This document shows, in pieces, positions 1 to 64,000 of a stretch of 64,000 bases of DNA; position 1 is the stretch's first letter; each line of letters begins with the position of its first letter. A model generated the notes under the pieces. That model saw only the letters and a list, made by a program, of their open reading frames with translations, ran no database searches and was not told the DNA's origin. The translations under genes were made by a program, and so were the position numbers. Origin of the DNA: an uncultured Gammaproteobacteria bacterium (GTDB lineage Bacteria > Patescibacteriota > Microgenomatia > UBA10105 > UBA927); NCBI GenBank assembly GCA_964629685.1, contig CAZVTT010000003.1, forward strand, positions 22,038 through 86,037. The letters run 5' to 3'.

Positions 1-61
1 ATACACACCAGTATCAGGATACCCACCCCTATCCGCCAAACCGAAACAATTCTTTTGGATT

Positions 62-1579
62 TCATATCGTCTCTTCGGCTATAAACGTTTCTACATTCGT
101 ACTACAGGCAGATCTGATATCCACCGGTAACGCCGTGCACCAGAATTCCGCAGCAGCATATCCTTTCCAATCGTACATCTGTCGCACTATTTCCGTATAG
201 CATACTGTGCGTTCCGTACCTTTTGGCAGTACCGCACAATCCGGCATGATTTCCGCGGGTTTGGTCGTTTCACTGATCCGTGCAAGAAAATATCCTTCCA
301 ATGCACCGCGAACACACGTATGTCGAAGCGTATCCGGTACTGTGTCACATTCTGCTAAAACCGGCCGCAGATCACGAAGGTTGCGCTCCCGCACTATCAT
401 AGAAACCACATTGTGTACTAATGGGAGTGCACTCGTATGCAAATCCCGTTCAATCAACTCCAATGCTGCCGGTATTTGTCCCTGTGCCAAATACAAGGTT
501 AACCCTACAAAAGACATCCGGCACGCTGTGTGATAATGCGCGTGCAGTGTCGTACAGATGGCAAAGGGATGCCGCTTTACCTCCTCAGTCAAAGGATATT
601 GTCCACCCGTAATGAGCGACGCCAGCCCGTCTATCACGCCACTGGCACAGTTCTCCCGTTTAATCGAATCAGCGGAAGCTGATTCACATACGGTTATGCC
701 CTGGGGAACCAGTTTCCATGGGTCTGACGTACCCGGTAACTCATGCGCAATCACCGCGCCATGACCAATGCCATGATAACAACTGGCGATCAATTGCCCC
801 TGATTCAGCTCATCAGTAATGCCGTCACACAGTGCACGCGCCCGTGAGAGATTATCCCCGGTTCCGATCATTAACTCCATATACCCGTGAAAAAATCCGT
901 AATCACACATCCGGTAATCCACCTTCCCCGGCAGTGCTCCCTGCCATTTACGGGACAGGAACACTTCCCGCCCGATGACATGCGCTAAATCATGACATAC
1001 CTGCGCAAAATCAGCATTCCCCCGCCGTGCTTCAATATAAGAAAATGCTGCAGCTATGCCCTGACTTTTCACCCGTTGTCTGATTTCCCGTTCCCAACAC
1101 GCCGCGCGGATATCCGTACTCACCACATCACAATCGTGTGTATCCTTCCGTAGTCCTACAAGGGTGAAGACGGATTGCAGCGGCGCACGCAACTGTTCCC
1201 ACCAAGACGTATGCACGATAACAGTACCGGTAAACTGCGGAGACAAATGATCATGGTACCGCCACGATCCGGAACTGGTAAAGCGGAACGTATACGCATC
1301 AGACGCATTCACGGGCCCTTTCGCATCAAACTCCGGATACACTAAATGACTGGGATGTAAATTGGAAGCAGGCCAAAAATCTTTCTCTCTATCGGTACGG
1401 AACGTAATCGATTCTCCTACCCGAATAGAGACTAAACGTGGCTCAAATCCGGTTGCAGTTAACAGAATAGTGGTAGTCCGTGAAGCTTGTTTTAGCACGA
1501 ATGCCATCAGCAAAACACAAACGACTGCACTTCCGATTGGGATTACCAGACGATTCCGATTCTTCATGATCCACATCAT
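62..1579 (-). CDS. Membrane-anchored Cys/His-rich repeat protein (CH family) with N-terminal cupredoxin_1-like domain
   Basis: 505-aa ORF. N-terminal hydrophobic anchor (VIPIGSAVVCVLLMAFVL). Cupredoxin_1-like pattern GFEPRLVSIRVGESITF..WPASNLHPSHLVYPEFD..TFRFTSSGSWRYHDH. CH motifs follow: VCHDLAHVIG, MCDYGFFHGYME, SCYHGIGHG. 5-nt gap to upstream gene. Confidence 0.6.
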   Translation of the reverse strand: MMWIMKNRNRLVIPIGSAVVCVLLMAFVLKQASRTTTILLTATGFEPRLVSIRVGESITFRTDREKDFWPASNLHPSHLVYPEFDAKGPVNASDAYTFRFTSSGSWRYHDHLSPQFTGTVIVHTSWWEQLRAPLQSVFTLVGLRKDTHDCDVVSTDIRAACWEREIRQRVKSQGIAAAFSYIEARRGNADFAQVCHDLAHVIGREVFLSRKWQGALPGKVDYRMCDYGFFHGYMELMIGTGDNLSRARALCDGITDELNQGQLIASCYHGIGHGAVIAHELPGTSDPWKLVPQGITVCESASADSIKRENCASGVIDGLASLITGGQYPLTEEVKRHPFAICTTLHAHYHTACRMSFVGLTLYLAQGQIPAALELIERDLHTSALPLVHNVVSMIVRERNLRDLRPVLAECDTVPDTLRHTCVRGALEGYFLARISETTKPAEIMPDCAVLPKGTERTVCYTEIVRQMYDWKGYAAAEFWCTALPVDIRSACSTNVETFIAEETI

Positions 1580-1584
1580 TCGTT

Positions 1585-2628
1585 TCAGGGCACATCAGGA
1601 CTAAGTAAATCCGCATCTTTACGGCATAGCGATACGTCGTTGGGCGGCAAAGCGGCACAGACGGCATTTGCTTGTGCCGTGTAGTCAGGATGTGCAAAAA
1701 AACTCCATGATGCGCCGGCATAACACCATCGTCTGGATATGGCAGCGGAAATGGTATTGCAGGCGGATATGGCTTTATTCAGGTCATATTGTACGTGCGG
1801 TACCAACGCAAGCCCCAAACCGCGGTAACACTCCCGTTTATTTCCGGATTCCGGTATTCCACTGCACAATGCGTCTATTTTGGGCATATCCGCGGCCAAC
1901 GCATCATAGTACCAGGCTGCCAGTTCCAAATAACAGGATTTGGCAAACCGGCTATCCACACCCGTACAGGGAGCGTATGGCTCAGAAGGCGTAAACGTCC
2001 GCGTCGTAGTTAACGCTTTCGCGCCCGTCACCATCGTCGGATAGTTATACTCCATAAATACACCGCCGCTACACCCAAACCGCTCACCCTGCCACGATAA
2101 TTGACCACAGACGGCCAGTTGCTCAGAAAGTCTCCCCGGTCCGTAATATTCACCCAGTCCGTGACCGATACCATGCGGACACCCCAGTCCCATCAATCCG
2201 AATTTTTCCACGCACATTTTATCAAACCGAACTAACGTCTCCGGTCCGCCTGCGGCAATCGCAGTTCCAAAAAACCCATGGTAACACCCGAATCCGTACG
2301 AATCATCACAAACGGACACCCCTTCTACACCCAAGACACGGTAAAGACTTTCCCCGAAAAGATGCGCCGACAAATGCTGTTGCTGTTGGGGAATATCGGC
2401 AATAGCCTGTTTTACCGTTGTATACGCTACCGGTGCTGTCTGCTCTGAAATAAGTTGTTTAAACATACGGCGGATAGACGAAACATCATCTCCTGCCAAT
2501 GCCGTTTTCAGTTCAGTCACGCTAACCGTCCGGGGGCGATTAAACCGGAAATACGCTACTCCTCCAAACAAAATCAACAAGAATACCACTATGCCGATTT
2601 TTACTGTACGTATTTGTGTCCGACGCAT
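1585..2628 (-). CDS. CH-family secreted Cys/His-rich repeat protein (subfamily D)
   Basis: Track ORF is 1585..2751. The likely start is the internal Met MRRTQIRTVKIGIVVFLLILFGG at 2628, 1 nt after the upstream stop, which yields an N-terminal signal anchor. Motifs HLFGESLYRVLGV, CDDSYGFGCYHGF, CPHGIGHG. Close paralog of 13453..14445. Confidence 0.6.
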   Translation of the reverse strand: MRRTQIRTVKIGIVVFLLILFGGVAYFRFNRPRTVSVTELKTALAGDDVSSIRRMFKQLISEQTAPVAYTTVKQAIADIPQQQQHLSAHLFGESLYRVLGVEGVSVCDDSYGFGCYHGFFGTAIAAGGPETLVRFDKMCVEKFGLMGLGCPHGIGHGLGEYYGPGRLSEQLAVCGQLSWQGERFGCSGGVFMEYNYPTMVTGAKALTTTRTFTPSEPYAPCTGVDSRFAKSCYLELAAWYYDALAADMPKIDALCSGIPESGNKRECYRGLGLALVPHVQYDLNKAISACNTISAAISRRWCYAGASWSFFAHPDYTAQANAVCAALPPNDVSLCRKDADLLSPDVP

Positions 2629-2629
2629 A

Positions 2630-4105
2630 TTATTCACAATATTTCTGTGCCATCGCCTTGGGTAATCCGGTACAAACCTGTTGGGGATACTTCGTCCCGT
2701 AAATCCTGCGCATGTACGACAACGTATGATCCAAACAATGCTCCTGTTCAACTGGAAGCATTGCCCGGGATTTGCAGTATGTTAGTGCTGAAACATATTC
2801 CGTTCCGGGACTCCCGTTATCCACCAGACTCTCTACAAATGTATCCAAACAAAACCCGGTTAATGAAGCAGATAACGCCTTACAACCGGTAATATACGTA
2901 TCCCAGTTCGTCTCTTTTACACTGGCAAATGCCAGTTCCTGAATAACCGTCCGCATTGCCCATTCCACGTACCGTTCCGGAACACGCTGTACTATGAACG
3001 TTTCTGCCTTTTTCATATCAGACTTATCACCCGTTTCCAGTCCCACACCCATTGCTTCATAACAAAATGGCTGGTACGTTTCCGGGACGGCAGGACAAAA
3101 CCAAAACGGATTATCTGCATATTCCACCGGTTTATACGGACTCACGGCATAATGCATCAACACGGCATTAAACATGCCGTTTACGCAATGCGCCCGTTTA
3201 TGCGTATCCAACGTCTCACATTCCGTAAATCCGGCAGCCAGCATCGCCGGCAATGTTTTCCAATCACTTACCGTATGCACACCCAGTAATTCCATAATGC
3301 CGTGACCCAACCCATGTATGCAGGCATGGGTAGCCAAGGGATATTCTGTAGCCAGTGTATTCTCCACGTCTGTACAAAACTGGCGTGCCCGATCTAGTCG
3401 CCTGTCTTGTGTCACGAACACTTCCAAAAATCCGTGAAAAAATCCGGCACCGCAGTACAGTGTTTCCGGAATCATCACTGCAGGTAAATCTTTCCGGTAC
3501 TGCAGATACGATTGCCCCCCTATCCGATGCGTATACGCGTTACACGACATCGCAAAATCCGGAACATCCGTATACAACGTTTTCACCAGTGCAAATGTAG
3601 ACCGAATGCCTTCGGTGCTTAACGTCTGGCGCAGTAACCGTTCCCAACAATTTTGCCGCTGATGTGGCTCAAGAGACAAACACGCCTCGCGGGTTATTTT
3701 CGGAGAACGGTCGGGTATCGGTTCCTGTTTCGGAATAACCTGAATGGTACCTACGTCTGGGGCATAACTCGATCCGATATGATTATGAAACCGCCAGTTA
3801 CCGACCTTATCAAACCGGTACGACCAGGTTTCTTTCGGACCAATGGCTCGTTTCGGATCAAAATCGGAATAAATCATGTGCGACGGGTGATCGTCGGAAG
3901 CCGGCCAATACGGCAATCCACGGGTAGAACTAAATTCTACCGTATCCCCTTCATGAATGATTAATAAGTCGGGTTCAAATCCCTGGTGTGTTAAAACCAC
4001 CCGTGGTGTGGTTTTCAGCCAATACAAATGCCAACCTGCCCATCCGCAAACAAGCAATAATATCAATACGAATCCTATACGAAATAATCGGCCAAAGTAT
4101 TTCAT
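2630..4105 (-). CDS. CH-family protein with N-terminal cupredoxin_1-like domain
   Basis: 491 aa. Anchor FRIGFVLILLLVCGWAGW. Cupredoxin-like GFEPDLLIIHEGDTVEF..WPASDDHPSHMIYSDFD..ETWSYRFDKVGNWRFHNH. Then CNAYTHRIG, YCGAGFFHGFLE, ACIHGLGHG. 3-nt gap to upstream gene. Confidence 0.6.
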   Translation of the reverse strand: MKYFGRLFRIGFVLILLLVCGWAGWHLYWLKTTPRVVLTHQGFEPDLLIIHEGDTVEFSSTRGLPYWPASDDHPSHMIYSDFDPKRAIGPKETWSYRFDKVGNWRFHNHIGSSYAPDVGTIQVIPKQEPIPDRSPKITREACLSLEPHQRQNCWERLLRQTLSTEGIRSTFALVKTLYTDVPDFAMSCNAYTHRIGGQSYLQYRKDLPAVMIPETLYCGAGFFHGFLEVFVTQDRRLDRARQFCTDVENTLATEYPLATHACIHGLGHGIMELLGVHTVSDWKTLPAMLAAGFTECETLDTHKRAHCVNGMFNAVLMHYAVSPYKPVEYADNPFWFCPAVPETYQPFCYEAMGVGLETGDKSDMKKAETFIVQRVPERYVEWAMRTVIQELAFASVKETNWDTYITGCKALSASLTGFCLDTFVESLVDNGSPGTEYVSALTYCKSRAMLPVEQEHCLDHTLSYMRRIYGTKYPQQVCTGLPKAMAQKYCE

Positions 4106-4108
4106 GAA

Positions 4109-5296
4109 TTACTGCGCACAGGCAGCTTGCCACTGTGGCGGCAATACTGCACAAAGCTGTTGCTTTTCCGGAGCATCCGGACGGAAATTATAGTTCGCCA
4201 TTTTTGCCAGTTCCTCATAGCAGGCTTCCTTCACGGAAGCAATTTTTGCATGGTCACAAATATCTACGCCTTTGGCCACGTTTTTATAATCTATTTCCAT
4301 AAATCTGGTCGCGGCATCACTAAAACATAACGGCTGATGCGCTACCGGTAATCCGCTGCAAAAATCACTCACCACACCTACATCCAGATTTAAACGCGGC
4401 ACAATCACATACACCATAGCCCGGTAACACCGTTCGTTTTCAACACCCGAGAGATAAGAACAGAACGATACTAACCCCTCCGGCGTCTGTAACTCGTTTA
4501 CATGGAGTGGCCATCCTTCACTCCAGCATGAACCATGCGCTTTTCCGGTATAGGCAGCACAAAAATTCCGATGTTTCTCTACGGTAATTTCCTTCCCTTT
4601 AATCAACGCAAAATCTTCAGGTTCCAACGGCTGGAAGAGTTGCATAAATACCCCGTCGTAACACAGCTGCGAGTAATCCCTGTCCGGTCCTTTTACCACC
4701 AATTCGTCACACAACGCCAAAGCTTTTGGAATTTCCGCGTTTACGACATACATCAGCAGATGCCCGACAGCATGGTAACAACTCCCCTGCTCTATACCCG
4801 AAGGACTCCAGGAACCCCGTGCTTCACACACATCGGACAATTCATGTTTTAATTGTTGAATTTGTGCCTCCGACTCAATTTTATCGGAACGGAACCGTTC
4901 CTGAAATGCACCGTGGACGCACCCGTTGGAACATACCCCGCTGGGACACCGGGTAATCACATCTTTCCAGTTTTGCGGATTCTTCAGGGTTTCAATTGCC
5001 GATAATTTATGACCCAGTACATGACAATATCCGTAGGAAGCGTCCTGTTCCTGAATATATTTCGTTACCATAAACGCGTCTTCCATGGAAATCTTCCGCA
5101 TGAGTAGTGGTATCTCCGTGTCATAACACGACGGGTGATACGGTGAGGTTGCACATTTTTCTACGACCATCACCGCCAATTGCCGTAACGGTTGATTTCC
5201 GATTGGGGTAATTCCCATGTATCGGATTACCATAATCGAAACCAGACAGGTCAGCAGTACGATCAGACTTCCTTTTATAAGATATGTGTGTTTCAT
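4109..5296 (-). CDS. CH-family secreted Cys/His-rich repeat protein (subfamily B)
   Basis: Track ORF is 4109..5392. The likely start is MKHTYLIKGSLIVLLTCLVSIMVI at 5296, 1 nt after the upstream stop. Motifs YGYCHVLGHKLS, CSNGCVHGAFQERF, SCYHAVGHLL. Paralog of 8000..9229 (PSCYDTEIPLLM vs ADCYDKEIPKLM). Confidence 0.6.
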   Translation of the reverse strand: MKHTYLIKGSLIVLLTCLVSIMVIRYMGITPIGNQPLRQLAVMVVEKCATSPYHPSCYDTEIPLLMRKISMEDAFMVTKYIQEQDASYGYCHVLGHKLSAIETLKNPQNWKDVITRCPSGVCSNGCVHGAFQERFRSDKIESEAQIQQLKHELSDVCEARGSWSPSGIEQGSCYHAVGHLLMYVVNAEIPKALALCDELVVKGPDRDYSQLCYDGVFMQLFQPLEPEDFALIKGKEITVEKHRNFCAAYTGKAHGSCWSEGWPLHVNELQTPEGLVSFCSYLSGVENERCYRAMVYVIVPRLNLDVGVVSDFCSGLPVAHQPLCFSDAATRFMEIDYKNVAKGVDICDHAKIASVKEACYEELAKMANYNFRPDAPEKQQLCAVLPPQWQAACAQ

Positions 5297-5297
5297 A

Positions 5298-6476
5298 TTA
5301 TTCGCACGCATCCTGATACCGTTGTGGTGCCAATGAGCAAATTTCTTTGGCTTTGTTCTCACTATAGCGTTGTTTGGCGAAATGTAAGACATTCACGTAA
5401 CATGCATCCTGCTCAGAGTCGGTCAATAACTCATTTCCGCAAAATGCAAAACCGGATTCATATTCGCGATCTACCACCCCACCGAACTGCACTGCACCAT
5501 GACCAAGACCCGTAATACAAGGTGCTATCAAATCCGGACGGCGTTCCCGACAAACAGGTATCAATGTGGCCGCCGGCGCCTGATCCGGAATAAATCGCAC
5601 ACTATCATCTGCTATCGTCATCATGGCAATATCAGCGTATTCCCGTTCCGCATATCGCTCAACGAACGAAGCTGCCTTTTTCAGATTATATTCGCCCAAC
5701 CATAATACTGCCGGCATCAGATCACGGTAACACGCACCTTTATATTTTTCCGGCTGTTCCCGACAAATCCACATGGGATCATTTGCCCGCATTTTTACGC
5801 CGGCGAGTCCGTTATAGTAGGCCAAAGACAACGAATCGAAAACACCCGTCGCGCAACGCAACAATTGTTCGGGGTCGTTCGGATCCACTACTTTTTCACA
5901 TAACGCGAGTGCCGGATCAACGATTTTATGTTCATCGCCCCAATTCTTCGGTTCATGCACATTCGCCCATCCATGACCGATCCCATGAAAACAGGCATAA
6001 TACGCATCGGGAATTTTGTCCTTTAACTTCTTCCCCACTTCCACACAAAACGCGCGGGCTTGAGTAGGATCACCACTACGGATAACCAACGTTTCCATAA
6101 ATCCGTGATAAAACCCAAATGAACAATACGCAGTTTTTTCATTTAAATCAAACGGTTTTCCGCGGGCAAACAATTCATACGCACGCAATCCTATTTTATG
6201 TGTTACGTCATGACAGGTATCCACAAAGCGTTTATCTTTCGCATTCAACTCGCCCATGAGTGTCAACGCCATGGCCACCCCATGAGTTTTTAATACCTTT
6301 TCAAATAACGACTGCCAACAACTGAGCAACGCGGATTTTTCCGTTTGCTGACAGGTAGTAATCCACGCCGGATCAAACGCAGTCCGTTGATCTTCGTTTC
6401 TGATAAACCAGCCCAGCATCCCCGCAATCAGTAGCAATAAAGCACTCAGGAATAATACCTTCAGTTTACGATTCAT
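5298..6476 (-). CDS. CH-family secreted Cys/His-rich repeat protein (subfamily C)
   Basis: 392 aa. Signal anchor VLFLSALLLLIAGMLGWF. Motifs TCHDVTHKIG, YCSFGFYHGFMETLV, ACFHGIGHG, CITGLGHG. Close paralog of 12251..13402. Confidence 0.6.
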   Translation of the reverse strand: MNRKLKVLFLSALLLLIAGMLGWFIRNEDQRTAFDPAWITTCQQTEKSALLSCWQSLFEKVLKTHGVAMALTLMGELNAKDKRFVDTCHDVTHKIGLRAYELFARGKPFDLNEKTAYCSFGFYHGFMETLVIRSGDPTQARAFCVEVGKKLKDKIPDAYYACFHGIGHGWANVHEPKNWGDEHKIVDPALALCEKVVDPNDPEQLLRCATGVFDSLSLAYYNGLAGVKMRANDPMWICREQPEKYKGACYRDLMPAVLWLGEYNLKKAASFVERYAEREYADIAMMTIADDSVRFIPDQAPAATLIPVCRERRPDLIAPCITGLGHGAVQFGGVVDREYESGFAFCGNELLTDSEQDACYVNVLHFAKQRYSENKAKEICSLAPQRYQDACE

Positions 6477-6488
6477 ACCGATGTATAT

Positions 6489-8069
6489 TTATTCATCCAA
6501 ATCTGACGTAAATACATATATCATCCTATCTCCCATATCCAACGGAATATGCCGAACCGGACGGTATTGCGGGTACGAGAGGGCTGCGTCCTCCAGACAT
6601 TGCTTCGCCATAAATTCCGCCGGATATCGCAGACAGACCACATACCGCCTGCCCCCGGGTACCATTTCCACCACATTAAACCCGTCCGGTACGACCTTAA
6701 GCACCTGTTTTCCCGTTATCGTTTCAATCCAATACAAAAATGCTAAATGATCGTTTGTCATTTCTCCCGGGGCCAGCACGGATACCGTATATGCGGAAGT
6801 ACCGGGCAATGGATTTTGCCGTACATCAGTCAGAATATATTCGGCTGTTTTGCGGGTAACACCGAATTGATCCGCGACAGGTTTCGTAAACACGGGAGGC
6901 TGCATCAACAGGAAGAAGAAAAATCCACCGGCAATAAGCACACCAATCTTCCCGATTCCCTGTCGCTGATGATGCCAGGCGCTTACCATAATGCCGGCAA
7001 TCCCGAGTAAGAGTATCGGTTGAATTATGTGTACGTCGTGATCATGCGGCAAGCGGCCTAATCCCAACGCAAATGTCAGGTAATACAACACCAGAATACC
7101 GGTTACGATCAGGTTACGCCGATACCGGCGAATACCCTCCCAGGAAAACAGACCGAATACGGTTAACGCGGTGGCGGCCACAATCGAACGTTGTTGGTCA
7201 TAAAAAAATAGATCGGTAAACGTCACTGCTAAGGGTTTCCAGAACTCAAGCACCGACGCAAAGGCAAACCGGACATGGTGCGTAAAGAGAAACGCCCCTA
7301 CGACCCGAATAACGCCGAAATGCCACATCAGCGGTGCAAACAACACCATCCCGAAAAACACAAATACTCCGGTAGTAATCATCCGTTGACGGGTATGTTT
7401 GGCAGCAATAATATCAAGCATCCATGCCAACGGTAAAAAAATCAAAATGCCGTAAAACCAACTGCTTAAAAGTACCAGTGCCGCATGTAATCCCCAACGC
7501 AGCGGCACATGCCGTTGCCGGTAACTGACGACGTACCCCCAGAATACAAACAGCAATACCGGTACCAACACATATGGGGGTGTCGTAACCTGCGATATGT
7601 TTACCATCCGCGATGATGCAACAAACAGCGCAGCCGCTACTATCCCCACCAACGGGTGTGCCAGCATCGTCCCCAGCGCAAACAGCGGCAACACCGCTGC
7701 GGCATGTAGCGCGGACGCCAATGCAGCGACAATGACCGGATCAACGGAAAAAAACTTAACAACCGCCATCAGGTAGTAAAAATACGGCGGATAATAAAAT
7801 GCCGGAGATAGTCCGGTAGCCGGATGTCCGACAATAGGCAGTTCCCCATACCGAATAATGTGCTCACTCACAATATGATCTGCGGCTACGTCTCCCCACC
7901 ACCCCATGGTTTCCGGGAGCCGATACCATCGCAACACCAAAGCACAGACAAATAACACGAAAAGCACTCCCAGGTATATCCGGGATATCTGCCGTACCGC
8001 TATTTTGCTGTGGTGTTGGTCTGATTTCGTAGGCATTGTTGTTCCCAAACTGGCGGCAACGCGCCACAA
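6489..8069 (-). CDS. Polytopic membrane protein, GT-C-like architecture (putative lipid-carrier glycosyltransferase), embedded in the CH array
   Basis: 526 aa with 12 or more hydrophobic segments and a C-terminal soluble domain. The first 70 nt overlap the 3' end of 8000..9229, so the real start may be the Met at 8036. Family not assignable by eye. Confidence 0.45.
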   Translation of the reverse strand: MWRVAASLGTTMPTKSDQHHSKIAVRQISRIYLGVLFVLFVCALVLRWYRLPETMGWWGDVAADHIVSEHIIRYGELPIVGHPATGLSPAFYYPPYFYYLMAVVKFFSVDPVIVAALASALHAAAVLPLFALGTMLAHPLVGIVAAALFVASSRMVNISQVTTPPYVLVPVLLFVFWGYVVSYRQRHVPLRWGLHAALVLLSSWFYGILIFLPLAWMLDIIAAKHTRQRMITTGVFVFFGMVLFAPLMWHFGVIRVVGAFLFTHHVRFAFASVLEFWKPLAVTFTDLFFYDQQRSIVAATALTVFGLFSWEGIRRYRRNLIVTGILVLYYLTFALGLGRLPHDHDVHIIQPILLLGIAGIMVSAWHHQRQGIGKIGVLIAGGFFFFLLMQPPVFTKPVADQFGVTRKTAEYILTDVRQNPLPGTSAYTVSVLAPGEMTNDHLAFLYWIETITGKQVLKVVPDGFNVVEMVPGGRRYVVCLRYPAEFMAKQCLEDAALSYPQYRPVRHIPLDMGDRMIYVFTSDLDE

Positions 8070-9229
8070 TATTGTTGTTGCACTGCCGATCCCGGATCAA
8101 AATTAATTTGACCCTGATAGGAAATCGCTTCATAACAGGCGGTTGCCACCTGTGACGCTTCTCCCAGAGCGCATACGTCGCGCGCCCGTGAAACTTCACG
8201 TAACGGATCAATTTGAATCAGCCGTAACGCGACACCGGTAAGACACAAACCCCGGCGCGACAGCGGAATGCCGTTACAATATGCTTCAATTCTGCTCATG
8301 GCATCCGACTGTTCAAACGATTCCACGGTTATGTAATTCAATACACTCATATAACAATCCGTGAGTATGTCTTCCGTCGTTGCATAAGAACAGAATGACA
8401 CCAGTTTTTTAGGATCCCGCAGCGTTTCCCGGAACACAAAAAATGATTCTCTCCTGCACACCCACCAGTGTTCTTTATATCCGTCACAAAATGCCGGAAT
8501 ATCTTCGTCCTTCGGTCGTATATCCTTTACGATGGCCACATCTTCGGGATCGGTTGCCTGAAACACGGTCATAAATATCCCCTGAATGCAGGTGGAAAGA
8601 TAATTCCGGCCATCCGCTTTTATGCTGATTTTTTCGCAAACGTCTATCGCTTTTTCCGGAACACCGCCGGTTATATACAACGTCGTGTGTCCCAGTCCGT
8701 GATAGCACATCGATTTCTCCACTTCATGCGGCGTATACCCCGGGCGGGCCTCACACACGTCTGAAAGATCGGGAATTACTGCCGCTATCTGTTCATCCGT
8801 CAGCACGTCACCGCGGAATTTTTCCGAAAGCGACCCATGCAGACAGCCGTAGTTGCACATGGATAACGGACACCGGCTTAACACATCTTTCCAATATGTT
8901 TTATTCTTTTTCGTTTCCGTGTAACTCAGTTGATGTCCCAGTAAATGGCAATAGACATATTGTGGATCACGATCCTGCACCAACTTTGTCACTTCAAAAG
9001 CCTGTTCCATCGTCAGAAAATCCATAAGTTTGGGAATTTCTTTATCGTAACAATCGGCCCGATACCCCCTATCCTTACACGCAGCGATCATCTGATCGGC
9101 ATATTCGGAGATTGTTTTTGTTTTCGGCTTTCTGCCGGAAAACATCAGTAGTCCTTCCGCCACCACAAAAAACAACAGGAGAAAAACAAGAAACGGTTTT
9201 AGCGGAAAATGTCTGCCGGATTTATGCAT
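8000..9229 (-). CDS. CH-family secreted Cys/His-rich repeat protein (subfamily B)
   Basis: 409 aa. Anchor LKPFLVFLLLFFVVAEGLLMF. Motifs YVYCHLLGHQLS, CNYGCLHGSLSEKF, MCYHGLGHT. 14-nt gap to upstream gene. Confidence 0.6.
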   Translation of the reverse strand: MHKSGRHFPLKPFLVFLLLFFVVAEGLLMFSGRKPKTKTISEYADQMIAACKDRGYRADCYDKEIPKLMDFLTMEQAFEVTKLVQDRDPQYVYCHLLGHQLSYTETKKNKTYWKDVLSRCPLSMCNYGCLHGSLSEKFRGDVLTDEQIAAVIPDLSDVCEARPGYTPHEVEKSMCYHGLGHTTLYITGGVPEKAIDVCEKISIKADGRNYLSTCIQGIFMTVFQATDPEDVAIVKDIRPKDEDIPAFCDGYKEHWWVCRRESFFVFRETLRDPKKLVSFCSYATTEDILTDCYMSVLNYITVESFEQSDAMSRIEAYCNGIPLSRRGLCLTGVALRLIQIDPLREVSRARDVCALGEASQVATACYEAISYQGQINFDPGSAVQQQYCGALPPVWEQQCLRNQTNTTAK

Positions 9230-9243
9230 ACGCTGTACCCTAC

Positions 9244-10776
9244 CTACCGCGGCTCTTCACAATATGTCTGATACGCAACCGGAACCAGTGCACAGACCTG
9301 ATTCATTTTTGCCGTATCGTAAATGCCCCGGAACGTCCGTAACATGTTCTGATAACAATCGGTCTTATTCTCCGGCTTCAGTTCTGGTGAAGCACAAAAT
9401 TTTAATCCTTTTACGTATTCCATCCCCGGTTCCCCGTGTGCTGCAAACCCGCCGGAAATTCCTTTCAGGCATTCGGACGACAGCCGGGATTCCAATTTAT
9501 AACAATCGCGCAATAAATACGTATGATCGTCCTTCACGATTGCCTGCTGCATAATACCGGCAGCCACGGAATTCATTACCATTCCCGCCAGTTCATCTTC
9601 CTTAATCGTTTTGGTATATTTATCGGCAATAGTAACCAAATCATTATTTCCGAACGGACTGATGATCATGGACATTTCGTAATAGCAGGCATGTTTATAC
9701 GCATAGGTGGTCATCTGTTCACAGACTTTAAACGGACGGACAGGATCAACTTTTAAGCCGTAAATTTCCCGCGTATACCAGTTGGCCAATACATTAAACA
9801 CTCCCTGTTCGCACTCCCGGCGTTCAATAGAATCCTGGGTCACCTGACTACACACTTCCAGCGGATGCGTCACGATCGCCACGTCGTTCCCCCACTGATC
9901 CTGAGGCGGCGGATCAGGCATAAAACCGTGTCCGATACTGTGGTAGCAATTCTTACGGATTACCGGCATCTCGGTAGATTTGGTAGACAGATAGTCACAA
10001 AATTCTTTTGCCAAATTTACATCCGGATCGTCCCGTAACATATGTTCTATAAACCCGTGATAAAATCCGTATCCGCAGGCAATCGACTCCGGTGTCCAGT
10101 CTATTTTCCGGAAATCCCGGGTTTTGGCATACTGGTTATACACTACTTCTCCGATCCGGTGTGCCTGTAAATGGCACCCGCTTCCGGCAAATACTTTATC
10201 CGTCTGATACAGCCTGGTAAATTCGGCAAACGCCCCTTTTATGCCGCGGGTGTCCAACGCATCGCTGAGCAATAGGTCCCAGCATTGTTCCCGTTGGTTT
10301 CCTACCAACATTTCCGGTTTGGTACAGTCAAACGGTTCAGCATTCGTAGCCGGATCTACCACGGTAATACGACCCAGATTAAACGGCCGGATATGATCGT
10401 GGTATTGCCAGATTCCTATTTCATCAAACGTAAATGACCAGGATTCCTGCGGGTCAATCGGCTTTTTCGAATCAAAAGCAGCATAGGTATTGTGATAGGG
10501 ATGCGGATTGGATGCCGGCCAAAATGGTTTATTTACTTTGGTGACAAACGTCACCGTTCCGCCTTTCTTCAACCGCACCTGTTTCGGTTCAAAACCACTC
10601 GCCGTTTCGGTAATAGTTACTGCATCAATGGGAATATTCGCAACTGTTTTTTGACGCCGAAGATATAGCCATCCCGCTAAAACAAGTACCCCGATAACCG
10701 TTCCCAAGCCAAAAAATAGCATCGACCGGAAAGGCCGATGAACTGATGTTTTAATACGGGACGGTTTTACTTTCAT
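9244..10776 (-). CDS. CH-family protein with N-terminal cupredoxin_1-like domain
   Basis: 510 aa. Anchor MLFFGLGTVIGVLVLAGWLYL. Cupredoxin-like GFEPKQVRLKKGGTVTF..WPASNPHPYHNTYAAFDS..ESWSFTFDEIGIWQYHDH. Then GCHLQAHRIG, CGYGFYHGFIE, NCYHSIGHG. Overlaps the next gene by 26 nt unless it starts at the Met at 10722. Confidence 0.6.
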   Translation of the reverse strand: MKVKPSRIKTSVHRPFRSMLFFGLGTVIGVLVLAGWLYLRRQKTVANIPIDAVTITETASGFEPKQVRLKKGGTVTFVTKVNKPFWPASNPHPYHNTYAAFDSKKPIDPQESWSFTFDEIGIWQYHDHIRPFNLGRITVVDPATNAEPFDCTKPEMLVGNQREQCWDLLLSDALDTRGIKGAFAEFTRLYQTDKVFAGSGCHLQAHRIGEVVYNQYAKTRDFRKIDWTPESIACGYGFYHGFIEHMLRDDPDVNLAKEFCDYLSTKSTEMPVIRKNCYHSIGHGFMPDPPPQDQWGNDVAIVTHPLEVCSQVTQDSIERRECEQGVFNVLANWYTREIYGLKVDPVRPFKVCEQMTTYAYKHACYYEMSMIISPFGNNDLVTIADKYTKTIKEDELAGMVMNSVAAGIMQQAIVKDDHTYLLRDCYKLESRLSSECLKGISGGFAAHGEPGMEYVKGLKFCASPELKPENKTDCYQNMLRTFRGIYDTAKMNQVCALVPVAYQTYCEEPR

Positions 10777-12247
10777 TGATAAACTCCTTACATATACCCT
10801 GTTCAGCGTCTGTTAAACGCATAGTAGTACAAAACTGCAATGCGTGCGCGTCAGCTGCAGTCCGCTCGCCGGTAAACAAAATTGCCTGAACCAATCCGCG
10901 CAAACAAGAATCTGCCAGATTGGCACTAAACGTCCGACAGGCCGCAAGAGCGTCTGATTGTACTATCGTATCCGTCATACCCGCATTCATCCGCATGTGC
11001 AGCTCTCCCAATGTTACCATAGCTTTCGCAGCAGCCGACGCGTCATCCAGTTTTGAAATCCAGGCTCCGGTTTGTATCAAATCCCTCCCGGTAAAGTGGT
11101 AAATTGGCGGTGTCATACGTTCATAACACCTGCCCTTTAAATCCGCATCAAATCCCCGACAGAACCAATAGGGATCCTTCTCATTCATATCCAGACTATA
11201 CCCATGCCGTACGAAATACATATGATCTATCCCACTAAACACACCATCTATGCATTCACTGCCCGGAGAAAACCGTTTACAGTCCTCCAGAGAATGGTGC
11301 AGTATCTGTTCAATATTTTTCCAATACAGTGTGGCATACATATAGGCTAAGCCGTTCCCGACACCCCGCATACACTGGCCCGATACCTGTGGGTTGTCCG
11401 GAATTTTTCGTGCAGCCTCGTTACAAAATTCCTGCGTCTTGGCATAATTCCGGCTATGACTCATATATTCCGACATAAACCCATGGTAAAAACCGGCAGC
11501 ACATTGCGTCGTAAGTGCCCACTCGGAGAATCGTTCCCCTTCCCTATACCGTTCATATGCATATTCTCCGACAAAATCTATAAGCACATGGCACATACCG
11601 GCTACGGTTGTATTTGACGTATAGAGAGCAGCAACGGTCCGAAGTGTTTGGTCTATACCCTGATTGTCCACCATCTCCGCCAATATATTTTTCCAACATA
11701 TTTCCCGGGTGTTTAACACCGCTTCCGCATCACACACTGCATATTTTTTTTGCCAATCAATCTTCGGCGGGAATATCCGCCGCCATAATCTGCGCGTATA
11801 CTGCTCCAATACAATAGAAAATGCAGGCATCAGCGTACCGGAATGTGTACCCAATACGATAATTTCTCCCGTAGCGATCGGATTTATATGATCATGATAG
11901 TGATAAACTCCCGGTTTCGTGAAGGTAAAAGACCAGGATTCATCGGGTGCCAGGGCGCGTTGGGGATCAAACGGAGCATACACGGTATGTTGCGGATGCG
12001 GATCGGATGCCGGCCAAAACGGCGCGGCGGCGATGGTACTAAACGTCACTGCGGTCTGTACCCGAACCAATCTGATGCGCGGCACAAAACCTGTTCGGGT
12101 AACGGTCACGGCACTGGTCCGCTGGTCCACCGGGAAACCCGAAAGCTGCGATAGCACTATTCCCAAACCAAGTAGTCCCAGTACCAATCCCACCAGTCCG
12201 ATCACCCACCATTTTCGTATTCGTACCCGTTTACGCAAGTAAACCAT
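10751..12247 (-). CDS. CH-family protein with cupredoxin_1-like domain and a degenerate His motif
   Basis: 498 aa. Anchor WWVIGLVGLVLGLLGLGIVL. Cupredoxin-like GFVPRIRLVRVQTAVTF..WPASDPHPQHTVYAPFD..ESWSFTFTKPGVYHYHDH. CH motifs partly degenerate: MCHVLIDFVG, CAAGFYHGFM, and CMRGVGNG where the other paralogs have CxHGxGHG. Confidence 0.55.
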   Translation of the reverse strand: MVYLRKRVRIRKWWVIGLVGLVLGLLGLGIVLSQLSGFPVDQRTSAVTVTRTGFVPRIRLVRVQTAVTFSTIAAAPFWPASDPHPQHTVYAPFDPQRALAPDESWSFTFTKPGVYHYHDHINPIATGEIIVLGTHSGTLMPAFSIVLEQYTRRLWRRIFPPKIDWQKKYAVCDAEAVLNTREICWKNILAEMVDNQGIDQTLRTVAALYTSNTTVAGMCHVLIDFVGEYAYERYREGERFSEWALTTQCAAGFYHGFMSEYMSHSRNYAKTQEFCNEAARKIPDNPQVSGQCMRGVGNGLAYMYATLYWKNIEQILHHSLEDCKRFSPGSECIDGVFSGIDHMYFVRHGYSLDMNEKDPYWFCRGFDADLKGRCYERMTPPIYHFTGRDLIQTGAWISKLDDASAAAKAMVTLGELHMRMNAGMTDTIVQSDALAACRTFSANLADSCLRGLVQAILFTGERTAADAHALQFCTTMRLTDAEQGICKEFINESKTVPY

Positions 12248-12250
12248 GAT

Positions 12251-13402
12251 TTAATTCCTGTCACCCGTACTCCGCTTTCGGCATAAATCCTGCACGGACT
12301 GCGGTACTTCAGCGCATATCTGAATATTTTTTTCCGCCGAATACCACTGCTGTAAATATGAGAAAATATAGTCATAACAGGCTTGCCGCTCGTTCGGCGT
12401 TAACGGTGCCGTCGTACAGAATTCAACCGGTTTTTTATACTCCTGCTCCGGCTGTCCCTGCTCTAAAAACCCATACGCATATCCCTGAATACAGGCTTCC
12501 CGTAAACGGGGTTGGACGCCACGACATTTCGCTATTGTTTCCCGGTGATCTGTCGCATTCATATGGGAAGATCCCACCGGAGCCGCCAGATTTATCATGG
12601 CATGTTGTGCCACTACATCATCGGGAATCGGTTCAATAAATTTTGCTGCACGGGTTATGTCACCCGCGGTTATTGCCAATACCGATATGTTCAGACTTAT
12701 GTAACAGGCGTCCTGATATTCCGCTTTTTGTGTCCGACAGATACGGAGCGGATCACGCTCGTCAAACTTCAGATTATATTCACGGTTGTTGTAAAACAGC
12801 GCTATTCCGTTATATACACCGGTAGCGCAACGGGACCGTTCTTCTGCCGTTACCGATACCTGTTCGCATAATGCCAATGCCGGATCAATCATTGCCTGTT
12901 CATTCCCCCAGGTAGCCGGATCATGATTATTTACCGTTCCGTGTCCGATACCGTGAAAGCACTGAAACACCGCGTCCGGAGAAACTTTGGTAATCTGTTG
13001 ATCCACATAGTCGCAGAACTTTCTGGCAAGCTGCATGTCACCTTTCCGTGACACCAGCGTTTCCATAAAACCATGATAAAACCCATACGAACAGTACGCG
13101 GTTTTGGGGGAAACGGAAAAATCTTTGTTGCGGATAAATAAGTTATACGCCTCTTTCCCGATAAAGTGGGTCAGATCATGACAGGTTCCGGAGAATGCCG
13201 GATTGTTATCATACGCCGTAGCCAAAACGGTTAAGGCACCGTCCACGCCATGGGAATGGAGAATTTTTTTTATGGCAGTCTGCCAGCATACGTCAGAATC
13301 ACAAACAGGCTGGACCAATGGTTCTACCTGTCTCAGGCGCCACAGACTTATCAGCTCCATGCAGACGACAATTACCAGCGCTAATACAATACGTTTTCTC
13401 AT
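12251..13402 (-). CDS. CH-family secreted Cys/His-rich repeat protein (subfamily C)
   Basis: 383 aa. Anchor IVLALVIVVCMELISLW. Motifs TCHDLTHFIG, YCSYGFYHGFMETLV, QCFHGIGHG. Confidence 0.6.
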   Translation of the reverse strand: MRKRIVLALVIVVCMELISLWRLRQVEPLVQPVCDSDVCWQTAIKKILHSHGVDGALTVLATAYDNNPAFSGTCHDLTHFIGKEAYNLFIRNKDFSVSPKTAYCSYGFYHGFMETLVSRKGDMQLARKFCDYVDQQITKVSPDAVFQCFHGIGHGTVNNHDPATWGNEQAMIDPALALCEQVSVTAEERSRCATGVYNGIALFYNNREYNLKFDERDPLRICRTQKAEYQDACYISLNISVLAITAGDITRAAKFIEPIPDDVVAQHAMINLAAPVGSSHMNATDHRETIAKCRGVQPRLREACIQGYAYGFLEQGQPEQEYKKPVEFCTTAPLTPNERQACYDYIFSYLQQWYSAEKNIQICAEVPQSVQDLCRKRSTGDRN

Positions 13403-13452
13403 ACTTCAATTCAGATATACCGTAGTGTCAAAAATATATCTGTACGATAGTT

Positions 13453-14445
13453 TCACTCTCCTGCACATGCCGAAACGATCCGGTCAGGCAAACCGTCACA
13501 GATTCTGGCGGCATTTTCGCGGTCCGGCATACTGGACCAGGTACTCCAAGACGCCTGTTTCCGACAGAGATACACTCCTTCTGTGGTCGGCATACGGGCA
13601 CAGGCGGCAATCGTTTTTTCGACGTTGTAATTATTTGTCGGTGCCGCTATTTGTCCGATTCCTTCAAAACAGGTAGTAATTTCTTGTGGTTTGGGAAGCC
13701 TGAGACACAGCGTCCCCAGCGTTGTAAAGTCATGATCAAATTGCCTCCCCCACCATTGCACGATGGTAAACAAACAATTCATTCGGTACTGCGACGGAAT
13801 ACTGTCACACGGTTCGTATATGTTGTTTCCCACCTGTGGCCGCACACCGGTTTCCACCCCGTCTGCCGTTAAAACGGTCGGCAAATTATATTCCATAAAT
13901 ACCCCGCCGCCACATCCACCGATGTCTTCTTTCCAGGATAATTCCGCACACAAATCCAATGCTTCCACTAACCTGTCACGTCCGAGATATTCCAAAATGC
14001 CATGCCCGATTCCGTGTTGGCAGGCATGCTCCCGCGGGCCGGAATTTTTAATACATGCCAAATCCAAATCATGAATTATTCCTATTCCTTCTGCCCGCAC
14101 GGCTTTACTCAAAAACCCATGGTAACATCCGAATTCATTCTCCGCATCACAGGTACCTATCCCGTTTACCCCTAATGTTTGAAACAACACTTCACCGAAC
14201 AAGTGTGTCATTTCGTGCCGTTTCCCGTGCGGCTCCTGTGCATATTGCGATTTTAACTGCGCATACGCCCTGTCCGGACCGTCCCGTTTTATACTCTGCA
14301 TCCAGACACTCCGCGATTGACTGATACGCTCTTTGGATACGGGTGTATTTGTTTTTCCGGACAGCAGCACAAAAGACTCGATACAAACCACACCGGCCAA
14401 TACCAGGCAGACTGTCCATTTCACCATGCGGTAATTGCCCATCAT
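13453..14445 (-). CDS. CH-family secreted Cys/His-rich repeat protein (subfamily D)
   Basis: Track ORF is 13453..14541. The likely start is MMGNYRMVKWTVCLVLAGVVCI at 14445, 1 nt after the upstream stop. Motifs HLFGEVLFQTLGV, CDAENEFGCYHGF, ACQHGIGHG. Confidence 0.6.
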   Translation of the reverse strand: MMGNYRMVKWTVCLVLAGVVCIESFVLLSGKTNTPVSKERISQSRSVWMQSIKRDGPDRAYAQLKSQYAQEPHGKRHEMTHLFGEVLFQTLGVNGIGTCDAENEFGCYHGFLSKAVRAEGIGIIHDLDLACIKNSGPREHACQHGIGHGILEYLGRDRLVEALDLCAELSWKEDIGGCGGGVFMEYNLPTVLTADGVETGVRPQVGNNIYEPCDSIPSQYRMNCLFTIVQWWGRQFDHDFTTLGTLCLRLPKPQEITTCFEGIGQIAAPTNNYNVEKTIAACARMPTTEGVYLCRKQASWSTWSSMPDRENAARICDGLPDRIVSACAGE

Positions 14446-14446
14446 A

Positions 14447-15667
14447 TTATCTGCACTCACCCTGATACTGTGCCGGGATCTGTGAGCAGTACGACTCGAG
14501 CGCTGCAGTATTGCCCGGATTATAAAACCGAACCGCACCACTCAACGTCGAAAAACAGGCAGTGCGGGCCGGTCCTTCGGCAATTGCAGTACAAAACCGT
14601 ATTGCTACCGTTACATCATTCTCCCCGCCCCAATACAATGTTTGCGTAATCGCCCGTAAACAGGCATCTACCCCGAACGCATTCCCGGCCAGCTCGCACC
14701 AGGAAATCGCCTTAGCAAATTGTGCATCCGTTAATTGTCCGACTTTACGGATATCCCGGTCCTGCACCAATACAATAAACTCTTTTCCGAACCCGCCGTA
14801 ACAGGCGTCACGATTGCTAAAATCATTCAGAGATAACGCACTACAGTACGAAAACGCTTTGGGAAAATATTTTTCCTCGGGGTCTCCCAAATCCGCGCCT
14901 GCCCGCTGAAACAATAAGGGCGTCAGATACAGGTAACACACGGACCTGGAACTATCGGGAATATACTCTGACGAACACGGCGTAAGCATATCCGCGGTAT
15001 CCAAATATTTTTTGGATTGCTCCGCCCAGGCTTTTTGGTTATGCGATCCGCCGGAGATTATTTCCATTACGGCACCGCCGACACATTCGGCCGCTTCCCT
15101 AAATTGATACTCCGGTGTTCCTGTCTTCTGACAGAGCTGCACAGCCCGGGGCATATCGTAATTTACGGCAGCCAATACCCCGTGTCCCAGTCCATGAAAA
15201 CACATAGTATATGCACCGCTGCCGCCGGGAGCCGTCCGGCATATCTCAGAAATTTCCGGCAATGCAGCCTCAGCTTTTTCCATATACAACCCAACCACAA
15301 TCGAATGCGAACACGCATTCCGAAAATCCTGGGTACATTCGTATATGCCCTTCACTCCCTGTTGTTTATACAACTCATCCCCGACTATGTGGCCCAGCAA
15401 ATGCAGGTCCGTATTGGCGGGAAGTGTAGCCAGACGCAGCAGATCGAAAGCATATACTGCTCCATTCTTTTCCGCTTGAGACTGGAAATAATGTGTCAGT
15501 TCCGGAAATGATTTACCGCGCAAATCCACGATTTCATTGGTATGCCGAACGGCGACGTTTCCCTGTCGGTTCCGAAAATACAGGAACACCACATTAATAC
15601 CCACCAACAGTATCACCAGTACCAGACGAACCAGGCGGGACGTGTGAACTCGGGATTTGGTACTCAT
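14447..15667 (-). CDS. CH-family secreted Cys/His-rich repeat protein (subfamily E)
   Basis: 406 aa. Anchor LVRLVLVILLVGINVVFLYF. Motifs LHLLGHIVG, ACSHSIVVGLYME, MCFHGLGHG. 73-nt gap to the upstream small gene. Confidence 0.55.
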   Translation of the reverse strand: MSTKSRVHTSRLVRLVLVILLVGINVVFLYFRNRQGNVAVRHTNEIVDLRGKSFPELTHYFQSQAEKNGAVYAFDLLRLATLPANTDLHLLGHIVGDELYKQQGVKGIYECTQDFRNACSHSIVVGLYMEKAEAALPEISEICRTAPGGSGAYTMCFHGLGHGVLAAVNYDMPRAVQLCQKTGTPEYQFREAAECVGGAVMEIISGGSHNQKAWAEQSKKYLDTADMLTPCSSEYIPDSSRSVCYLYLTPLLFQRAGADLGDPEEKYFPKAFSYCSALSLNDFSNRDACYGGFGKEFIVLVQDRDIRKVGQLTDAQFAKAISWCELAGNAFGVDACLRAITQTLYWGGENDVTVAIRFCTAIAEGPARTACFSTLSGAVRFYNPGNTAALESYCSQIPAQYQGECR

Positions 15668-15740
15668 GTGAGTAGATTATAACCTAATACCAAAACGGAA
15701 CAGACAGCTATCACACAGTACGGGTAGAGAAGTAAATGTC

Positions 15741-16313
15741 TTACCGCGAGAGCAGCAGCATTCCGGCCAAAATGTTATCTCCGCAGGTATAGGTAATCAA
15801 TCCTTCTTCGGCCACAAAATCCAGAGTAATTGCCTTACTTTGATTTGCCGGAATCACCAGGGATTTCTCTCCCGGCCATTTTACGGTAATTTCTGCAGCA
15901 TCGTTATTTTTATAGGTAAGTTTTGACCCTTTTTTGGCTTTTACGACCACCGGATCGGTCTGACACTTCGTGACCGACACCGTGTTCACTTCTTTTGCAG
16001 CGGCGTTTACTTTTGCTATGTATTCCGCTTTCGTTTTTTCATCGGCTTTTTCTCCGGGTACGACTAATAACGAACCGCGTTCTCCGGTCAGGGAGGGATC
16101 ATTTACCGATGCGGTTTCGGCGCCCGCCCCGCCGGTCGGCGTCGGACTTGCGGATGTTTTAGCGGTAGGAAGCGAAATCTGCGGTAACGATATGGAACCG
16201 CCCATTTCCTGATAAATTAACAAACCCAATACTAGAGCGGTCACGGTAAGAATGCCGATAGCAATATTCAAAACGGTATCTATGAGTTTTCCTTTTCCCA
16301 AAACGTGCTTCAT
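15741..16313 (-). CDS. Small membrane-anchored protein with degenerate cupredoxin-like C-terminal domain; first gene of the minus-strand array
   Basis: 190 aa. Anchor VLNIAIGILTVTALVLGLLIY. Ser/Thr/Pro/Gly-rich linker. C-terminal pattern DPVVVKAKKGSKLTYKNND..ITVKWPGE..LITYTCGDNILAGMLLL resembles cupredoxin_1 (PF13473-type) but lacks the His and Met ligands. Confidence 0.4.
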   Translation of the reverse strand: MKHVLGKGKLIDTVLNIAIGILTVTALVLGLLIYQEMGGSISLPQISLPTAKTSASPTPTGGAGAETASVNDPSLTGERGSLLVVPGEKADEKTKAEYIAKVNAAAKEVNTVSVTKCQTDPVVVKAKKGSKLTYKNNDAAEITVKWPGEKSLVIPANQSKAITLDFVAEEGLITYTCGDNILAGMLLLSR

Positions 16314-16432
16314 ACGATTACCCTAATCCTGCCGCAATTTATTCCCCCTGTCAAGGACAGTACCATACCAAACAGCAATACCCGGAAAAACGTGCATACT
16401 GTAGAAACTACAATAAAGAAGCAATTATACTT

Positions 16433-18271
16433 ATGCCAATGATCTCGCTTCCGTGGGCATTCATGCTTGCAATACTATCCCAAATCAGCGCACTCATTGC
16501 TGGTGTGGGAATAGTACTCTTCCCGGGACTTCCGCTCTCTGCACTCATACCGCAAACGGATAAAAATGTCGGCGTACGGATTTTACCCGTTATAGCGTTA
16601 TCACTGAGTACCTGGATTGCCGTGTTCACCCTCCTGAAATTCATTGCACTGCCGCTGGATGTCTGCATCTTTAGCATTCTACTGATCTCAATGGCGGTAT
16701 GGATTATCCGTCTTTCCGTCAGGAAGACACGTATCCGGGTAATTCGGCCGGACATTTGGATGTGTGGCGTAGGACTTATACTTTCGCTCCTCTTCGGGCA
16801 GCTTGCCGTTTCACTCATAGCCCCGTCCGGAGGAGACATGGCCACCCACAGTTATATTGCACGGCTTATATTGGAAAAAAACACCTATCCTGATTCGTAT
16901 GAGCCACTCATACCTATCCGTCATTTCGGCTCGTACAGCAGCGGAATGCCGCTCGTTATTGCCGTAGTATCACGCACACTGAATATTCCCATTTATACCG
17001 GCGCACTGCTGGTTACCATTGCCACCTATGTCTGGTTCGGATTATCCCTATACTATTTTCTGCAACACTTCTTCCCCCGCCCTATCAGTGCGGGTACGGC
17101 ACTTTTCGCAACCTTGTGTAGCCCGGCTGTACTGTACTATCTCCCCTGGGGCGGAAATCCGACGGTACTTTCACTTGGATTTTTAGTGCAGGCGATCACA
17201 CTCAGTCTGGAACTTCTGTCCGCACACAAAACGTCTCTTTCCGTTCGTGCGGCTATACTGCCGGGTTTGGTATTTTTCGCGTCATTTGCGACACATCATA
17301 TTCCGTTCATTGCATCGCTCTACGCGTTGATACCGATACTGATCGGATACGCGTTGCAAAGCACCGGAAAACGGTTTTTCTTTCGTTTTACGCTGACACT
17401 TGCGGGAACGCTTGCCCTCCTCAGCATACCGTTTTTCTTGGATGTGAAGTACCCCAGTCCGGCGACGCTGGAACTCATCCGCGACTGGCAACGCGGAGAC
17501 CATGGTCACGTCTGGCGCGGCACACTATCGACAATTATTCCTACGCTGCCGCTCTATCTGATGGATAGATTGGGTTCGTTGACGATGGCTGCAGCCACAG
17601 GAGCGTTACTGGTCACGCTGTTTATCCGCCGTAAAATACCCACGTGGTTCGTTTGGACGCTGGGTATGGGAATATTCGGCATCATAAATTCCCGATACTG
17701 GCTGCTTCCGCTTTCACCATTATTATATCCGGAGCGGATAAGCACGATCCTCATTATTCCCTTTTCGTGGTCTATCGCTCTGGGAATTACCGAAAGTATT
17801 CAGGTACTAAAACGACTCAAACCGAACGGCATAGGGATCGTACTTGGCAGTATCGGTATATCCGTTATCATTTGGGGAAGTATCCCCGCTTTCAGGCACA
17901 ATTTCTCGGAAACTATCGCCCGTAGCCAAGCAGAAACATCCGTGACGGGTGATGACCTCCGGGCAATACTGTGGATTGCCGCCAATACTCCAGCCCATGC
18001 AATTATTGCCAATAACTACGGGGACGCAGGAATATGGATTCCCGCTATTGCCTACCGGAAAGTTACCTATAATGATGCAAACCCGTATGATTTTGATGAA
18101 CTGTTCGCTGCCCAAAGACTCCTGACACCTACATATATGTATATAGGAGCAAAAATTGTCTATTCGCAGGGTGATCATCTGCGTTTCACGATCTCTTCAC
18201 CGGAAATACGAAACGCGAGCCCCGTCTTTCGATCAGGAAACGCCCGTGTTTTCCCCCTGTTTTCACCATGA
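16433..18271 (+). CDS. Polytopic membrane protein (GT-C-like architecture), function unknown
   Basis: 612 aa with more than 12 hydrophobic helices. Divergent from the CH array. A candidate -10 TACAAT lies at about 16409. The stop overlaps the start of the next gene (ATGA). Confidence 0.45.
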   Translation: MPMISLPWAFMLAILSQISALIAGVGIVLFPGLPLSALIPQTDKNVGVRILPVIALSLSTWIAVFTLLKFIALPLDVCIFSILLISMAVWIIRLSVRKTRIRVIRPDIWMCGVGLILSLLFGQLAVSLIAPSGGDMATHSYIARLILEKNTYPDSYEPLIPIRHFGSYSSGMPLVIAVVSRTLNIPIYTGALLVTIATYVWFGLSLYYFLQHFFPRPISAGTALFATLCSPAVLYYLPWGGNPTVLSLGFLVQAITLSLELLSAHKTSLSVRAAILPGLVFFASFATHHIPFIASLYALIPILIGYALQSTGKRFFFRFTLTLAGTLALLSIPFFLDVKYPSPATLELIRDWQRGDHGHVWRGTLSTIIPTLPLYLMDRLGSLTMAAATGALLVTLFIRRKIPTWFVWTLGMGIFGIINSRYWLLPLSPLLYPERISTILIIPFSWSIALGITESIQVLKRLKPNGIGIVLGSIGISVIIWGSIPAFRHNFSETIARSQAETSVTGDDLRAILWIAANTPAHAIIANNYGDAGIWIPAIAYRKVTYNDANPYDFDELFAAQRLLTPTYMYIGAKIVYSQGDHLRFTISSPEIRNASPVFRSGNARVFPLFSP

Positions 18272-18999
18272 AAAAATTCTGTGTCATTATTCCGGCATTT
18301 AACGAAGCGGCTACCATAGCCGGGGTCATCAAAAACATCCAAAAACACTATCCGACATGTGCACTCATCGTCGTTGATGACGGATCAACGGATAACACCG
18401 CACAGATAGCCGGAGATCTGGGGGTGCTTGTCGTCCGTCATACAACCAACCGGGGAATCGGTGCAGCCGTGCAAACGGGTTTACGCACAGCCATCGCACA
18501 GCGTTACTCTACCGTGGTTCAATGCGATGCGGATGGTCAACATGACCCGGCAGAAATGAACACGCTCCTGCAGGCAGCTGCGGATTCCGTCGCACTCGTC
18601 ATCGGCAACAGATTCGGAAACCCGAAAACCTATGCTTCGCCGCTATCCCGCAGGTGGGGTTCCCGGCTATGTACCGCAGTGTTATATTGCTGTTTTGGTC
18701 GTCCGGCGATATCCGATCCCACGTCAGGATTTCGCCTCTATACCGGACCGGCTCTGCCGTTGTTTGCCGCAAATTACCCACGTCATCTTCCGGAACCGGA
18801 ATCAATTGCACTCGTCCTGAAACACGGACACCGTATCCGCGAAGTTCCCGTGGTTATGCATCAGCGTCAGGGCGGCATCTCATCAATAACCAACCGCAAG
18901 GCACTCTTCTTGCTCTTTGCAATACCTTTTGGCATACTGTGGATCGCGTATACCGGCACGCTTTTTGCGTGGCCGCACGAACGACGCACACAGGCATGA
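18268..18999 (+). CDS. Family 2 glycosyltransferase (polyprenyl-phosphate sugar synthase-like)
   Basis: N-terminus FCVIIPAFNEAATI. VVDDGSTDNT. Acidic motif QCDADGQHD. 4-nt ATGA overlap with both neighbours. Confidence 0.75.
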   Translation: MKKFCVIIPAFNEAATIAGVIKNIQKHYPTCALIVVDDGSTDNTAQIAGDLGVLVVRHTTNRGIGAAVQTGLRTAIAQRYSTVVQCDADGQHDPAEMNTLLQAAADSVALVIGNRFGNPKTYASPLSRRWGSRLCTAVLYCCFGRPAISDPTSGFRLYTGPALPLFAANYPRHLPEPESIALVLKHGHRIREVPVVMHQRQGGISSITNRKALFLLFAIPFGILWIAYTGTLFAWPHERRTQA

Positions 19000-20285
19000 A
19001 ACCAACTTCACCAGCAGCCGTCACCATCATCGGATTAGGGTACGTTGGCTTTCCGCTCGCGGCTGCCCTATCCTCCGGGACAGATACCACTGTCTACGGT
19101 CTGATCACGTCACAAGAAAAAGCCGGACGGATTACCGATAAAACGTACAACCCCGATATTCCCGGTTTTTCCTGGAAAGGAATTACCATTACCGCCACCA
19201 CTTCCCCGGAAACCTGCCTGCCGCACTCGGATGTGATCGTGGTTTGTGTCCCCACACCGGTATCTGCACGCCATAAACCGGATATCACGGCACTAAAATC
19301 TGTGCTGAAAACAATCGGCAGGCATCTGCACTCAGGTCAACTTATCATCATCGAATCCACTGTGGGACCGGGAATGATGGAACAGGTATGCATCCCGCTG
19401 TTGGAACGCTCCGGTTTCCGGGCAGGACAACAGTTTGACGTCTCATATTGTCCGGAACGGATAAATCCCGGAGATACTGTGCATCCGCTTACCAAAATCC
19501 CCCGCATTGTCGCTTCCACGTCACCCGCCGGTTTAACCAAAACAACCCGATTTTATGAACGGATAATCCGTGCCCCGATCGTGCCGGTACAATCCTTCGG
19601 CATCGCCGAAACGGCAAAGATGTTGGAAAATGCGTTCCGTGATGTAAACATGGCCCTTATCCATGAATTTGCACTGGCCTGTGAAACATTACGCATACCG
19701 ATTGCGGACGTGATTGCTGCAGCTGCCACGAAACCATTTGGCTTTATGCCATTTTATCCGCGTACCGGCGTCGGTGGGGATTGTATTCCGGTAGACCCGT
19801 GGTATCAGATAGATGCAGGCAACCGACATGGTTTTTCTCATAGGCTGCTCACTACCGCCAGAACCATAAATGCGTCCTATCCCAAAAGCATCACGACATA
19901 CGTACGAAACCTGTGTCGGCATCACCGCATAAATCCTAAGCGCCATGCTGTCGGCATATATGGACTATCATACAAATCCGGAACCAAAAGTCTGTCAAAT
20001 AGTCCGGCACGTATTATCGCAAAGCAATTACGAAAAATATTCCGGGTGCATACCTACGACGACGCACATCCGGAACTTTCTACGGTAAACACCGTGTATG
20101 ATTTGGTAAATACCTGCCGCGTACTGGTTGTCTGTACGGACGATCCGTTGGCACTGGAAGCTCTCGCAGAACTCCTGCACGGAAAAACCTCAGTTACGTT
20201 GCTCATAGACGGAAGTTATACGTTACGCAGTCAGCTTGCGGATATTTCTCATATCACGGTAACAGGCATCGGTATACCGGAGTAG
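18996..20285 (+). CDS. UDP-sugar 6-dehydrogenase family (UDP-glucose/GDP-mannose dehydrogenase-like)
   Basis: Track ORF is 18654..20285, but its first 114 codons overlap the GT2 gene. Start placed at the Met at 18996 (MKPTSPAAVTIIGLGYVGFPLAAAL, a Rossmann GxGxxG). Catalytic-Cys motif GVGGDCIPVDP. Confidence 0.7.
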   Translation: MKPTSPAAVTIIGLGYVGFPLAAALSSGTDTTVYGLITSQEKAGRITDKTYNPDIPGFSWKGITITATTSPETCLPHSDVIVVCVPTPVSARHKPDITALKSVLKTIGRHLHSGQLIIIESTVGPGMMEQVCIPLLERSGFRAGQQFDVSYCPERINPGDTVHPLTKIPRIVASTSPAGLTKTTRFYERIIRAPIVPVQSFGIAETAKMLENAFRDVNMALIHEFALACETLRIPIADVIAAAATKPFGFMPFYPRTGVGGDCIPVDPWYQIDAGNRHGFSHRLLTTARTINASYPKSITTYVRNLCRHHRINPKRHAVGIYGLSYKSGTKSLSNSPARIIAKQLRKIFRVHTYDDAHPELSTVNTVYDLVNTCRVLVVCTDDPLALEALAELLHGKTSVTLLIDGSYTLRSQLADISHITVTGIGIPE

Positions 20286-20291
20286 ACACCG

Positions 20292-20915
20292 TTACTTTAA
20301 CCGAAACTCCACCTGCATGGATTTACCGTTGGAAAGACGGATCGGAAAATCTTCATCCTGATCCAGATTTCTGTTGCCGTTTACATCTTTTACTCCCAAA
20401 GCCAACATTCTGGCACCTGCCGGTAACGGAGCATATTCCTTGGCGCTATCATTTAACTTAATAGAGAAATCTATATATGTATCAGGCTCCAAATAAATGG
20501 TCGATGCGACAATCAGTACACCGTTGTTAAAATCAAACCACTTAACCACTAAAAAACCCGGCTCGGGAAGTACTAATTTCTTCACTCGTATACTGTTTTC
20601 TACAACCTGATCTTCTATTTCTATCGGGACGATATCCTGCTGGACCCGGGAATATCTCCAGTACGCAAAACCACCACCCGCGGTAGCCACCAATACGATA
20701 AGTATCACGGATACTAACAGCCAGGGGAACCGTTTTCCCGACGAAACCGCCGGAGAAACCGGAGGAGGCACCGGCGGCAGCGGAGCCGCAACCGGAGGCG
20801 TTGCCGGTGTCTGATACTGAATCTGCGGCGCGTACGGTGGCGGTGCAGCCGGCACGGGAACAACCCCGGAGGTATCCGGCGCAGGCATTGGGCTCTGCGG
20901 GGCAGGTTGATCCAT
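20292..20915 (-). CDS. Membrane-anchored protein with Pro-rich cytoplasmic N-terminus and an extracytoplasmic domain shared with 32737 and 33788
   Basis: 207 aa. PAPQSPMPAP..PPPYAPQ N-terminus. TM WLLVSVILIVLVATAGGGFAYW. Shared motif VLPEPGFLVVKW. Confidence 0.5.
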   Translation of the reverse strand: MDQPAPQSPMPAPDTSGVVPVPAAPPPYAPQIQYQTPATPPVAAPLPPVPPPVSPAVSSGKRFPWLLVSVILIVLVATAGGGFAYWRYSRVQQDIVPIEIEDQVVENSIRVKKLVLPEPGFLVVKWFDFNNGVLIVASTIYLEPDTYIDFSIKLNDSAKEYAPLPAGARMLALGVKDVNGNRNLDQDEDFPIRLSNGKSMQVEFRLK

Positions 20916-20995
20916 ATACTAACTATAATTCTTTACCTTTTTTTTATCTACCATGCCTATAGCTATTCAACGTCCGTGAGTCGGCTTCACAAGAT

Positions 20996-22078
20996 TTACG
21001 GCTGCGGTGGCTGAAACGTCCGGAGAAACTGATTACATGCATTCTGTTCACCCGCTTCAACCTCGTTACAAATCGCCAATCCATGTCTCAGCAACGCGTC
21101 GGACATTACACTCTTGGTTAATGCACCTTCTATACAAATACGTGTATCAACTGTATCCGTAAAAAGTTCACAAAAACCCACTATCTTCTCTGCGTTCCCC
21201 TTATGCTCGAAATACATCTCCTGACCAAGAACGGAGATACACCCCAGTCGCTCAAAATCCGGTACAACGTTACATGTACGGATTGCGAGATCATATGAAC
21301 GGGTTCGCCAATAGGTCAACATACCCGACCGCCAATAACAGACTTTCCGGACCAACGGATCAAGGCTCATACAAAAACCCAATGGATCTTCAGGAATCGG
21401 TTCGGTTTCATGTCCGAAACTCGATGCTTCAAATCGTTCCATTAACAACCCACTCATACAATGCTGTCTCTCGGCATCCTGAGAAAATTTGGCACAATAC
21501 TGTTGACCCTTCACTACGCTTGCAAGTCTGTTTCCTATTGCATGACCCAACGCGTGTATACACGGATAAATCTCGGGAGAGACACGACAAAGATGCGTAT
21601 ATTCCGTGTCAAAAAAGTCCGGCGTTAAGGTACCGTCTACTACGCCCATATAGCAACCGTATCCACACATGGGAGTACATTGCGCAAACGCCGTTTCCGG
21701 ATCACGCAGCAATCTAACGGCCGACTCACCGGCCTGATGGGCAAAATCGTGGCAACGTGATATACCGCCACTATCAGCATTATCTGAACGATTATATTCC
21801 TCCTCCGCTACCAGCAGCACTGTACGCAATCCAAAATCATGAATTGCCGTAAAAAGGGGTTTCTTCCAACAGGAATTCCATTCCGTTCGATTACCTAAAA
21901 ACCGTTCGCATGTATTCCAGTGTGCTTCTATATACTGTCTGGCGTCCGTATTTGCTTTGTACTGAGTCCATTGATCGAAATAAGCAAAAATGCCCATCAC
22001 ACAAAAAACAAGAATCATTACGGACAACGCTCGATGACGCAGATTAATGTGTTTCAGGATATGATGCATAAGAAGCAC
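20996..22078 (-). CDS. CH-family secreted Cys/His-rich repeat protein (subfamily F)
   Basis: 360 aa. Anchor ALSVMILVFCVMGIFAYF. Motifs RCHDFAHQAG, CGYGCYMGVVDG, PCIHALGHAIG. Divergent from the 22192 gene. Paralog of 27140 and 29961. Confidence 0.6.
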   Translation of the reverse strand: MLLMHHILKHINLRHRALSVMILVFCVMGIFAYFDQWTQYKANTDARQYIEAHWNTCERFLGNRTEWNSCWKKPLFTAIHDFGLRTVLLVAEEEYNRSDNADSGGISRCHDFAHQAGESAVRLLRDPETAFAQCTPMCGYGCYMGVVDGTLTPDFFDTEYTHLCRVSPEIYPCIHALGHAIGNRLASVVKGQQYCAKFSQDAERQHCMSGLLMERFEASSFGHETEPIPEDPLGFCMSLDPLVRKVCYWRSGMLTYWRTRSYDLAIRTCNVVPDFERLGCISVLGQEMYFEHKGNAEKIVGFCELFTDTVDTRICIEGALTKSVMSDALLRHGLAICNEVEAGEQNACNQFLRTFQPPQP

Positions 22079-22191
22079 TTGATGGTAATCATAAAAGATA
22101 GCTACTATCTCATCATAGTAGAGAGATAGTTAAACTCAAAAACCCCATGAATACAATTGCGTTTACACTACGGGAAATAAACACCCGTATC

Positions 22192-23772
22192 ATGCCGAAA
22201 CTTAACGAGGTACTGCGTAATCTTATTTTCCGGTATACCCATTTACCGCTGTGGACACTGGCCTTGGGATTCATGTGTCTTGTCTTAATCGGCCGTATAC
22301 CGCTTTTAAAATCCCCCACGCTTCCCATTAACGACGGAGGACTTTTTATCCCTGTTGTCAGAATGATACGGACGAACCCGCTTAGTTATCCCCAAAATAT
22401 GGGGTACAACCTCCCTATTCCCTTTGCTTACCCACCCCTGGGCATGTATCTGCTCGCAGCAATTTCTGCAGTCATTCCGAATGCAGAACTTCCGTTGTTT
22501 ACCCTCACACCATTTATTATTGCAATACTCTGCATCCCGCTCTTTTTTTTATTGGCATATTACCTGACAAAATCACGATCCATTGCCGGAATCGCTACGC
22601 TTATTACCGCCATTATCCCGGAAAGTTATCAGTGGATAATCATGGGAGCGGGTATCACCCGGGCTACAGGTGCTTTTTTTGCACTGTGCACCTTGGTAGC
22701 TGTAGTACTCTGGCAACAAAAACCGTCGAGACTGTTGTTTTGTCTGATAGGATTATTTTGCGGACTGGTATTCTTATCGCATCCGGATACATCCGTTTTT
22801 ATCGTTTATTCCGTTTGTATTTTTATACTTACAGATCAAACCGAAACACTTGTTCAACGGATACTTACCATTATGGGTATTCTGGGGATAGGCGGTATCA
22901 TCGCAGCCCCATGGCCTATACGGGTTATCACCTTCCATGGATTTACCCCGTATGCGTTTGTCGCTGAACTCCGACAACACAATGGTTTTCCGATGGAAAA
23001 TCTTATTTGGATACTGAGTAACGAACTCCAATATCGACTCCTGCTTGTTTCTGCGGCAAGTGGAATACTAATTGCCTATTTTACGAAATACAGAAGACTC
23101 ATCATCTGGGCAGCTGTCGTTCTCGTAGCAAGAGCAACCTCCATGATTTCATTCGATGTTTTTCCATTAGCACTCTTAGCCGGTATAGGGTTAACTACTC
23201 TACCGGTAATCTTCACAAAACAGATATACCGACAAACGTATAAAGCAATAGTAATCATGTTTCTGCTTTTCTCGTTCCCATGGTCAGTACAAACGGTATC
23301 GGAACGGTTTACCAGATTAAGATCCGATGATATCAGTGCACTTGAATGGGTCAAACAATTTACTCCGCAGTCTGCACGGTTTATTCTCATTTCATCACAA
23401 CCGGATTGGTGGAAGGATGCAGTACCGGAATGGTTTCCGGCGATTACTGGACGAATAAGTCTGGTTACCGTACAAGGCTCCGAATGGACTCCATTCACCG
23501 AACATCACCGTACCATCCTGTTCCATCAGGCAATCCGGCGCTGTAATCAAAGCACAATAGCTTGTATAGAATCTGCAGCAACTTTAGCAGCACTACCGTT
23601 TTCTCATCTCTATCTCGTAAAACACAAAGATCAACCCGGAGTTGGAGATTATTGTCCTCTGCTTCTGCATTCAATACGTAATTCCGCTAATTATCGGGTA
23701 ATTTTTGGAAATGAAGCAGCAGAAATATGGGAAAGAACAGACACACTCCCCAGCTCTAAACCTTCCACTTGA
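22192..23772 (+). CDS. Polytopic membrane protein, NDGG-loop family (GT-C-like); paralog of 28411..29955
   Basis: Track ORF starts at 22147. Start moved to the Met at 22192 (MPKLNEVL) from alignment with the paralog and because a TACAAT box at about 22152 lies downstream of 22147. Motif LPINDGGLFIPVV. C-terminus KDQPGVGDYCPLLLHSIRNS is shared with the paralog. Confidence 0.5.
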   Translation: MPKLNEVLRNLIFRYTHLPLWTLALGFMCLVLIGRIPLLKSPTLPINDGGLFIPVVRMIRTNPLSYPQNMGYNLPIPFAYPPLGMYLLAAISAVIPNAELPLFTLTPFIIAILCIPLFFLLAYYLTKSRSIAGIATLITAIIPESYQWIIMGAGITRATGAFFALCTLVAVVLWQQKPSRLLFCLIGLFCGLVFLSHPDTSVFIVYSVCIFILTDQTETLVQRILTIMGILGIGGIIAAPWPIRVITFHGFTPYAFVAELRQHNGFPMENLIWILSNELQYRLLLVSAASGILIAYFTKYRRLIIWAAVVLVARATSMISFDVFPLALLAGIGLTTLPVIFTKQIYRQTYKAIVIMFLLFSFPWSVQTVSERFTRLRSDDISALEWVKQFTPQSARFILISSQPDWWKDAVPEWFPAITGRISLVTVQGSEWTPFTEHHRTILFHQAIRRCNQSTIACIESAATLAALPFSHLYLVKHKDQPGVGDYCPLLLHSIRNSANYRVIFGNEAAEIWERTDTLPSSKPST

Positions 23773-23841
23773 CTTGTATTTCAGATCACATTAATCTAAG
23801 GATATCCGAATGTCTTTCGGAAATTTGATCTTATTTATTCC

Positions 23842-24405
23842 ATGGCAAAATCTAAAGACGTTAAACCTGAGCCACAAAAAGCTCCATCGAATATTCCCGT
23901 GTTTTTTGTCATCGGTATCGTCCTCGTCGGAGCAGCAGCCTGGTGGTACAGTACCGGATACAAAGGTCCGAAAATAGGATCTCCCAAAGTTACCGTTACC
24001 CCACCACCCGACGGTTCAGGAGTACCGACCGGTCCAACCCCCACGCCAACGATGACGGAATTATTTCAGGGTGAACTTTCCTATACCATTGGGTATAGCT
24101 CAGACGCCAAAGGACCAAAAACCCGACAGGCGCTCTTTCAACCGCATGCACCAAAGCAGGGAGCGGAACAAACCATTACCGTAGACGTTTCACATACGGC
24201 GCCCGTAGACAGCGTAGAAATGACCGTCCTGACGGATACGAAATCAGTGACCGTTCCCATGAACATGATTTCCGGCTCGAAAACAGACGGAAAATGGCAG
24301 GCAAAATGGAAAGTAAACGATACCTATAACTACAAATTTATTTTCCAGTTTACCAGCAAAAGCGGTTCCCTTACGGACGTAGCCAGTGTGGGTATCCGCC
24401 AATAA
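23842..24405 (+). CDS. Membrane-anchored secreted hypothetical protein
   Basis: 187 aa. TM IPVFFVIGIVLVGAAAWWY. Pro/Thr-rich linker PPPDGSGVPTGPTPTPT. Immediately upstream of the Hint-domain gene. Confidence 0.5.
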   Translation: MAKSKDVKPEPQKAPSNIPVFFVIGIVLVGAAAWWYSTGYKGPKIGSPKVTVTPPPDGSGVPTGPTPTPTMTELFQGELSYTIGYSSDAKGPKTRQALFQPHAPKQGAEQTITVDVSHTAPVDSVEMTVLTDTKSVTVPMNMISGSKTDGKWQAKWKVNDTYNYKFIFQFTSKSGSLTDVASVGIRQ

Positions 24406-24406
24406 C

Positions 24407-25516
24407 ATGAAAACTCATACTACTTCTCTTCTTTCGTTCATTGCGTTAGGTATCATTGCGGGAATGATATTTGCCGTTAAGCCACAACTGGTTGATGCTG
24501 CCTGCAATCTGAACAACACGTTTAAAGGAAACGTTACCATTTCCGCCAACTGTACTATAGATGCCAATACTATCGAAGGATTGGATCAGGCTCAGGGAAC
24601 CGAAGGACAAACGACCAACGCTGCAGTGCTCACGGTTAACAATAACGCCACCCTTACCATTGCCGCAGGTACTACCCAAACTACCACGGTTATTCCCGGA
24701 ACCATAGTGCTTACCGGAGGCGGTAGAGTCAGTATGGCAAATAGTAACACCAGAATTCTCACCAATTCCCCAACCTGGATTGGAGACCGTGACGCAGATG
24801 GTTATATGGCCAGCGCAACGGCATTTGCATCAACTGCGAGTGCCAGACGCCGCAGGGGACTCATGCGGGATTCCACCAACGACTGTAACGATGTTTCGTA
24901 TCATATGTATAACGTATGTTATGCGTATGGACAGGGCTACTATCAGGCGTATTACTACGGCTATGGTCAGGGCTACTATCAGGCGTATTACTACGGCTAT
25001 GGCCAAGGCTACTATTACGGCTACGGTCAGGGGTACTATTATGGCTACGGCCAAGGCTACTATTACGGCTACGGTCAATCCTGGTATTACGGCTACGGTC
25101 AATCAGCCTACTACTGTTTCCTGGAAGATACAGAAATCCTCATGGCAGACGGATCACGGAAGGCAATTAAAGACGTCCATGTCGGCGATATGGTGCAATC
25201 ATATGACACTGCTACCGGATCATTTAAGGCAGACCGTGTAGTCGCTCACATCGTTCACCCACAGGTAGACGGAACGTATCTTACGGTAAACGGCAATCTG
25301 CACGTAACGGCAAACCATCCGGTCTATATCAACGGGTCGTGGCAGGACATGGGTAATGCTCGAGTCGGTGACACCCTGGTCAATGACGCAGGACAAACGG
25401 TCACGATCACCTCCATTACCGAATCTGAACCGGGTATTCATGATCTGTATAACCTGCACCTCGCAGGAAAAGATCATAACTACTTCGCCGAAGGCGTGTT
25501 GGTTCACAACAAATAA
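24407..25516 (+). CDS. Secreted protein: signal anchor, Thr/Asn-rich beta-rich region, Tyr/Gly-rich tandem repeat, C-terminal Hint (bacterial intein-like) domain
   Basis: Track ORF starts at 24386. The Met at 24407 (MKTHTTSLLSFIALGIIAGMIFAV) follows the upstream stop directly. Hint block A is CFLEDTEILMADGSRKAIKDVHVGDMV (Cys codon at about 25115). TxxH block is LHVTANHPVYI. Terminal block is NYFAEGVLVHNK followed by stop. Confidence 0.7.
   Translation: MKTHTTSLLSFIALGIIAGMIFAVKPQLVDAACNLNNTFKGNVTISANCTIDANTIEGLDQAQGTEGQTTNAAVLTVNNNATLTIAAGTTQTTTVIPGTIVLTGGGRVSMANSNTRILTNSPTWIGDRDADGYMASATAFASTASARRRRGLMRDSTNDCNDVSYHMYNVCYAYGQGYYQAYYYGYGQGYYQAYYYGYGQGYYYGYGQGYYYGYGQGYYYGYGQSWYYGYGQSAYYCFLEDTEILMADGSRKAIKDVHVGDMVQSYDTATGSFKADRVVAHIVHPQVDGTYLTVNGNLHVTANHPVYINGSWQDMGNARVGDTLVNDAGQTVTITSITESEPGIHDLYNLHLAGKDHNYFAEGVLVHNK
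24926..25113 (+). repeat. In-frame tandem repeat of 24-33 nt encoding about 7 copies of YGYGQGYY(QAY)Y
   Basis: tacggctatggtcagggctactat(caggcgtattac) reiterated with synonymous variation immediately before the Hint Cys codon. Coordinates by eye. Confidence 0.7.
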
Positions 25517-25563
25517 CCCGCTAATGTGTAATACATCATAGCGGAGTTATTTTATCCCAAGAG

Positions 25564-25569
25564 TATAAT
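25564..25569 (+). promoter_or_regulatory. Candidate -10 box TATAAT 6 nt upstream of the 25576 ATG (leaderless-type)
   Basis: gagTATAATtgccccATG. No Shine-Dalgarno sequence. Confidence 0.3.
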
Positions 25570-25575
25570 TGCCCC

Positions 25576-27132
25576 ATGAAGATAGTTAAGGGAAACAACC
25601 GACCGTATTTTCTGGCGCTCTGTATATTCGGTATCAGCTTTCTTTTTCAGAGTCGAAATATTTTCCTTGAACCATACAATGCATACGAAATCCGTCAGTG
25701 GGAAACGTATGCTGTTATCCGTGATTATGCCGTAAACAATACTCCGTTTCTTTCGCCCCGGGCCAGTCAGATTTATTCTCCGGAACACAAACCGGAAGAG
25801 CGGTATTTCCTGTTGGACTTTCCCTTATACTCCTATACGTCTGCACTGGTAGCACGGATCACCGGAGTATCGTTCTTTCCTGCCAGGCTGGTAAATAGTA
25901 TTGCCACTGCCGCAACCACAGTGGTATTGTTTTCCATTGCGGTATTTCTAACCCACAAAAAATCCATAGCTATTCTCGCAGCTATTATATTTAATACCGC
26001 CGCAGCTACCGCATTTCTTTCGGTAGCAGTACAACCGGATATGTTTATGCTGCTGTTCCTTACGGCGGCTTGGTATACCCTGCTCCGACGATCAAAAAAC
26101 GACTTGTGGTATGGATTGATGTTCACCACCATCGCAGTCTTACTGAAAACCTATACGCTGCTCATCTTGGTTCCAACCATTTCGTATCAACTTTGGACCA
26201 CAAAAGACAAGCGATATTTGTGGTATTTCATTATTCCGCCGCTCGCGTATAGTGGCTGGATTTTACAAAAACTGGGAACGGATAGTTTTACCTGGTGGTG
26301 GATTCCCGCACCGCAAAGTATTTGGTGGGACAGACAAGCATACAGTACGTCATTTTTGGCGGGTATACGGCATACGAATGCCATTGCGTATATCCGGGAA
26401 ACAGTTCAACGACTCTTCAGCGGCGGAATACTCACTGCTCCCCAATTCATACTCATGTGTATCGGAATCATAACACTCCGGAAAAAACATGGGGCAGCAA
26501 GTCGACAGCTGCTGCTTTATTTCATCGGATCTGTCTGCTTTTTTTTCGCAGTTCTGAGGGGGAATAATTTACACGTCTACTATCCTCTGCCGTTGGCTCC
26601 CATGGCGGCCATCGCCACCGCATACGGCCTTATCGTTACTGTAGATTTGTTACGGCATTTACTTTTTTCCGATAGTCTGCAGAAGCAGTATCGCGGTATT
26701 TGTCTGGGAATACTTATGCTCGTTGGCTTGTATATTCATGTTGCCTACACCCATGTCAGAACGGTCACACTACTACGCCAACATGAAATATACCGCTTTG
26801 CAGCCAATTGGACCAAAAGTCAAACAATCGTTCCGCCGGGTGCCACGATTGCCTTATTCCATGAAGAAGCGTCACCGGTGTTTTTAGCCATGATGAACCG
26901 CGTAGGTTGGCCGCTAAAATATCAGAATATTACCTGCCCGGATCATGAAGCCACACTTCGTCAACTGCAACCGGATTATATTATTATTTATGCACTTACA
27001 CACAACGCACCCGAAGACATGAACTGGATAGATGATCAGACGCTTATTTCGTGCTTACAACATATAACCGGTTCTCAACCGCTATTTAGCAAACAACGAA
27101 TAACCGTATTCCGCTATCCACGGAAAGAATGA
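25576..27132 (+). CDS. Polytopic membrane protein, GT-C-like (putative lipid-carrier glycosyltransferase)
   Basis: 518 aa with about 11 hydrophobic helices. Acidic first-loop segment FLEPYNAYEIRQWE. Confidence 0.45.
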   Translation: MKIVKGNNRPYFLALCIFGISFLFQSRNIFLEPYNAYEIRQWETYAVIRDYAVNNTPFLSPRASQIYSPEHKPEERYFLLDFPLYSYTSALVARITGVSFFPARLVNSIATAATTVVLFSIAVFLTHKKSIAILAAIIFNTAAATAFLSVAVQPDMFMLLFLTAAWYTLLRRSKNDLWYGLMFTTIAVLLKTYTLLILVPTISYQLWTTKDKRYLWYFIIPPLAYSGWILQKLGTDSFTWWWIPAPQSIWWDRQAYSTSFLAGIRHTNAIAYIRETVQRLFSGGILTAPQFILMCIGIITLRKKHGAASRQLLLYFIGSVCFFFAVLRGNNLHVYYPLPLAPMAAIATAYGLIVTVDLLRHLLFSDSLQKQYRGICLGILMLVGLYIHVAYTHVRTVTLLRQHEIYRFAANWTKSQTIVPPGATIALFHEEASPVFLAMMNRVGWPLKYQNITCPDHEATLRQLQPDYIIIYALTHNAPEDMNWIDDQTLISCLQHITGSQPLFSKQRITVFRYPRKE

Positions 27133-27139
27133 AACGCGG

Positions 27140-28318
27140 TTAGTTTCCTAAACATCGTGCCGCGTCTGCAGGAGCCAATGTGTTACACACTGTTTTTCTG
27201 TTCCGTTCACCGTTCGGGCTGTTGAGAATATTTTCCCCCAGCGTATCGAAACAAAATGTACGGAGTTTATCTTTGGCCATACCACACAGTTCTACCCCAT
27301 GCCTGGCAGTTCCCTCAGAAATAACACTGCTGGCGAGCGCTCCTTCAATACATTTTTCGCGCCGTGTGTCATCCGGAAAACCGTAACAGAACGGAAATAA
27401 TTTTTCCGCATCGCCCCGTACGGTATAGTACATTTCCTGTCCTAACGTAAAAATACATGCCATTTTCTCCATATCGGATACGGATTCGCAGGCTGCTACC
27501 GCTGCGGAGATGTCGGATGTTCGTAAATACGCCATAAACCCAGCCCTTCGATAGCATATGGCCCGTCCGTCACCATCAGGCAATGTTTTACAGAACGCGG
27601 TCATGTCCGCAGGGATTGGCAGTAACGCATGACCGTAATCGCTGGCTTCAAACCGCTCCATAAATAACCCGCTCACACATTGCTGCCTGTCTTCGGATTG
27701 GGAAAGTCGGATACAATACCCTACCGCATCTTCTATTGTTCCTATCCGGTCTCCTATTGCATGCCCCAAAGCGTGATAACACGGTTTAGGATAGGCATCG
27801 TCGCTGCAAACGGACGCGTACTCCCGGTCAAATTGTTCATTAGTATGAAAATACCCTTCCAGCACCCCCATAAAACACCCGTACCCGCAAAATGGCGTAC
27901 ATGACTGGAATGCTTTTTGCTTATCCTTCAGCATGTTCATTCCGGTTTTTCCTGCTACGTGAGCTAGATCATGACAGGCAGTGATGCCCCCGGAACCGGA
28001 ATAATCATTTTGGGACAACATGGTTTCTATACCACGCAACACCGGCGTAAGACCCCAGCGGGAAATCGCGTCCGGTAACGACTTCTGCCAGCATTGAACC
28101 CATTTTACCCGATCGGTTACGACTTCACTGCATACCCGCCACTGTCGCTCCATTTCCGTCCGTATTTCTACGGCTTGGATATTAGCCTGACGAATTCCCG
28201 CAAGGTGCAGGAAAAAGTAACCGATCAACACAGCAAAGACAAATACCGATACGCCTACCGGCAATCGTTTATTTCGGATACTGTTTCGTAAGGTCTTCAC
28301 CATAAAATCACCGTACAC
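27140..28318 (-). CDS. CH-family secreted Cys/His-rich repeat protein (subfamily F)
   Basis: 392 aa. Anchor LPVGVSVFVFAVLIGYFFL. Motifs ACHDLAHVAG, CGYGCFMGVLEG, PCYHALGHAIG. Divergent from the 28411 gene. Confidence 0.6.
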   Translation of the reverse strand: MYGDFMVKTLRNSIRNKRLPVGVSVFVFAVLIGYFFLHLAGIRQANIQAVEIRTEMERQWRVCSEVVTDRVKWVQCWQKSLPDAISRWGLTPVLRGIETMLSQNDYSGSGGITACHDLAHVAGKTGMNMLKDKQKAFQSCTPFCGYGCFMGVLEGYFHTNEQFDREYASVCSDDAYPKPCYHALGHAIGDRIGTIEDAVGYCIRLSQSEDRQQCVSGLFMERFEASDYGHALLPIPADMTAFCKTLPDGDGRAICYRRAGFMAYLRTSDISAAVAACESVSDMEKMACIFTLGQEMYYTVRGDAEKLFPFCYGFPDDTRREKCIEGALASSVISEGTARHGVELCGMAKDKLRTFCFDTLGENILNSPNGERNRKTVCNTLAPADAARCLGN

Positions 28319-28410
28319 TACTTGCTATTGTTATACAATCGCATCGGTATTACGGTGTGATCACATACTTCTGCTCCGTGTACATTCTGCTAAAATTTCC
28401 GCATACAGAT

Positions 28411-29955
28411 ATGATACCTACCAATAAACTCATCCGCCGGATACAAACTTTGCCGCTTTACCACCTTATACTGCTGATTACCGTTCTTGTCTTCATAGGA
28501 AGAGTTTCCCTACTCTCATCCCGTCTTCCCATAAATGACGGAGGCATTTTTTTATCTTTGGTCCAAACACTCAGCAAACATATATGGCAGCATCCCGAGA
28601 CATTGGGATATAACCAAAGCGCCATTCCGTTTGCCTATCCCCCGTTGGGAATATATATCCAGGCAATAATTACCCGTATATTGCCGCTTACAGCTCTTGC
28701 CCTCTTTACGCTTGTACCGTTTTTCGTATCACTCTGCTGTATTCCGGTTTGGTTTTATCTTTCGTACCGTATTACCGGATCCAGGAGTATTGCCGTTTTC
28801 AGCACATTGCTGGCTGCCGGCATTCCGGAAAGTTTTCAGTTATTGATCATGGGTGCCGGTATCACCCGGGCCTGGGGAACACTATTTGGATTACTGTTAC
28901 TGGTATGCATCGACGCATGGCAGCAATCAGGAAAACGAAAATGGTATCTGCTTAGCGGAGTCTGTTTGGGGTTGGTAGTAATTACCCATCCGGACGCCAC
29001 GGTGTTTAGTGCGATTATCGGGACGTTGTTTTGGTTCCGGCGGACAAAAAAAATTACTCCCCGAAGCCTTCCCGGATATATTGGAATTGGTAGTATTGCC
29101 GGAATCATTGCCGCACCATGGATGCTGTCGGTGATTCAAACCCATGGCCTTAGTCCCTTCGCTGCCGCTTCCCAAACCAGACGATTCACTGAACTGCTGG
29201 CTTCAAATATATTCTGGATTTTTAAAATAGAATTTCCATACCGCTGGTTGCTGCTGTTTACCTGCATTGGCATATACGGTACCTTAAAACAAAAGCGCCA
29301 TATCTTCCTTCTCGTCTGGCTTATCTTGGCAATCACCATCCGCTCCAATTCCATGCTGACATTTGATATCTTCCCGTTTGCGCTGTTGGGGGGCATTGGT
29401 ATTTCCGCTGCAGCACGACTATTCTTCAATGCCAAATTGGTATTGCACTATTATGTCTACTGTCTGATTTTTATGAGCTTAACCCTTTTTTGGTCGGCTG
29501 CATATATCGGAAAAACCATACCCAGATTGCAGCAAACGGATTACGAACTGTTTGCCACAATCCGTAAGGAAACTCCCCCAACGGCATCTTTTCTGATTAT
29601 TACCCCGGAAAAAAATTGGTGGAATGACCACATACCCGAATGGTTTCCTGCACTCACCGACAGAAAAAGTATCCTTACGGTACAGGGAACCGAGTGGTTA
29701 CCGCAGCACGAAATTAACCGCCGGATCAAATTTTACCAGGAGATCCGCCGCTGTAACACCGAAGATGTTGAATGCATAGAATATGCTTCCCGCAATAACG
29801 GCGTATCATTCACACATATTTATATGGCTCTGGCAAAGGATCAACCAGGTGTTGGAGACTACTGCCCGTTACTCTTGCGTAGCATCCGCACGTCTTCGCG
29901 GTATCGGGAAATGAACGGCACCACAACCGGTGCCGTTTGGGAACGGATAGAATAA
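28411..29955 (+). CDS. Polytopic membrane protein, NDGG-loop family (GT-C-like); paralog of 22192..23772
   Basis: The track ORF starts at a GTG at 28357. ATG at 28411 (MIPTNKLIRRIQTLPLYHL) preferred, with a TAAAAT box at about 28391. Motif LPINDGGIFLSLV. C-terminus KDQPGVGDYCPLLLRSIRTS. Confidence 0.5.
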   Translation: MIPTNKLIRRIQTLPLYHLILLITVLVFIGRVSLLSSRLPINDGGIFLSLVQTLSKHIWQHPETLGYNQSAIPFAYPPLGIYIQAIITRILPLTALALFTLVPFFVSLCCIPVWFYLSYRITGSRSIAVFSTLLAAGIPESFQLLIMGAGITRAWGTLFGLLLLVCIDAWQQSGKRKWYLLSGVCLGLVVITHPDATVFSAIIGTLFWFRRTKKITPRSLPGYIGIGSIAGIIAAPWMLSVIQTHGLSPFAAASQTRRFTELLASNIFWIFKIEFPYRWLLLFTCIGIYGTLKQKRHIFLLVWLILAITIRSNSMLTFDIFPFALLGGIGISAAARLFFNAKLVLHYYVYCLIFMSLTLFWSAAYIGKTIPRLQQTDYELFATIRKETPPTASFLIITPEKNWWNDHIPEWFPALTDRKSILTVQGTEWLPQHEINRRIKFYQEIRRCNTEDVECIEYASRNNGVSFTHIYMALAKDQPGVGDYCPLLLRSIRTSSRYREMNGTTTGAVWERIE

Positions 29956-29960
29956 ATCCG

Positions 29961-31079
29961 TTACTTCAGACAACTGGCCATATCCCCCGCAGGAAGCGCA
30001 GCGCAGAAAGGCTGGCGCAAATCCGTACCATATACATAGGCAACTTTCTGCCCTAATTCGGAAAAACACAAGCTACGCTGATTTCCGGTAAGTAACGTAC
30101 AAAGGGCAATACTGTGATCCGCTTTCGCGTTGGTAATCACATCGGACTGAATACTACCCCGGATGCAGGAATCCACCAGCTCCGGACGTAATCCTGCACA
30201 AAATTCAAATATTCGGCCGGCGTCTCCGTCCACCTGAAAATAATACATATTCGCTAAACTTACCAGGCAGTCGGGTCGGTCCTTCTGCTCCACCGCCATA
30301 CACTCACGCAATGCCTGCTGTTCGTCACGCAATCTGCTGATGCTGTTTTCACCCGTCTGTTTTGCACAAACGGATGCATACGTACCCGGAACATCCTTAC
30401 AGAATGACTGCATTCCTGCATACGCTACGGGCCCGGGTTCACTGTCTGTCCCGATCATTTCCATAAACACACCCGCCGCACACCGTTCACTGTCCGGTAC
30501 ATCTCCGAGTTCGCCGCAGTAATCCAACGCTGTATTTACCGTGTAGGATGCTAATTCTGCCATTGCATGACCAAGCCCATGAATACATGCGTCATACGTT
30601 TGAGGTGGATATCCGTGCTTAAGCGATGCACATACCCCGGGAATGCTTTTCCGATCAAACCGCTGCCGCTTCATATAGGCAAACAAAGCTCCGTGTGTAC
30701 ACCCAAAACCGCAGGCACTACTGCAGGACACAACCACCGAACCGATAGGGGTACCTTTTTCCACCTCCGCTTCCCCGACCAGATGCGCCAGGTCATGACA
30801 ACTTACCCAGCCTGCTTCACCGGCGTACTCCCGTTCCCGAAAAGCCAGTTCAAGTGCCGGAAGAATTTCACTTTGGTTATATTTCCGGACGAGCGGCGTT
30901 ATTTTCGCTTTTATGCACGCAGCCCGGATATGTTGATCCCGGCATGATACCAATACCTCCGTTATGGCATCCGAAAGAGAAGTACCGGTTGTATTCTGAT
31001 ACCGTACCCATAAATATCCGGACATCATAAGCATCCCAATGATCAATACCAAACGGATAGCAGTGAATGTATACCGCAT
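29961..31079 (-). CDS. CH-family secreted Cys/His-rich repeat protein (subfamily F)
   Basis: 372 aa. Anchor AIRLVLIIGMLMMSGYLW. Motifs SCHDLAHLVG, CGFGCTHGALFAYM, ACIHGLGHAMAEL. 18 nt downstream of the membrane-protein gene 31098..32765. Confidence 0.6.
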   Translation of the reverse strand: MRYTFTAIRLVLIIGMLMMSGYLWVRYQNTTGTSLSDAITEVLVSCRDQHIRAACIKAKITPLVRKYNQSEILPALELAFREREYAGEAGWVSCHDLAHLVGEAEVEKGTPIGSVVVSCSSACGFGCTHGALFAYMKRQRFDRKSIPGVCASLKHGYPPQTYDACIHGLGHAMAELASYTVNTALDYCGELGDVPDSERCAAGVFMEMIGTDSEPGPVAYAGMQSFCKDVPGTYASVCAKQTGENSISRLRDEQQALRECMAVEQKDRPDCLVSLANMYYFQVDGDAGRIFEFCAGLRPELVDSCIRGSIQSDVITNAKADHSIALCTLLTGNQRSLCFSELGQKVAYVYGTDLRQPFCAALPAGDMASCLK

Positions 31080-31097
31080 ACTATGACTTCCTATTCC

Positions 31098-32765
31098 TTA
31101 TTTTCTGAATAACTCCACCGCTGAAAGCGTATACCCGTTATGCGCCACAGTTGTTGTATTCCCGAGAGCATATTCCCCGATTATTTTGCCCAGCGGTTCA
31201 TCATTATGCATATTGGGGTACAGAATCAAAAAGGCCTGTGCTGGCATCTCCGTCAATAGCTGGGCCGGTGTCCGGATGTTTATGGGTACTGCGTGTTCTC
31301 CTTTTAATTTCCGGCGCCCTGTTTGTTTATCGATATATTTATAGTCATCAAAATCCAACACCGTCCAGGTAAACTGTTCATGTACTACATATATTTTTTC
31401 AGTACCCAACTGTCGGATCAGGTCTTCCGTCAGAAACGGGAGTTCCATAAATTCAGCGTTATATACCAGCTCGTCTTTTCCGTATCCGTTGTCTGGGTGG
31501 GTAAATGTACTCATAGCCAGCAGTGTATGATTTCCGAAGGTGAAGGTCCCGAACACTGCGCGGGAAACCGGATCTATAGTCCGGTAAAACGATGCATATA
31601 TCCCGGCCAACAAAACCACCAACGTTGCAATTCGGACTACCCTGTTCCGGAACAAATATATCCAGGCATCGGCAAATACCATAACCCCTATCGGTACCAG
31701 CGGCAGCATATACCGCGGATTATTTACGAACTTTATTCTGGTTATACAGATAGTTTCCGCAACCAAAAGCAGAAAACAAAACATCACCCAACGCTTGTCT
31801 TCATGGGTACGTACTGCTTCCGTTTTTGTTTTGCCGATCCAGTGGGTACACCCCCGCAGCATACCGGCTACTAAAACCGCAGCCGTCATTATCCAGGAAA
31901 AATTTAACACGTATGCCACCAAAGTTTGCCCCAGAAAAAATCCGTCAAACTGCCGGGCAGCGGCCACGGTTTTCATCACACTGAGCCAAGTCGTATCCCC
32001 CGAAGGCAAATGCGGGAAAGGGGGTTTTATCTGCATATACCAAAGCAATAACAACGGTGGAATGGTAAATATCCACCAGGGAATCCGGTTCCCCCCGTTA
32101 TGGGGGTCGGATTTTCCCCGTAAGAAGGCAACGAATCCAAACACGGAAATAATTATCCCGTAATATACGGCACCGGTTTCTTTACTGAAAATCAGCAGGA
32201 GTCCGAATATTCCTGCCAGGATATACTTCCGGAAAAACAGCGCCGTAATGAAATATAAAGAAAAAACTGCCAGCGGTAAATCCAGACTCGGCTGTAACAA
32301 CTGTGCCAAGAGAATCGGATTAAAACCGAAAACGAACGTATACAAATCAATTTCACTTCCGGATATACGCGGATAAAATACTTTCCCCAGCACGCTGCGC
32401 AGACACAGTAAACCACCGATTACCAGCAGTAATGCTGTCACCTGTACCGATAATACGTTTCCCGATGCCACAAACTGCGACACCGAAAATAAACCTACCG
32501 AAGCAAGAGAATTATGACCATCGCACTGCAGCATTCCCGTAACGGGAACCTGCTGGTAACAACGGAAGAACACCCAACTATCCCAAACGGGTAAAACATT
32601 TGCATACGGCAGAACCGTACCGATCAGTACGAGCGTTAATACTCCAAAAAGCCAATACTCACGCAGAACCGCAGCAAAAAAACTGCGTATAACAACCTTC
32701 CGGTGTGCGGCTTTGCTCACATTCACAATGTTCAACCTAAGGACAGGAAATATGTACGGCGTCAA
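31098..32765 (-). CDS. Polytopic membrane protein (GT-C-like), co-directional with CH gene 29961
   Basis: 555 aa with more than 12 hydrophobic helices. Overlaps the upstream gene by 29 nt. Confidence 0.45.
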   Translation of the reverse strand: MTPYIFPVLRLNIVNVSKAAHRKVVIRSFFAAVLREYWLFGVLTLVLIGTVLPYANVLPVWDSWVFFRCYQQVPVTGMLQCDGHNSLASVGLFSVSQFVASGNVLSVQVTALLLVIGGLLCLRSVLGKVFYPRISGSEIDLYTFVFGFNPILLAQLLQPSLDLPLAVFSLYFITALFFRKYILAGIFGLLLIFSKETGAVYYGIIISVFGFVAFLRGKSDPHNGGNRIPWWIFTIPPLLLLWYMQIKPPFPHLPSGDTTWLSVMKTVAAARQFDGFFLGQTLVAYVLNFSWIMTAAVLVAGMLRGCTHWIGKTKTEAVRTHEDKRWVMFCFLLLVAETICITRIKFVNNPRYMLPLVPIGVMVFADAWIYLFRNRVVRIATLVVLLAGIYASFYRTIDPVSRAVFGTFTFGNHTLLAMSTFTHPDNGYGKDELVYNAEFMELPFLTEDLIRQLGTEKIYVVHEQFTWTVLDFDDYKYIDKQTGRRKLKGEHAVPINIRTPAQLLTEMPAQAFLILYPNMHNDEPLGKIIGEYALGNTTTVAHNGYTLSAVELFRK

Positions 32766-33783
32766 TCAGGGCCACAGACTGTTCAAATGGTCCTCCCATG
32801 TCTTCTATATGTAATCCGATATACACCGGGTTCGTGGAAGCATCGTCACTGCGGTGTATCACGGTTTCCTCACCATCCAATAACACCGATATTTCAGCTG
32901 TAGTGCCAACCCGCCGCAAGTGCAAGGTGACGGATGCATCAGCCGATACCGGGAATCGAGTGGGACCAACAACAGAATTTATCGTTCCGTCTATATATGA
33001 ACCGGATTCATCCTGATACCAGGTAGCAGCCAAAACATGTTCATACGGACCGGAATACGCCGTCAATCGCGTAAACGTCGGATCGGCCATGGGAGTCACG
33101 GAAAAAGAACGATATGTTGCAGTCACGTCAAAATCACCGGTAAGCAATTTTTTAGTAGGTAACCGGGTGTTTTGACCATACTTAATCGGCAGGATCAGCG
33201 CATCATCCTCAAGATCGGTAACAAATAACGGTTCCCATACCTCTAGATCAAGATCGGGGCCGTTAAATTCTTCCGTCACCTCAGCGTCACACGTCATCGT
33301 TGCCGGTTGTACTTCTTGTGTAATTCGAAATGTCCGTTCAATCGGATTCCCCATCTCGTCCAACATCGGATCCGAATCAAATTCAGTTAAGAACCCGTCT
33401 CCGTCCACATCCGGAAATACCATTGCGACAAGCGCGTTTGAATCCTGAGCCTGTAGCCATTCGTCCCGAAAAAATGCTAACTGCACATCTTTATGCGTTC
33501 CCGCTTCCAGCTTCCCGGAGAGGGCATATACCGCTCCCGCGCTTGGATACCCTTCGTCTACTCTGACGACAACGAAACCGGGTTTTGGTAAGGTTACCCG
33601 TTTAATCAGTACAGATCTTCCCTGTAGCACCTGATTCCGGACATCTATAAATCTGTCCGGCCGCAGCCGCATATACCAATATATTCCCCCGAAAATACCC
33701 AAAACCAAACCCGTACCGATGAGGAGGATTAGGGTTCTTTGAACGACCAGCACAATATCCCGGGATGAACTATTCGGTGCCAT
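32737..33783 (-). CDS. Membrane-anchored secreted protein with LPxPGF domain and a C-terminal beta-rich domain
   Basis: 348 aa. TM LILLIGTGLVLGIFGGIYWY. Motif VTLPKPGFVVVRV shared with 20292 and 33788. Confidence 0.5.
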   Translation of the reverse strand: MAPNSSSRDIVLVVQRTLILLIGTGLVLGIFGGIYWYMRLRPDRFIDVRNQVLQGRSVLIKRVTLPKPGFVVVRVDEGYPSAGAVYALSGKLEAGTHKDVQLAFFRDEWLQAQDSNALVAMVFPDVDGDGFLTEFDSDPMLDEMGNPIERTFRITQEVQPATMTCDAEVTEEFNGPDLDLEVWEPLFVTDLEDDALILPIKYGQNTRLPTKKLLTGDFDVTATYRSFSVTPMADPTFTRLTAYSGPYEHVLAATWYQDESGSYIDGTINSVVGPTRFPVSADASVTLHLRRVGTTAEISVLLDGEETVIHRSDDASTNPVYIGLHIEDMGGPFEQSVALIDAVHISCP

Positions 33784-33787
33784 AACT

Positions 33788-34204
33788 CTATTTCAATTTC
33801 ACTGTCCTTTCTATTATTCTCCCCAACCAATCCCGCATAGGAACCATATTTTCTATTCCGGTAAAAACGGTAGATTTTAACTTATCTTTATAGAGACGGA
33901 CCCTCACTGTGTGGCCCTGGGGTTCATCTTCGTTATTCGCCTTGTATAGGTCTATAGGTATATCGTGATACTGTCGCCTGGCTAAAAGTTGTGACTGCCC
34001 TACAATCTGATTCCCATCGGCAGTCGATAACCAGACAACAGCGTAGCCGGGTTCCAAAGGGAATACCTCTTCAATCATCAACTGGTCTCCGCTCAATTGA
34101 TCACGGACAGTCAGTATCCGGGTGGAACGGTAATACGCCACGGCGATAAACACCAACAAAAAAATAACGATCACGTTTCCGGCAGCAATCAGCCAATATT
34201 TCAT
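33788..34204 (-). CDS. Small membrane-anchored protein with LPxPGF-type domain
   Basis: 138 aa. TM LIAAGNVIVIFLLVFIAVAYY. Motif VFPLEPGYAVVWL. Confidence 0.5.
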   Translation of the reverse strand: MKYWLIAAGNVIVIFLLVFIAVAYYRSTRILTVRDQLSGDQLMIEEVFPLEPGYAVVWLSTADGNQIVGQSQLLARRQYHDIPIDLYKANNEDEPQGHTVRVRLYKDKLKSTVFTGIENMVPMRDWLGRIIERTVKLK

Positions 34205-34334
34205 AACCCTCTTTCAGTATTGCGCATGTACTCGTATTATAGTGTATTTTGTTTCACCCTGGCCGCCCTTCCCCGCTGGAAAATGTCACAAATTCCGATT
34301 TTACCTTATTGGCTAAATCCTTTATCATAGGTGC

Positions 34335-36200
34335 ATGCCCGACGAAGTACAGCTAACGCCACCCGTCCGGGGGATTCAATTTCTCCGCACGCTTCCCCTG
34401 CTTGTTGCCATCGGTATTAGTCCCGTTTGGTTTCTGCCAGTTACCCAGGACCCGTTTGATACCGCGAAATTTTTCTTACTTATCGGTGCCGCACTTTTTT
34501 CCGCACTCCTGTGGATACTCGGAGGGATAGGACAGTTTAAACTCCATATTACCCGCTCCTGGCCGTTGGCGGGATTACTGCTGCTGGGAATAACCGGAAC
34601 CGTCAGTGTTCTCTTCATATCCCAAAATAAAGCGGAAGGACTGCTTACCGCTTTCGGACCGCTGCCGTTTTTCAGTCTGGCCATCCTTATGGCATTTGGC
34701 TGGTCAGCATGGGAAAAAGAGCGGCTACTCATACGCAAACTGCTTATCGGGCTGGCCAGTGTCATGGGAGTATTCGCTACGTACCAATCCCTAAACCTGG
34801 GAAAAATTTTATTTCCCGGGATTATCAGTCTTTCTGATCCGTTATGGACTCCACTCGGATCGCCACTGGCACTGCTCGTGTATTTGGCTGTCATTGCACC
34901 GCTCACGTTCACGCTCATCATCCCGGGCATACGGCATAAAAAAGAAAAGTCGGTGGCACTGGGGTCCGTATCGTTATTATGTATCGTCGCCGGATTTGTC
35001 ATCACCTTATTCCAATTCGCACCCAAGGTCAGCACGGCTTTTCTGCCGTATCAGGCGGGAATTTCAACCGCACTGTCGGCAATGAATGATCCCAAAACGG
35101 CGCTATTCGGCGTTGGCCCGGAAGCGTTCCTAACGGCATTTACCGCTAATCGTCCGCCTGCATTAAATATGACGGCGCTCTGGAATGTCCGCTTTTCTAC
35201 CAACGCCACGTTTCTGCTGCATATGCTTTCGGTTACCGGAATTTTCGGCGGCATTGCGTTTCTGGTATTTTGCCTTTCGCTCTTACCGACAAAACTTACA
35301 GCCGGCCATTTCAGCCGCGCATTGGCGGTTATCGCCCTGATCATTCTGCCTCCCACGTTTCCCCTTATACCCCTTGCTTTGGCAATATTTTTTGTCACCG
35401 AAGAACACAAATCACCCACCTGGACCATAACCTTACCCCGGATACCGGGAATACTAAAGAAAGGATTCCTGATACTCCTGTTACCCCTACTCGTCCTGTG
35501 CGGGTACTTTGCGTTCCGGGCGTATGCTGCGGAAATCGTGTACTACCGTTCGGTAAAACCCAGCGCTACCGTAAACGGCACGGATGTGTACAATATTCAA
35601 ATTCAGGCAGTAAAACTTAATCCCATGTCTTCCCGGTTCCGGGCAGCATATTCCCAAACCAATCTGGCCCTTGCCAGTGCTATCGCCAACGCCAACCGCA
35701 CGGGATCGGGCAGTGCCCAATTGGAAAATTTAACGGAAAAAGATAAACAGATAGTAACCCAACTTATTCAGCAATCCATTCGCGAAGCCAAAGCCACAGC
35801 AAATTTAGCCCCAAAAAATGTAGCGGCCTGGGAAAATCTGGGGCTGGTCTACCAAAACTTATTCGGTATCGCAGAAGGTGCCGATAAATGGGCTATAGCC
35901 GCTTTTCAGCAAGCAATTACACTTGATCCCACCAATCCGTTGCTCCGGCAGTCGCTGGGAACTATATATATGGCACAACAAAATTACACGGAAGCCATAT
36001 CCCAGTTTTCCGCCGCAATCGAACTGAAACCGGATTTGGCGAATGCCTACTACAATCTGGCGAACGCCTACAGGATGACGGGAGATAATGCCCGTGCCAT
36101 TACGGAACTTACCCACACCAAGGGTTTACTTACCCCCGGAACGAGTGACTATATCAGAGCAGATAACGAACTGAAAGAACTCCAAAACGCCACCAAATAA
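34335..36200 (+). CDS. Polytopic membrane protein with C-terminal TPR repeats (O-antigen ligase/polymerase-like)
   Basis: 621 aa with about 10 TM helices. The C-terminal 200 aa carry TPR-like repeats (AWENLGLVYQNL.., AISQFSAAIELKPDLANAYYNLANAYRMTGD). Confidence 0.4.
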   Translation: MPDEVQLTPPVRGIQFLRTLPLLVAIGISPVWFLPVTQDPFDTAKFFLLIGAALFSALLWILGGIGQFKLHITRSWPLAGLLLLGITGTVSVLFISQNKAEGLLTAFGPLPFFSLAILMAFGWSAWEKERLLIRKLLIGLASVMGVFATYQSLNLGKILFPGIISLSDPLWTPLGSPLALLVYLAVIAPLTFTLIIPGIRHKKEKSVALGSVSLLCIVAGFVITLFQFAPKVSTAFLPYQAGISTALSAMNDPKTALFGVGPEAFLTAFTANRPPALNMTALWNVRFSTNATFLLHMLSVTGIFGGIAFLVFCLSLLPTKLTAGHFSRALAVIALIILPPTFPLIPLALAIFFVTEEHKSPTWTITLPRIPGILKKGFLILLLPLLVLCGYFAFRAYAAEIVYYRSVKPSATVNGTDVYNIQIQAVKLNPMSSRFRAAYSQTNLALASAIANANRTGSGSAQLENLTEKDKQIVTQLIQQSIREAKATANLAPKNVAAWENLGLVYQNLFGIAEGADKWAIAAFQQAITLDPTNPLLRQSLGTIYMAQQNYTEAISQFSAAIELKPDLANAYYNLANAYRMTGDNARAITELTHTKGLLTPGTSDYIRADNELKELQNATK

Positions 36201-36210
36201 GCGCAGCAGT

Positions 36211-37863
36211 TTACTTCCCTTTTCTGTATACCCAGCCGAATACAGCGTCGCCGCGGGTAATGGTGTGATCCAAGTGGAAGGAAGGATGCAGCAACCCGGT
36301 AAATTCTTCCGGGATAATATGCGACCGTTTATTTATGAGCACAATGGAATCGGCATCCGTATCGTTGTACACGTACTGATCTGCCGCCGTTACTTCGTAC
36401 CAGGATACGTGTCCTGCTACCGGCACCCACAACAACATATGTCCGTATTTCTGCCGCAGATACTCTACCCCCTCCTTTACCGCTAATCCTTCTATATCCC
36501 GGTCAAATAACGTGTTGGGATTTCTGGCAAGCATGTTAAAGTATCCGGTGGAATACGGAAAATACAGCAGGTTCAACAGCAACAAATACACCGGAAGTGC
36601 GAGCCATACCACAAACCAGATCGGCTGCTTTCTGTTCCCTTTTCCGTCAATTTTATGCAGAACATGCTGCACCAGCCACTCTGCTCCGATCATCGCCAGC
36701 AGTAAAAACGGCGGCAGTATTTCCATAAAATGCCTGATTCCGTCATAAAACGCGGCAAATGGGTGGAGTGTACGCAATACGGGAATACCCATCCAGATCA
36801 ACAAAATCAAACGGACACTCCGGGAGTCCGACTTATGTCTGAAGCGTACCAAACTTCCTACCAGTACTAACCCGCCCAGTATTGCCAGGAATAAAAGCGG
36901 TAACGGAGTAACCATCACCATATTTTCCAACGGATACCACCACATTGATTGACCGGTTCCCACCCAATAATATTGTCCATCCCAATAAATCCGGTACCCC
37001 TGTCCGACGGAAGTAAAATAAAACAGTACTTCCTGTAACCGGGTTACCGTGTTTGTCCACAAATACGGCCATACGGCTATCATCGTGGCGAAACCAACCG
37101 GAAAAACGACTATTCCGGGAATATATTTTTTCAGATGCGCTACTTTTTGGCCGAAAGACCTGTCTCTGCGAAACAATCGACCCAGTTCCCGAGTCCCGAT
37201 CCACGCCAGCCAGATTACCGGCACGTATACCAGATTTATTTTGGTAGCGAGCCCAAGTCCCCATACCACGGCTCCGATAAACAGATCCCGTTTCCGGTTT
37301 TCCCGAATAGCCCGCACCAGATAATACAAAGAAATGGTAAATAAACTTACCTGTGCCGTATCCTTCAGATTCGAGTACCCGTGCCCGAAGAGCGTCGGAT
37401 AAAGCCACACCACCAGTGCGCCGAGCAGTGCCAGCGGGTACGAAAACCCCAGCATGATTCCCCAACGGTAACTAAACGCCACCAACAGCGCAAAAAATAT
37501 CGCCGTAGTGACATGAAATACCGAAATAATATAGGAATCCGTCATGGCAAATCCCAAACGGGAACCGGCTACGGTTAATGCAGTCCCTAATATATTGGGA
37601 ACCGGCGGATACCGCGCAATACTGGCCTCCTGGGTAAAAATATCATTGGCGAAAATGGAGGCGGATTTATCGGGTATGGAAAATACCGACTGATTAAATC
37701 CGGAGGCAAAAAACTTCCAGTATACCCCGCCGGAGAAAATATTATCCGGCTCATCCCATGCCACGCCTATCCGCGGAGCAGCCAGAATTCCCAGGAACAG
37801 CACACCGAAAAATACGAATAAAACGGCAAATCTGTGAAGTCGGGAAGAAGACAATTCCGGCAT
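36211..37863 (-). CDS. GT-C glycosyltransferase, PMT/ArnT-like (GT39/GT83-type)
   Basis: Track ORF runs to 37917. Start moved to the Met at 37863 (MPELSSSRLHRFAVLFVFFGVLFLGILAA), which removes the overlap with the GT2 gene. First-loop motif RIGVAWDEPDNIF. 12 or more TM helices. Confidence 0.55.
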   Translation of the reverse strand: MPELSSSRLHRFAVLFVFFGVLFLGILAAPRIGVAWDEPDNIFSGGVYWKFFASGFNQSVFSIPDKSASIFANDIFTQEASIARYPPVPNILGTALTVAGSRLGFAMTDSYIISVFHVTTAIFFALLVAFSYRWGIMLGFSYPLALLGALVVWLYPTLFGHGYSNLKDTAQVSLFTISLYYLVRAIRENRKRDLFIGAVVWGLGLATKINLVYVPVIWLAWIGTRELGRLFRRDRSFGQKVAHLKKYIPGIVVFPVGFATMIAVWPYLWTNTVTRLQEVLFYFTSVGQGYRIYWDGQYYWVGTGQSMWWYPLENMVMVTPLPLLFLAILGGLVLVGSLVRFRHKSDSRSVRLILLIWMGIPVLRTLHPFAAFYDGIRHFMEILPPFLLLAMIGAEWLVQHVLHKIDGKGNRKQPIWFVVWLALPVYLLLLNLLYFPYSTGYFNMLARNPNTLFDRDIEGLAVKEGVEYLRQKYGHMLLWVPVAGHVSWYEVTAADQYVYNDTDADSIVLINKRSHIIPEEFTGLLHPSFHLDHTITRGDAVFGWVYRKGK

Positions 37864-37870
37864 AAATCCA

Positions 37871-38905
37871 TTATACCTGTCGCCGGAGTAATGCATAGCC
37901 GGCACCCAGGACCACAAAACAATAAATACAGATGCCGGTCGCGAGCGACTGCAACGTAAACAGAATCCCCTTCTCTTTATATACGAAAATTAAAAATTTT
38001 CGCAGCAGCACGCAATGCAGCAACAACATGACGAGCGACAATCCCAAAAATACTTCACGGACCATCGGTGCCGATATCAGAAAAAATACCAGACTGCCTA
38101 ATCCCAGACTGGCCACAATCCCCGCACCGGTAATGGCCGCCAAGCTTTCCCATCTGGTCGTAGCTACCGGATCAAATTTTCTCCGTTCACTGTACAACAT
38201 CGTCCAGTAGTAACTCCGCCAAAAATATTTTTTGGCTACCGGCCAGAAGTCTTCAAATTCATGATGCACCCGGACATCAAAATCAAAAATTATCGCATAC
38301 CGGCGGGCTATCCTATACGTTATTTCCACATCTTCCATTTGCCGGAAAGCTTCATTAAATCCGCCCAACCGTTCAAAAATGCCGCGGCGTAACGCAGCGA
38401 CCCTGGTACTGAACAAATAATAATACCCGTCCCGATCACGTTCGTTGGTCCAATAACTCCAGTCACGGAGCGCCTTATACTGGGGGAAAAAACTGGTCGT
38501 CCGCTGGTGCTTATCCCATACGCCGGTTAATGCATTCAGATCATGATCATCCTTAAATTTATCCGCAATCAACTGCAGAGTATCCGGATACACTTCCACG
38601 TCACTGTCCAAAAATACCAGTATTCTGCCGCGAGCCTTTTTCGCTGCCGCATTCCGCGCCGCTGCCGGTCCGCTGTTTTTGTTTAACCGCACCACCCGAA
38701 CCGGAATGGACCGTTTACCGGTACTAAACTTCCGTTCCGGCATCCGCACCGGATCAGCCGAAGCATCGTCTCCGATAATTACTTCAAACCGGCGGAACGT
38801 AGATTTTGTCAGCGATAATAATAATTTGGGAAGTGTTTCCCGCGCGTTATACGCTGGAATTATGACCGATATGTACGGTGTATTTCCGGATATTGTCGTA
38901 GGCAT
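37871..38905 (-). CDS. Family 2 glycosyltransferase with C-terminal TM helices (Dpm1/GtrB-like)
   Basis: N-terminus YISVIIPAYNARETL. IIGDDASAD. VFLDSDVEVYPD. Two C-terminal hydrophobic helices. Confidence 0.7.
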   Translation of the reverse strand: MPTTISGNTPYISVIIPAYNARETLPKLLLSLTKSTFRRFEVIIGDDASADPVRMPERKFSTGKRSIPVRVVRLNKNSGPAAARNAAAKKARGRILVFLDSDVEVYPDTLQLIADKFKDDHDLNALTGVWDKHQRTTSFFPQYKALRDWSYWTNERDRDGYYYLFSTRVAALRRGIFERLGGFNEAFRQMEDVEITYRIARRYAIIFDFDVRVHHEFEDFWPVAKKYFWRSYYWTMLYSERRKFDPVATTRWESLAAITGAGIVASLGLGSLVFFLISAPMVREVFLGLSLVMLLLHCVLLRKFLIFVYKEKGILFTLQSLATGICIYCFVVLGAGYALLRRQV

Positions 38906-39081
38906 AGCACTCGGAGCAGATATGGTTGTATCACGGGAGGGGCAAAAAAAACAACCGGACTCACCACAAATTCAGCATACCCGAAACATCCCCAAATTGC
39001 ACTACCGCAGATACCGATACATGCGCAGAACTCAGACGATTTATTCAACCGTTACGGGTAAAAAACAATACCGGTTATCCG

Positions 39082-40782
39082 TTAAAACCTGTCGGTGGTT
39101 TTTGATTCGTTTCCGCAGCGCCAGATCAGCGGCGACGTAACTTCGTAGACGTAAAATAACGGCGTACCGTCACGCTCTACAATATACGCCGGCTTATAAA
39201 ATTCCTTAAAAAAATTCAGTCCGCTGCCGAACCACGAAGGACTATTGGGAATAAGCGCATATTGATACGGCTCCCCTACCTGCGTAATCGTTACCCCCGG
39301 CGCAGCATAATTTACCGCCAAATGACGCATTAAACAAGCATACACGGCTACCGGCTTATTCGCCTTGGTATTTATAAACTCCATCGCTTCCGCAACTCCG
39401 CTTCCCCAGTATTCCACGTCATATTTTGCCGCTACCGCACCGCGCGTACCGCCAATAAGCACGTTAAAATAACTCGGCTCATACGGGAAATACCGCACGA
39501 TAATCCAAAGATGATGGACGAGCAGTAATCCCACCAGTCCCATACCCACCCAACGGGAAGACTGCCGTATCCGCGCAGGAATTTGCAGTGTTTTCAGCCG
39601 CAGCTGCACCCAGGCACTTACCGCCACGACACCGTATGCCGCCAGCACAAAAAACGCCGGCATCATATCTATAATCTGGCGAATTTTGGCATAAATAATA
39701 ACACCGTCCAGAAAAAACCTGGCGATCCCGATCCAAAACCAGAACACGAAAAATAACGGTATCGGGTTATGTCGTTTTATAAACGTACGAACCGCAGATG
39801 CCATACCTGCTATGGCCAGTAACGATAACAATACCGGTGTCTGAAGTACCAAAATAACCAACGGATATTCCGCCGGTAATGTGGCGCCGGCACGATACAT
39901 TTTTCCCAAATGCGGTACCGGCATCAGTACGCCCACTTCCTTAAAAAAGTTCCAGGCATACCGGGCCCGATGAATCGGATCTTCCCAAATCCACGGCCAG
40001 GTAAACAGAAACACGCCCACAGCAGCAAAAATCATCAGGGGTAACAGGAGCAATATCCGGCGGAAGGGTTTTAGCGTTTTGTAGTATACTCGGCTTTCAT
40101 TTACGGCAAATCCCAGCCAGATCACACAAATGGGAATCATAAAAAACGCAGTCGGCTTTATGGAAGCAGCCAGTCCCAGTACCCCAAAAGAAGCCACTCC
40201 CAGCAGTATCCTGCTCCGGTCACTCCCATGTTGCCAGGCTTTCAGGAAACGCAGAAATAACCACATCGACACGGCTATCAAACTCATTAAGGGTACGTCT
40301 TTCGCGTCATTGCGCATCTGCCCGGAAAGTGTCGGATACGTCGCCGCCACCAGTGTCATACCTGCCGCAATCCCGGTGGCAATTCCTGCTTCAACCAACA
40401 ATCCGTATAACGCAGCCACGCCGATTACGCTCAGCAGAAGACCGGCCAAATGGTACGCATCTATTACCGGCATCACCTGCATGCGCTCCGCCAGCACATA
40501 CGAAAATGCTGCACCGAGTACGTACGAAAACGGCGGATAAAATTCCGCCCCGTACATATACACCATCGGATGGTCTGCATAAAGCGTTTTATCGTGCAGA
40601 TCATTTATATATTGTCTGTTTCCCGTCATCCAAAATTTTAAATTCGCCCGTCCGATCAAAAATACCGACGGTTCGTCCCAGGTCATTCCGGCAGACGGCA
40701 GCGCCCGCAGTTGCAGCACAAATACCAGCAAGGCTAACCCTGCGGCAATCAATATATGATGAACGGGTCGTACGGATTTCAT
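39082..40782 (-). CDS. GT-C glycosyltransferase, PMT/ArnT-like
   Basis: 566 aa. First-loop motif AGMTWDEPSVFLIGRAN. More than 12 TM helices. C-terminal soluble domain. ATGA overlap with the upstream gene. Confidence 0.55.
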   Translation of the reverse strand: MKSVRPVHHILIAAGLALLVFVLQLRALPSAGMTWDEPSVFLIGRANLKFWMTGNRQYINDLHDKTLYADHPMVYMYGAEFYPPFSYVLGAAFSYVLAERMQVMPVIDAYHLAGLLLSVIGVAALYGLLVEAGIATGIAAGMTLVAATYPTLSGQMRNDAKDVPLMSLIAVSMWLFLRFLKAWQHGSDRSRILLGVASFGVLGLAASIKPTAFFMIPICVIWLGFAVNESRVYYKTLKPFRRILLLLPLMIFAAVGVFLFTWPWIWEDPIHRARYAWNFFKEVGVLMPVPHLGKMYRAGATLPAEYPLVILVLQTPVLLSLLAIAGMASAVRTFIKRHNPIPLFFVFWFWIGIARFFLDGVIIYAKIRQIIDMMPAFFVLAAYGVVAVSAWVQLRLKTLQIPARIRQSSRWVGMGLVGLLLVHHLWIIVRYFPYEPSYFNVLIGGTRGAVAAKYDVEYWGSGVAEAMEFINTKANKPVAVYACLMRHLAVNYAAPGVTITQVGEPYQYALIPNSPSWFGSGLNFFKEFYKPAYIVERDGTPLFYVYEVTSPLIWRCGNESKTTDRF

Positions 40783-42338
40783 TTCCTCTTCCAGAACGTA
40801 TCTCCCCAGCCTTCTACCGGTTCGTAATTATTCTGTATATAAATTCTGTCTGCATGCGACAATGAATACATTCTGCGTGAATCACTTTGATATATGTACG
40901 GCACCTGCTTTTCTTCCAGTCGCTGGGCTACCGGTGGAGGTTTTATACTCATATACTCCATAAACCCGCCGAACGGGACACAGCAGATATCATAACCGTC
41001 CTTCCAAAACACCATCCGGCCTTCCAGATCAAATACCGGAACATTTTTCGGTACCGTTTGCGTCAGTAACCGCAATTGCCGCAACTGATCTTCGTTGGAC
41101 CACGAAAGTTTTACCGAATTTACCTGCGGCGTAATCCAGATACACAAACCTGCTACCACTATCAGCAGTCCCACTTCCGCCCACTTACCCACCTTCAAGT
41201 TTAACCAGGTCAATATCCCTTCCAATCCGTCTGCGGCGTAAAACGCCACAAATACGGCAATGGGAATTAAATACTGACTGTGTTTCATGGGATAAAACAT
41301 CACGTACAGCGCGGAAAGCAACATAAACGACCCTGCCATCAGCACTTCCCCGATTACCTGTTTTCTGTCTCCGTCAGCAGTCACGAACGGCGTAAACAGC
41401 CGCACGATTCCTACCACAATCCCAAAGGCCCAGATGGCATGATTTGCCAGGTATCCGTTGGTTAATCCGGGAGCACCATAGAACGATCCGTTCGGGAAAA
41501 AGAACAGATGCGGCTCCATAATATAAAATTTTGATATTTTATTTGCTTCAAACGGCAGCAGGGTGAGCGAATACCACACCTGTCCGAAATCTCCGAGCGT
41601 CAGCAACCACAGGAACAGTATTCCCATCGACCCAGCAAACCCACCGACAAACCACCAGAGCGGAGACTGCACTATGCGTTTAAACACATCCCCCGCTCCG
41701 TCGCCGCTTTTCCGGAACGAAAACCACCAGAAATATAATGCCGCTCCGGCAAAAGAAACCACGGTAAACGGTATGGTCTTGGGAAATACGATCAGCGAAA
41801 GCGCTTGTGATATGCCAGCTCCCAACCACAGATACCGGGCCCGTTTGGATACCGACATACCGGCATACACCTGAAACGCCACACCCAATACCGCAAATAC
41901 CGTAGACAAATTATCCGGCCGGATTTCTACGAGTTTGTCGTAGGGCATAGGCAAAAATGCCAATAAAACCAAAGGAAGCAATGCATACTTCCACGAACGC
42001 AATTTTCCATAGAGCGCGCTCACCACAATCAGCAACGCAATAAATATAATCAGCGCCAGCACTCTTCCACCCACGAAAATGTTCGGATCTCCGGGGAATA
42101 TCCAAAACAGCGGCAGAAAGAAGAACAAAAACCCTGGCGGAAAAAACATGAAATAATCGACATACGGTCGCTGCCCCGCGGCTAAATTTCCCACCCAGTG
42201 CAGATACGAAAATTCATCTATATCAAAAAAACGGGTCATGCCGACGTTTAGTTTCCATACCAACAGAAACCCTAACGTAGCAAGTAAAATTCCGTGTATC
42301 ACCAGCGGCAGAAACCGGTATAAACCCTTCATGTCCAT
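40779..42338 (-). CDS. GT-C-like polytopic membrane protein
   Basis: 519 aa. First-loop acidic motif TRFFDIDEFSYLHW. More than 10 TM helices. Confidence 0.45.
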   Translation of the reverse strand: MDMKGLYRFLPLVIHGILLATLGFLLVWKLNVGMTRFFDIDEFSYLHWVGNLAAGQRPYVDYFMFFPPGFLFFFLPLFWIFPGDPNIFVGGRVLALIIFIALLIVVSALYGKLRSWKYALLPLVLLAFLPMPYDKLVEIRPDNLSTVFAVLGVAFQVYAGMSVSKRARYLWLGAGISQALSLIVFPKTIPFTVVSFAGAALYFWWFSFRKSGDGAGDVFKRIVQSPLWWFVGGFAGSMGILFLWLLTLGDFGQVWYSLTLLPFEANKISKFYIMEPHLFFFPNGSFYGAPGLTNGYLANHAIWAFGIVVGIVRLFTPFVTADGDRKQVIGEVLMAGSFMLLSALYVMFYPMKHSQYLIPIAVFVAFYAADGLEGILTWLNLKVGKWAEVGLLIVVAGLCIWITPQVNSVKLSWSNEDQLRQLRLLTQTVPKNVPVFDLEGRMVFWKDGYDICCVPFGGFMEYMSIKPPPVAQRLEEKQVPYIYQSDSRRMYSLSHADRIYIQNNYEPVEGWGDTFWKRK

Positions 42339-42400
42339 TCATTGTAGCAAACTAATCCCACTGTTTACTCTAGTAAAAATACACAGGGAGTATCCGGTAT

Positions 42401-42564
42401 TTAAGGGGTATACGCATGTGCATTTTTTGCGCCCTTCGAGACCACTTCAGGGTAAAAATGCAAAGGCGCCTTCAACAGAAATATTGGGGGTACGCGTAGT
42501 GATTTTTTCACGCCCTTCGATAATACTCAGGGTAAAGAATGAAAAGCCCACACAATTCTAAAAA
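42401..42564. repeat. Intergenic repeat, module B in two tandem copies (locus a)
   Basis: ggggtatacgcatgtgcattttttgcgcccttcgagaccacttcagggtaaaaatg.. then gggggtacgcgtagtgattttttcacgcccttcgataatactcagggtaaagaatgaaaagcccacacaattct. The same module is present at 51748..51829. Confidence 0.6.
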
Positions 42565-42674
42565 GGAGAGTGGTGCAGGGATTTTTACGAAGAGTTACAG
42601 GCGATTAACAACGGGTGGTAGTGGTCAACGGTACTTGAGTCCAACGATGAGTAAAAAACTCTGCACCGCTCTCC
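42565..42674. repeat. Intergenic repeat, module A (locus a): 14-bp terminal inverted repeats enclosing about 82 nt
   Basis: ggagagtggtgcag...ctgcaccgctctcc. Near-identical copies at 45973..46079 and 51830..51938. The interior gggatttttacgaagagttacaggcgattaacaacgggtgg..cggtacttgagtccaacgatgagtaaaaaact is conserved. Confidence 0.65.
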
Positions 42675-42731
42675 GTCACTCCAATATCCGATGACGAGCC
42701 CAAAATGACACCCGCTTCTCGCCTTCCCCGC

Positions 42732-43097
42732 TTACCCTTCCCACGGACTCATTAACTGGAACAAATTCCCGTCCGGATCGGCAAACGTCGCGATCAGCAT
42801 CGGTTGTTTCGGATCCATCTGGTACGGCTCTTTTATTACGGTAGCACCCAGGGCTTTGATCCGGTCAAATTCTTTTTGCACTTCCTTCGTTTCAAAGTTA
42901 ATAATAATCCGGTCTGCGTCCTTGGCTTTTCCGTGAATTTTGTCATGCAACCCTATTCCCAAAAACATCGGGCCCACGTTAAATCCATACCAGTCGCCAT
43001 CTACCATATCCGGTTTCTTATCAAGCACCTTCTCATAAAACTCCGCCATTACCTTTGGTTGGTCGGAACTCATCATCATCGAATTCAGGTTTAACAT
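42732..43097 (-). CDS. VOC (glyoxalase/bleomycin-resistance) family protein
   Basis: 121 aa. DGDWYGFNVGPMFLGIGLHD...GATVIKEPYQMD..ATFADPDGNLFQL, which is the typical VOC fold signature. Confidence 0.6.
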   Translation of the reverse strand: MLNLNSMMMSSDQPKVMAEFYEKVLDKKPDMVDGDWYGFNVGPMFLGIGLHDKIHGKAKDADRIIINFETKEVQKEFDRIKALGATVIKEPYQMDPKQPMLIATFADPDGNLFQLMSPWEG

Positions 43098-43242
43098 ATT
43101 TGCCCCTCCCTTATGTGCTTACCCTACCTGTTTTTCGCGATAACCACAACCCCCAAATGTAATATGGATTACAAATATTAGAGAACGAACTGAAGTGATA
43201 CAATACAATCGTTTTCAACCGTGCAGCACACGAACGCTATAT

Positions 43243-43665
43243 ATGAACTTTGACCATGGCATCCCTCCCAATCCCTATAATCCCCATGCCTGGATACTGG
43301 GTGCTCCCGTTATCGGCGAAGGCACCTGGATCGGCGCATTTACGCTGGTGGATGCGCTGCATGCTGGTGTAACCATCGGAAAAGGCTGCAACATCAGCAG
43401 CGGCGCACAAATTATTTCCCACTCCACCGTTCACCGTTGTATCAGCGAACGCAAATACCCGCACATCGACCACGCCGATGTACATATAGAAGACTATTGC
43501 TTTATCGGCACGAACGCGGTAGTTTTGATGGGGTGCACGATCGGCCATCACAGTGTGATCGGCGCCGGCAGCGTTATACCGGAAAACACAGTTATACCGC
43601 CCTACTCTGTCGTTACCGGCGTACCGGGAAAAGTAACCGGCTCGAGCAAAAAATTTACAAAATAA
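43243..43665 (+). CDS. Hexapeptide-repeat (left-handed beta-helix) sugar N/O-acetyltransferase
   Basis: Track ORF starts at 43195. Met at 43243 (MNFDHGIPPNP). Hexapeptide pattern GEGTWIGAFTLVDALHAGVTIGKGCNISSGAQII...IGTNAVVLMGCTIGHHSVIGAGSVI. Confidence 0.65.
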   Translation: MNFDHGIPPNPYNPHAWILGAPVIGEGTWIGAFTLVDALHAGVTIGKGCNISSGAQIISHSTVHRCISERKYPHIDHADVHIEDYCFIGTNAVVLMGCTIGHHSVIGAGSVIPENTVIPPYSVVTGVPGKVTGSSKKFTK

Positions 43666-43701
43666 TAGTACCTAAAAGGGAATACGGCAGTTCACGGGTG
43701 A

Positions 43702-43764
43702 CTTCCGACGGGGAGCCCCGCCAGCCGGGGTCCCCTTGCGGGTGGATGCGGGGCTGTCGGAAGG
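43702..43764 (+). other. GC-rich imperfect hairpin (about 16 bp stem with 4-nt bulge, 26-nt loop) in the acetyltransferase-aminotransferase spacer
   Basis: cttccgacGGGGagccccgc ..loop.. gcggggctgtcggaag. No trailing U-tract. Coordinates by eye. Confidence 0.5.
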
Positions 43765-43781
43765 CAGGACCCGTACAACAT

Positions 43782-44909
43782 ATGAATATTCCCGTAGCCA
43801 AACCATACTTTACCAAAGAAGACCAACAGGCAGTTGCAGATGTGGTCGCATCCCGCTGGGTGCTGCAAGGCCCCAAAGTACTGGAATTCGAAAAACTCCT
43901 GGCAGAGTATATCGATACGCCGTATGCCGTAGCTACTTCGTCCGCCACCACTGCACTGCTCATGTCATTACTCATACTAAAAATCGGACCCGGAGATGAA
44001 GTTCTGGTCCCCTCCTTCTCCTACATTGCCAGTACCAACTGTGTGGTACATGCCGGTGCCACGCCGGTGTTCGTCGATATAGACGCACGTACATATAATA
44101 TTGATCCGCAGGATATAGAGAAAAAAATCACAAAAAAAACCAAAGCCATTCTCGTGGTCCATCAAATCGGTCTGATGGCCGATATGAAACCCATTATGGC
44201 CATCGCCAAAAAACATAATCTGCGGGTTATAGAAGATGCGGCTTGCGCCCTGGGAGCCACTGCATACGGAAAAAACGCCGGAACCGTCGGCGATATCGGC
44301 GCCTTCTCTTTCCATCCCCGTAAATGTATAACCACTGCTGAAGGCGGATTATTAACTACCAAGAAAAAAACCTGGTTTGAAACGGCCAAAATGCTGCGGG
44401 CACATGGCGCTTCCGTATCCGTTATAGATCGCCATGCCAGTAAAACCATTGTGTTTGAAGAATACCCCATCGTAGGGTACAACTTCCGCATGTCCGATAT
44501 TCATGCAGCTCTCGGCGTTTCCCAATTTAAAAAAATAGATAAAATATTTTCCCGCCGCCAGGAAATAGCCGCCCGGTATACCAACGCATTTAAAGATTAT
44601 CCGCACATTGTCCCGCCGTATATTCCGCCGAAATTCCATCATACATTTCAGACCTACATGATCCGGCTTCCCGGTGGTGCCAAAATCCGGGACAAGGTTA
44701 TGCAGGCATTACTGGAAAAAGGCATTTCCACCCGCCGCGGTATTCCCGGCGCGCATCTGGAACCGCCATACCGTCATTTAAAAACGAAACTACCGGTTAC
44801 GGAACTGGCATCCCGAGAAACCATCATGCTCCCCATATTCACGGAACTTACCAACGAAGAACAGGATTTCATTATCGACAATATTATAAAAGAGGTTAAG
44901 AAAAGCTAA
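43782..44909 (+). CDS. DegT/DnrJ/EryC1/StrS-family PLP-dependent sugar aminotransferase
   Basis: Track ORF starts at 43437. Met at 43782 (MNIPVAKPYFTKEDQQAV). ATSSATTALLMSL. GDEVLVPSFSYIASTN. FSFHPRKCITTAEGG, which contains the Lys-bearing motif. Confidence 0.8.
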   Translation: MNIPVAKPYFTKEDQQAVADVVASRWVLQGPKVLEFEKLLAEYIDTPYAVATSSATTALLMSLLILKIGPGDEVLVPSFSYIASTNCVVHAGATPVFVDIDARTYNIDPQDIEKKITKKTKAILVVHQIGLMADMKPIMAIAKKHNLRVIEDAACALGATAYGKNAGTVGDIGAFSFHPRKCITTAEGGLLTTKKKTWFETAKMLRAHGASVSVIDRHASKTIVFEEYPIVGYNFRMSDIHAALGVSQFKKIDKIFSRRQEIAARYTNAFKDYPHIVPPYIPPKFHHTFQTYMIRLPGGAKIRDKVMQALLEKGISTRRGIPGAHLEPPYRHLKTKLPVTELASRETIMLPIFTELTNEEQDFIIDNIIKEVKKS

Positions 44910-44961
44910 CTTCTGTTGCTGATTGCCCGAATTATACATATTGGACAATTAACAACCTACT

Positions 44962-45948
44962 ATGAATCTCACCAACTCGAACATTTTAGTTACCGGAGGT
45001 GCCGGATTTATCGGCTCCCATACGGCTATAACATTGGCGAAGAATAACACCGTTACCGTATTGGACACATTTGATTCTGCAGTACGTACTGCGGCGGAGT
45101 TAAAACAAGCAGGTATTTCGGTGGTGAAAGGTTCGGTACTCGATCCGAAAGTAATCGACCGTACGGTAAAAAAAGCCGACGTGATTATTCATATGGCGGT
45201 TGCCTGTGTACGCCTGTCGCTCAACCATCCCATGGAAGTCCACCACGTAAACGTTACCGGCGCGCTGACCTTGCTTATGGCTGCCCAAAAACACCACACC
45301 AAACGGATAGTCATAATTTCTTCTTCGGAAGCATACGGCTCGGCTTCGCAGGGACTCATCGGGGAAAATCATGACATGGACCCGGTTACGGTATATGGCA
45401 TGAGTAAGTACATGTCGGATCTGTATGGCCAGTTATATTATCGGCACATGAAACAACCGGTCGTTACCGTGCGACCGTTTAACACCTATGGACCATACAG
45501 TCACTTCGACGGTGTATACGGAGAAGTAATCCCCCGCTTTGTAATCCGCGCCCTCGCCGGCAAACAAGCCACTATTTATGGTGACGGATCGCAATCCCGC
45601 GATTTTACCTATATTTCCGATACGGTAAACGGCGTTATCGCCGCCGCGGAAGAAGATTCACTTATCGGCCAAACCATAAACATAGCCCGGGGTCAGGAAG
45701 TATCCGTTAAACGGATTGCGGAAATTGTCTGCCAACACACCGGCTTACCATTTGAGCCGATCATGCTCCCCTCCCGTCCCAACGACGTCATGAGACACGC
45801 AGCGGATACCAAAAAAGCCAAAAAACTTCTTGGCTATTCACCGGAAGTATCCATAGACGAAGGACTGAAAACATATATCGACTGGGTAAAAACCACCTAC
45901 CCCGATACCAAACAACTCCTCAAATACGTCCCAAAAACGAATTGGTAA
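44962..45948 (+). CDS. NAD-dependent epimerase/dehydratase (SDR, GalE/UDP-sugar 4-epimerase-like)
   Basis: ILVTGGAGFIGSH. YGMSKYMSDLYGQ (YxxxK). Confidence 0.75.
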   Translation: MNLTNSNILVTGGAGFIGSHTAITLAKNNTVTVLDTFDSAVRTAAELKQAGISVVKGSVLDPKVIDRTVKKADVIIHMAVACVRLSLNHPMEVHHVNVTGALTLLMAAQKHHTKRIVIISSSEAYGSASQGLIGENHDMDPVTVYGMSKYMSDLYGQLYYRHMKQPVVTVRPFNTYGPYSHFDGVYGEVIPRFVIRALAGKQATIYGDGSQSRDFTYISDTVNGVIAAAEEDSLIGQTINIARGQEVSVKRIAEIVCQHTGLPFEPIMLPSRPNDVMRHAADTKKAKKLLGYSPEVSIDEGLKTYIDWVKTTYPDTKQLLKYVPKTNW

Positions 45949-45972
45949 CTGTTAACACAATCCTTAAACGTG

Positions 45973-46079
45973 GAGCGGTGCAGGGATTTTTACGAAGAGT
46001 TACAGGCGATTAACAACGGGTGGTTATGGATAGCGGTACTTGAGTCCAACGATGAGTAAAAAACTCTGCACCGCTCTCC
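45973..46079. repeat. Intergenic repeat module A (locus b), upstream of 46185
   Basis: ggagcggtgcag...ctgcaccgctctcc. The 5' arm differs from locus a by an indel/substitution that turns the G-U wobble into a C-G pair. The flanking tail gtcactccactttccgatgacg..cccgcttctc is shared with locus a. Confidence 0.65.
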
Positions 46080-46184
46080 GTCACTCCACTTTCCGATGAC
46101 GTTTAAAAAATGATACCCGCTTCTCTCCCCGCCACACCCACCCTTTTCCTTGAATAATCGCGTAATTCCCCCTATCATAATTTC

Positions 46185-47807
46185 ATGTCGTTGAAGAAAA
46201 TGCTCGCTCAGGAAATGCCCATGCTCCTCGTTATTTTCCTGCTCTTTGTGCAAGTGTGCGTGTACTTTTTTGTTACCAACCGTCCCAACACCATTGCCCC
46301 TTCCGGCCACGAATATACCGTACTCGGTAAAAACTTTTACTATCCCTCCATGATTTACCAGGCCAAAGACGGAGCCTGGGGCGTCGTCGATACTCATACC
46401 ACCCGCCCTACCCCCATGGTATTTGTCGAAGTGTTTTTCGTCTTTCTGGGGAAAATCGCGGCTCTCCTTAACATCGTACCCGTGCAAATGTACATTATCG
46501 CGCAGGTTCTTGGCGGCGTATTGGTGTTTGCCCTTACCTATTGGCTCATTACCCTACTCCTTCCCAAAGCAATCCACCTCTATGCGCTCTTTTTTGCTCT
46601 AGCCCTGGAAACCGGACCACTCGTAACCACGCTAGACCGGGCCTTTTCGCTTTGGGAACCGTCATTCCCCAGCCATGTCCTTTTTGACCGTCATTTCGGA
46701 TTACCCCATCATACCTGGGGTGAAGCAATAGGCATGTTGTATATCGGCGTACTCTGGGTAACGGTAAAAAAACCCACACCACTGCGCATTATCGCTCTTA
46801 TACTCCTCGCATTACTTGCCACTACGGTACTGCCGCCGTATATGGTCACCTTCGGCATGACGTCTATGGCAATTTGGGCTGTCTGGAGTATTTTCACCAA
46901 ATCATTCAGCAAAGTATTCCCGCCATTTCTGTTGTCCGCTTTAGCCGTCGGTGCCGCCGGATTCCTTATAAAATTGGAATTTGCCAAAGGCATACCCTGG
47001 GACTCCTGGCAGGCGGCAGAAAAAAGCTGGTGGACGCACCAACTGTTACTCACCCAATATGCCTCCACACTTCTCCTCTATTATCCCTTCATTGTATTGG
47101 CAATGATTATGACACTGCTGCGCTGGAAACATTGGACATCACACCTAAAACTGATTATCTTCATGATGCTCGCCTGGGTCTTCGGACCGTATATTTTAGT
47201 CCCGTTCTCCCATTACTCCTGGTTCCCGGTCGCCAACTTCCGCATGACCGATGGCTACCAATATTTACCCGCCGGGATACTGGCAGGTATAGGGGTCTGG
47301 CAGTTGTTACAAACACTTCCGGCAAAACTCCGCGGCGGAACTAAAATTGTTTTGCTCGGTTCGATCACCATCGTCTCACTCGTCTTTTCTTACGTCTTTA
47401 CCACACAAGTGTTAAACGCCCAGAAAAACTTTTGGAGCAATATGTACCCGCAGAAAAGCACGATGGATGGTGTCCGGTTTGTGGATACATTACCCAAACG
47501 CAGCGGCATTATGGTACGTGAATATTTTGGAGAAATACTTCCCGGGTTTGCCAACGTCCGCGTCTTTATCGGCGGCCCTCACGGCTTCCCCGATTGGGGC
47601 GAACGGCAATGGATTTCCCAGCGCTTCTTCTCGGGAGAATATACCGAAGAAGAAGCCATCAGGACGCTTAAGGATAACGATATATCGTACGTCTTTTACG
47701 GACCGGATGAACAGGCACTCAATACGACCGGCACACTGTACCCCACGGTACTTACGGAAATATTTGCAAATCCAACCGTCCGGGTTTTCAAAGTAAACAC
47801 AAACTAG
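46185..47807 (+). CDS. Polytopic membrane protein, C-terminal YxFYG[PF][DE]E family (GT-C-like)
   Basis: 540 aa with about 12 TM helices. C-terminal EEEAIRTLKDNDISYVFYGPDEQALNTTGTLYPTVL..VRVFKVN shared with 56003, 58697 and 60313. Confidence 0.5.
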   Translation: MSLKKMLAQEMPMLLVIFLLFVQVCVYFFVTNRPNTIAPSGHEYTVLGKNFYYPSMIYQAKDGAWGVVDTHTTRPTPMVFVEVFFVFLGKIAALLNIVPVQMYIIAQVLGGVLVFALTYWLITLLLPKAIHLYALFFALALETGPLVTTLDRAFSLWEPSFPSHVLFDRHFGLPHHTWGEAIGMLYIGVLWVTVKKPTPLRIIALILLALLATTVLPPYMVTFGMTSMAIWAVWSIFTKSFSKVFPPFLLSALAVGAAGFLIKLEFAKGIPWDSWQAAEKSWWTHQLLLTQYASTLLLYYPFIVLAMIMTLLRWKHWTSHLKLIIFMMLAWVFGPYILVPFSHYSWFPVANFRMTDGYQYLPAGILAGIGVWQLLQTLPAKLRGGTKIVLLGSITIVSLVFSYVFTTQVLNAQKNFWSNMYPQKSTMDGVRFVDTLPKRSGIMVREYFGEILPGFANVRVFIGGPHGFPDWGERQWISQRFFSGEYTEEEAIRTLKDNDISYVFYGPDEQALNTTGTLYPTVLTEIFANPTVRVFKVNTN

Positions 47808-47840
47808 ACGCAAATTACAAAATCCATACGATCCTAAAAA

Positions 47841-48040
47841 GGAGAGTGGCGCGGGGGTTTTTACGAAGCCTGCCTGCCGAAGCTTTAGCGCAGGTGGGAT
47901 TTACAGGCGACTCTTACACATTGCTAAGAGGTAAACGCATGTCATTTTTTTGCGAGTGAAAAGGCGCGGGGAATTGTCTAATTTTTATGCCACCCAGGAC
48001 TGAGTCCGACGAGCAGAAAAAATGGATATGCGTGTACCCG
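47841..48040. repeat. Intergenic repeat (locus c), diverged mosaic of modules A and B
   Basis: ctaaaaaggagagtggcgcgggggtttttacgaag...ttacaggcgactcttacacattgctaagaggtaaacgcatgtcatttttttgcg...ggactgagtccgacgag. Recognisably related to loci a, b and d. Confidence 0.5.
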
Positions 48041-48078
48041 CCCCCACGTTCCAATAACAAGTAATACATGATATTCGC

Positions 48079-49611
48079 TTGCAGCAACTCTTAAAAAATT
48101 ACAAAATATACACTATGCACAAACTGAAACCATTACTATTAATTATTCTTGGTAGCTTCATCGGCATCGCCTGCATAGCCCTAGCCGTTACCATCGGGGT
48201 ATTTGATATCCCCGACTCCTTCTTTTACGCCACATTGGCCCAATACTTTTATACCGGCGAAGTGTTCCCCATACAGCCATTTAACCTGTACAAACCGCAA
48301 ACCCTCTTCGGTCCGGTGTACGGACTCATTGTCGTCCCGCTCATTTCCCAGCCATGGCCGTTCGGCATGGTCATGGTGCCGCTCCTGCAACTCCTATTAC
48401 TCGTTATCGGTGCCACACTCATGTACCTGCTCATGAAAAAACACCTCCCGCGTCCCTGGCCGTTCATTACTGCGGCGGTCTACGTGTTGCTGCCGTTCCA
48501 GATTATTTACGCCACCTTTATGATGTCGGAAACGCTTACGGCTACGTTATTGTTACTCTGGATCGTTATTCTGGACGGCTGGTTAAACGGCAAAAAATGG
48601 TCCCACCCCGCACTACTGGTTTTAGTCGCTGCCGTGGCCACCCTTACCCGCTACGTCTTTCAGATGCTGTTTTATATTTCGCTCGCAATCTGGATCTGGG
48701 ACACCCTCCACCTTACCCGTTTTTTACCAAAATTCCTTTCCCATCTGCACATGCTGGCACCCTACAAAAAACGCCTGGCAGTATTGCACCTCCCTGCACT
48801 GGTAGGTATCGGTATTATCGCCGGCTGGATGTACTTTAATTTCCGGATCAACGACGTGTGGGCGCTTTCCATTCTGCAGGGACGGCATATTTACAACAAC
48901 GTGGTTACGGTGGGACACTTTCTTCCACCCGACGATCACCCCATTATGAAGTTTTTCCTGGAACGGTATGGCCGCTGGGGTGCGGGAAAAGAGGTTATGT
49001 ATGACCCGTGGTGGGATGTGCAGCTCATATTAAATGACGGCATTATTCCCGAATGGAAAGTAGACCAGCTCTATCGCGATTTGAGTCTGGCAGCAATCAA
49101 AACCCACCCGATACCCTACGCGCTGCACGTAGCACGGATGACGTACAACATCGCTACCACCGCACCATATCACCCGGAAGGATTCGTGGAAAAACTCAAT
49201 ACCTGTTCGCAGGATGTTACGGTAAATCCGCCGGTGCCTATTTGTCGGTTTAAATGGAATAAATATTTATGTGAACCCGCTGTACGGGCATGCGGCGCGC
49301 AATCCGCCTTCGCCACCTTCGCTACCGCCAGTATTAACTTTTATCCCGTCGGAGGGGCAATCCTTTATCTGCTTTCCGGTATCGGCATTATCGTCAGTTT
49401 GCTGAAGCGTAAGCCATTTTTCATCTGGGTATCCGGACTCTTTGCTATCCAACACGTATTGGCATCCGCCACCGAATGGGTCGAAGGAAGATTCCTCATC
49501 CCCCTCTATCCCCTGTATGCGATCCTGATCGTGGTAGCGGTACAGTGGATCTGGCAATATACCACCAACCATCGACGGAAAGATAATTCGCTTGAATTTA
49601 ACTGCGGTTGA
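48079..49611 (+). CDS. Polytopic membrane protein (GT-C-like)
   Basis: 510 aa with about 12 TM helices. Acidic first-loop motif GVFDIPDSFFYATLAQ. Alternative start at the Met at 48115. Confidence 0.45.
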   Translation: MQQLLKNYKIYTMHKLKPLLLIILGSFIGIACIALAVTIGVFDIPDSFFYATLAQYFYTGEVFPIQPFNLYKPQTLFGPVYGLIVVPLISQPWPFGMVMVPLLQLLLLVIGATLMYLLMKKHLPRPWPFITAAVYVLLPFQIIYATFMMSETLTATLLLLWIVILDGWLNGKKWSHPALLVLVAAVATLTRYVFQMLFYISLAIWIWDTLHLTRFLPKFLSHLHMLAPYKKRLAVLHLPALVGIGIIAGWMYFNFRINDVWALSILQGRHIYNNVVTVGHFLPPDDHPIMKFFLERYGRWGAGKEVMYDPWWDVQLILNDGIIPEWKVDQLYRDLSLAAIKTHPIPYALHVARMTYNIATTAPYHPEGFVEKLNTCSQDVTVNPPVPICRFKWNKYLCEPAVRACGAQSAFATFATASINFYPVGGAILYLLSGIGIIVSLLKRKPFFIWVSGLFAIQHVLASATEWVEGRFLIPLYPLYAILIVVAVQWIWQYTTNHRRKDNSLEFNCG

Positions 49612-49661
49612 AGCAACGCGCCTCTCAACCCTCTCTCACCACGCTTGCCGACTAGCCATAC

Positions 49662-50762
49662 CTACAACAAGGAAACCAACTGCTTAAAGATAAATATTTT
49701 TCCTTTCTTGAGACCGGAAACTTCGACAATATAACCCAGCCTGTCTAACTCCCTCAGCAAACGAATAATAGTCGCACCATGCGCTTTGAGTTCATCTGCT
49801 GCCTGATTTATTTTAAAAACCGGCTGCTTAAACATGAAGTCAATTAAACGAACCATATAGGGAGACTTTAGCTGCACGGTTCGTTCAAGCAGCTCATCAT
49901 GTAAAGAAATTATTTTGTTTATTAACTCACCTGTCGCCTGAGCCTGGGCAATAACCGCTCGCAGGAAATAAGCAACCCATGGGTCGTAAACTCCACTCTG
50001 ATCGACAGAATGTAGTGCCTCTAAATATTTGTCTTTTTCCGCATCAAAGAACCCACTGAGATATAGTATCGGTAAATTCAATCGACGCCGGGAAAATAAG
50101 AATAAAGGGATAAGTAATCTCCCAATTCTACCGTTACCATCATAAAATGGATGAATCGCTTCAAATTGATAATGTATTAACGCTGCTTGAACTAGTGCAT
50201 CTTCATTGTCGAAATGAAAATAAGATTCAAGATTTGCCATATAGTCCGGAACCTTTTCCCAAGAGGGTGGTACGTATGTTGCCTGTTCGATCGGACTATT
50301 GGGCACCCCAATCCAGACAGGTTCTTTTCTAAACTCACCCCTTGATGCGTTCCCGCGGGTATCCGTTAACAGAATGTTGTGGACTGTCTTTATTAAATTC
50401 AGACTGATGGGCCTCTTCGATAATTCCTCCATTGCGTGATACATTGCCTTTTTATAGTTCGACACCTCAATAACGTCGCTATGCTTTGTAATGCCACCTG
50501 CTTCATGCATATAAACATCTTTTACAGTACTTTGCGTACCCTCTATCTTGGAACTTACCGTGGCTTCTTTTGTCGTAAGCGGAGCAATTAATAGGAGTGG
50601 ATTTTTCAGACTCTTTTGTAGTCCTTTTAATTCTCCGACAGTGTAGTTAGCCTGACTCATCAATAGAGCAAGGGAGTCGTAATTGACTTTTATTGGTAAC
50701 TTTTGGGGCTGATGGCATCTCATATTAGCCTCAAATATATCATGATAGTTGCAGAATGTCAA
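49662..50762 (-). CDS. Fic-domain protein (class II, with N-terminal inhibitory helix motif)
   Basis: Fic core HPFYDGNGRIGR at aa 204-215. Inhibitory [ST]xxxE[GN] motif SSKIEG at aa 70-75. AT-rich gene (about 38% GC). Confidence 0.8.
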   Translation of the reverse strand: MTFCNYHDIFEANMRCHQPQKLPIKVNYDSLALLMSQANYTVGELKGLQKSLKNPLLLIAPLTTKEATVSSKIEGTQSTVKDVYMHEAGGITKHSDVIEVSNYKKAMYHAMEELSKRPISLNLIKTVHNILLTDTRGNASRGEFRKEPVWIGVPNSPIEQATYVPPSWEKVPDYMANLESYFHFDNEDALVQAALIHYQFEAIHPFYDGNGRIGRLLIPLFLFSRRRLNLPILYLSGFFDAEKDKYLEALHSVDQSGVYDPWVAYFLRAVIAQAQATGELINKIISLHDELLERTVQLKSPYMVRLIDFMFKQPVFKINQAADELKAHGATIIRLLRELDRLGYIVEVSGLKKGKIFIFKQLVSLL

Positions 50763-50846
50763 TATTCTGCAATGATAATGCCGACATGTTGCATACCTGC
50801 AACATTGTTGTTTCTATCAATTTTTTTCGCGAACCACTTTATCCTA

Positions 50847-51632
50847 TCACCGTACCACACTTGCCGACCAGCCGTCGAATATCGATTCATATTTTCCCGC
50901 AAACGTTAACAACATATCCGTCTGAGTATTTATAGCTTCTAGCTCCATCGTCGCCGGAATATATACTTCCAGGGCATACGGAAATATTACTTCTTTATTT
51001 TCATATTCTTTTACCTCTTTCGGTTTCAAAGGCGATTTCCGCACGTCTGTCATAAAATTTTTGCGTTGTTCCGCAGTCTTAAAAAAATACAGATGTTCGA
51101 TGTTCCGGGATTGCTTTACATCATCCCCGCCCTCCACAAATTTCTGCACCAACCGTAGATTATGAAACTTTTGCCTTTCAGTTTTAGGCGGATACAGCAT
51201 AAAAAAATAACTTTTCCATTCCTGGTCTTCTTCCGCCTGAATTTTATAATCACAATCCTTGTACTGTTTCATCATTTGCTCTATTTTGGATTTTATTTTT
51301 TCCGGTTCACTGGTGAAAATGAAGAATAATTCTTTCCCGTCGTTATTTAATCTCCCTGCCAAATGCGCTTTCGTATTCTTAATTGCTTTGTAGATATTGG
51401 TTTCTACAGGGTATATCAGTTCATCAAATACTTCTTTTGTCGGAAAACCATTCCTGCTGGTTCCCAAATTCCGCAACGCCAAAACAACAGAAAAAGTATA
51501 CGTTTCGCCAAACGCATTGTACGCATTACAGTCAACCCAAATAGATGCCGGTTTATTACCTATATTCCGCATCCAAATACAATCATCAACCTGCACTGTG
51601 GGCTTCTTAAATACCTTGTCGAATATTCCCAT
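50847..51632 (-). CDS. Hypothetical cytoplasmic protein co-directional with and upstream of the Fic gene
   Basis: 261 aa with no TM helices. Lys/Glu-rich, AT-rich. 84-nt gap to the Fic gene. Confidence 0.45.
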   Translation of the reverse strand: MGIFDKVFKKPTVQVDDCIWMRNIGNKPASIWVDCNAYNAFGETYTFSVVLALRNLGTSRNGFPTKEVFDELIYPVETNIYKAIKNTKAHLAGRLNNDGKELFFIFTSEPEKIKSKIEQMMKQYKDCDYKIQAEEDQEWKSYFFMLYPPKTERQKFHNLRLVQKFVEGGDDVKQSRNIEHLYFFKTAEQRKNFMTDVRKSPLKPKEVKEYENKEVIFPYALEVYIPATMELEAINTQTDMLLTFAGKYESIFDGWSASVVR

Positions 51633-51699
51633 TCGTTCCTCTTGAAGCCCATTATACTCCCGCTGTCCATCTCACGTGCTTCAACCGAAGAGTAAAACC

Positions 51700-51938
51700 G
51701 AGTGTAGGTTTTTACGAGGAGTTACAAGCTATTCCTTACGCATTTCTAAGGGGTGCGCGCATGTGCATTTTTTGCGCCCTTCGAGACCACTTCAGGGTAA
51801 AGAATGAAAAGCCCACACAATTCTAAAAAGGAGAGTGGTGCAGGGATTTTTACGAAGAGTTACAGGCGATTAACAACGGGTGGTAATGGTTAACGGTACT
51901 TGAGTCCAACGATGAGTAAAAAGCTCTGCACCGCTCTC
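51700..51938. repeat. Intergenic repeat (locus d): A-fragment + module B + module A
   Basis: aggtttttacgaggagttacaagctatt.. + ggggtgcgcgcatgtgcattttttgcgcccttcgagaccacttcagggtaaagaatgaaaagcccacacaattct + ggagagtggtgcag...ctgcaccgctctc. The 3' arm overlaps the stop codon of 51937..52767. Confidence 0.65.
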
Positions 51939-52767
51939 ATCCTAACTCATCCAGAAACGCTTCCATCGTTTTCTGCGCTTCGAAACCCAATACCTTTTTC
52001 GCCTTCTCTACATTCATCCCGCTGGCGCGGGGTTTCGTGGTGTCTACCGGCGCATTCTGTACGGTAAATTCGTACCGTTCTTTTAGTAAAAGGACCAAGT
52101 CATTTAACGTATTCGCCTGCACATTTCCGATGTTAAACGTATCCGATTCTGAATACGAAAGCGCTTTCAGTAACGCCTGGCATACATCATCCACATGAAT
52201 AAAATTCCGCCGCTGATTCCCGTCTCCGGTTATCGTTACATTCCCCGATTCTTTTATGGACGTCAGCAAATCATACAGCACCCCGCGGTAATGCCCCGGT
52301 CCGTATACGTTGGAAAACCGCAAGATGACATAGTGCAGATCATCGGTACGGTGGTACCGCTGTATACACTCCTCTGCAAACAATTTGGTTAACCCGTAAT
52401 CACTTGTAGGGTGCGGTGTATCCGTTTCCGAAAATAATTCTCCGTTTTCACTCTCACCGTACACGATTCCGGTAGATGAATACAGCATCGTTTTTAATCC
52501 GTACGGAATACCGATTTCCAGAAGCTGCTGCGTCATGGTTACATTCTTTTCCAGCTGATGGGTAAACGGCGGACGCGATGTTCCCAGCAAATGAATCATG
52601 TGCGTAATCCGATTCGTTTGGAAATATTCCGTCACTGCCACCGGATCCAGTAAATTTCCCACAAAAGGTATAACCGTCTGTTCCGTTTCATTCAACAGTT
52701 TGGTTACATGCGTACCGATGAAGCCATCGCTACCGGTTATGCCGATACGAAAAGATGGGTTGTTCAT
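51937..52767 (-). CDS. NAD-dependent epimerase/dehydratase (short SDR-type)
   Basis: IGITGSDGFIGTHV. YGLTKLFAEEC (YxxxK). Confidence 0.65.
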   Translation of the reverse strand: MNNPSFRIGITGSDGFIGTHVTKLLNETEQTVIPFVGNLLDPVAVTEYFQTNRITHMIHLLGTSRPPFTHQLEKNVTMTQQLLEIGIPYGLKTMLYSSTGIVYGESENGELFSETDTPHPTSDYGLTKLFAEECIQRYHRTDDLHYVILRFSNVYGPGHYRGVLYDLLTSIKESGNVTITGDGNQRRNFIHVDDVCQALLKALSYSESDTFNIGNVQANTLNDLVLLLKERYEFTVQNAPVDTTKPRASGMNVEKAKKVLGFEAQKTMEAFLDELG

Positions 52768-53464
52768 AAAACGTTATCCGAAACCACAACGCTATCATAT
52801 CTAAAAATGCCCCGCCGACCAACCTTACCCGCCAGCCACTGTGCTGCAACTTTTCCGATGCATAATGCCGGATCGGTAAACTCCGCACCCGGTATCCCAA
52901 ACGGATAGCCCGGATTACCCGCTCCGCTTCGTAATATACCGTTTGAGACGACAGCGGAATATCGGTAATAATTTCCCGCCGCATCGCCTTTATACTCTGC
53001 GCATCAAACGTATCCACACCAAACAATACACGATTTAACATATTGTGAGACCACGAAATCACATGCCGGTGCCAGGGGTACGCTTTCAGCTTCCGCTGCC
53101 CCACCACTAAATCACTGTCCTTTAACGCCGCAATCAGCAGCGGAATATCTTTAATTTCCCACTCCACATCAAAACTAAACGTCACCACATACGGATGCTT
53201 TGCCGCGGCATACAAATCGGAAAATGTTTTGGCTATCCCCATATTCTCGTCGTGCCGCAATAACCGCACACCCTTTTTGGACTTTGCCAACAACTGCAGC
53301 ACGCGCCAACTGTCGTCGGCACTGCGGTCATCCAAAATTACTATTTCAAACTGCGGAAATGCCTGTGACACCACGGCATACAGCTCGGCAAACCGTTTCG
53401 GAAGAACAGATTGATCGTTATAACACGGAATAAGTACGGATACGGCGGGAATACTCTCAGACAT
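52730..53464 (-). CDS. Family 2 glycosyltransferase
   Basis: VSVLIPCYNDQSVL. IVILDDRSADDS. Overlaps the downstream gene by 38 nt. Confidence 0.65.
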   Translation of the reverse strand: MSESIPAVSVLIPCYNDQSVLPKRFAELYAVVSQAFPQFEIVILDDRSADDSWRVLQLLAKSKKGVRLLRHDENMGIAKTFSDLYAAAKHPYVVTFSFDVEWEIKDIPLLIAALKDSDLVVGQRKLKAYPWHRHVISWSHNMLNRVLFGVDTFDAQSIKAMRREIITDIPLSSQTVYYEAERVIRAIRLGYRVRSLPIRHYASEKLQHSGWRVRLVGGAFLDMIALWFRITFYEQPIFSYRHNR

Positions 53465-53589
53465 TTCGACTCATTATATAAGAAACACACGAAAAGTTCT
53501 CCATCGATACATCAATAACAGGAGAGTTGCGCTACGCTCCGCCACCCTACCACTCTCATACCTCCCTTTTCCCCTACCGGGAAGCTATA

Positions 53590-54288
53590 ATGAGCCTCAT
53601 GCATGCAGTAAGCATCACCATCCCCGCGTACAACGAAGCGGAAAACATAGAACATGTAGCCCAGGATGCACTGGCTGCACTTAAAAAATACTCCCCTACC
53701 GGAGAAATTCTTTTCGTGAATGACGGATCTACCGATACCACGGGAGAAATTTTAGATCGCCTGGCAAAAAAACATAAACACATCCGCGTTATTCACCATC
53801 CTAAAAATCTGGGATTTTCCGGTGCCATTACCAGCTGCTATCGCGGCGCCAAAAAAGAACTTATTTTCCTGGCTCCCGGTGACGGACAGATCGCACTGGA
53901 CGACATAAAACTTTTCCTGAATAAAATAGACGGAAACGATGTGGTTATCGGCTACCGTCTCATGCGGGACGAACCGTTTACCCGAAAACTCAATTCCTAT
54001 GTATTCCATCTCATTTACCGCATACTGTTCGGCGTTCCCGTCAAGGAAATATCAACAGCGGTACTCTGGCGCAAAAACATACTCGATGCGGTTACCATCA
54101 CCGCGCACCCCAGAAGCGCTCTTATCGAACCGGAAGTCATTTACAAAGCCTGGAAACAGGGAGCCAAACTTACCCAAGTCGGTGTTCCCTACTATCCCCG
54201 CCGCGCGGGACTTGCCAAAGGCGGCAGCATCGTCATGATCCTTATGACACTGAAAGAACTCTTGCGCCTCCGAATCTCATTGTCCTAG
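53590..54288 (+). CDS. Family 2 glycosyltransferase (Dpm1-like)
   Basis: Track ORF starts at 53527. Met at 53590 (MSLMHAVSITIPAYNEAENI). FVNDGSTDTT. Acidic motif APGDGQ. Confidence 0.65.
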   Translation: MSLMHAVSITIPAYNEAENIEHVAQDALAALKKYSPTGEILFVNDGSTDTTGEILDRLAKKHKHIRVIHHPKNLGFSGAITSCYRGAKKELIFLAPGDGQIALDDIKLFLNKIDGNDVVIGYRLMRDEPFTRKLNSYVFHLIYRILFGVPVKEISTAVLWRKNILDAVTITAHPRSALIEPEVIYKAWKQGAKLTQVGVPYYPRRAGLAKGGSIVMILMTLKELLRLRISLS

Positions 54289-54363
54289 CACCATTATCAA
54301 GGCCTCCCCTGACAAGGTCCTATAGTTGATTTAATCAATATTTCAGATGTGACCATGCCATTT

Positions 54364-54372
54364 TGATATAAT
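54364..54372 (+). promoter_or_regulatory. Extended -10 promoter TGaTATAAT 10 nt upstream of the 54383 ATG (near-leaderless)
   Basis: ttttGaTATAATccaactagctATG. No Shine-Dalgarno sequence. Confidence 0.35.
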
Positions 54373-54382
54373 CCAACTAGCT

Positions 54383-55999
54383 ATGGGAGAAACACTCAGC
54401 CCTTCACCGGTATTAATCGGATTCGCCAAACCACGTGCTTCGATGGATTCCGGGTATGGTTCCTGGTACGAAAAACCGGAATCGGCAGCAGCGGAAGAAG
54501 ACAGAGTGCACCGAATACTCGGCACACTGGTAACCGAAATGATGGAAAACAACGGCGTCGGCAGACAAATTGAACTGATGTGTTCCCACGGAACATATTT
54601 GAATACCCGTGCAGTCATAAATGAAACCAAAGTAGGCTCGCAACCAAAAGAATTTAATCCGGCTGAAATAGTAGAAAATTATCAGGCTTTTCCTGCAGAT
54701 ATGCGGGACGAATACGAAGGCGATAATTTTGCAAATGTATTACTGACAGCGGATAATCTGGACCGACGTATGGGAGATCCGCGGGGAGGACAAAACTTCC
54801 GCGCGGAAATGAAGCGCTGGCGGGAAACTCAAGGTACGATCATAGACAAACTGAACCAATGCCCGCAGGTAGAACAACTTATTTGGGAAACGGCGGTTGT
54901 AATTCATACCGGCTGGTCATTCGGCCACGGCGATTACAAAAACACCTGGGCCAATACCACGCCGGATAATCGCTTAAAGAGTATTACGGTAGCGGCCAGT
55001 ATGGTAGACGCCATGGTAAATGCTACCGTAAGAACCACAGCCAATCCGGTAGATGTCCATCCCCTTTCCCGTGCCGATATTATTGCCCTCAGGAACCGCA
55101 ACATAAAACGGATAGAAGCGACAAATATTACCGATCTTTGGGACAGCATGCTCAACGTCCGTTTCGATTTAAGACCTAAAGGTGAAGTGGAAGAACAGCT
55201 ACGTGAGATTACCCTGGAGTCGCTCATATCCACAGAAACCCACGCAGGCGAAACGGCATCGGCACTTACCCGTAAAGATGCCGAGAAACGCTTACGTTCA
55301 CGCATCTTTGCAGTGAATGGTCATGCAACTGCCCTCGATGCTGCAGCACATGCAGTCCATCGGGATTGGTCGACATCACAAATTAACAGTGGTAGAAAAA
55401 CCAGAAGGTATATTGCGGGTGAAAACGTAGGGAGACGCACCAAAACGCCTGACGGTGTCGTTACCGATCCACGGATTATTCTCCCCCATCTGCTTACCAA
55501 ACCGGATTTGAATAACAACCGCAGCGCAGCAGCCATCATGGCCACGTATATTACCGATGTTATGATTCCCGATCGGGGTATGACTCCGGACGTACAAACG
55601 TTTATAGACACCGTAAGTGACGTCATTCTGCATGCAAAAGCATTCGGCGTACAGGATGGAACAAACCGCAATCTGGAAACACTTTCCCGGGTAATGCACG
55701 GCATGTGGGGAAAAATTGCCCACTGGCGGGAAGGACGCACTGCCTGTATTCAAAACAGACGGGACCAGCAACGACTCTATTCGGATTTACCTCACAGCAA
55801 GGATCATGATGAACAACAATACGATCGTATTGCGGTTGTTAGTTCACTAAAACCCATGTTGGCGGCATTACTCCAAGTCTGTGATAAACAGGGATATACG
55901 GTAACCGTCAAGCCGGAAGTTCGGGAAGAAATTACCGAATTTACCGCTCGTATTAGACCGGAAAAACCAAAAAAGGAACGGAAAAAGAAAATTGCCTAA
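54383..55999 (+). CDS. Large soluble hypothetical protein (orphan)
   Basis: 538 aa with no TM helices and no motif I recognise. Basic C-terminal tail PEKPKKERKKKIA. Confidence 0.45.
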   Translation: MGETLSPSPVLIGFAKPRASMDSGYGSWYEKPESAAAEEDRVHRILGTLVTEMMENNGVGRQIELMCSHGTYLNTRAVINETKVGSQPKEFNPAEIVENYQAFPADMRDEYEGDNFANVLLTADNLDRRMGDPRGGQNFRAEMKRWRETQGTIIDKLNQCPQVEQLIWETAVVIHTGWSFGHGDYKNTWANTTPDNRLKSITVAASMVDAMVNATVRTTANPVDVHPLSRADIIALRNRNIKRIEATNITDLWDSMLNVRFDLRPKGEVEEQLREITLESLISTETHAGETASALTRKDAEKRLRSRIFAVNGHATALDAAAHAVHRDWSTSQINSGRKTRRYIAGENVGRRTKTPDGVVTDPRIILPHLLTKPDLNNNRSAAAIMATYITDVMIPDRGMTPDVQTFIDTVSDVILHAKAFGVQDGTNRNLETLSRVMHGMWGKIAHWREGRTACIQNRRDQQRLYSDLPHSKDHDEQQYDRIAVVSSLKPMLAALLQVCDKQGYTVTVKPEVREEITEFTARIRPEKPKKERKKKIA

Positions 56000-56002
56000 G
56001 CG

Positions 56003-57772
56003 TTACGGCGCTTTATATATCCGGAAGAACGTATTCTGGTACACTTCTTCCAACATCGGATACAGTTCATTCAAATCTATCTTTCCCCCATTCATTTCCA
56101 TTTCCTCCGGACCATACAGTATGTAGGATATACCCTGTTGTCGAAGCCAGGCCAGTTCCTCCTGAACGGATAACCGCTGTACAAAAAAGTTCGTTACCGC
56201 CGCCTGTTTAATTTCCAGATTCACCGTATTGGCATGCCCGACAAATGTGGTATTCCCGCTGTATACCGGAAGATAGTTACTGGTCGCATGTCCGGCCAGT
56301 ACTACGGCATCCCGGGGCGTATATGTTTCCAGCCAGATACTGGCTTCTATTAAATCTTTTAACGGATACATCACGCTGGCGCCGGTCGGAACCAACGGTA
56401 CATCCGCCCGCATCTTGTGATCCACAAAATCCTTCAGCCACATAAACGACGATGCCATCGTCCCTAGTCCGAACAGAATACACAATGCCGGAACAACAAA
56501 AACGGCGGCCGAAATCCGTTTCACCTTCACTTTTTTCTGCACCATCTCTTTTAGCTGGGCAAACAGATACATCGTTAAAATTCCCAATGGCACCTGCGGC
56601 ATCATCTGCCCGAACCGGGACGGTGATTGCTGCGGAATTTTGGTAAATATAAACATGAGCGTAAGCCAGGCAATTACCCAGGTTACGACAATCCGTAACC
56701 GTTTGGCGTCGCGCGATCCGAAATTTATCAGCAGCAGTATTCCCCCGAGTACCCCCAGTGGGAACGTAGGTCCGAGGGCCATAAAATATTCCCAGAAGGT
56801 AAACGGAGCTTTTACGATGGTGTCGTATTCCACCAGTCGCTTCCAGGGGTATTGCGACATGAGCAAAGAAAAATACAGAAATGTGGGGATAGATAATATA
56901 CCGAATAGTACCCGGCCGGCAAAATGATGCACGGCCCAGTGCCGCAACCACTTTACATATTCTTTCATCGTTTTACCCGTCCCGATGGTATACAGCCACC
57001 CCCAGAACAATTCACCGATAGTCAGGACAAACAGTAAAAAGTACAGGAAAAACAGTACCGGCGGGAAAATAATTCCTAATATAATCCCTACTATTCCCAG
57101 AAATATATAATTTCCGGGATGCACTATTTTGCCGCTTACCCGGGATATAAACCCACCTGCCAGTACCCAGGCGATGAACAACAGCAATGCCTGCCCCACC
57201 AACACGTGCGGCAGAAATAAGATCCTTTGCAGACTGTCTATCTGTGTCCACCACGGCATATATCCGCCAAAACGCGGATACCCTGCCACCATTTCAAATT
57301 TAGGCCAGGTCGAAGCCGTAATCACCAGAATATAGGTAAATATCTGTGTCCGGAATCCGTCGGTATGCCACTCCACAAACTTCCATAATACAAACAGCAA
57401 AAACACGCCGAAAAACACCCGCATCGTGTGATACGCAAACCAGAGGTACGGCGTCTGCACATGCGACCAGTCTGCCACTTTCCCGATCATCACATACAGT
57501 ATCTGCAGGAGGCTGGGATCATGTGCTTCACTGGTGTACTTTTCTTTTGCCAGCCAGGCGCCTTCTTTCCCCTGCCGTATACGGGATAAATAAAAGTTAT
57601 AGTCCGTTGGGAAATTATGGACCAGTTCAAAAAAACGGATCGGTTTCGTTTTATCTTTAATGGACCATTCGTACATGGTTGGCGAAAATCCGACCAAGGT
57701 AAAAAAGCAGATCACCAAAAACACAATCGCAAAACGTACACGGGTAGAATGTAAGAGGGTCATACGTGCCAT
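56003..57772 (-). CDS. Polytopic membrane protein, C-terminal YxFYG family (GT-C-like)
   Basis: 589 aa with more than 12 TM helices. C-terminus LAWLRQQGISYILYGPEEMEMNGG..LYPMLEEVYQNTFFRIYKAP. Confidence 0.5.
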   Translation of the reverse strand: MARMTLLHSTRVRFAIVFLVICFFTLVGFSPTMYEWSIKDKTKPIRFFELVHNFPTDYNFYLSRIRQGKEGAWLAKEKYTSEAHDPSLLQILYVMIGKVADWSHVQTPYLWFAYHTMRVFFGVFLLFVLWKFVEWHTDGFRTQIFTYILVITASTWPKFEMVAGYPRFGGYMPWWTQIDSLQRILFLPHVLVGQALLLFIAWVLAGGFISRVSGKIVHPGNYIFLGIVGIILGIIFPPVLFFLYFLLFVLTIGELFWGWLYTIGTGKTMKEYVKWLRHWAVHHFAGRVLFGILSIPTFLYFSLLMSQYPWKRLVEYDTIVKAPFTFWEYFMALGPTFPLGVLGGILLLINFGSRDAKRLRIVVTWVIAWLTLMFIFTKIPQQSPSRFGQMMPQVPLGILTMYLFAQLKEMVQKKVKVKRISAAVFVVPALCILFGLGTMASSFMWLKDFVDHKMRADVPLVPTGASVMYPLKDLIEASIWLETYTPRDAVVLAGHATSNYLPVYSGNTTFVGHANTVNLEIKQAAVTNFFVQRLSVQEELAWLRQQGISYILYGPEEMEMNGGKIDLNELYPMLEEVYQNTFFRIYKAP

Positions 57773-57879
57773 AAATACAAACCTAACGGTACTAGTGTAC
57801 TATAAAATGGAAACGCACAATACACCCTTTCCCACCCCCTTTTCAGTTTGTCATTTGTGGTGTATTCTAGGTAACTACT

Positions 57880-58623
57880 ATGGAGGCAGATCAAACAAGC
57901 GCAAGCGACGAACAACAACAGTTAAGTTCCCTTATTAAAGTTGCCGCCATCGCCGGTGTAGGCGGATTATTACTTTTAGGCTTCATCGTTATCCAGTACA
58001 GTTTCGCCAAAAAACGTGACGGCACAGTCGTTTTACCCGCAGGTACCACCTATCTGGGTCCGTCAAACTCTCCTACCGATGCTCCGGCTACCAGCGCACC
58101 AGAGCCAGCCGCACCAAAAGTTACTTATCCGGATACCGATAAATGGGTTACCAATAAAGGGAAAAAATATCCGTATACTTTTCAGACGCCGCAAAGCATG
58201 GAACTGGTCACCTTCCCCGACGACATATACGATATATACGCCATTAAATGGGGAAATATATTGCCGCAGTCAAACGTACTCATCGGTGTTGATAATTTAC
58301 GGAACGACGAAAAGAAAAAAGCATACATTAGCGGTTCCAAGCGCACCTATGTAAACGAATGGTGGAAACAATTTTCCGGACTCAAGGGTGTCAGCTCCAT
58401 CGAAGAATTCGTCAACAGTAAAGGGTTAAAAGGCTACCGGGTAAAATACCTGAACGGTTCCGGTCAATCTCCCAACGACGATATTTTCTTTGAAATTCAG
58501 GGCAAACCGGAATACGTTATCCATCTGGCGAGCGGTATTCTGGACATAGACCTTTTCAATAAAATAGTAGATACGGTTGGTTGGCCAGGAGCAGCAGCAC
58601 CTACCGCAGAACCTACACCATAA
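57880..58623 (+). CDS. Membrane-anchored secreted hypothetical protein
   Basis: 247 aa. TM VAAIAGVGGLLLLGFIVIQY. Pro/Ala/Ser linker PSNSPTDAPATSAPEPAAP. Confidence 0.5.
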   Translation: MEADQTSASDEQQQLSSLIKVAAIAGVGGLLLLGFIVIQYSFAKKRDGTVVLPAGTTYLGPSNSPTDAPATSAPEPAAPKVTYPDTDKWVTNKGKKYPYTFQTPQSMELVTFPDDIYDIYAIKWGNILPQSNVLIGVDNLRNDEKKKAYISGSKRTYVNEWWKQFSGLKGVSSIEEFVNSKGLKGYRVKYLNGSGQSPNDDIFFEIQGKPEYVIHLASGILDIDLFNKIVDTVGWPGAAAPTAEPTP

Positions 58624-58696
58624 TGTTCATTTCAGGCCAAACTCCAGAACTCCCGACGCTTAACCGGTAATTTATCATTCATGCCATAATACATAC

Positions 58697-60310
58697 ATGG
58701 AACTGTTGTTCACTGCCGGAATAATCGGTATCGCCGCCGTTGTAAATATCCTGAACTTTATTGTCGGCATGCGGAATACCCCGCCGGGAAATATTTTTCT
58801 GGGTACCATCCACCACCCGCAGGATTATTTTTATTACCTCTCCCAATTCGTTCAGGGAAATACCCATTGGTTTTTGAGTCGTAATTTGTATACCAACGAC
58901 TTTCCTACCGCTACCGCCGTTGGGTGGGTAAACGTACTTATGGGAAAAATTCTTGGTTGGTTTGGACTTACCTACCAATGGTCGTATGCTGCCGCAGTAA
59001 TCATCACCACCATTGTTTTTCTTAGTACCGTCACCTATTTCATACGTATCGCGCTGCCGCAAAAATCAGCCGCGTTCAGCCGTTGGTTGGCACTTTTGTT
59101 TTTTTTGATCAGCAATACGGTTCCTACGTCTCTCTTCGGCGCATCAACAGGAGCCCATACGTACTGGAATAATTACGGTGAACCGTTTGTCCGGTTGGGT
59201 GGCGTACCCCATCACCTGCTGATGCATACCATGGTAGTGCTCTGTCTGTTGTGTACGGCTTTACTCATCAAAGCCCGCACACCCCGCAGCATTATCGGAC
59301 AGAGCATTGCCTTGGCTGCAGCAACATTTACCCTGGCCGGAATAAATCCGGTGCAGTGGGTTTGGACCGGAGCTGCCATCGGTATTACCGTTACCGGTGT
59401 TACTGCATTTACCCTTTTCCGGCATCGCGCCCACCTCCGTAGTGTCGTTAAACATCTCCTCCTCACCATGCTGCCGATTTGTATTGTGCTTATGGCCGGA
59501 TTACCCATGGCCGTGTACCTGAAACAATTATTTTCGCTATCACCGTATACCCAGCTCAGTGCCTGGGAATTTACCCAGAACATAAAACTTACCCTCCCCG
59601 GATTATTGCTTTCAGGGGGTCCCGTAGTGATGTTGGGAATACTCGGAATTCCGATCTTTCTCCGGAACCATACCCTTCCACGGATACTGGTGTTTGTCTA
59701 CGCCTTGGGATCGCTTACTGTGTTTCTGTCGCCTTTACCCCAGGCGATGCACCTCAGTAATGTCAGATTTGTTTCCGGCATCACCATTCTGTTTTTTGCC
59801 CTGTCAGCAGCGGAATTAAGCACGCAACTACTCCATCGGCGCGAAAAGCTCGTACACATTCCTGCAGGAATACTGGTTGCCGCCATCATTATTACCTGTC
59901 TCATACCGTTGCGGGCACAGATACAGGACAGAATTACGCTTGATCCCAAAAATGCTTTCCTGTATGTCCCGACTGCCGTTATGCAGGGATACGCGGAAGT
60001 TATCAGGCAAACGCCACCGGATGCCACCATCCTGGTCTTCTGGCCGTTTGAAGCATCTTTACCGGCATTTACCGGCAGACAAATCTATTTCGGTCATCCG
60101 TTACTTACCAGCGATTTTGACCGGAAAAGCGGTGAAGCATATTTCTTTATAGACAAGCGCATGACACAGGAAGAAATGGCAGACTTTCTGAAACGGAACC
60201 GCATTGGCTATTTATTCGGATTCAATAATACGATTCCCCCGCAGCCGCTCTATGACATACTCTACAAAAACGAACTCATCTCCCTCTACAAAGTCCGCCC
60301 GATTCACTAG
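58697..60310 (+). CDS. Polytopic membrane protein, C-terminal YxFYG family (GT-C-like)
   Basis: 537 aa with more than 12 TM helices. C-terminus MTQEEMADFLKRNRIGYLFGFNNT..LYDILYKNELISLYKVRPI. Confidence 0.5.
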   Translation: MELLFTAGIIGIAAVVNILNFIVGMRNTPPGNIFLGTIHHPQDYFYYLSQFVQGNTHWFLSRNLYTNDFPTATAVGWVNVLMGKILGWFGLTYQWSYAAAVIITTIVFLSTVTYFIRIALPQKSAAFSRWLALLFFLISNTVPTSLFGASTGAHTYWNNYGEPFVRLGGVPHHLLMHTMVVLCLLCTALLIKARTPRSIIGQSIALAAATFTLAGINPVQWVWTGAAIGITVTGVTAFTLFRHRAHLRSVVKHLLLTMLPICIVLMAGLPMAVYLKQLFSLSPYTQLSAWEFTQNIKLTLPGLLLSGGPVVMLGILGIPIFLRNHTLPRILVFVYALGSLTVFLSPLPQAMHLSNVRFVSGITILFFALSAAELSTQLLHRREKLVHIPAGILVAAIIITCLIPLRAQIQDRITLDPKNAFLYVPTAVMQGYAEVIRQTPPDATILVFWPFEASLPAFTGRQIYFGHPLLTSDFDRKSGEAYFFIDKRMTQEEMADFLKRNRIGYLFGFNNTIPPQPLYDILYKNELISLYKVRPIH

Positions 60311-60312
60311 TA

Positions 60313-61908
60313 CTATTCCGCACAGCGGTATGCGTAATCCACCGCATAAATGGTGGTACTGCCGAATGATTTAAAGGGTTTTAAGAACGGATACGATCCC
60401 ACCGCTATGCCGGCAGTCTGTTCGTCAAACCCGTAAAATACACCAGCAAATTTGTTGGCTTTCAGCAGGTCGTATGCTTCGCATGTATCCATACCCCGAA
60501 AAAACGTATAGGCATTTCCGGCTTTCGTTTCGTACTGTAACGTAATAAATTCCCGGCCAAAGTAAACGAATCTACCAGCCAGTCCCGGAATATAGGTACT
60601 GGTAAACTTCATGGCAAATATCGGGCCCGGCGGCAACTCCCGTAACGCCTGCATCCCCTGGCCCCATTCCTGTCTGGGCGCATCATAATCGTTCGCCACG
60701 GGTAACAGCGCATCATATGCAGCGTATGCATTCGGATACCCGATAAAAGTAACCGCCAGTACCATCACCAGGCACACCACTCCTACCGCATGCCCGAAAC
60801 GCGCAACCGCCGCTTCCAACCCTGCTACCGCCAATACTCCCAACGGAATCCAGACGGCGTGCTGCAAAAACCGCACGTTCGATATGGGAATCTGCCGCAG
60901 CAGTGGCCAGGGGATATCCAACGTTCTGCGGGCAATATCTACGGAAAGAATGGATAACCATGCCCACAGCATAAACAGCAAAAGTTCCGGTTTTTTCCGG
61001 ACAACAAATACGCTGCCAAATGCCAATACTACAATCGGTCCCAATGCTAAAAGATACTCTTTCATGGATACCGCAAACGACAGGGATTCGTAGCCTACTT
61101 CTATCGGAAACAGTTCCATCTGGCGTTGAATAAACAACAGTGTTGCCACCGCGGCCACACATACAAAAGTCAGTACCGGGAGCAACCTAAACCGACGTCT
61201 GAGTACTATATATATAGGAAGGATCATCAGGAGAATTACCACGCTTGGGGGATGAATAATTCCTCCGGCTATTACTAGCGGTACTGCACCCAGTAACCAT
61301 TTGCCAGAACGGGTACGCGTACACTGTAACGTCAACAGTACCACCGCTACTACGACCATATGACCCAGCACATGGTGCGGTAAAAAGTATGCCCGGTGAA
61401 TCGGATCCAGTTCCGTCCACCAACTCATGTACCACTGTGTTGTCCACCCATTTCCCGCCTTCACCACATTCGGAATACTCGTGCTAAAAAGAAATGTGCC
61501 GAACGCGAGTATCCGCCACTGCCATCGTTTAAACATAAACGCCGCCAGCGCATATAACAAAACAAACCAGGAAATACCCACCAGGAGGGTGGCTGCGTGA
61601 TACACCACTTGGGCATCGGTTATACCGAAAAATCTTCCCACTTGGCCAAAGCACAAAAATATCCAGTAAAAGACTGTCCCCGACTGCGGTTCAATCGCAA
61701 ATGAATTCTGGACCAACCAGTTACCGTTTAATCCCTGCTGTATGTAATCCAAATACACGGGATAATCGCTTCTGCTGTTATGTATGGCCAAAAAAACTCT
61801 GTCTGCCGGCCTATGAATCCACCGGTTTACCCACGGAGCGTAGTGGATCACGGTAATCGCTAAAACCATGGTAAGTACTAACAGTAGTTCTCTGCGGCGG
61901 ATAGGCAT
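60313..61908 (-). CDS. Polytopic membrane protein, C-terminal YxFYG family (GT-C-like)
   Basis: 531 aa with more than 12 TM helices. C-terminus CEAYDLLKANKFAGVFYGFDEQTAG..YPFLKPFKSFGSTTIYAVDY. Convergent with 58697. Confidence 0.5.
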   Translation of the reverse strand: MPIRRRELLLVLTMVLAITVIHYAPWVNRWIHRPADRVFLAIHNSRSDYPVYLDYIQQGLNGNWLVQNSFAIEPQSGTVFYWIFLCFGQVGRFFGITDAQVVYHAATLLVGISWFVLLYALAAFMFKRWQWRILAFGTFLFSTSIPNVVKAGNGWTTQWYMSWWTELDPIHRAYFLPHHVLGHMVVVAVVLLTLQCTRTRSGKWLLGAVPLVIAGGIIHPPSVVILLMILPIYIVLRRRFRLLPVLTFVCVAAVATLLFIQRQMELFPIEVGYESLSFAVSMKEYLLALGPIVVLAFGSVFVVRKKPELLLFMLWAWLSILSVDIARRTLDIPWPLLRQIPISNVRFLQHAVWIPLGVLAVAGLEAAVARFGHAVGVVCLVMVLAVTFIGYPNAYAAYDALLPVANDYDAPRQEWGQGMQALRELPPGPIFAMKFTSTYIPGLAGRFVYFGREFITLQYETKAGNAYTFFRGMDTCEAYDLLKANKFAGVFYGFDEQTAGIAVGSYPFLKPFKSFGSTTIYAVDYAYRCAE

Positions 61909-62025
61909 ACTTCACTATCGTACCATCCGAACACGGATCTTCCCACCACACGTCAGAACGCCCGCAGTCTTATGTACAATACCTGCGGTATTTAGTATAA
62001 GTAAGTGCATTGGTTGAGTTCTTAT

Positions 62026-62766
62026 ATGAAGGTAGGAATTATTATCCCCGTCCGGCGGGAAGAACAGAATATTGTTCGTACGCTTACGGAAATAAGTAGC
62101 CGGACAAAAATTAACCACACGATTTACGTGGTGGACGACAGTGTGGACGCAACAGACAAAACCCCCGCCGTAGTTGCCAAATACAGCCGTACCCACAAAC
62201 AGGTGCGGTTAATCCGGAAGCAAAAAAAAGATCCCTCAGGTTTTGCCCCGGCACTTTTCCGCGGACTGGTTGCCGCCAGGGAACCGTATATTCTTTTTGT
62301 AATGGCAGATTGTTGTGACGAGCCGGAAACGATAGCAGCCATGACGGAAAAAATGCAGGAAGGGTATCACGTTGTCTGCGGTTCCCGTTATATGCGCGGC
62401 GGAAAAAAATCCGGCGGTCCGGCTGTTCAGAACTTTTTTTCCACACTGGTAAATCTTACATTAAAATGTATTGCAAACCTCCCGACTCACGACGCTACCA
62501 ATTCTTTTAAGCTCATCAACCGACAAGTATTATTGAAACATTACCGCGAAATGTATTCTCCGGGATTTGAAATTTCCCTGGAGATCCTGCTTCGGTTATA
62601 CTTTCATGGATACCGTATTGCGGAAGTCCCGACACACTGGCGTGGCAGGACAATTGGTCTTTCCAAATTTAAAATTGCCGAACGCACGCCAAAGTACGGA
62701 CGTTTGTATCTGTTTGCTCTCTCCAAGCAGCTGGAGAAAATTACCCGCCCATCGTCTGCATCATAG
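62026..62766 (+). CDS. Family 2 glycosyltransferase (Dpm1-like)
   Basis: The track ORF starts at a GTG at 62005. ATG at 62026 (MKVGIIIPVRREEQNI). VVDDSVDATD. Acidic motif MADCCDEPE. Confidence 0.65.
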   Translation: MKVGIIIPVRREEQNIVRTLTEISSRTKINHTIYVVDDSVDATDKTPAVVAKYSRTHKQVRLIRKQKKDPSGFAPALFRGLVAAREPYILFVMADCCDEPETIAAMTEKMQEGYHVVCGSRYMRGGKKSGGPAVQNFFSTLVNLTLKCIANLPTHDATNSFKLINRQVLLKHYREMYSPGFEISLEILLRLYFHGYRIAEVPTHWRGRTIGLSKFKIAERTPKYGRLYLFALSKQLEKITRPSSAS

Positions 62767-62871
62767 TGGTAGAACACGTAGCAGCTTTTTGTATTGCACT
62801 GGTTAACGGACTATCCGTCTGGCATTATCCGGCGGAACGGGTAGTCAAATATCTTCCGTTCATTCCGGCTA

Positions 62872-64000
62872 TGCTACTCCTATGGTATTTTTACCGACTT
62901 GTTACCGGACAATCCGTCAGGCCGGTAGCCACCACTCCCCGACCCCGTTTGGTTTCAATGGGAATCTGGTTAGTCATTTGCTGCATTACCATGCTGGCTT
63001 TCGGACTGCGCGCATATCACCGCGGTGTGCAACCATACTGGTGGGACGAACTTCTCACGGTCTGGGTCAGTGAAGCACCCATTCCGATCCTGCTCCGTAC
63101 ATTAAATGCTGCTACATCCAATGCAACAGACTTAAACCCTCCGTTGTTTTACCTGTTAACACACCTGTGGATGAATGTATCATCACCGAAAGAAGGAGAT
63201 GTCCGACTGCTCAGTGCCGTTATCGGCGCGCTTACCGTACCCGTCATCGTCCTGTTGGGAGAAACGTTATTCTCGCTCACCGTGGGATTGGCTGCCGGAG
63301 TGTTATTTGCCCTGTCACCACTCGCCATTTACTACGGCTTTCAGACCAGAAATTATTCCCTGCTTACATTCCTGGCAGCGGCCTCGGCACTCACCTGGTA
63401 CCGGCTCTGGAAGCAACCGGACAGACGTCGGGCTGTTGCTGTTCTGGTGGTAAATACCGCCGTACTCTTTACGCACTATGCCGGTATTTGGTTTACGGGC
63501 AGCATGGTTTTGGCCACCGGGCTGCAGTTGGCACGCGGAATCCGCAGTGTAGTACTACCCCGCACAGATCGTCTGTTTTCATTTCTGCGATTATGTACCG
63601 GGTTTATCGGATTATTTGTGTTAGGCATATTAGCCTTCCGTATGTTTCCGTCACTGTATCATCGTGGTATTGTCTGGGGAATTTCACCGTGGACAGTTAC
63701 CTTATTTCTCCCGCTCGCAATCCTACTGGCTACAGTACTCCCGCCGCTTACCGTACAAAACACACCCAAATTCCGACCGCTGCTCCTTGCCGTTATCGCC
63801 ATCGGTATCGGCTTTCTGGTAAGCTTTGCCCCCTGGTTTATATCCACGGGAGTATGGAAAACGGTTGCCGATCAGGGAAAAGAAAAGCTGACCTCGGAAC
63901 TCTTCTTTACGCATCTCAGTCAACTGGCAGGACTATATGATTCCCAAAACGTCAGGGCAGGGCCCAGTATGTTCAGTATCTGGATTTTTCTGGTGGCTGC
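62872..64000 (+). CDS. GT-C glycosyltransferase, PMT/ArnT-like; 5' partial, continues beyond the window
   Basis: The frame is open to the window end, so it is absent from the ORF track. TM1 MGIWLVICCITMLAFGLRAY is followed by the loop motif HRGVQPYWWDELLTVW, typical of GT39/ArnT. Many TM helices follow. Start uncertain: a Met at about 62872 or 62958. Confidence 0.45.

Follow-up and report, generated by a model that had tools for sequence, protein, structure and literature searches.

Within the window, the 64,000-nucleotide stretch of DNA analysed here, one gene raises the question of what a Hint domain may do when it forms the last domain of a secreted protein. What bacterial intein-like (BIL) domains do in nature is largely unsettled apart from toxin release, and CPR surface biology and host attachment, on both of which this Hint protein bears, are poorly understood. 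As nothing but a conserved Lys is found on the C-terminal side of the Hint domain, its function must concern the N-terminal product, that is, an adhesin-like protein made of a beta-helix and a tail that is half tyrosine. The combined features point, with moderate confidence in the reading as a whole, to a surface protein that an ultra-small bacterium of the CPR exports by Sec, and which carries a self-removing type-A BIL cap (BIL/PT-HINT class) and is encoded beside a membrane-anchored partner.

Overall architecture of the gene product

The open reading frame and its translation, as given in the initial annotation, were reproduced exactly (Table 1). Its ATG start lies one base past the TAA of the upstream ORF, to which the gene is predicted to be translationally coupled, and an alternative in-frame start, a GTG, occurs at 24386. 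A promoter and terminator scan gave a result no better than shuffles, and no tRNA or Rfam matches were present within the 64-kb window. The product begins with a predicted signal peptide, in keeping with the earlier claim of secretion, which is composed of a basic n-region, a hydrophobic helix (residues 4-23) and a signal-peptidase-I-like site, VDA/A, at which cleavage would take place. The pattern A-x-A followed by x-C is kept in 32 aligned homologues. A lipoprotein reading, with the conserved Cys33 situated one residue past the A-x-A, was rejected as the preceding residues form no lipobox.

The Thr/Asn-rich region that follows had been proposed to be beta-helical, and the structure model agrees: the N-domain folds as a short right-handed beta-helix, then continues into a module with the motifs D-x-D-A-D-G-W, TATASGRRRxGLM and DCND...N-x-C-Y. 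Four Cys residues are conserved (33, 49, 160 and 171), no Lys of the N-domain is conserved in the homologue alignment, and the modelled domain is adhesin-like. With the N-domain profile, an exhaustive search of representatives returned 740 representative clusters, always with the domain in N-terminal position, while a word-indexed homologue search with the same profile returned three proteins only. The N-domain is an N-terminal module that recurs in numerous secreted proteins, of which some at least belong to CPR bacteria, and is joined across its family to many alternative C-terminal parts.

Directly before the Hint Cys lies the Tyr/Gly-rich repeat already noted in the initial annotation. Y, G, Q, S and A make up most of it (48% Tyr, 28% Gly, 14% Gln), its period is strictly 8 residues, and Tyr236, the -1 residue of the Hint junction, comes last. 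The AF2 pLDDT of this region is below 40, that is, of very low confidence, which is a usual sign of disorder. Some relatives have F-Y-P-[SGA] repeats in its place. The repeat is alike in composition only, with no homology, to Tyr-rich structural and adhesive proteins and to the FUS SYGQ-rich domain, a low-complexity region rich in Tyr, Gly, Ser and Gln, from which it differs in being bacterial and extracellular and in its strict period.

Table 1. Location of the gene, its encoded parts and the adjoining partner gene in the window.
Feature	Positions	Strand	Residues	Description or basis
Conserved partner gene	23842..24405	+		187 aa; directly upstream and co-directional at 9 of 9 loci examined
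Whole gene	24407..25516	+		369 codons plus TAA; 369-aa product
Predicted signal peptide	24407..24499	+	1-31	Sequence; AF2 helix 4-23
N-domain	24500..24919	+	32-171	Thr/Asn-rich; alignment and structure model
Aromatic low-complexity repeat, (Y-G-Y-G-Q-G-Y-Y)n	24920..25114	+	172-236	Sequence, AF2
DNA tandem repeats encoding the Tyr-rich repeat	24926..25102	+		Periods 24, 36 and 48 nt
Hint domain (CFLEDTE...VTANH...VLVHN)	25115..25510	+	237-368	Type-A BIL/PT-HINT class
Cys1, predicted thioester nucleophile	25115..25117	+	Cys237	Invariant in 32 of 32 aligned homologues
Block B, T-A-N-H (T-x-x-H)	25307..25318	+	T301-H304	At least 90% conserved; aligns to T-V-N-H of BIL2
Block G, predicted succinimide-forming Asn	25505..25510	+	His367-Asn368	At least 90% conserved
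One-residue C-flank and TAA	25511..25516	+	Lys369	Lys in 41 of 41 His-Asn-ending family tails

Identity and class of the Hint domain

A profile search for Hint/BIL domains, named as a check in the initial annotation, was significant. Pfam PT-HINT (PF07591) matched with an E-value of 7.9e-14 and 52.5 bits (cut-off 27.7), spanning residues 246-368 and 133 of the 137 profile positions, and Pfam Vint scored 36.9 bits (cut-off 27). Compared with PDB sequences, the family profile matched 8w20 (E 1e-21), BIL2 (6tmm/6y75, E 1e-20) and 2lwy (E 9e-17). The AF2 model of residues 237-369 has a pLDDT of 92-98, and its top Foldseek matches in the PDB libraries were BIL2 6y75 (E 5e-12, target TM 0.78) and the C. 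thermocellum BIL 2lwy (target TM 0.86); the best 50 of the 66 matches with E <= 0.001 were all to BIL, intein or Hedgehog Hint domains (target TM 0.7-0.86). The assignment is far beyond chance, and with its Hint fold, a beta-strand horseshoe, its Cys1 and its T-x-x-H the domain belongs to the HINT superfamily. A genuine Hint domain, as had been claimed, thus occupies the C-terminal extremity of the protein, in the form of a 132-aa mini domain without insert.

The arrangement had been described as of the Hedgehog/BIL type, and of these two halves the profiles, the PDB sequences and Foldseek all uphold the second. In common with Hedgehog Hog the protein has a C-terminal Hint fold on a secreted protein and a Cys1 thioester expected to detach the N-terminal part. 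However, Pfam Hint/Hog (PF01079) reached only 28.3 bits, below its cut-off of 29.7, and matched only the N-terminal 80 residues; Hedgehog has a Gly at -1 and no terminal His-Asn, whereas here the -1 residue is Tyr and His-Asn is present. A sterol- or adduct-recognition region is absent, the protein ending one residue past the Hint domain, and sterol synthesis by CPR bacteria is not known to us.

Type-A BILs, as far as the work of Amitai 2003 and Dassa 2004 is summarised in PMC4031507 and PMC7765530, form an N-terminal thioester, are cleaved by Asn cyclisation and ligate to a free amine without a +1 nucleophile, their definition including an intein-like C-terminal His-Asn (PMC4031507), and what distinguishes BILs from inteins is a variable host protein as against a conserved enzyme site (PMC7765530). 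Self-cleavage at either junction or at both, now and then accompanied by splicing, is a further trait of the type-A class. The present domain shares with type-A BILs (2lwy) the fold, Cys1, T-x-x-H, the terminal His-Asn, the lack of a +1 Cys, Ser or Thr, and a variable secreted bacterial host. The host is counted as variable and non-conserved since Hint-bearing and Hint-less relatives are interleaved and the N-domain occurs with many C-terminal parts. By these sequence features the domain is classed as a type-A BIL, not as a Hedgehog domain. It differs from other type-A BILs in its location at the protein's very end, with a C-flank of 1-8 residues that always includes a Lys, in its aromatic low-complexity N-flank, and in belonging to a co-linear family of which the labelled members are CPR. 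A literature search for a Hint domain in CPR bacteria, or for a Tyr-rich repeat combined with a Hint domain, found nothing relevant, and the extreme C-terminal site, followed by one conserved Lys, is a position that has not been described for this known kind of domain.

Bacterial secreted proteins of Myxococcus, Stigmatella, Photorhabdus and Serratia likewise combine a signal peptide and a Cys-conserved N-terminal region with a C-terminal Hint-like domain (Burglin 2008, PMC2362128). Their N-terminal parts, judged by the description, are quite different from the N-domain, and the Hint domain here differs in that none of blocks A, B, F and G is missing and that it scores as type-A BIL/PT-HINT. 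The closest solved structure is BIL2, from the BUBL1 polyubiquitin-like locus of Tetrahymena thermophila. BIL2 too has a Lys in its C-flank, and independently of ATP it links the C-terminal end of its N-flank to the epsilon-amine of a Lys, which may lie in the C-flank or belong to another protein (PMC8616854). BIL2 is eukaryotic and intracellular and has ubiquitin-like domains on both sides, whereas here the C-flank is a Lys stub and the N-flank a Tyr-rich repeat; isopeptide formation by the present family may be hypothesised from this analogy.

PT-HINT is the pre-toxin HINT of polymorphic toxins, located just before the C-terminal toxin domain that it releases (Zhang et al. 2012, PMC3482391). 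It is the best-scoring profile here, and the best PDB sequence match, 8w20, is a protein of 1368 aa in which the HINT precedes a toxin. We take 8w20 to be probably an umbrella-toxin UmbC-type protein. The window protein itself contains no toxin domain, and no linked immunity gene was seen at the loci compared. Descent from a polymorphic toxin that has lost its C-terminal toxin domain, or has it encoded at another place, would fit both the best Pfam model and the next-nearest Hint relatives outside the family (P0042-P0055), which have C-terminal extensions of 80-136 aa, one of them with a known toxin Pfam domain. It is nevertheless highly improbable: in each of the approximately 40 members, which come from many samples, the end lies 1-8 aa past His-Asn, the TAA is followed after 59 nt by an unrelated gene for a PMT_2 membrane glycosyltransferase with no conserved immunity-like gene, and a remnant would not keep its catalytic residues and tail.

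Catalytic residues and the lysine tail

The block A Cys, the T-x-x-H block and the terminal His-Asn had been recognised from the single sequence, and all three are conserved in an alignment of 32 homologues with 37-79% identity (Cys237, T301/H304 and H367-N368). The terminal His-Asn is kept in 41 of 44 family members, and the catalytic residues of the family appear to be under selection. The end of the protein had been misread in one respect, namely in that the stop codon was placed directly after His-Asn and a C-extein was held to be missing. The order is the Hint domain, from Cys237 to His367-Asn368, then Lys369, then TAA, and this one-residue C-flank is a family trait: a flank of 1-8 aa containing a Lys follows in 41 of the 41 relatives that keep His-Asn, in the form of 22 distinct tails (naive chance of the tail Lys approximately 1e-21, shared ancestry being ignored). 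The conserved Lys and His-Asn together indicate that a minimal, constrained C-extein exists, which argues that the C-terminal half-reaction, Asn cyclisation, is in use. A recoded stop or read-through was ruled out by the TAA and by relatives ending at the same place. Lys is also found at +1 in related myxobacterial Hint proteins with longer C-flanks, so that the tail Lys may be a trait of this Hint subclade, one that for example tunes Asn cyclisation, rather than a ligation acceptor.

Three members (P0023, P0025 and P0034) have lost both T-x-x-H and the terminal Asn while keeping the domain and Cys1, a joint loss to be expected if both half-reactions work together. The same three proteins could be taken to favour a catalytically silent Hint domain, retained in the mature protein as a folded binding or solubilising module, as could block F, in which an Asn (YNL) replaces the aligned Asp of 8w20. 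Such a silent domain is quite improbable, as Cys1, T-x-x-H and His-Asn persist in about 90% of the members at 37-79% identity, the constrained tail is also kept, and the natural Hint-less versions imply that the N-terminal part does not need the domain.

Relatives with and without the Hint domain

The Hint protein family consists of about 40 co-linear proteins, three of which are labelled CPR (Microgenomates, Saccharibacteria). Other proteins with the same N-domain and aromatic repeat are Hint-less and end shortly past the repeat (for example P0036-39, P0057, P0059, P0062, P0070, P0075 and P0094), and these carry the same upstream partner gene as the Hint-bearing ones. In a rough neighbour-joining tree of the N-domain, without support values, the Hint-less P0062 is placed beside P0028 and the Hint-less P0059 beside P0060. 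The existence of relatives that end just past the repeat suggests that the Hint domain is a removable module.

A rival reading takes the domain for a canonical mobile intein that has entered its host gene close to the 3' end, splices the Tyr repeat to the short tail and has no role for the host. The Hint-less relatives would fit, the more so as two of them, P0039 and P0057, end in W-R-K-A-[IV] and resemble Hint tails such as W-K-[LMI], and NCBIfam intein_Cterm is just above its cut-off (16.7 against 15.6 bits). Against this stand Intein_splicing (13.7 against 35.8 bits) and intein_Nterm (15.2 against 24.5), both below cut-off, the absence of a homing endonuclease, a host that is a variable surface protein and not a conserved enzyme site, and the +1 residue, which is Lys here and K, E, W, V, A, H, L, F, I or, once, Thr in the family, so that a +1 nucleophile is absent from the window protein and likewise from 40 of 41 relatives. 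A mobile intein is accordingly given very little credence. The earlier statement that the domain is not a splicing intein therefore stands for the canonical mobile kind, given the +1 Lys, the lack of an endonuclease and the variable host, but a mini-splice onto the Lys tail is possible.

Proposed processing of the protein

The processing proposed for the type-A BIL cap, all four steps of which are drawn from sequence, models and homology, would proceed as follows. After removal of the signal peptide, the N-domain would form a disulfide-stabilised, adhesin-like beta-helix (step 1). Following extracellular folding of the Hint domain, Cys237, with Thr301 and His304 as helpers, would attack the carbonyl of Tyr236 (N-to-S acyl shift), and the Tyr-rich repeat would then be held by a thioester at Tyr236/Cys237 (step 2). 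Asn368 would cyclise with the help of His367, breaking the Asn368-Lys369 bond (step 3), and on resolution of the thioester the Hint domain would be discarded, giving a mature product of beta-helix and Tyr/Gly/Gln repeat (step 4), the architecture seen in the natural Hint-less relatives. In this way the domain would act as a removable cap, whose departure leaves the sticky, aggregation-prone repeat with an activated C-terminus.

Autocleavage and ligation by the terminal Hint domain are plausible on grounds of homology. For the last step, hydrolysis to a free carboxyl is tentatively put forward. Aminolysis by the tail Lys, giving a ...YY-Lys mini-splice as in type-A BILs or BUBL BIL2, is a possibility of slightly lower standing, and this branch needs attack in cis, since lysine released as a lone residue would be a poor nucleophile once it diffuses. 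That the repeat is passed to an amine or hydroxyl outside the protein, belonging to the cell envelope or the host, is judged unlikely, and what likelihood is left falls to no reaction at all. Against the scheme as a whole counts that Cys237 could become oxidised in the extracellular, oxidising setting. A bolder and likewise unlikely reading is that the terminal Hint domain constitutes a transpeptidase built into the protein, usable once and independent of ATP (a "sortase without a sortase"), which would pass the Tyr-repeat thioester to a Lys epsilon-amine, the acceptor being either the tail Lys in cis, as an isopeptide mini-splice, or an amine of the envelope or a host cell, by which the adhesin would be fixed covalently. 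If true, this would represent natural extracellular BIL ligation chemistry in episymbiotic CPR bacteria, while a Hint domain merely lost by hydrolysis would be a tidy, ordinary addition to the Hint repertoire. The approximately 200 residues involved offer a test system for whether a natural BIL uncaps, activates or covalently ligates an extracellular protein.

The partner gene and the surrounding locus

Gene context was compared using the loci of homologues, as look-ups by exact sequence, for the window protein and for P0001, returned no contig. The upstream partner encodes a TM helix at its N-terminus, which a Pro/Thr linker connects to an all-beta domain of some 100 aa with ..V-A-P-R as its last residues. 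Among the nine loci at which it was found are those of relatives without a Hint domain and of an N-domain protein that bears another C-terminal head, and this ties the partner to the N-domain and not to the Hint domain. What emerges is a modular secreted family, extending over the 740 representative clusters, with a constant N-domain and membrane-anchored partner and variable C-terminal parts. No invariant Lys was present in the partner across eight loci, and its candidacy as the Lys acceptor was set aside on this ground and because of its association with the N-domain.

These data also bear on whether the protein is anchored in a Hedgehog- or sortase-like manner, the Tyr236 thioester being resolved mainly by an outside nucleophile and the C-terminus thereby covalently fixed. 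Candidate nucleophiles would be the amine of a peptidoglycan stem peptide, a lipid or glycan hydroxyl, or a Lys of a partner or host-cell protein. Such anchoring would be consistent with a Hint domain that ends a secreted protein, as in Hedgehog, with the ability of BIL2 to pass its N-flank to Lys of other proteins, with a membrane-anchored partner gene that always adjoins, and with the locus, a cell-envelope glycosylation island rich in PMT_2-type enzymes. However, only 1-8 residues and no adduct-recognition region follow the Hint domain, the conserved His-Asn and tail Lys would be superfluous, no Lys is invariant in the partner (eight loci) or conserved in the N-domain, and the partner equally accompanies Hint-less relatives and an unrelated C-terminal head. 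Taken as the main fate of the thioester, anchoring is rather improbable.

Downstream genes differ between the loci compared, and no conserved downstream or immunity-like gene was seen among them. When 18 flanking ORFs, of which 12 belong to the upstream array, were scanned against Pfam, the array yielded only sub-threshold cupredoxin or Ig-like hints, and neither the partner-gene profile nor two flanking-array proteins matched PDB sequences. A contig scan with the single window protein as query found no locus. The full alignment (A1) proved too varied for patterns to be designed from it, and the scan with a sub-alignment (A5) located two family loci only, together with unrelated Hint proteins.

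The protein and its Hint domain

The ORF that encodes the Hint protein is genuine, its translation being identical to the reading in the initial annotation, and its product of 369 amino acids falls into five parts (see table). The ATG lies one base past the TAA of the preceding ORF, and the two genes are therefore translationally coupled; translation might alternatively begin at an in-frame GTG (24386), and the homologue P0002 starts at the equivalent upstream position. The Tyr/Gly-rich repeat earlier placed before the Cys is indeed present as YGYGQGYY units, encoded by tandem DNA repeats of 24 and 36 nt. The stop codon had been read as following the terminal His-Asn directly, leaving no C-extein; instead, Lys369 stands between Asn368 and the TAA.

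The profile search proposed in the initial annotation confirmed the Hint domain, as Pfam PT-HINT matched the protein at 52.5 bits (E 7.9e-14, cut-off 27.7). Pfam Vint also matched (36.9 bits, cut-off 27), the Pfam models for Hedgehog-type Hint, Hom_end_hint and Intein_splicing each fell under their own cut-off, and the sole NCBIfam model to pass, barely, was a short intein C-terminal model. When a profile built from 32 homologues was compared with PDB sequences, a 1368-aa HINT-containing protein (8w20, E 1e-21), the BIL2 domain of Tetrahymena BUBL (6tmm/6y75, E 1e-20) and a bacterial intein-like (BIL) domain of Clostridium thermocellum (2lwy, E 9e-17) were all placed above every true intein. 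The AF2 model has a pLDDT of 92-98 across the domain, and Foldseek ranks BIL2 and 2lwy at the top, with mini-inteins and Hedgehog after them. Judged by profiles and predicted fold, residues 237-368 belong to the HINT superfamily.

What defines type-A BILs is a C-terminal His-Asn like that of inteins together with the lack of a nucleophile at +1, the first residue after it (PMC4031507; PMC7765530), and at the level of sequence the window protein has every feature of this type. Of the Hedgehog/BIL-type arrangement suggested earlier, the BIL part thus stands and the Hedgehog part does not, as membership tests for a Hedgehog Hog domain were negative. Those for a canonical intein were negative too, in agreement with the earlier view that this is not a splicing intein. 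A pre-toxin HINT by architecture was rejected because the toxin domain of its definition (PMC3482391) is absent.

Secreted bacterial proteins with a C-terminal Hint-like domain were already reported by Burglin (PMC2362128); these differ in being described as a divergent subgroup with motifs A and B only. NCBI names one member of the present family 'Hint domain-containing protein', nothing more, and the literature searches turned up no paper on this family of CPR proteins, on the Tyr-rich stretch before its Hint domain or on the minimal Lys flank after it. Hint domains of this kind are well known, and the activity of this one is putative only. What the arrangement singles out is the question of how a BIL domain serves its N-terminal flank, testable with a 200-residue construct.

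Catalytic residues, lysine tail and predicted processing

The homologue search returned about 35 full-length co-linear metagenomic proteins of 333-387 aa, with source labels including Microgenomates, and further searches enlarged the family, one member coming from a Saccharibacteria MAG. In the alignment, the homologues share only 37-79% identity with the window protein; Cys237 is invariant, and T301 and H304 (block B), H367 and N368 (block G) and the tail Lys are each at least 90% conserved. When the tails of all 44 members were tabulated, 41 proteins ended in His-Asn followed by 1-8 residues, and all 41 of these tails have a Lys at +1 to +4 (for example K, KI, WK, WK[LMI], EKI, AKV, xWK[NQ], LIVKY and EKVGFVSK). 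With 22 distinct tails and a background Lys frequency of 3.3%, the naive chance of this is about 1e-21, a figure that disregards shared ancestry. The length and other residues of the tail vary while Lys persists, and the +1 residue is other than Cys, Ser or Thr in 40/41, the exception being one Thr. The members P0023, P0025 and P0034 end in HPK, LQH and HPR, and T-x-x-H is gone in all three; the two catalytic ends were therefore apparently lost together, and these domains may be inactive or differently acting. Their block B now reads I-N-x-G-Y, with Cys1 and the fold retained, and P0023 bears a LamG-like insert of ~240 aa in its N-part.

In type-A BILs an N-terminal thioester is formed and the C-junction is cut by Asn cyclisation; the flanks can be ligated through attack of the freed amine on the thioester, with cleavage products predominating (PMC4031507; PMC7765530). 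That His-Asn is conserved, that the Lys tail is constrained and that these are lost together with T-x-x-H all argue for the use of both half-reactions. A Hedgehog-like role in N-cleavage only needs neither the terminal His-Asn nor a tail, which speaks against such a role here. After export, a thioester would arise at Tyr236|Cys237, and cyclisation of Asn368 would free the Hint domain. The thioester might then be resolved by water, the slightly favoured of three options that are each less likely than not, almost as probably by the tail Lys, or less probably by an external nucleophile. BIL2, whose solved structure is the closest to this domain, needs no ATP to link its N-flank to the epsilon-amine of a Lys (PMC8616854). 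Myxobacterial Hint relatives with longer C-flanks likewise read ...LVHNK, and for this reason the Lys may characterise this Hint subclade rather than act as a ligation acceptor. For the cell, the Hint domain could serve to cap an aggregation-prone repeat for a time, or it could supply an activated C-terminus.

Outside the family, the closest Hint relatives extend for 80-136 aa beyond His-Asn, matching the expectation for pre-toxin HINT. Other small proteins, nearly all Hint, occur in Gammaproteobacteria MAGs (see table) and in Deltaproteobacteria / Sandaracinaceae MAGs (loci L009, L012, L013), and terminal or near-terminal Hint thus exists outside this lineage as well. One type has an N-part of ~55 aa, then Hint, and ends in HNQR-stop; in a second, a short hydrophobic N-part ending in GCCG|C precedes the Hint, which is followed by HNK and an acidic tail of ~25 aa.

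Hint as an optional module

The N-domain profile matched 740 representative clusters (50% identity), 422 of them at E <= 1e-10, and among the 150 matches listed the domain lies at residues ~25-165 in nearly all, in proteins of 168-2391 aa. In 121 N-domain proteins without Hint the C-terminal parts include Gly_rich_2 (13), DUF2341 (5), LamG, Kelch, BNR and fn3, which makes the N-domain a constant module bearing variable C-termini. This beta-helix / D-x-D-A-D-G-W / DCND domain forms a large, apparently unnamed family (P0058-P0192), aromatic repeats are also among the parts attached to it, and in a few giant proteins its second half recurs as 13-26 partial copies.

In every Hint-bearing N-domain protein an aromatic low-complexity repeat directly precedes Cys1, in differing types (YGYGQGYY; YAYSQSAY(WR); F-Y-P-[SGA] in P0060), and conservation seems to lie in the aromatic, low-complexity nature of this tail rather than in a particular sequence. 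Tetrapeptides F-Y-P-[SGA] replace the Tyr/Gly/Gln repeat in P0059, P0060, P0070 and P0075, with a Hint in P0060. Hint-less proteins that share N-domain and repeat (P0036-39, P0057, P0059, P0062, P0070, P0075, P0094) end a few residues past the repeat. A rough neighbour-joining tree built from the N-domains places Hint-less proteins beside Hint-bearing ones (P0062 with P0028; P0059 with P0060; P0038 with P0003/P0005), thus indicating repeated gain or loss of Hint. The predicted cleavage product matches these naturally occurring Hint-less proteins in architecture, a likeness that is the strongest comparative argument for Hint as a removable processing module.

Genomic setting

A partner gene of ~180 aa lies directly 5' of the gene for the N-domain protein, on the same strand, in 9/9 loci examined. 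Two of these hold Hint-less relatives, and one holds an N-domain protein with DUF2341 in place of Hint (hhalign probability 99.6%); the partner is therefore tied to the N-domain, not to Hint. Its protein has no Pfam or PDB match and no invariant Lys across the loci compared; docking the N-domain at the membrane is a possible role for it. At L019 two prepilin-type (N_methyl) genes lie directly 3' of the N-domain/DUF2341 protein and partner gene, which hints at a link between the N-domain family and type IV pilus-like systems.

Features of the Hint protein, the window and related loci
Feature	Position	Strand	Evidence or remark
Hint gene	24407-25516	+	
Signal sequence	residues 1-31	+	AF2 helix 4-23; c-region ends VDA|A
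Thr/Asn-rich N-domain	residues 32-171; 24500-24919	+	four Cys
YGYGQGYY repeat, 8-residue unit	residues 172-236	+	48% Tyr, 28% Gly, 14% Gln
Hint domain	residues 237-368	+	Pfam, PDB profile matches, AF2, Foldseek
Lys	residue 369	+	TAA comes next
Partner gene	23842-24405	+	TM helix, Pro/Thr linker, all-beta domain ending V-A-P-R
Partner gene, other loci	L001:7458-7997, L003:7430-7990, L004:7435-8001, L015:5483-6004, L016:226-768, L017:5414-5989, L018:5460-6038, L019:2520-3023		conserved two-gene cassette
Prepilin-type genes	L019:4773-5767		N_methyl
Small Hint proteins	L007:7803-8405, L008:2803-3378		Gammaproteobacteria MAGs
Paralogous single-pass membrane-anchored protein array	62-15667	-	twelve ORFs, 360-510 aa
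10-TM ORF	6489-8069		within the array
UDP-glucose dehydrogenase	18654-20285	+	Pfam
DUF7282-domain proteins	20292-20915, 32737-33783	-	near Hint/N-domain cassette
Multi-TM ORFs (examples from one dense set)	22147-23772, 25576-27132, 28357-29955, 31098-32765, 34335-36200, 36211-37917, 39082-42338, 46185-49611, 56003-61908		~500-620 aa, 8-11 predicted TM

The paralogous array is orthologous and syntenic to arrays lying divergently beside the gene pair in L001, L003, L004, L017 and L018; in the window ~7.5 kb of glycosylation genes separates it from the pair. Its proteins gave no significant Pfam match, only sub-threshold cupredoxin-like hits, and the two compared with PDB sequences gave no match there. 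The remainder of the window is mostly multi-pass PMT_2-type glycosyltransferases, sugar-nucleotide enzymes and DUF7282 proteins, and a PMT_2 gene follows 59 nt past the TAA of the Hint gene. Two multi-TM ORFs were scanned against PMT_2 (GT-C glycosyltransferase), one scoring over and one under the cut-off. With this dense set and a UDP-glucose dehydrogenase, the window looks like a cell-envelope glycosylation island. It has no toxin or immunity gene, and the whole 64 kb (GC content 47.9%) contains neither a tRNA gene nor any Rfam family that reaches its gathering score. The dehydrogenase ORF opens at a GTG 346 nt within the preceding ORF (18268-18999), yet no Pfam domain in it starts before residue 122; translation probably begins at a later codon. 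DUF7282 proteins are also found near the cassette in L001, L004, L015 and L017, with three copies in L015.

Follow-up and report, generated by a model that had tools for sequence, protein, structure and literature searches.

In an uncultured, Gottesmanbacteria-like CPR bacterium, a family of hairpin-forming DNA repeats occupies four spacers of a gene cluster for cell-surface sugars. The analysed stretch of DNA (the window) is 64 kb long; all four loci (a to d) lie inside one functional cluster of 9.6 kb and none in the remaining 54 kb. These are probably lineage-specific, non-coding, hairpin-forming and non-autonomous "junk-like" repeats of the REPIN/BIME/MITE type, recently inserted in four short spacers of the surface-glycan cluster; they are best read as a new family of REPIN/BIME/MITE-like mosaic palindromic repeats. 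The spacers of relatives lack them, so they most likely represent small selfish insertions of a sort well known in bacteria, and a new RNA gene is not demonstrated.

Copies and parts of the repeat family

Module A is 110 nt long and present in three near-identical copies (91-96% identity; a versus b 91%, a versus d 96%), as already noticed in the initial annotation; the start at locus b is corrected from 45973. In blastn comparisons the loci match each other with E-values from 1e-39 to 1e-61, and no further copies were found elsewhere in the 64-kb window. A 28-mer taken from the core of module A has three matches in the window, where shuffles give an expectation of zero. Besides A, the family comprises shorter units that form hairpins (B), a right-hand module (C) and arm fragments standing alone (solo), in a combination that differs at each locus. 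The basic unit consists of two inverted arms of ~24 nt, in which a G+C-rich part is followed by a T run, and of a ~60-nt core that is able to form two small hairpins by itself. Arms are of an A type or a B type, and full units, short units and solo arms lie side by side or nested, resulting in a locus-specific mosaic.

As described before, module B is present in tandem at locus a (42415-42465 and 42496-42546, 71% mutual identity) and once at locus d (51757-51829). The fragment TTTTTACGARGAGTTACARGC, located within A at 42582, 45987 and 51847, recurs as a solo copy at 51709. B1 has a 30-nt inverted repeat (70% complementary) and is 88-92% identical to 51747-51812, while B2 retains its small hairpins with altered stem bases. 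The segment 42487-42673 is 92.6% identical to 51750-51938, and 42550-42723 is 89% identical to 45955-46128. Module C of locus a abuts the stop codon (42732-42734) of a minus-strand glyoxalase-like gene. At locus b the window-specific segment comprises 45953-46145; the promoter-like sequence behind it and the ATG at 46185 are common to relatives. A diverged copy of A had been proposed for locus c, and a diverged 111-nt unit (c_sub) is indeed found there, but the locus as a whole is a nested composite. It starts with a 5′ arm of A type, continues with three inner hairpins, one of them the full c_sub unit, and closes with a degenerate 3′ arm of A type and a C-like tail; a 220-nt fold recovers the outer stem of this composite. 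The D stem of locus c differs from the copy at d (CCTTA...TAAGG) by one C-G to T-A double change, and 47897-47954 is 76% identical to 51718-51776. Locus d has the fullest string of modules; the final TCA of its module A is the TGA stop codon of a minus-strand epimerase-like gene (51937-52767).

Short-read assemblies of five runs end exactly k-1 bases away from the final copy-specific base, which is the pattern that true repeats should give. These independent assemblies match the window up to the k-mer limit, and an assembly artefact is thus unlikely. The sequence of the five runs is that of the window, without excision or insertion polymorphism.

Parts of the repeat family at the four loci (positions in the window).
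Locus	Part	Position	Strand	Description
a	unit B1	42398..42483	+	B-type arms TATTTAAGGGGTATACGCATGTGCATTTTT / AAAAATGCAAAGGCGCCTTCAACAGAAATA around small CCCT/AGGG hairpin
a	unit B2	42484..42564	+	diverged tandem B; ends in pre-A box AAAGCCCACACAATTCTAAAAA (42543-42564)
a	module A	42565..42674	+	16+7-bp terminal stem, two predicted inner hairpins, variable centre
a	module C	42675..42731	+	small CGTCA/TGACG hairpin and pyrimidine-rich tail
b	pre-A box	45953..45969	+	TAACACAATCCTTAAACGT; begins 5 nt past epimerase stop codon
b	module A	45970..46079	+	5′ arm variant GUGGAGCGG
b	module C	46080..46145	+	followed by native promoter-like TTGAAT-17-TATCAT (46150-46178)
c	left 12-nt direct repeat	47812..47823	+	AAATTACAAAAT; candidate target duplication
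c	pre-A box and A-type 5′ arm	47824..47868	+	CCATACGATCCTAAAAA + GGAGAGTGGCGCGGGGGTTTTTACGAAG; 84% to 42543-42592
c	inner pieces	47869..47930	+	30-nt extra hairpin CCTGCCTGCC...GCGCAGG, A-core fragment ATTTACAGGCGA, D hairpin
c	D hairpin	47911-47930	+	CTCTTA...TAAGAG
c	unit c_sub	47929..48039	+	111-nt diverged A relative, B-type arms, conserved core block CTGAGTCCGACGAGCAGAAAAAA
c	3′ part	48037..48095	+	degenerate A-type 3′ arm CCCGCCCCCACGTTCC and C-like tail
c	right 12-nt direct repeat	48096..48107	+	AAATTACAAAAT; then native -10-like ATACACT, ATG at 48115
d	solo fragment	51702..51733	+	from A 5′ half, GTGTAGGTTTTTACGAGGAGTTACAAGCTATT
d	D hairpin, unit B and pre-A box	51734..51829	+	D hairpin is CCTTACGCATTTCTAAGG
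d	module A	51830..51939	+	last bases TCA (51937-51939)

Short spacers in syntenic relatives

The decisive evidence comes from a comparison with three syntenic relatives (L013, L014 and L015; protein identities of 86, 75 and 63%), which have kept the gene order but have short spacers at the repeat loci. At locus a the spacer is 39 nt long in L014 versus 388 nt in the window, at locus b 29 nt in L013 versus 193 nt, and at b, c and d the spacers of L014 measure 44, 39 and 0 nt. The colinear alignment of the relatives to the window is interrupted exactly at the elements, and neither a covariance model nor blastn detected homologues of the repeats in the relatives' loci. This suggests that the repeats are recent, lineage-specific insertions. 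Flanking orthologous genes and DNA are 74-78% identical to the closest relative, whereas the copies share 91-96% among each other, indicating that the repeats spread after the split from this relative. Small structured RNAs, MITE-like mobile elements and shared regulatory cassettes had all been considered initially, and the empty orthologous spacers in the three relatives favour the mobile or inserted option.

Exact 21-mer scans did not find the repeats in GTDB genomes, JGI metagenomes or IMG/VR, nor did distant blastn find them in phages and plasmids. Four metagenome 21-mer matches were chance hits: two lie in coding DNA and two belong to one CRISPR spacer, of which the match covers only 21 of 34 nt. 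A Pfam scan of the 29 ORFs of the window revealed neither a transposase nor a RAYT. Target-site duplications are missing at a, b and d, which rules out a classical cut-and-paste MITE; locus c alone has a flanking direct repeat (12 nt). As a classical MITE the family is incomplete: duplications are missing at a, b and d, a partner transposase was not seen in the window, and the organisation is mosaic or nested instead of one discrete unit.

We infer that the repeats spread as DNA, most likely via a folded single strand, which may be handled in trans by an HUH/Y1-type enzyme whose gene would lie elsewhere in the genome, the mode known from REPINs and IS200/IS605 derivatives. Such a route would account for the lack of target duplications, for the common orientation and for the G.T pairs that are specific to one strand. 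The modules might have been shuffled with the help of local recombination or gene conversion, and effects on transcripts, for instance by the minus-strand hairpin plus T5 behind the genes ending at a and d, would be a by-product. Several observations speak against this picture. Besides the transposase and the target duplications that were not found, and the lack of polymorphism among the five runs, the visible set consists of three near-identical A copies and diverged units, all within 10 kb, whereas mobile families are usually dispersed; and the arms, in contrast to REP units, are not palindromes themselves.

Folding, strand asymmetry and alternative readings

The terminal inverted repeat of module A, initially given as 14 bp around a core of ~82 nt, consists of 16 bp, a 1x1 mismatch and 7 bp and encloses 62 nt (GGAGAGUGGUGCAGGG-A-UUUUUAC / GUAAAAA-A-CUCUGCACCGCUCUCC). 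The module folds with -44.6 to -46 kcal/mol (z about -5.6; none of 200 shuffles is as good), and the long terminal stem is significant both as RNA (z -5.6) and as DNA (z -4.4). Pair 7/104 is U.G in a and d and C-G in b. This wobble change, reported earlier as preserving the pairing, is real but one-sided and not evidence for covariation, and two-sided changes are absent among the three near-identical copies. Five of the 11 variable columns of the three copies cluster within 9 nt in the middle of the core, and variation in REPIN spacers behaves likewise (PMC3337134). The unit c_sub has the same architecture as A (111 versus 110 nt, three-helix layout) at about 40% identity, and 10-11 of the 22 terminal stem pairs are changed on both sides in an alignment that was fitted to the structure. 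With 16.6 bits it is the top match of the A covariance model in the window apart from the A copies themselves, which score 134 (a), 128 (b) and 132.7 bits (d).

All units are on the plus strand, although the genes on both sides are on the minus strand at a and d and on the plus strand at b and c. One element orientation with two gene directions speaks against a role linked to the neighbouring genes. The plus strand always folds better (by 9-15 kcal/mol as RNA and 2-7 kcal/mol as DNA) because its mismatches are G.U/G.T, an asymmetry that derives from some five independent mismatches. Over the whole window the GC skew is negative; in the usual reading, the better-folding plus strand would then not be the lagging-strand template preferred by IS200/IS605-type elements.

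Module A and its relatives could instead be candidate plus-strand genes for small structured RNAs, or elements both mobile and transcribed, which we regard as unlikely. A weak promoter in the pre-A box would start transcription at the foot of the long stem, and the variable apical region could be a targeting or binding loop. Every transition-type stem mismatch is G.U on the plus and A.C on the minus strand, the plus strand folds better (A -44.6 versus -34.8, c_sub -37.9 versus -28.7 kcal/mol), and A and c_sub are alike in length and layout at their low identity, with the variation of A concentrated in mid-core. A -10-like hexamer is located 8-9 nt before the first stem base at all four loci (CACAAT at a, b and d, TACGAT at c), and native genes of the cluster have similar boxes 6-8 nt before the ATG. 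However, -35 and extended -10 elements are absent, a promoter scan calls no site in the modules, the plus-strand hairpin is not followed by a U-run terminator, and no Rfam family matches at gathering or relaxed thresholds. With the elements absent from relatives of 86-63% protein identity, the conservation that would mark a functional RNA is missing too; truncated, solo and nested pieces are typical of decaying repeats, and covariation in the structure-fitted alignment is unable to separate RNA stems from co-evolving inverted repeats. The proposal of a transcribed structured RNA is unsupported. Still less probable are shared cis-regulatory cassettes (protein-binding sites or terminator/promoter blocks) that were spread locally by recombination or gene conversion and not by transposition. 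The confinement of the loci to one functional cluster within the 64 kb would fit, two related arm motifs that occur ~14 times, both direct and inverted, are reminiscent of binding-site arrays, mosaic junctions, A5′-D-B among them, are shared by c and d, and on the minus strand TTTTT comes directly after the A hairpin at a and d, close behind the ends of minus-strand genes. This terminator-like reading fails at b and c, though, the orientation to flanking genes being inconsistent, and the hairpins are not called by a terminator scan; the relatives run the gene cluster without cassettes and conserve the native promoters, which are located outside the repeats.

The Fic plus DUF695/RraB islet (49612-51700, GC 0.37-0.40) is missing from all three relatives, and locus d, the richest in modules, lies at its right-hand end and reaches the stop codon of the native gene that follows. 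Loci c and d had been thought to bracket the islet, but a 498-aa membrane gene separates it from c and only d abuts it. It is very improbable that the islet arrived on a larger mobile element whose ends or attachment sites left the repeats as scars: foreign genes do not accompany a, b or c, no module is present at the left edge (49612-49661), the islet has no integrase or recombinase, and no repeat flanks the islet plus d. A function of the modules in encoding small proteins is effectively refuted. A 51-aa ORF runs across module A of locus a, and a minus-strand frame (..ESGAEFFTHRWTQVPL..TTRC*) is stop-free in a, b and d; yet the former is broken in b and d, the latter has no start codon in d with a TAG just upstream, a Shine-Dalgarno sequence is absent, and no reading frame both has a start codon and stays open in every copy. 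The 51-aa product has no counterpart in a set of 5.8 billion proteins, none of which shares even three 5-residue words with it.

Comparison with known repeat systems

Bacterial interspersed mosaic elements (BIMEs) of E. coli and the pneumococcal BOX elements (boxA-boxB-boxC) are often found at gene ends and can affect transcript ends. Like the present family, they are intergenic mosaics in which a few modules, palindromic or not, vary in number and order, with one module repeated in tandem (boxB in BOX, B here). They show no sequence relation to it; here modules are nested and the family is seen in a single small region of the genome only. Correia/NEMIS elements of Neisseria and ERIC/IRU elements of enterobacteria are MITE-like, about 100-155 nt long and have long terminal inverted repeats. 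Size, terminal repeat, intergenic location near gene ends and presence or absence between related genomes are similar, as is the potential to provide promoters, terminators or hairpins that are processed in transcripts. The ends of Correia elements are well defined and their TA target is duplicated, in contrast to the missing duplication at a, b and d and the mosaic boundaries found here.

The palindrome-associated elements (PATEs) derived from IS200/IS605 move by single-strand HUH transposition (PMC6006769). They likewise lack terminal duplications, need the hairpins of one strand and show an orientation bias among copies. Their distinct subterminal hairpins at each end and the fixed 4-5-nt target beside the left end are not paralleled here, where neither a fixed target nor a TnpA was identified and the better-folding strand, if GC skew is read as usual, is not on the side expected.

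REPINs are hairpin-forming REP doublets mobilised by RAYT transposases in Pseudomonas and Enterobacteria (PMC3116915, PMC3337134). The present family differs in that its arms are not palindromes individually, a RAYT was not found within the 64-kb window, the units number 3-7 versus tens to hundreds, two arm types are nested in one unit (locus c), and sequence similarity is lacking. It resembles REPINs in being strictly extragenic and non-coding, in the solo decaying arms and higher-order clusters alongside full units, in the several arm groups within one genome and in the absence of target duplication (PMC3116915, PMC3337134).

Hairpin units in four intergenic spacers

Direct reading of the region 42200-52200, together with a repeat finder, confirmed the 110-nt hairpin unit called module A at the three loci (a, b and d) where the initial annotation had placed it. 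The repeat finder also recovered the shorter hairpin unit, module B, in tandem at locus a and singly at locus d, as well as the fragment described as shuffled between modules, here a 21-25-mer, and it revealed a 50-nt left junction common to all four loci. A 28-mer of the A core occurs three times and the 21-mer TTTTTACGARGAGTTACARGC four times, with zero occurrences expected from shuffles for either. The three A copies average 97% identity per column, and five of the eleven variable columns in their alignment lie within 9 nt at the core centre. The unit begins with GGAGAG and ends with CTCTCC. Terminal arms of 14 bp, as originally proposed, are too short: the terminal stem consists of 16 bp, an A.A mismatch and a further 7 bp, enclosing 62 nt, and is highly significant (-46 kcal/mol, z -5.56). 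The arm GGAGAGTGGTGCAGGGATTTTTAC shows no self-complementarity beyond TGCA, and in the folds neither arm pairs with anything but the other. The U.G to C-G difference, which had been taken as a change preserving base-pairing, is real but one-sided, and no pair is changed on both sides among the three copies.

Locus c, previously regarded as a simple diverged copy of A, is a nested composite whose parts are listed in the table. When the whole window was scored unfiltered with the A covariance model, the best non-self match (16.6 bits) was c_sub, a complete but diverged relative of A inside this locus. It equals A in length, has the block CTGAGTCCGACGAGCAGAAAAAA in common with it and is predicted to adopt the same layout, in which a long terminal stem finishes in a U/A run and two inner hairpins follow. 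The arms of c_sub (13+9 bp) are of a type, GGTAAACGCATGTCATTTTTT, that differs from the A arms and also opens every B unit, the B units being shorter hairpins with B-type arms. In an alignment fitted to the structure, c_sub and A have different bases on both sides at 10-11 of the 22 terminal-stem pairs, and these still pair. A perfect 12-nt direct repeat, AAATTACAAAAT, with copies 284 nt apart, is found at locus c only.

Two arm types occur in the family, whose members are full units, short units or solo arms, arranged side by side or nested. The elements are 110-390 nt long and extragenic, with all units between ORFs; units touch the stop codons at 42732 and 51937 without disrupting them. No reading frame stays intact across all copies, and coding hypotheses were rejected for both strands; the protein-coding module that the initial annotation had named as its refutation is thus not what the repeats are.

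Positions of the repeat units and of other features in the window. Columns: feature; position (nt); strand; remark.
Feature	Position	Strand	Remark
Module A, locus a	42565-42674
Module A, locus b	45970-46079
Module A, locus d	51830-51939
Locus c, A-type 5' arm	47841-47868		followed by a 30-nt extra hairpin
Locus c, short A-core fragment and small D hairpin			after the 30-nt extra hairpin
Locus c, complete unit c_sub	47929-48039		111 nt
Locus c, closing part			degenerate A-type 3' arm and C-like tail
Solo arms	51702-51733
Islet	49612-51700		GC 0.37-0.40 vs 0.48-0.51
Fic/DOC gene	about 49662-50723	minus	islet
DUF695+RraB fusion gene	50847-51632	minus	islet
20-nt direct repeat	49638-49657 / 50854-50873		ACCACGCTTGCCGACTAGCC / ACCACACTTGCCGACCAGCC, 90%
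G+C-rich hairpin spacer	43666-43781		CTTCCGACGGGGAGCCCCGC...GCGGGGCTGTCGGAAG
Native -10-like boxes	42344-42352, 46172-46184, 48105-48117		equivalents in L013 and L014
ORF with Hint/pretoxin-HINT domain	24386-25516		Tyr/Gly/Gln-rich stretch at 24926-25057
21-nt inverted repeat	31004-31024 / 31269-31289		95% complementary, 244 nt apart

Distribution of the repeats and comparison with relatives

Further copies were sought by blastn, as had been suggested, here at sensitive settings and within the window. Each whole spacer matched only the other three, and an 11-mer sharing map agrees that the repeats are confined to four spacers; no further arm copies occur in the window beyond these loci. An exact-pattern scan gave no match in GTDB genomes or IMG/VR and four matches in JGI metagenomes, all judged to be due to chance. 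In two metagenome sequences, L004 (843-876) and L006 (576-609), a CRISPR spacer (repeat GTTTCAATCCACGCACTCGTGAGAGTGCGAC) has 21 nt in common with the degenerate arm pattern and matches the locus-c arm at 20 of 21 positions; since the remainder of the 34-nt spacer is unmatched, this was likewise judged a chance match. Distant blastn found no match in phages or plasmids, and a 51-aa ORF across module A, used as bait for copies miscalled as genes, returned no candidate among 5.8 billion proteins. The population carrying the repeats is present in five sequencing runs, whose short-read contigs match the window at 100% identity, ending exactly 30 nt past the last copy-specific base; they confirm the repeats and add neither further copies nor polymorphism.

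The cluster contains a glyoxalase-like gene, a hexapeptide acyltransferase, a DegT aminotransferase, two NAD epimerase-like genes, GT2 glycosyltransferases and many polytopic proteins of 500-590 aa without Pfam match. Across the window (1-64000), about 19 ORFs of about 490-590 aa on both strands, apparently polytopic membrane proteins, are interleaved with GT2 glycosyltransferases and form an unusually large array of apparently related proteins; the four of them that were scanned had no Pfam match. The nearest GTDB genomes are Candidatus Gottesmanbacteria / Patescibacteria MAGs with about 55% protein identity. A search with a 540-aa membrane protein yielded closer, syntenic loci: L013 (86% identity), L014 (75%) and L015 (63%). 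In all three the gene order is kept, the spacers are short and the orthologous sites are empty of repeat elements. The spacer at locus a measures 388 nt in the window and 39 nt in L014, that at locus b 193 nt and 29 nt in L013, and the islet plus locus d 2404 nt and 130 nt in L013; the L014 spacers equivalent to b, c and d have 44, 39 and 0 nt. Colinear blastn of the relatives against the window is interrupted exactly at the repeat elements. Neither blastn nor the covariance-model search proposed at the outset, run with the A model, found a repeat unit in any relative's locus, and the relatives' loci contain no comparable inverted repeats. Identity among the repeat copies is 91-96%, against 74-78% between the flanking DNA and its L013 orthologue; the expansion of the family therefore postdates divergence from the closest relative sampled. 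The repeats are a recent, lineage-specific mosaic of palindromic intergenic elements that is real, clearly non-random and well delimited.

The low-GC islet adjoining locus d, with its Fic and DUF695/RraB genes, is absent from all three syntenic relatives, in which a membrane-protein gene of 49x aa is directly followed by the convergent epimerase-like gene. In a search for a donor genome among 5.8 billion proteins (E<=1e-20), only an identical DUF695 protein from the same population was found. The 20-nt direct repeat flanks the Fic gene, its second copy falling within the final codons of the DUF695/RraB gene, an arrangement suggesting insertion of Fic at the 3' end of that gene, accompanied by a local duplication. 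The foreign DUF695 gene has a GAGGA ribosome-binding site, unlike the native genes.

Other features were noted. In the spacer equivalent to locus c, L013 has an unrelated element of its own (about 95 nt, 4890-4990) with 11-12-nt terminal inverted repeats (CTGCCGGGAGT ... ACTACCCGGCAG). The G+C-rich spacer between the hexapeptide transferase and DegT genes has long-hairpin potential (RNA fold z -1.6 on the + strand, -2.5 on the minus strand) and is single-copy in the window; these genes abut or overlap in L013 and L014, and the spacer is thus a window-specific hairpin insertion of a different family. In one ORF, tandem 36-nt and 12-nt repeats encode a Tyr/Gly/Gln-rich stretch, after which comes a Hint/pretoxin-HINT domain, and a 21-nt inverted repeat unrelated in sequence to the A and B repeats straddles the junction of the minus-strand ORFs 29961-31079 and 31098-32765. 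Promoter-like boxes of the native genes lie just upstream of the start codons, outside the repeats, and are common to the window and its relatives. These -10-like boxes (TGCTACAAT, TATCAT, ATACACT) are only 6-8 nt before ATG, and no Shine-Dalgarno sequence precedes the native genes in the window or the relatives, a pattern suggesting that the cluster's mRNAs may be leaderless or near-leaderless.

Strand asymmetry

All units are oriented on the + strand, although the flanking genes are on the minus strand at loci a and d and on the plus strand at loci b and c. Every transition-type stem mismatch reads G.U/G.T on the + strand, where the minus strand would have A.C, and this is why the + strand folds better. 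As RNA, the + and minus strands reach -44.6 and -34.8 kcal/mol for A, -37.9 and -28.7 kcal/mol for c_sub, and -77.3 and -62.1 kcal/mol for the whole of locus c; as DNA the values are -20.8 and -13.6 kcal/mol. With about five independent mismatches as its basis, this asymmetry points to the single-stranded + strand, RNA or DNA, as the probable relevant species. The GC skew is negative across the whole window; the + strand is therefore the C-rich strand, and lagging-strand-template targeting would be expected on the other side.

Nature of the elements

Several known classes were rejected or judged improbable. An attC site is marked by outer RYYYAAC ... GTTRRRY core sites, by cassettes that all keep the same orientation to their genes and by an intI close by. 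An attC site or integron cassette was discarded on the basis of the unit ends, an orientation relative to adjacent genes that differs between loci, and the lack of an integrase domain in the scanned ORFs; none of 29 window ORFs has a transposase, integrase or RAYT (Y1 HUH) domain according to Pfam. An intrinsic terminator is a compact G+C-rich hairpin with an immediate U run on the transcribed strand. Here the + strand has no U run after the stem, the minus strand has UUUUU at a and d only, and the hairpin, far larger than the terminator scan allows, was not called by it; judged by the defining features it is probably not an intrinsic terminator. A diversity-generating retroelement template/variable repeat pair was dismissed as the differences are not adenine-specific, the copies lie outside genes and no reverse transcriptase was seen. 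Hammerhead or other small ribozymes and tRNA-like, Y-RNA and 6S-like molecules were considered from sequence, and no Rfam model supports them. The Rfam scan suggested earlier gave no match at gathering threshold in the window, and relaxed matches are chance hits (MIR533, 18.5 bits against a gathering threshold of 80; sR44, 19.3 against 45).

Among the possibilities raised initially, the MITE-like one holds in that the elements have terminal inverted repeats, are small and non-coding, and are absent at the relatives' orthologous sites. It fails for target-site duplication: no common k-mer of at least 7 nt flanks a, b or d, and a classical MITE is therefore excluded. As for a parent insertion sequence with matching ends and a transposase gene, the window has no additional arm copies and the 29 scanned ORFs no transposase domain. 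That the modules are a transcribed structured RNA would agree with the folding asymmetry of the + strand, with the conservation of the layout and with the -10-like hexamer found 8-9 nt ahead of each unit, but conservation does not extend beyond one genome and there is neither a terminator nor a called promoter, which makes this reading unlikely. A regulatory cassette or local recombination is retained because all copies cluster in one functional block of 9.6 kb and a minus-strand hairpin plus T5 follows the genes that end at loci a and d; we regard it as quite improbable. The same low probability is assigned to a so far undescribed, CPR-specific class of hairpin elements, both mobile and expressed: an RNA or ssDNA of about 110 nt from the + strand, whose three-helix layout is conserved, whose arm types are interchangeable and whose apex is hypervariable, would be copied without target duplication and in fixed orientation by a putative enzyme and may modulate neighbouring surface-glycan genes. 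Best supported is that the modules would represent a family of non-autonomous, hairpin-forming repeats of the REPIN/BIME/MITE kind, a reading that their absence from relatives favours.

Repeats are usually said to be scarce in the small, streamlined genomes of CPR bacteria. Recently expanded hairpin repeats in such a genome mean that streamlined genomes still host selfish intergenic elements, and the repeats are a practical marker, with short-read assemblies of the lineage breaking at predictable points. As it stands, the finding concerns a commonplace type of feature in a host that is unusual, and its interest comes mainly from the host lineage and the single-strand signature. Should transcription of the repeats or their mobilisation by a new enzyme be demonstrated, hairpin-based mobility would have a compact model in an uncultured phylum.

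A REPIN/REP-RAYT system includes a RAYT gene in the genome, often flanked by repeats; no RAYT is present among the scanned ORFs of the 64-kb window. The REP unit itself is a short imperfect palindrome; the arms described here are not palindromes. Because of the arms, and because the RAYT search was confined to 64 kb, the family is likened to REPINs and not filed as such. In published REPINs, a spacer under weaker constraint separates inverted arms, solo arms in decay and higher-order clusters occur, and the elements are likewise extragenic and without target duplications (PMC3116915, PMC3337134). The repeats resemble them in the two inverted repeats and variable spacer that make one long hairpin, in the solo decaying arms and higher-order clusters, in their extragenic position and in the lack of target duplications at a, b and d. 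The sequence family itself is new; the general kind of element is known.
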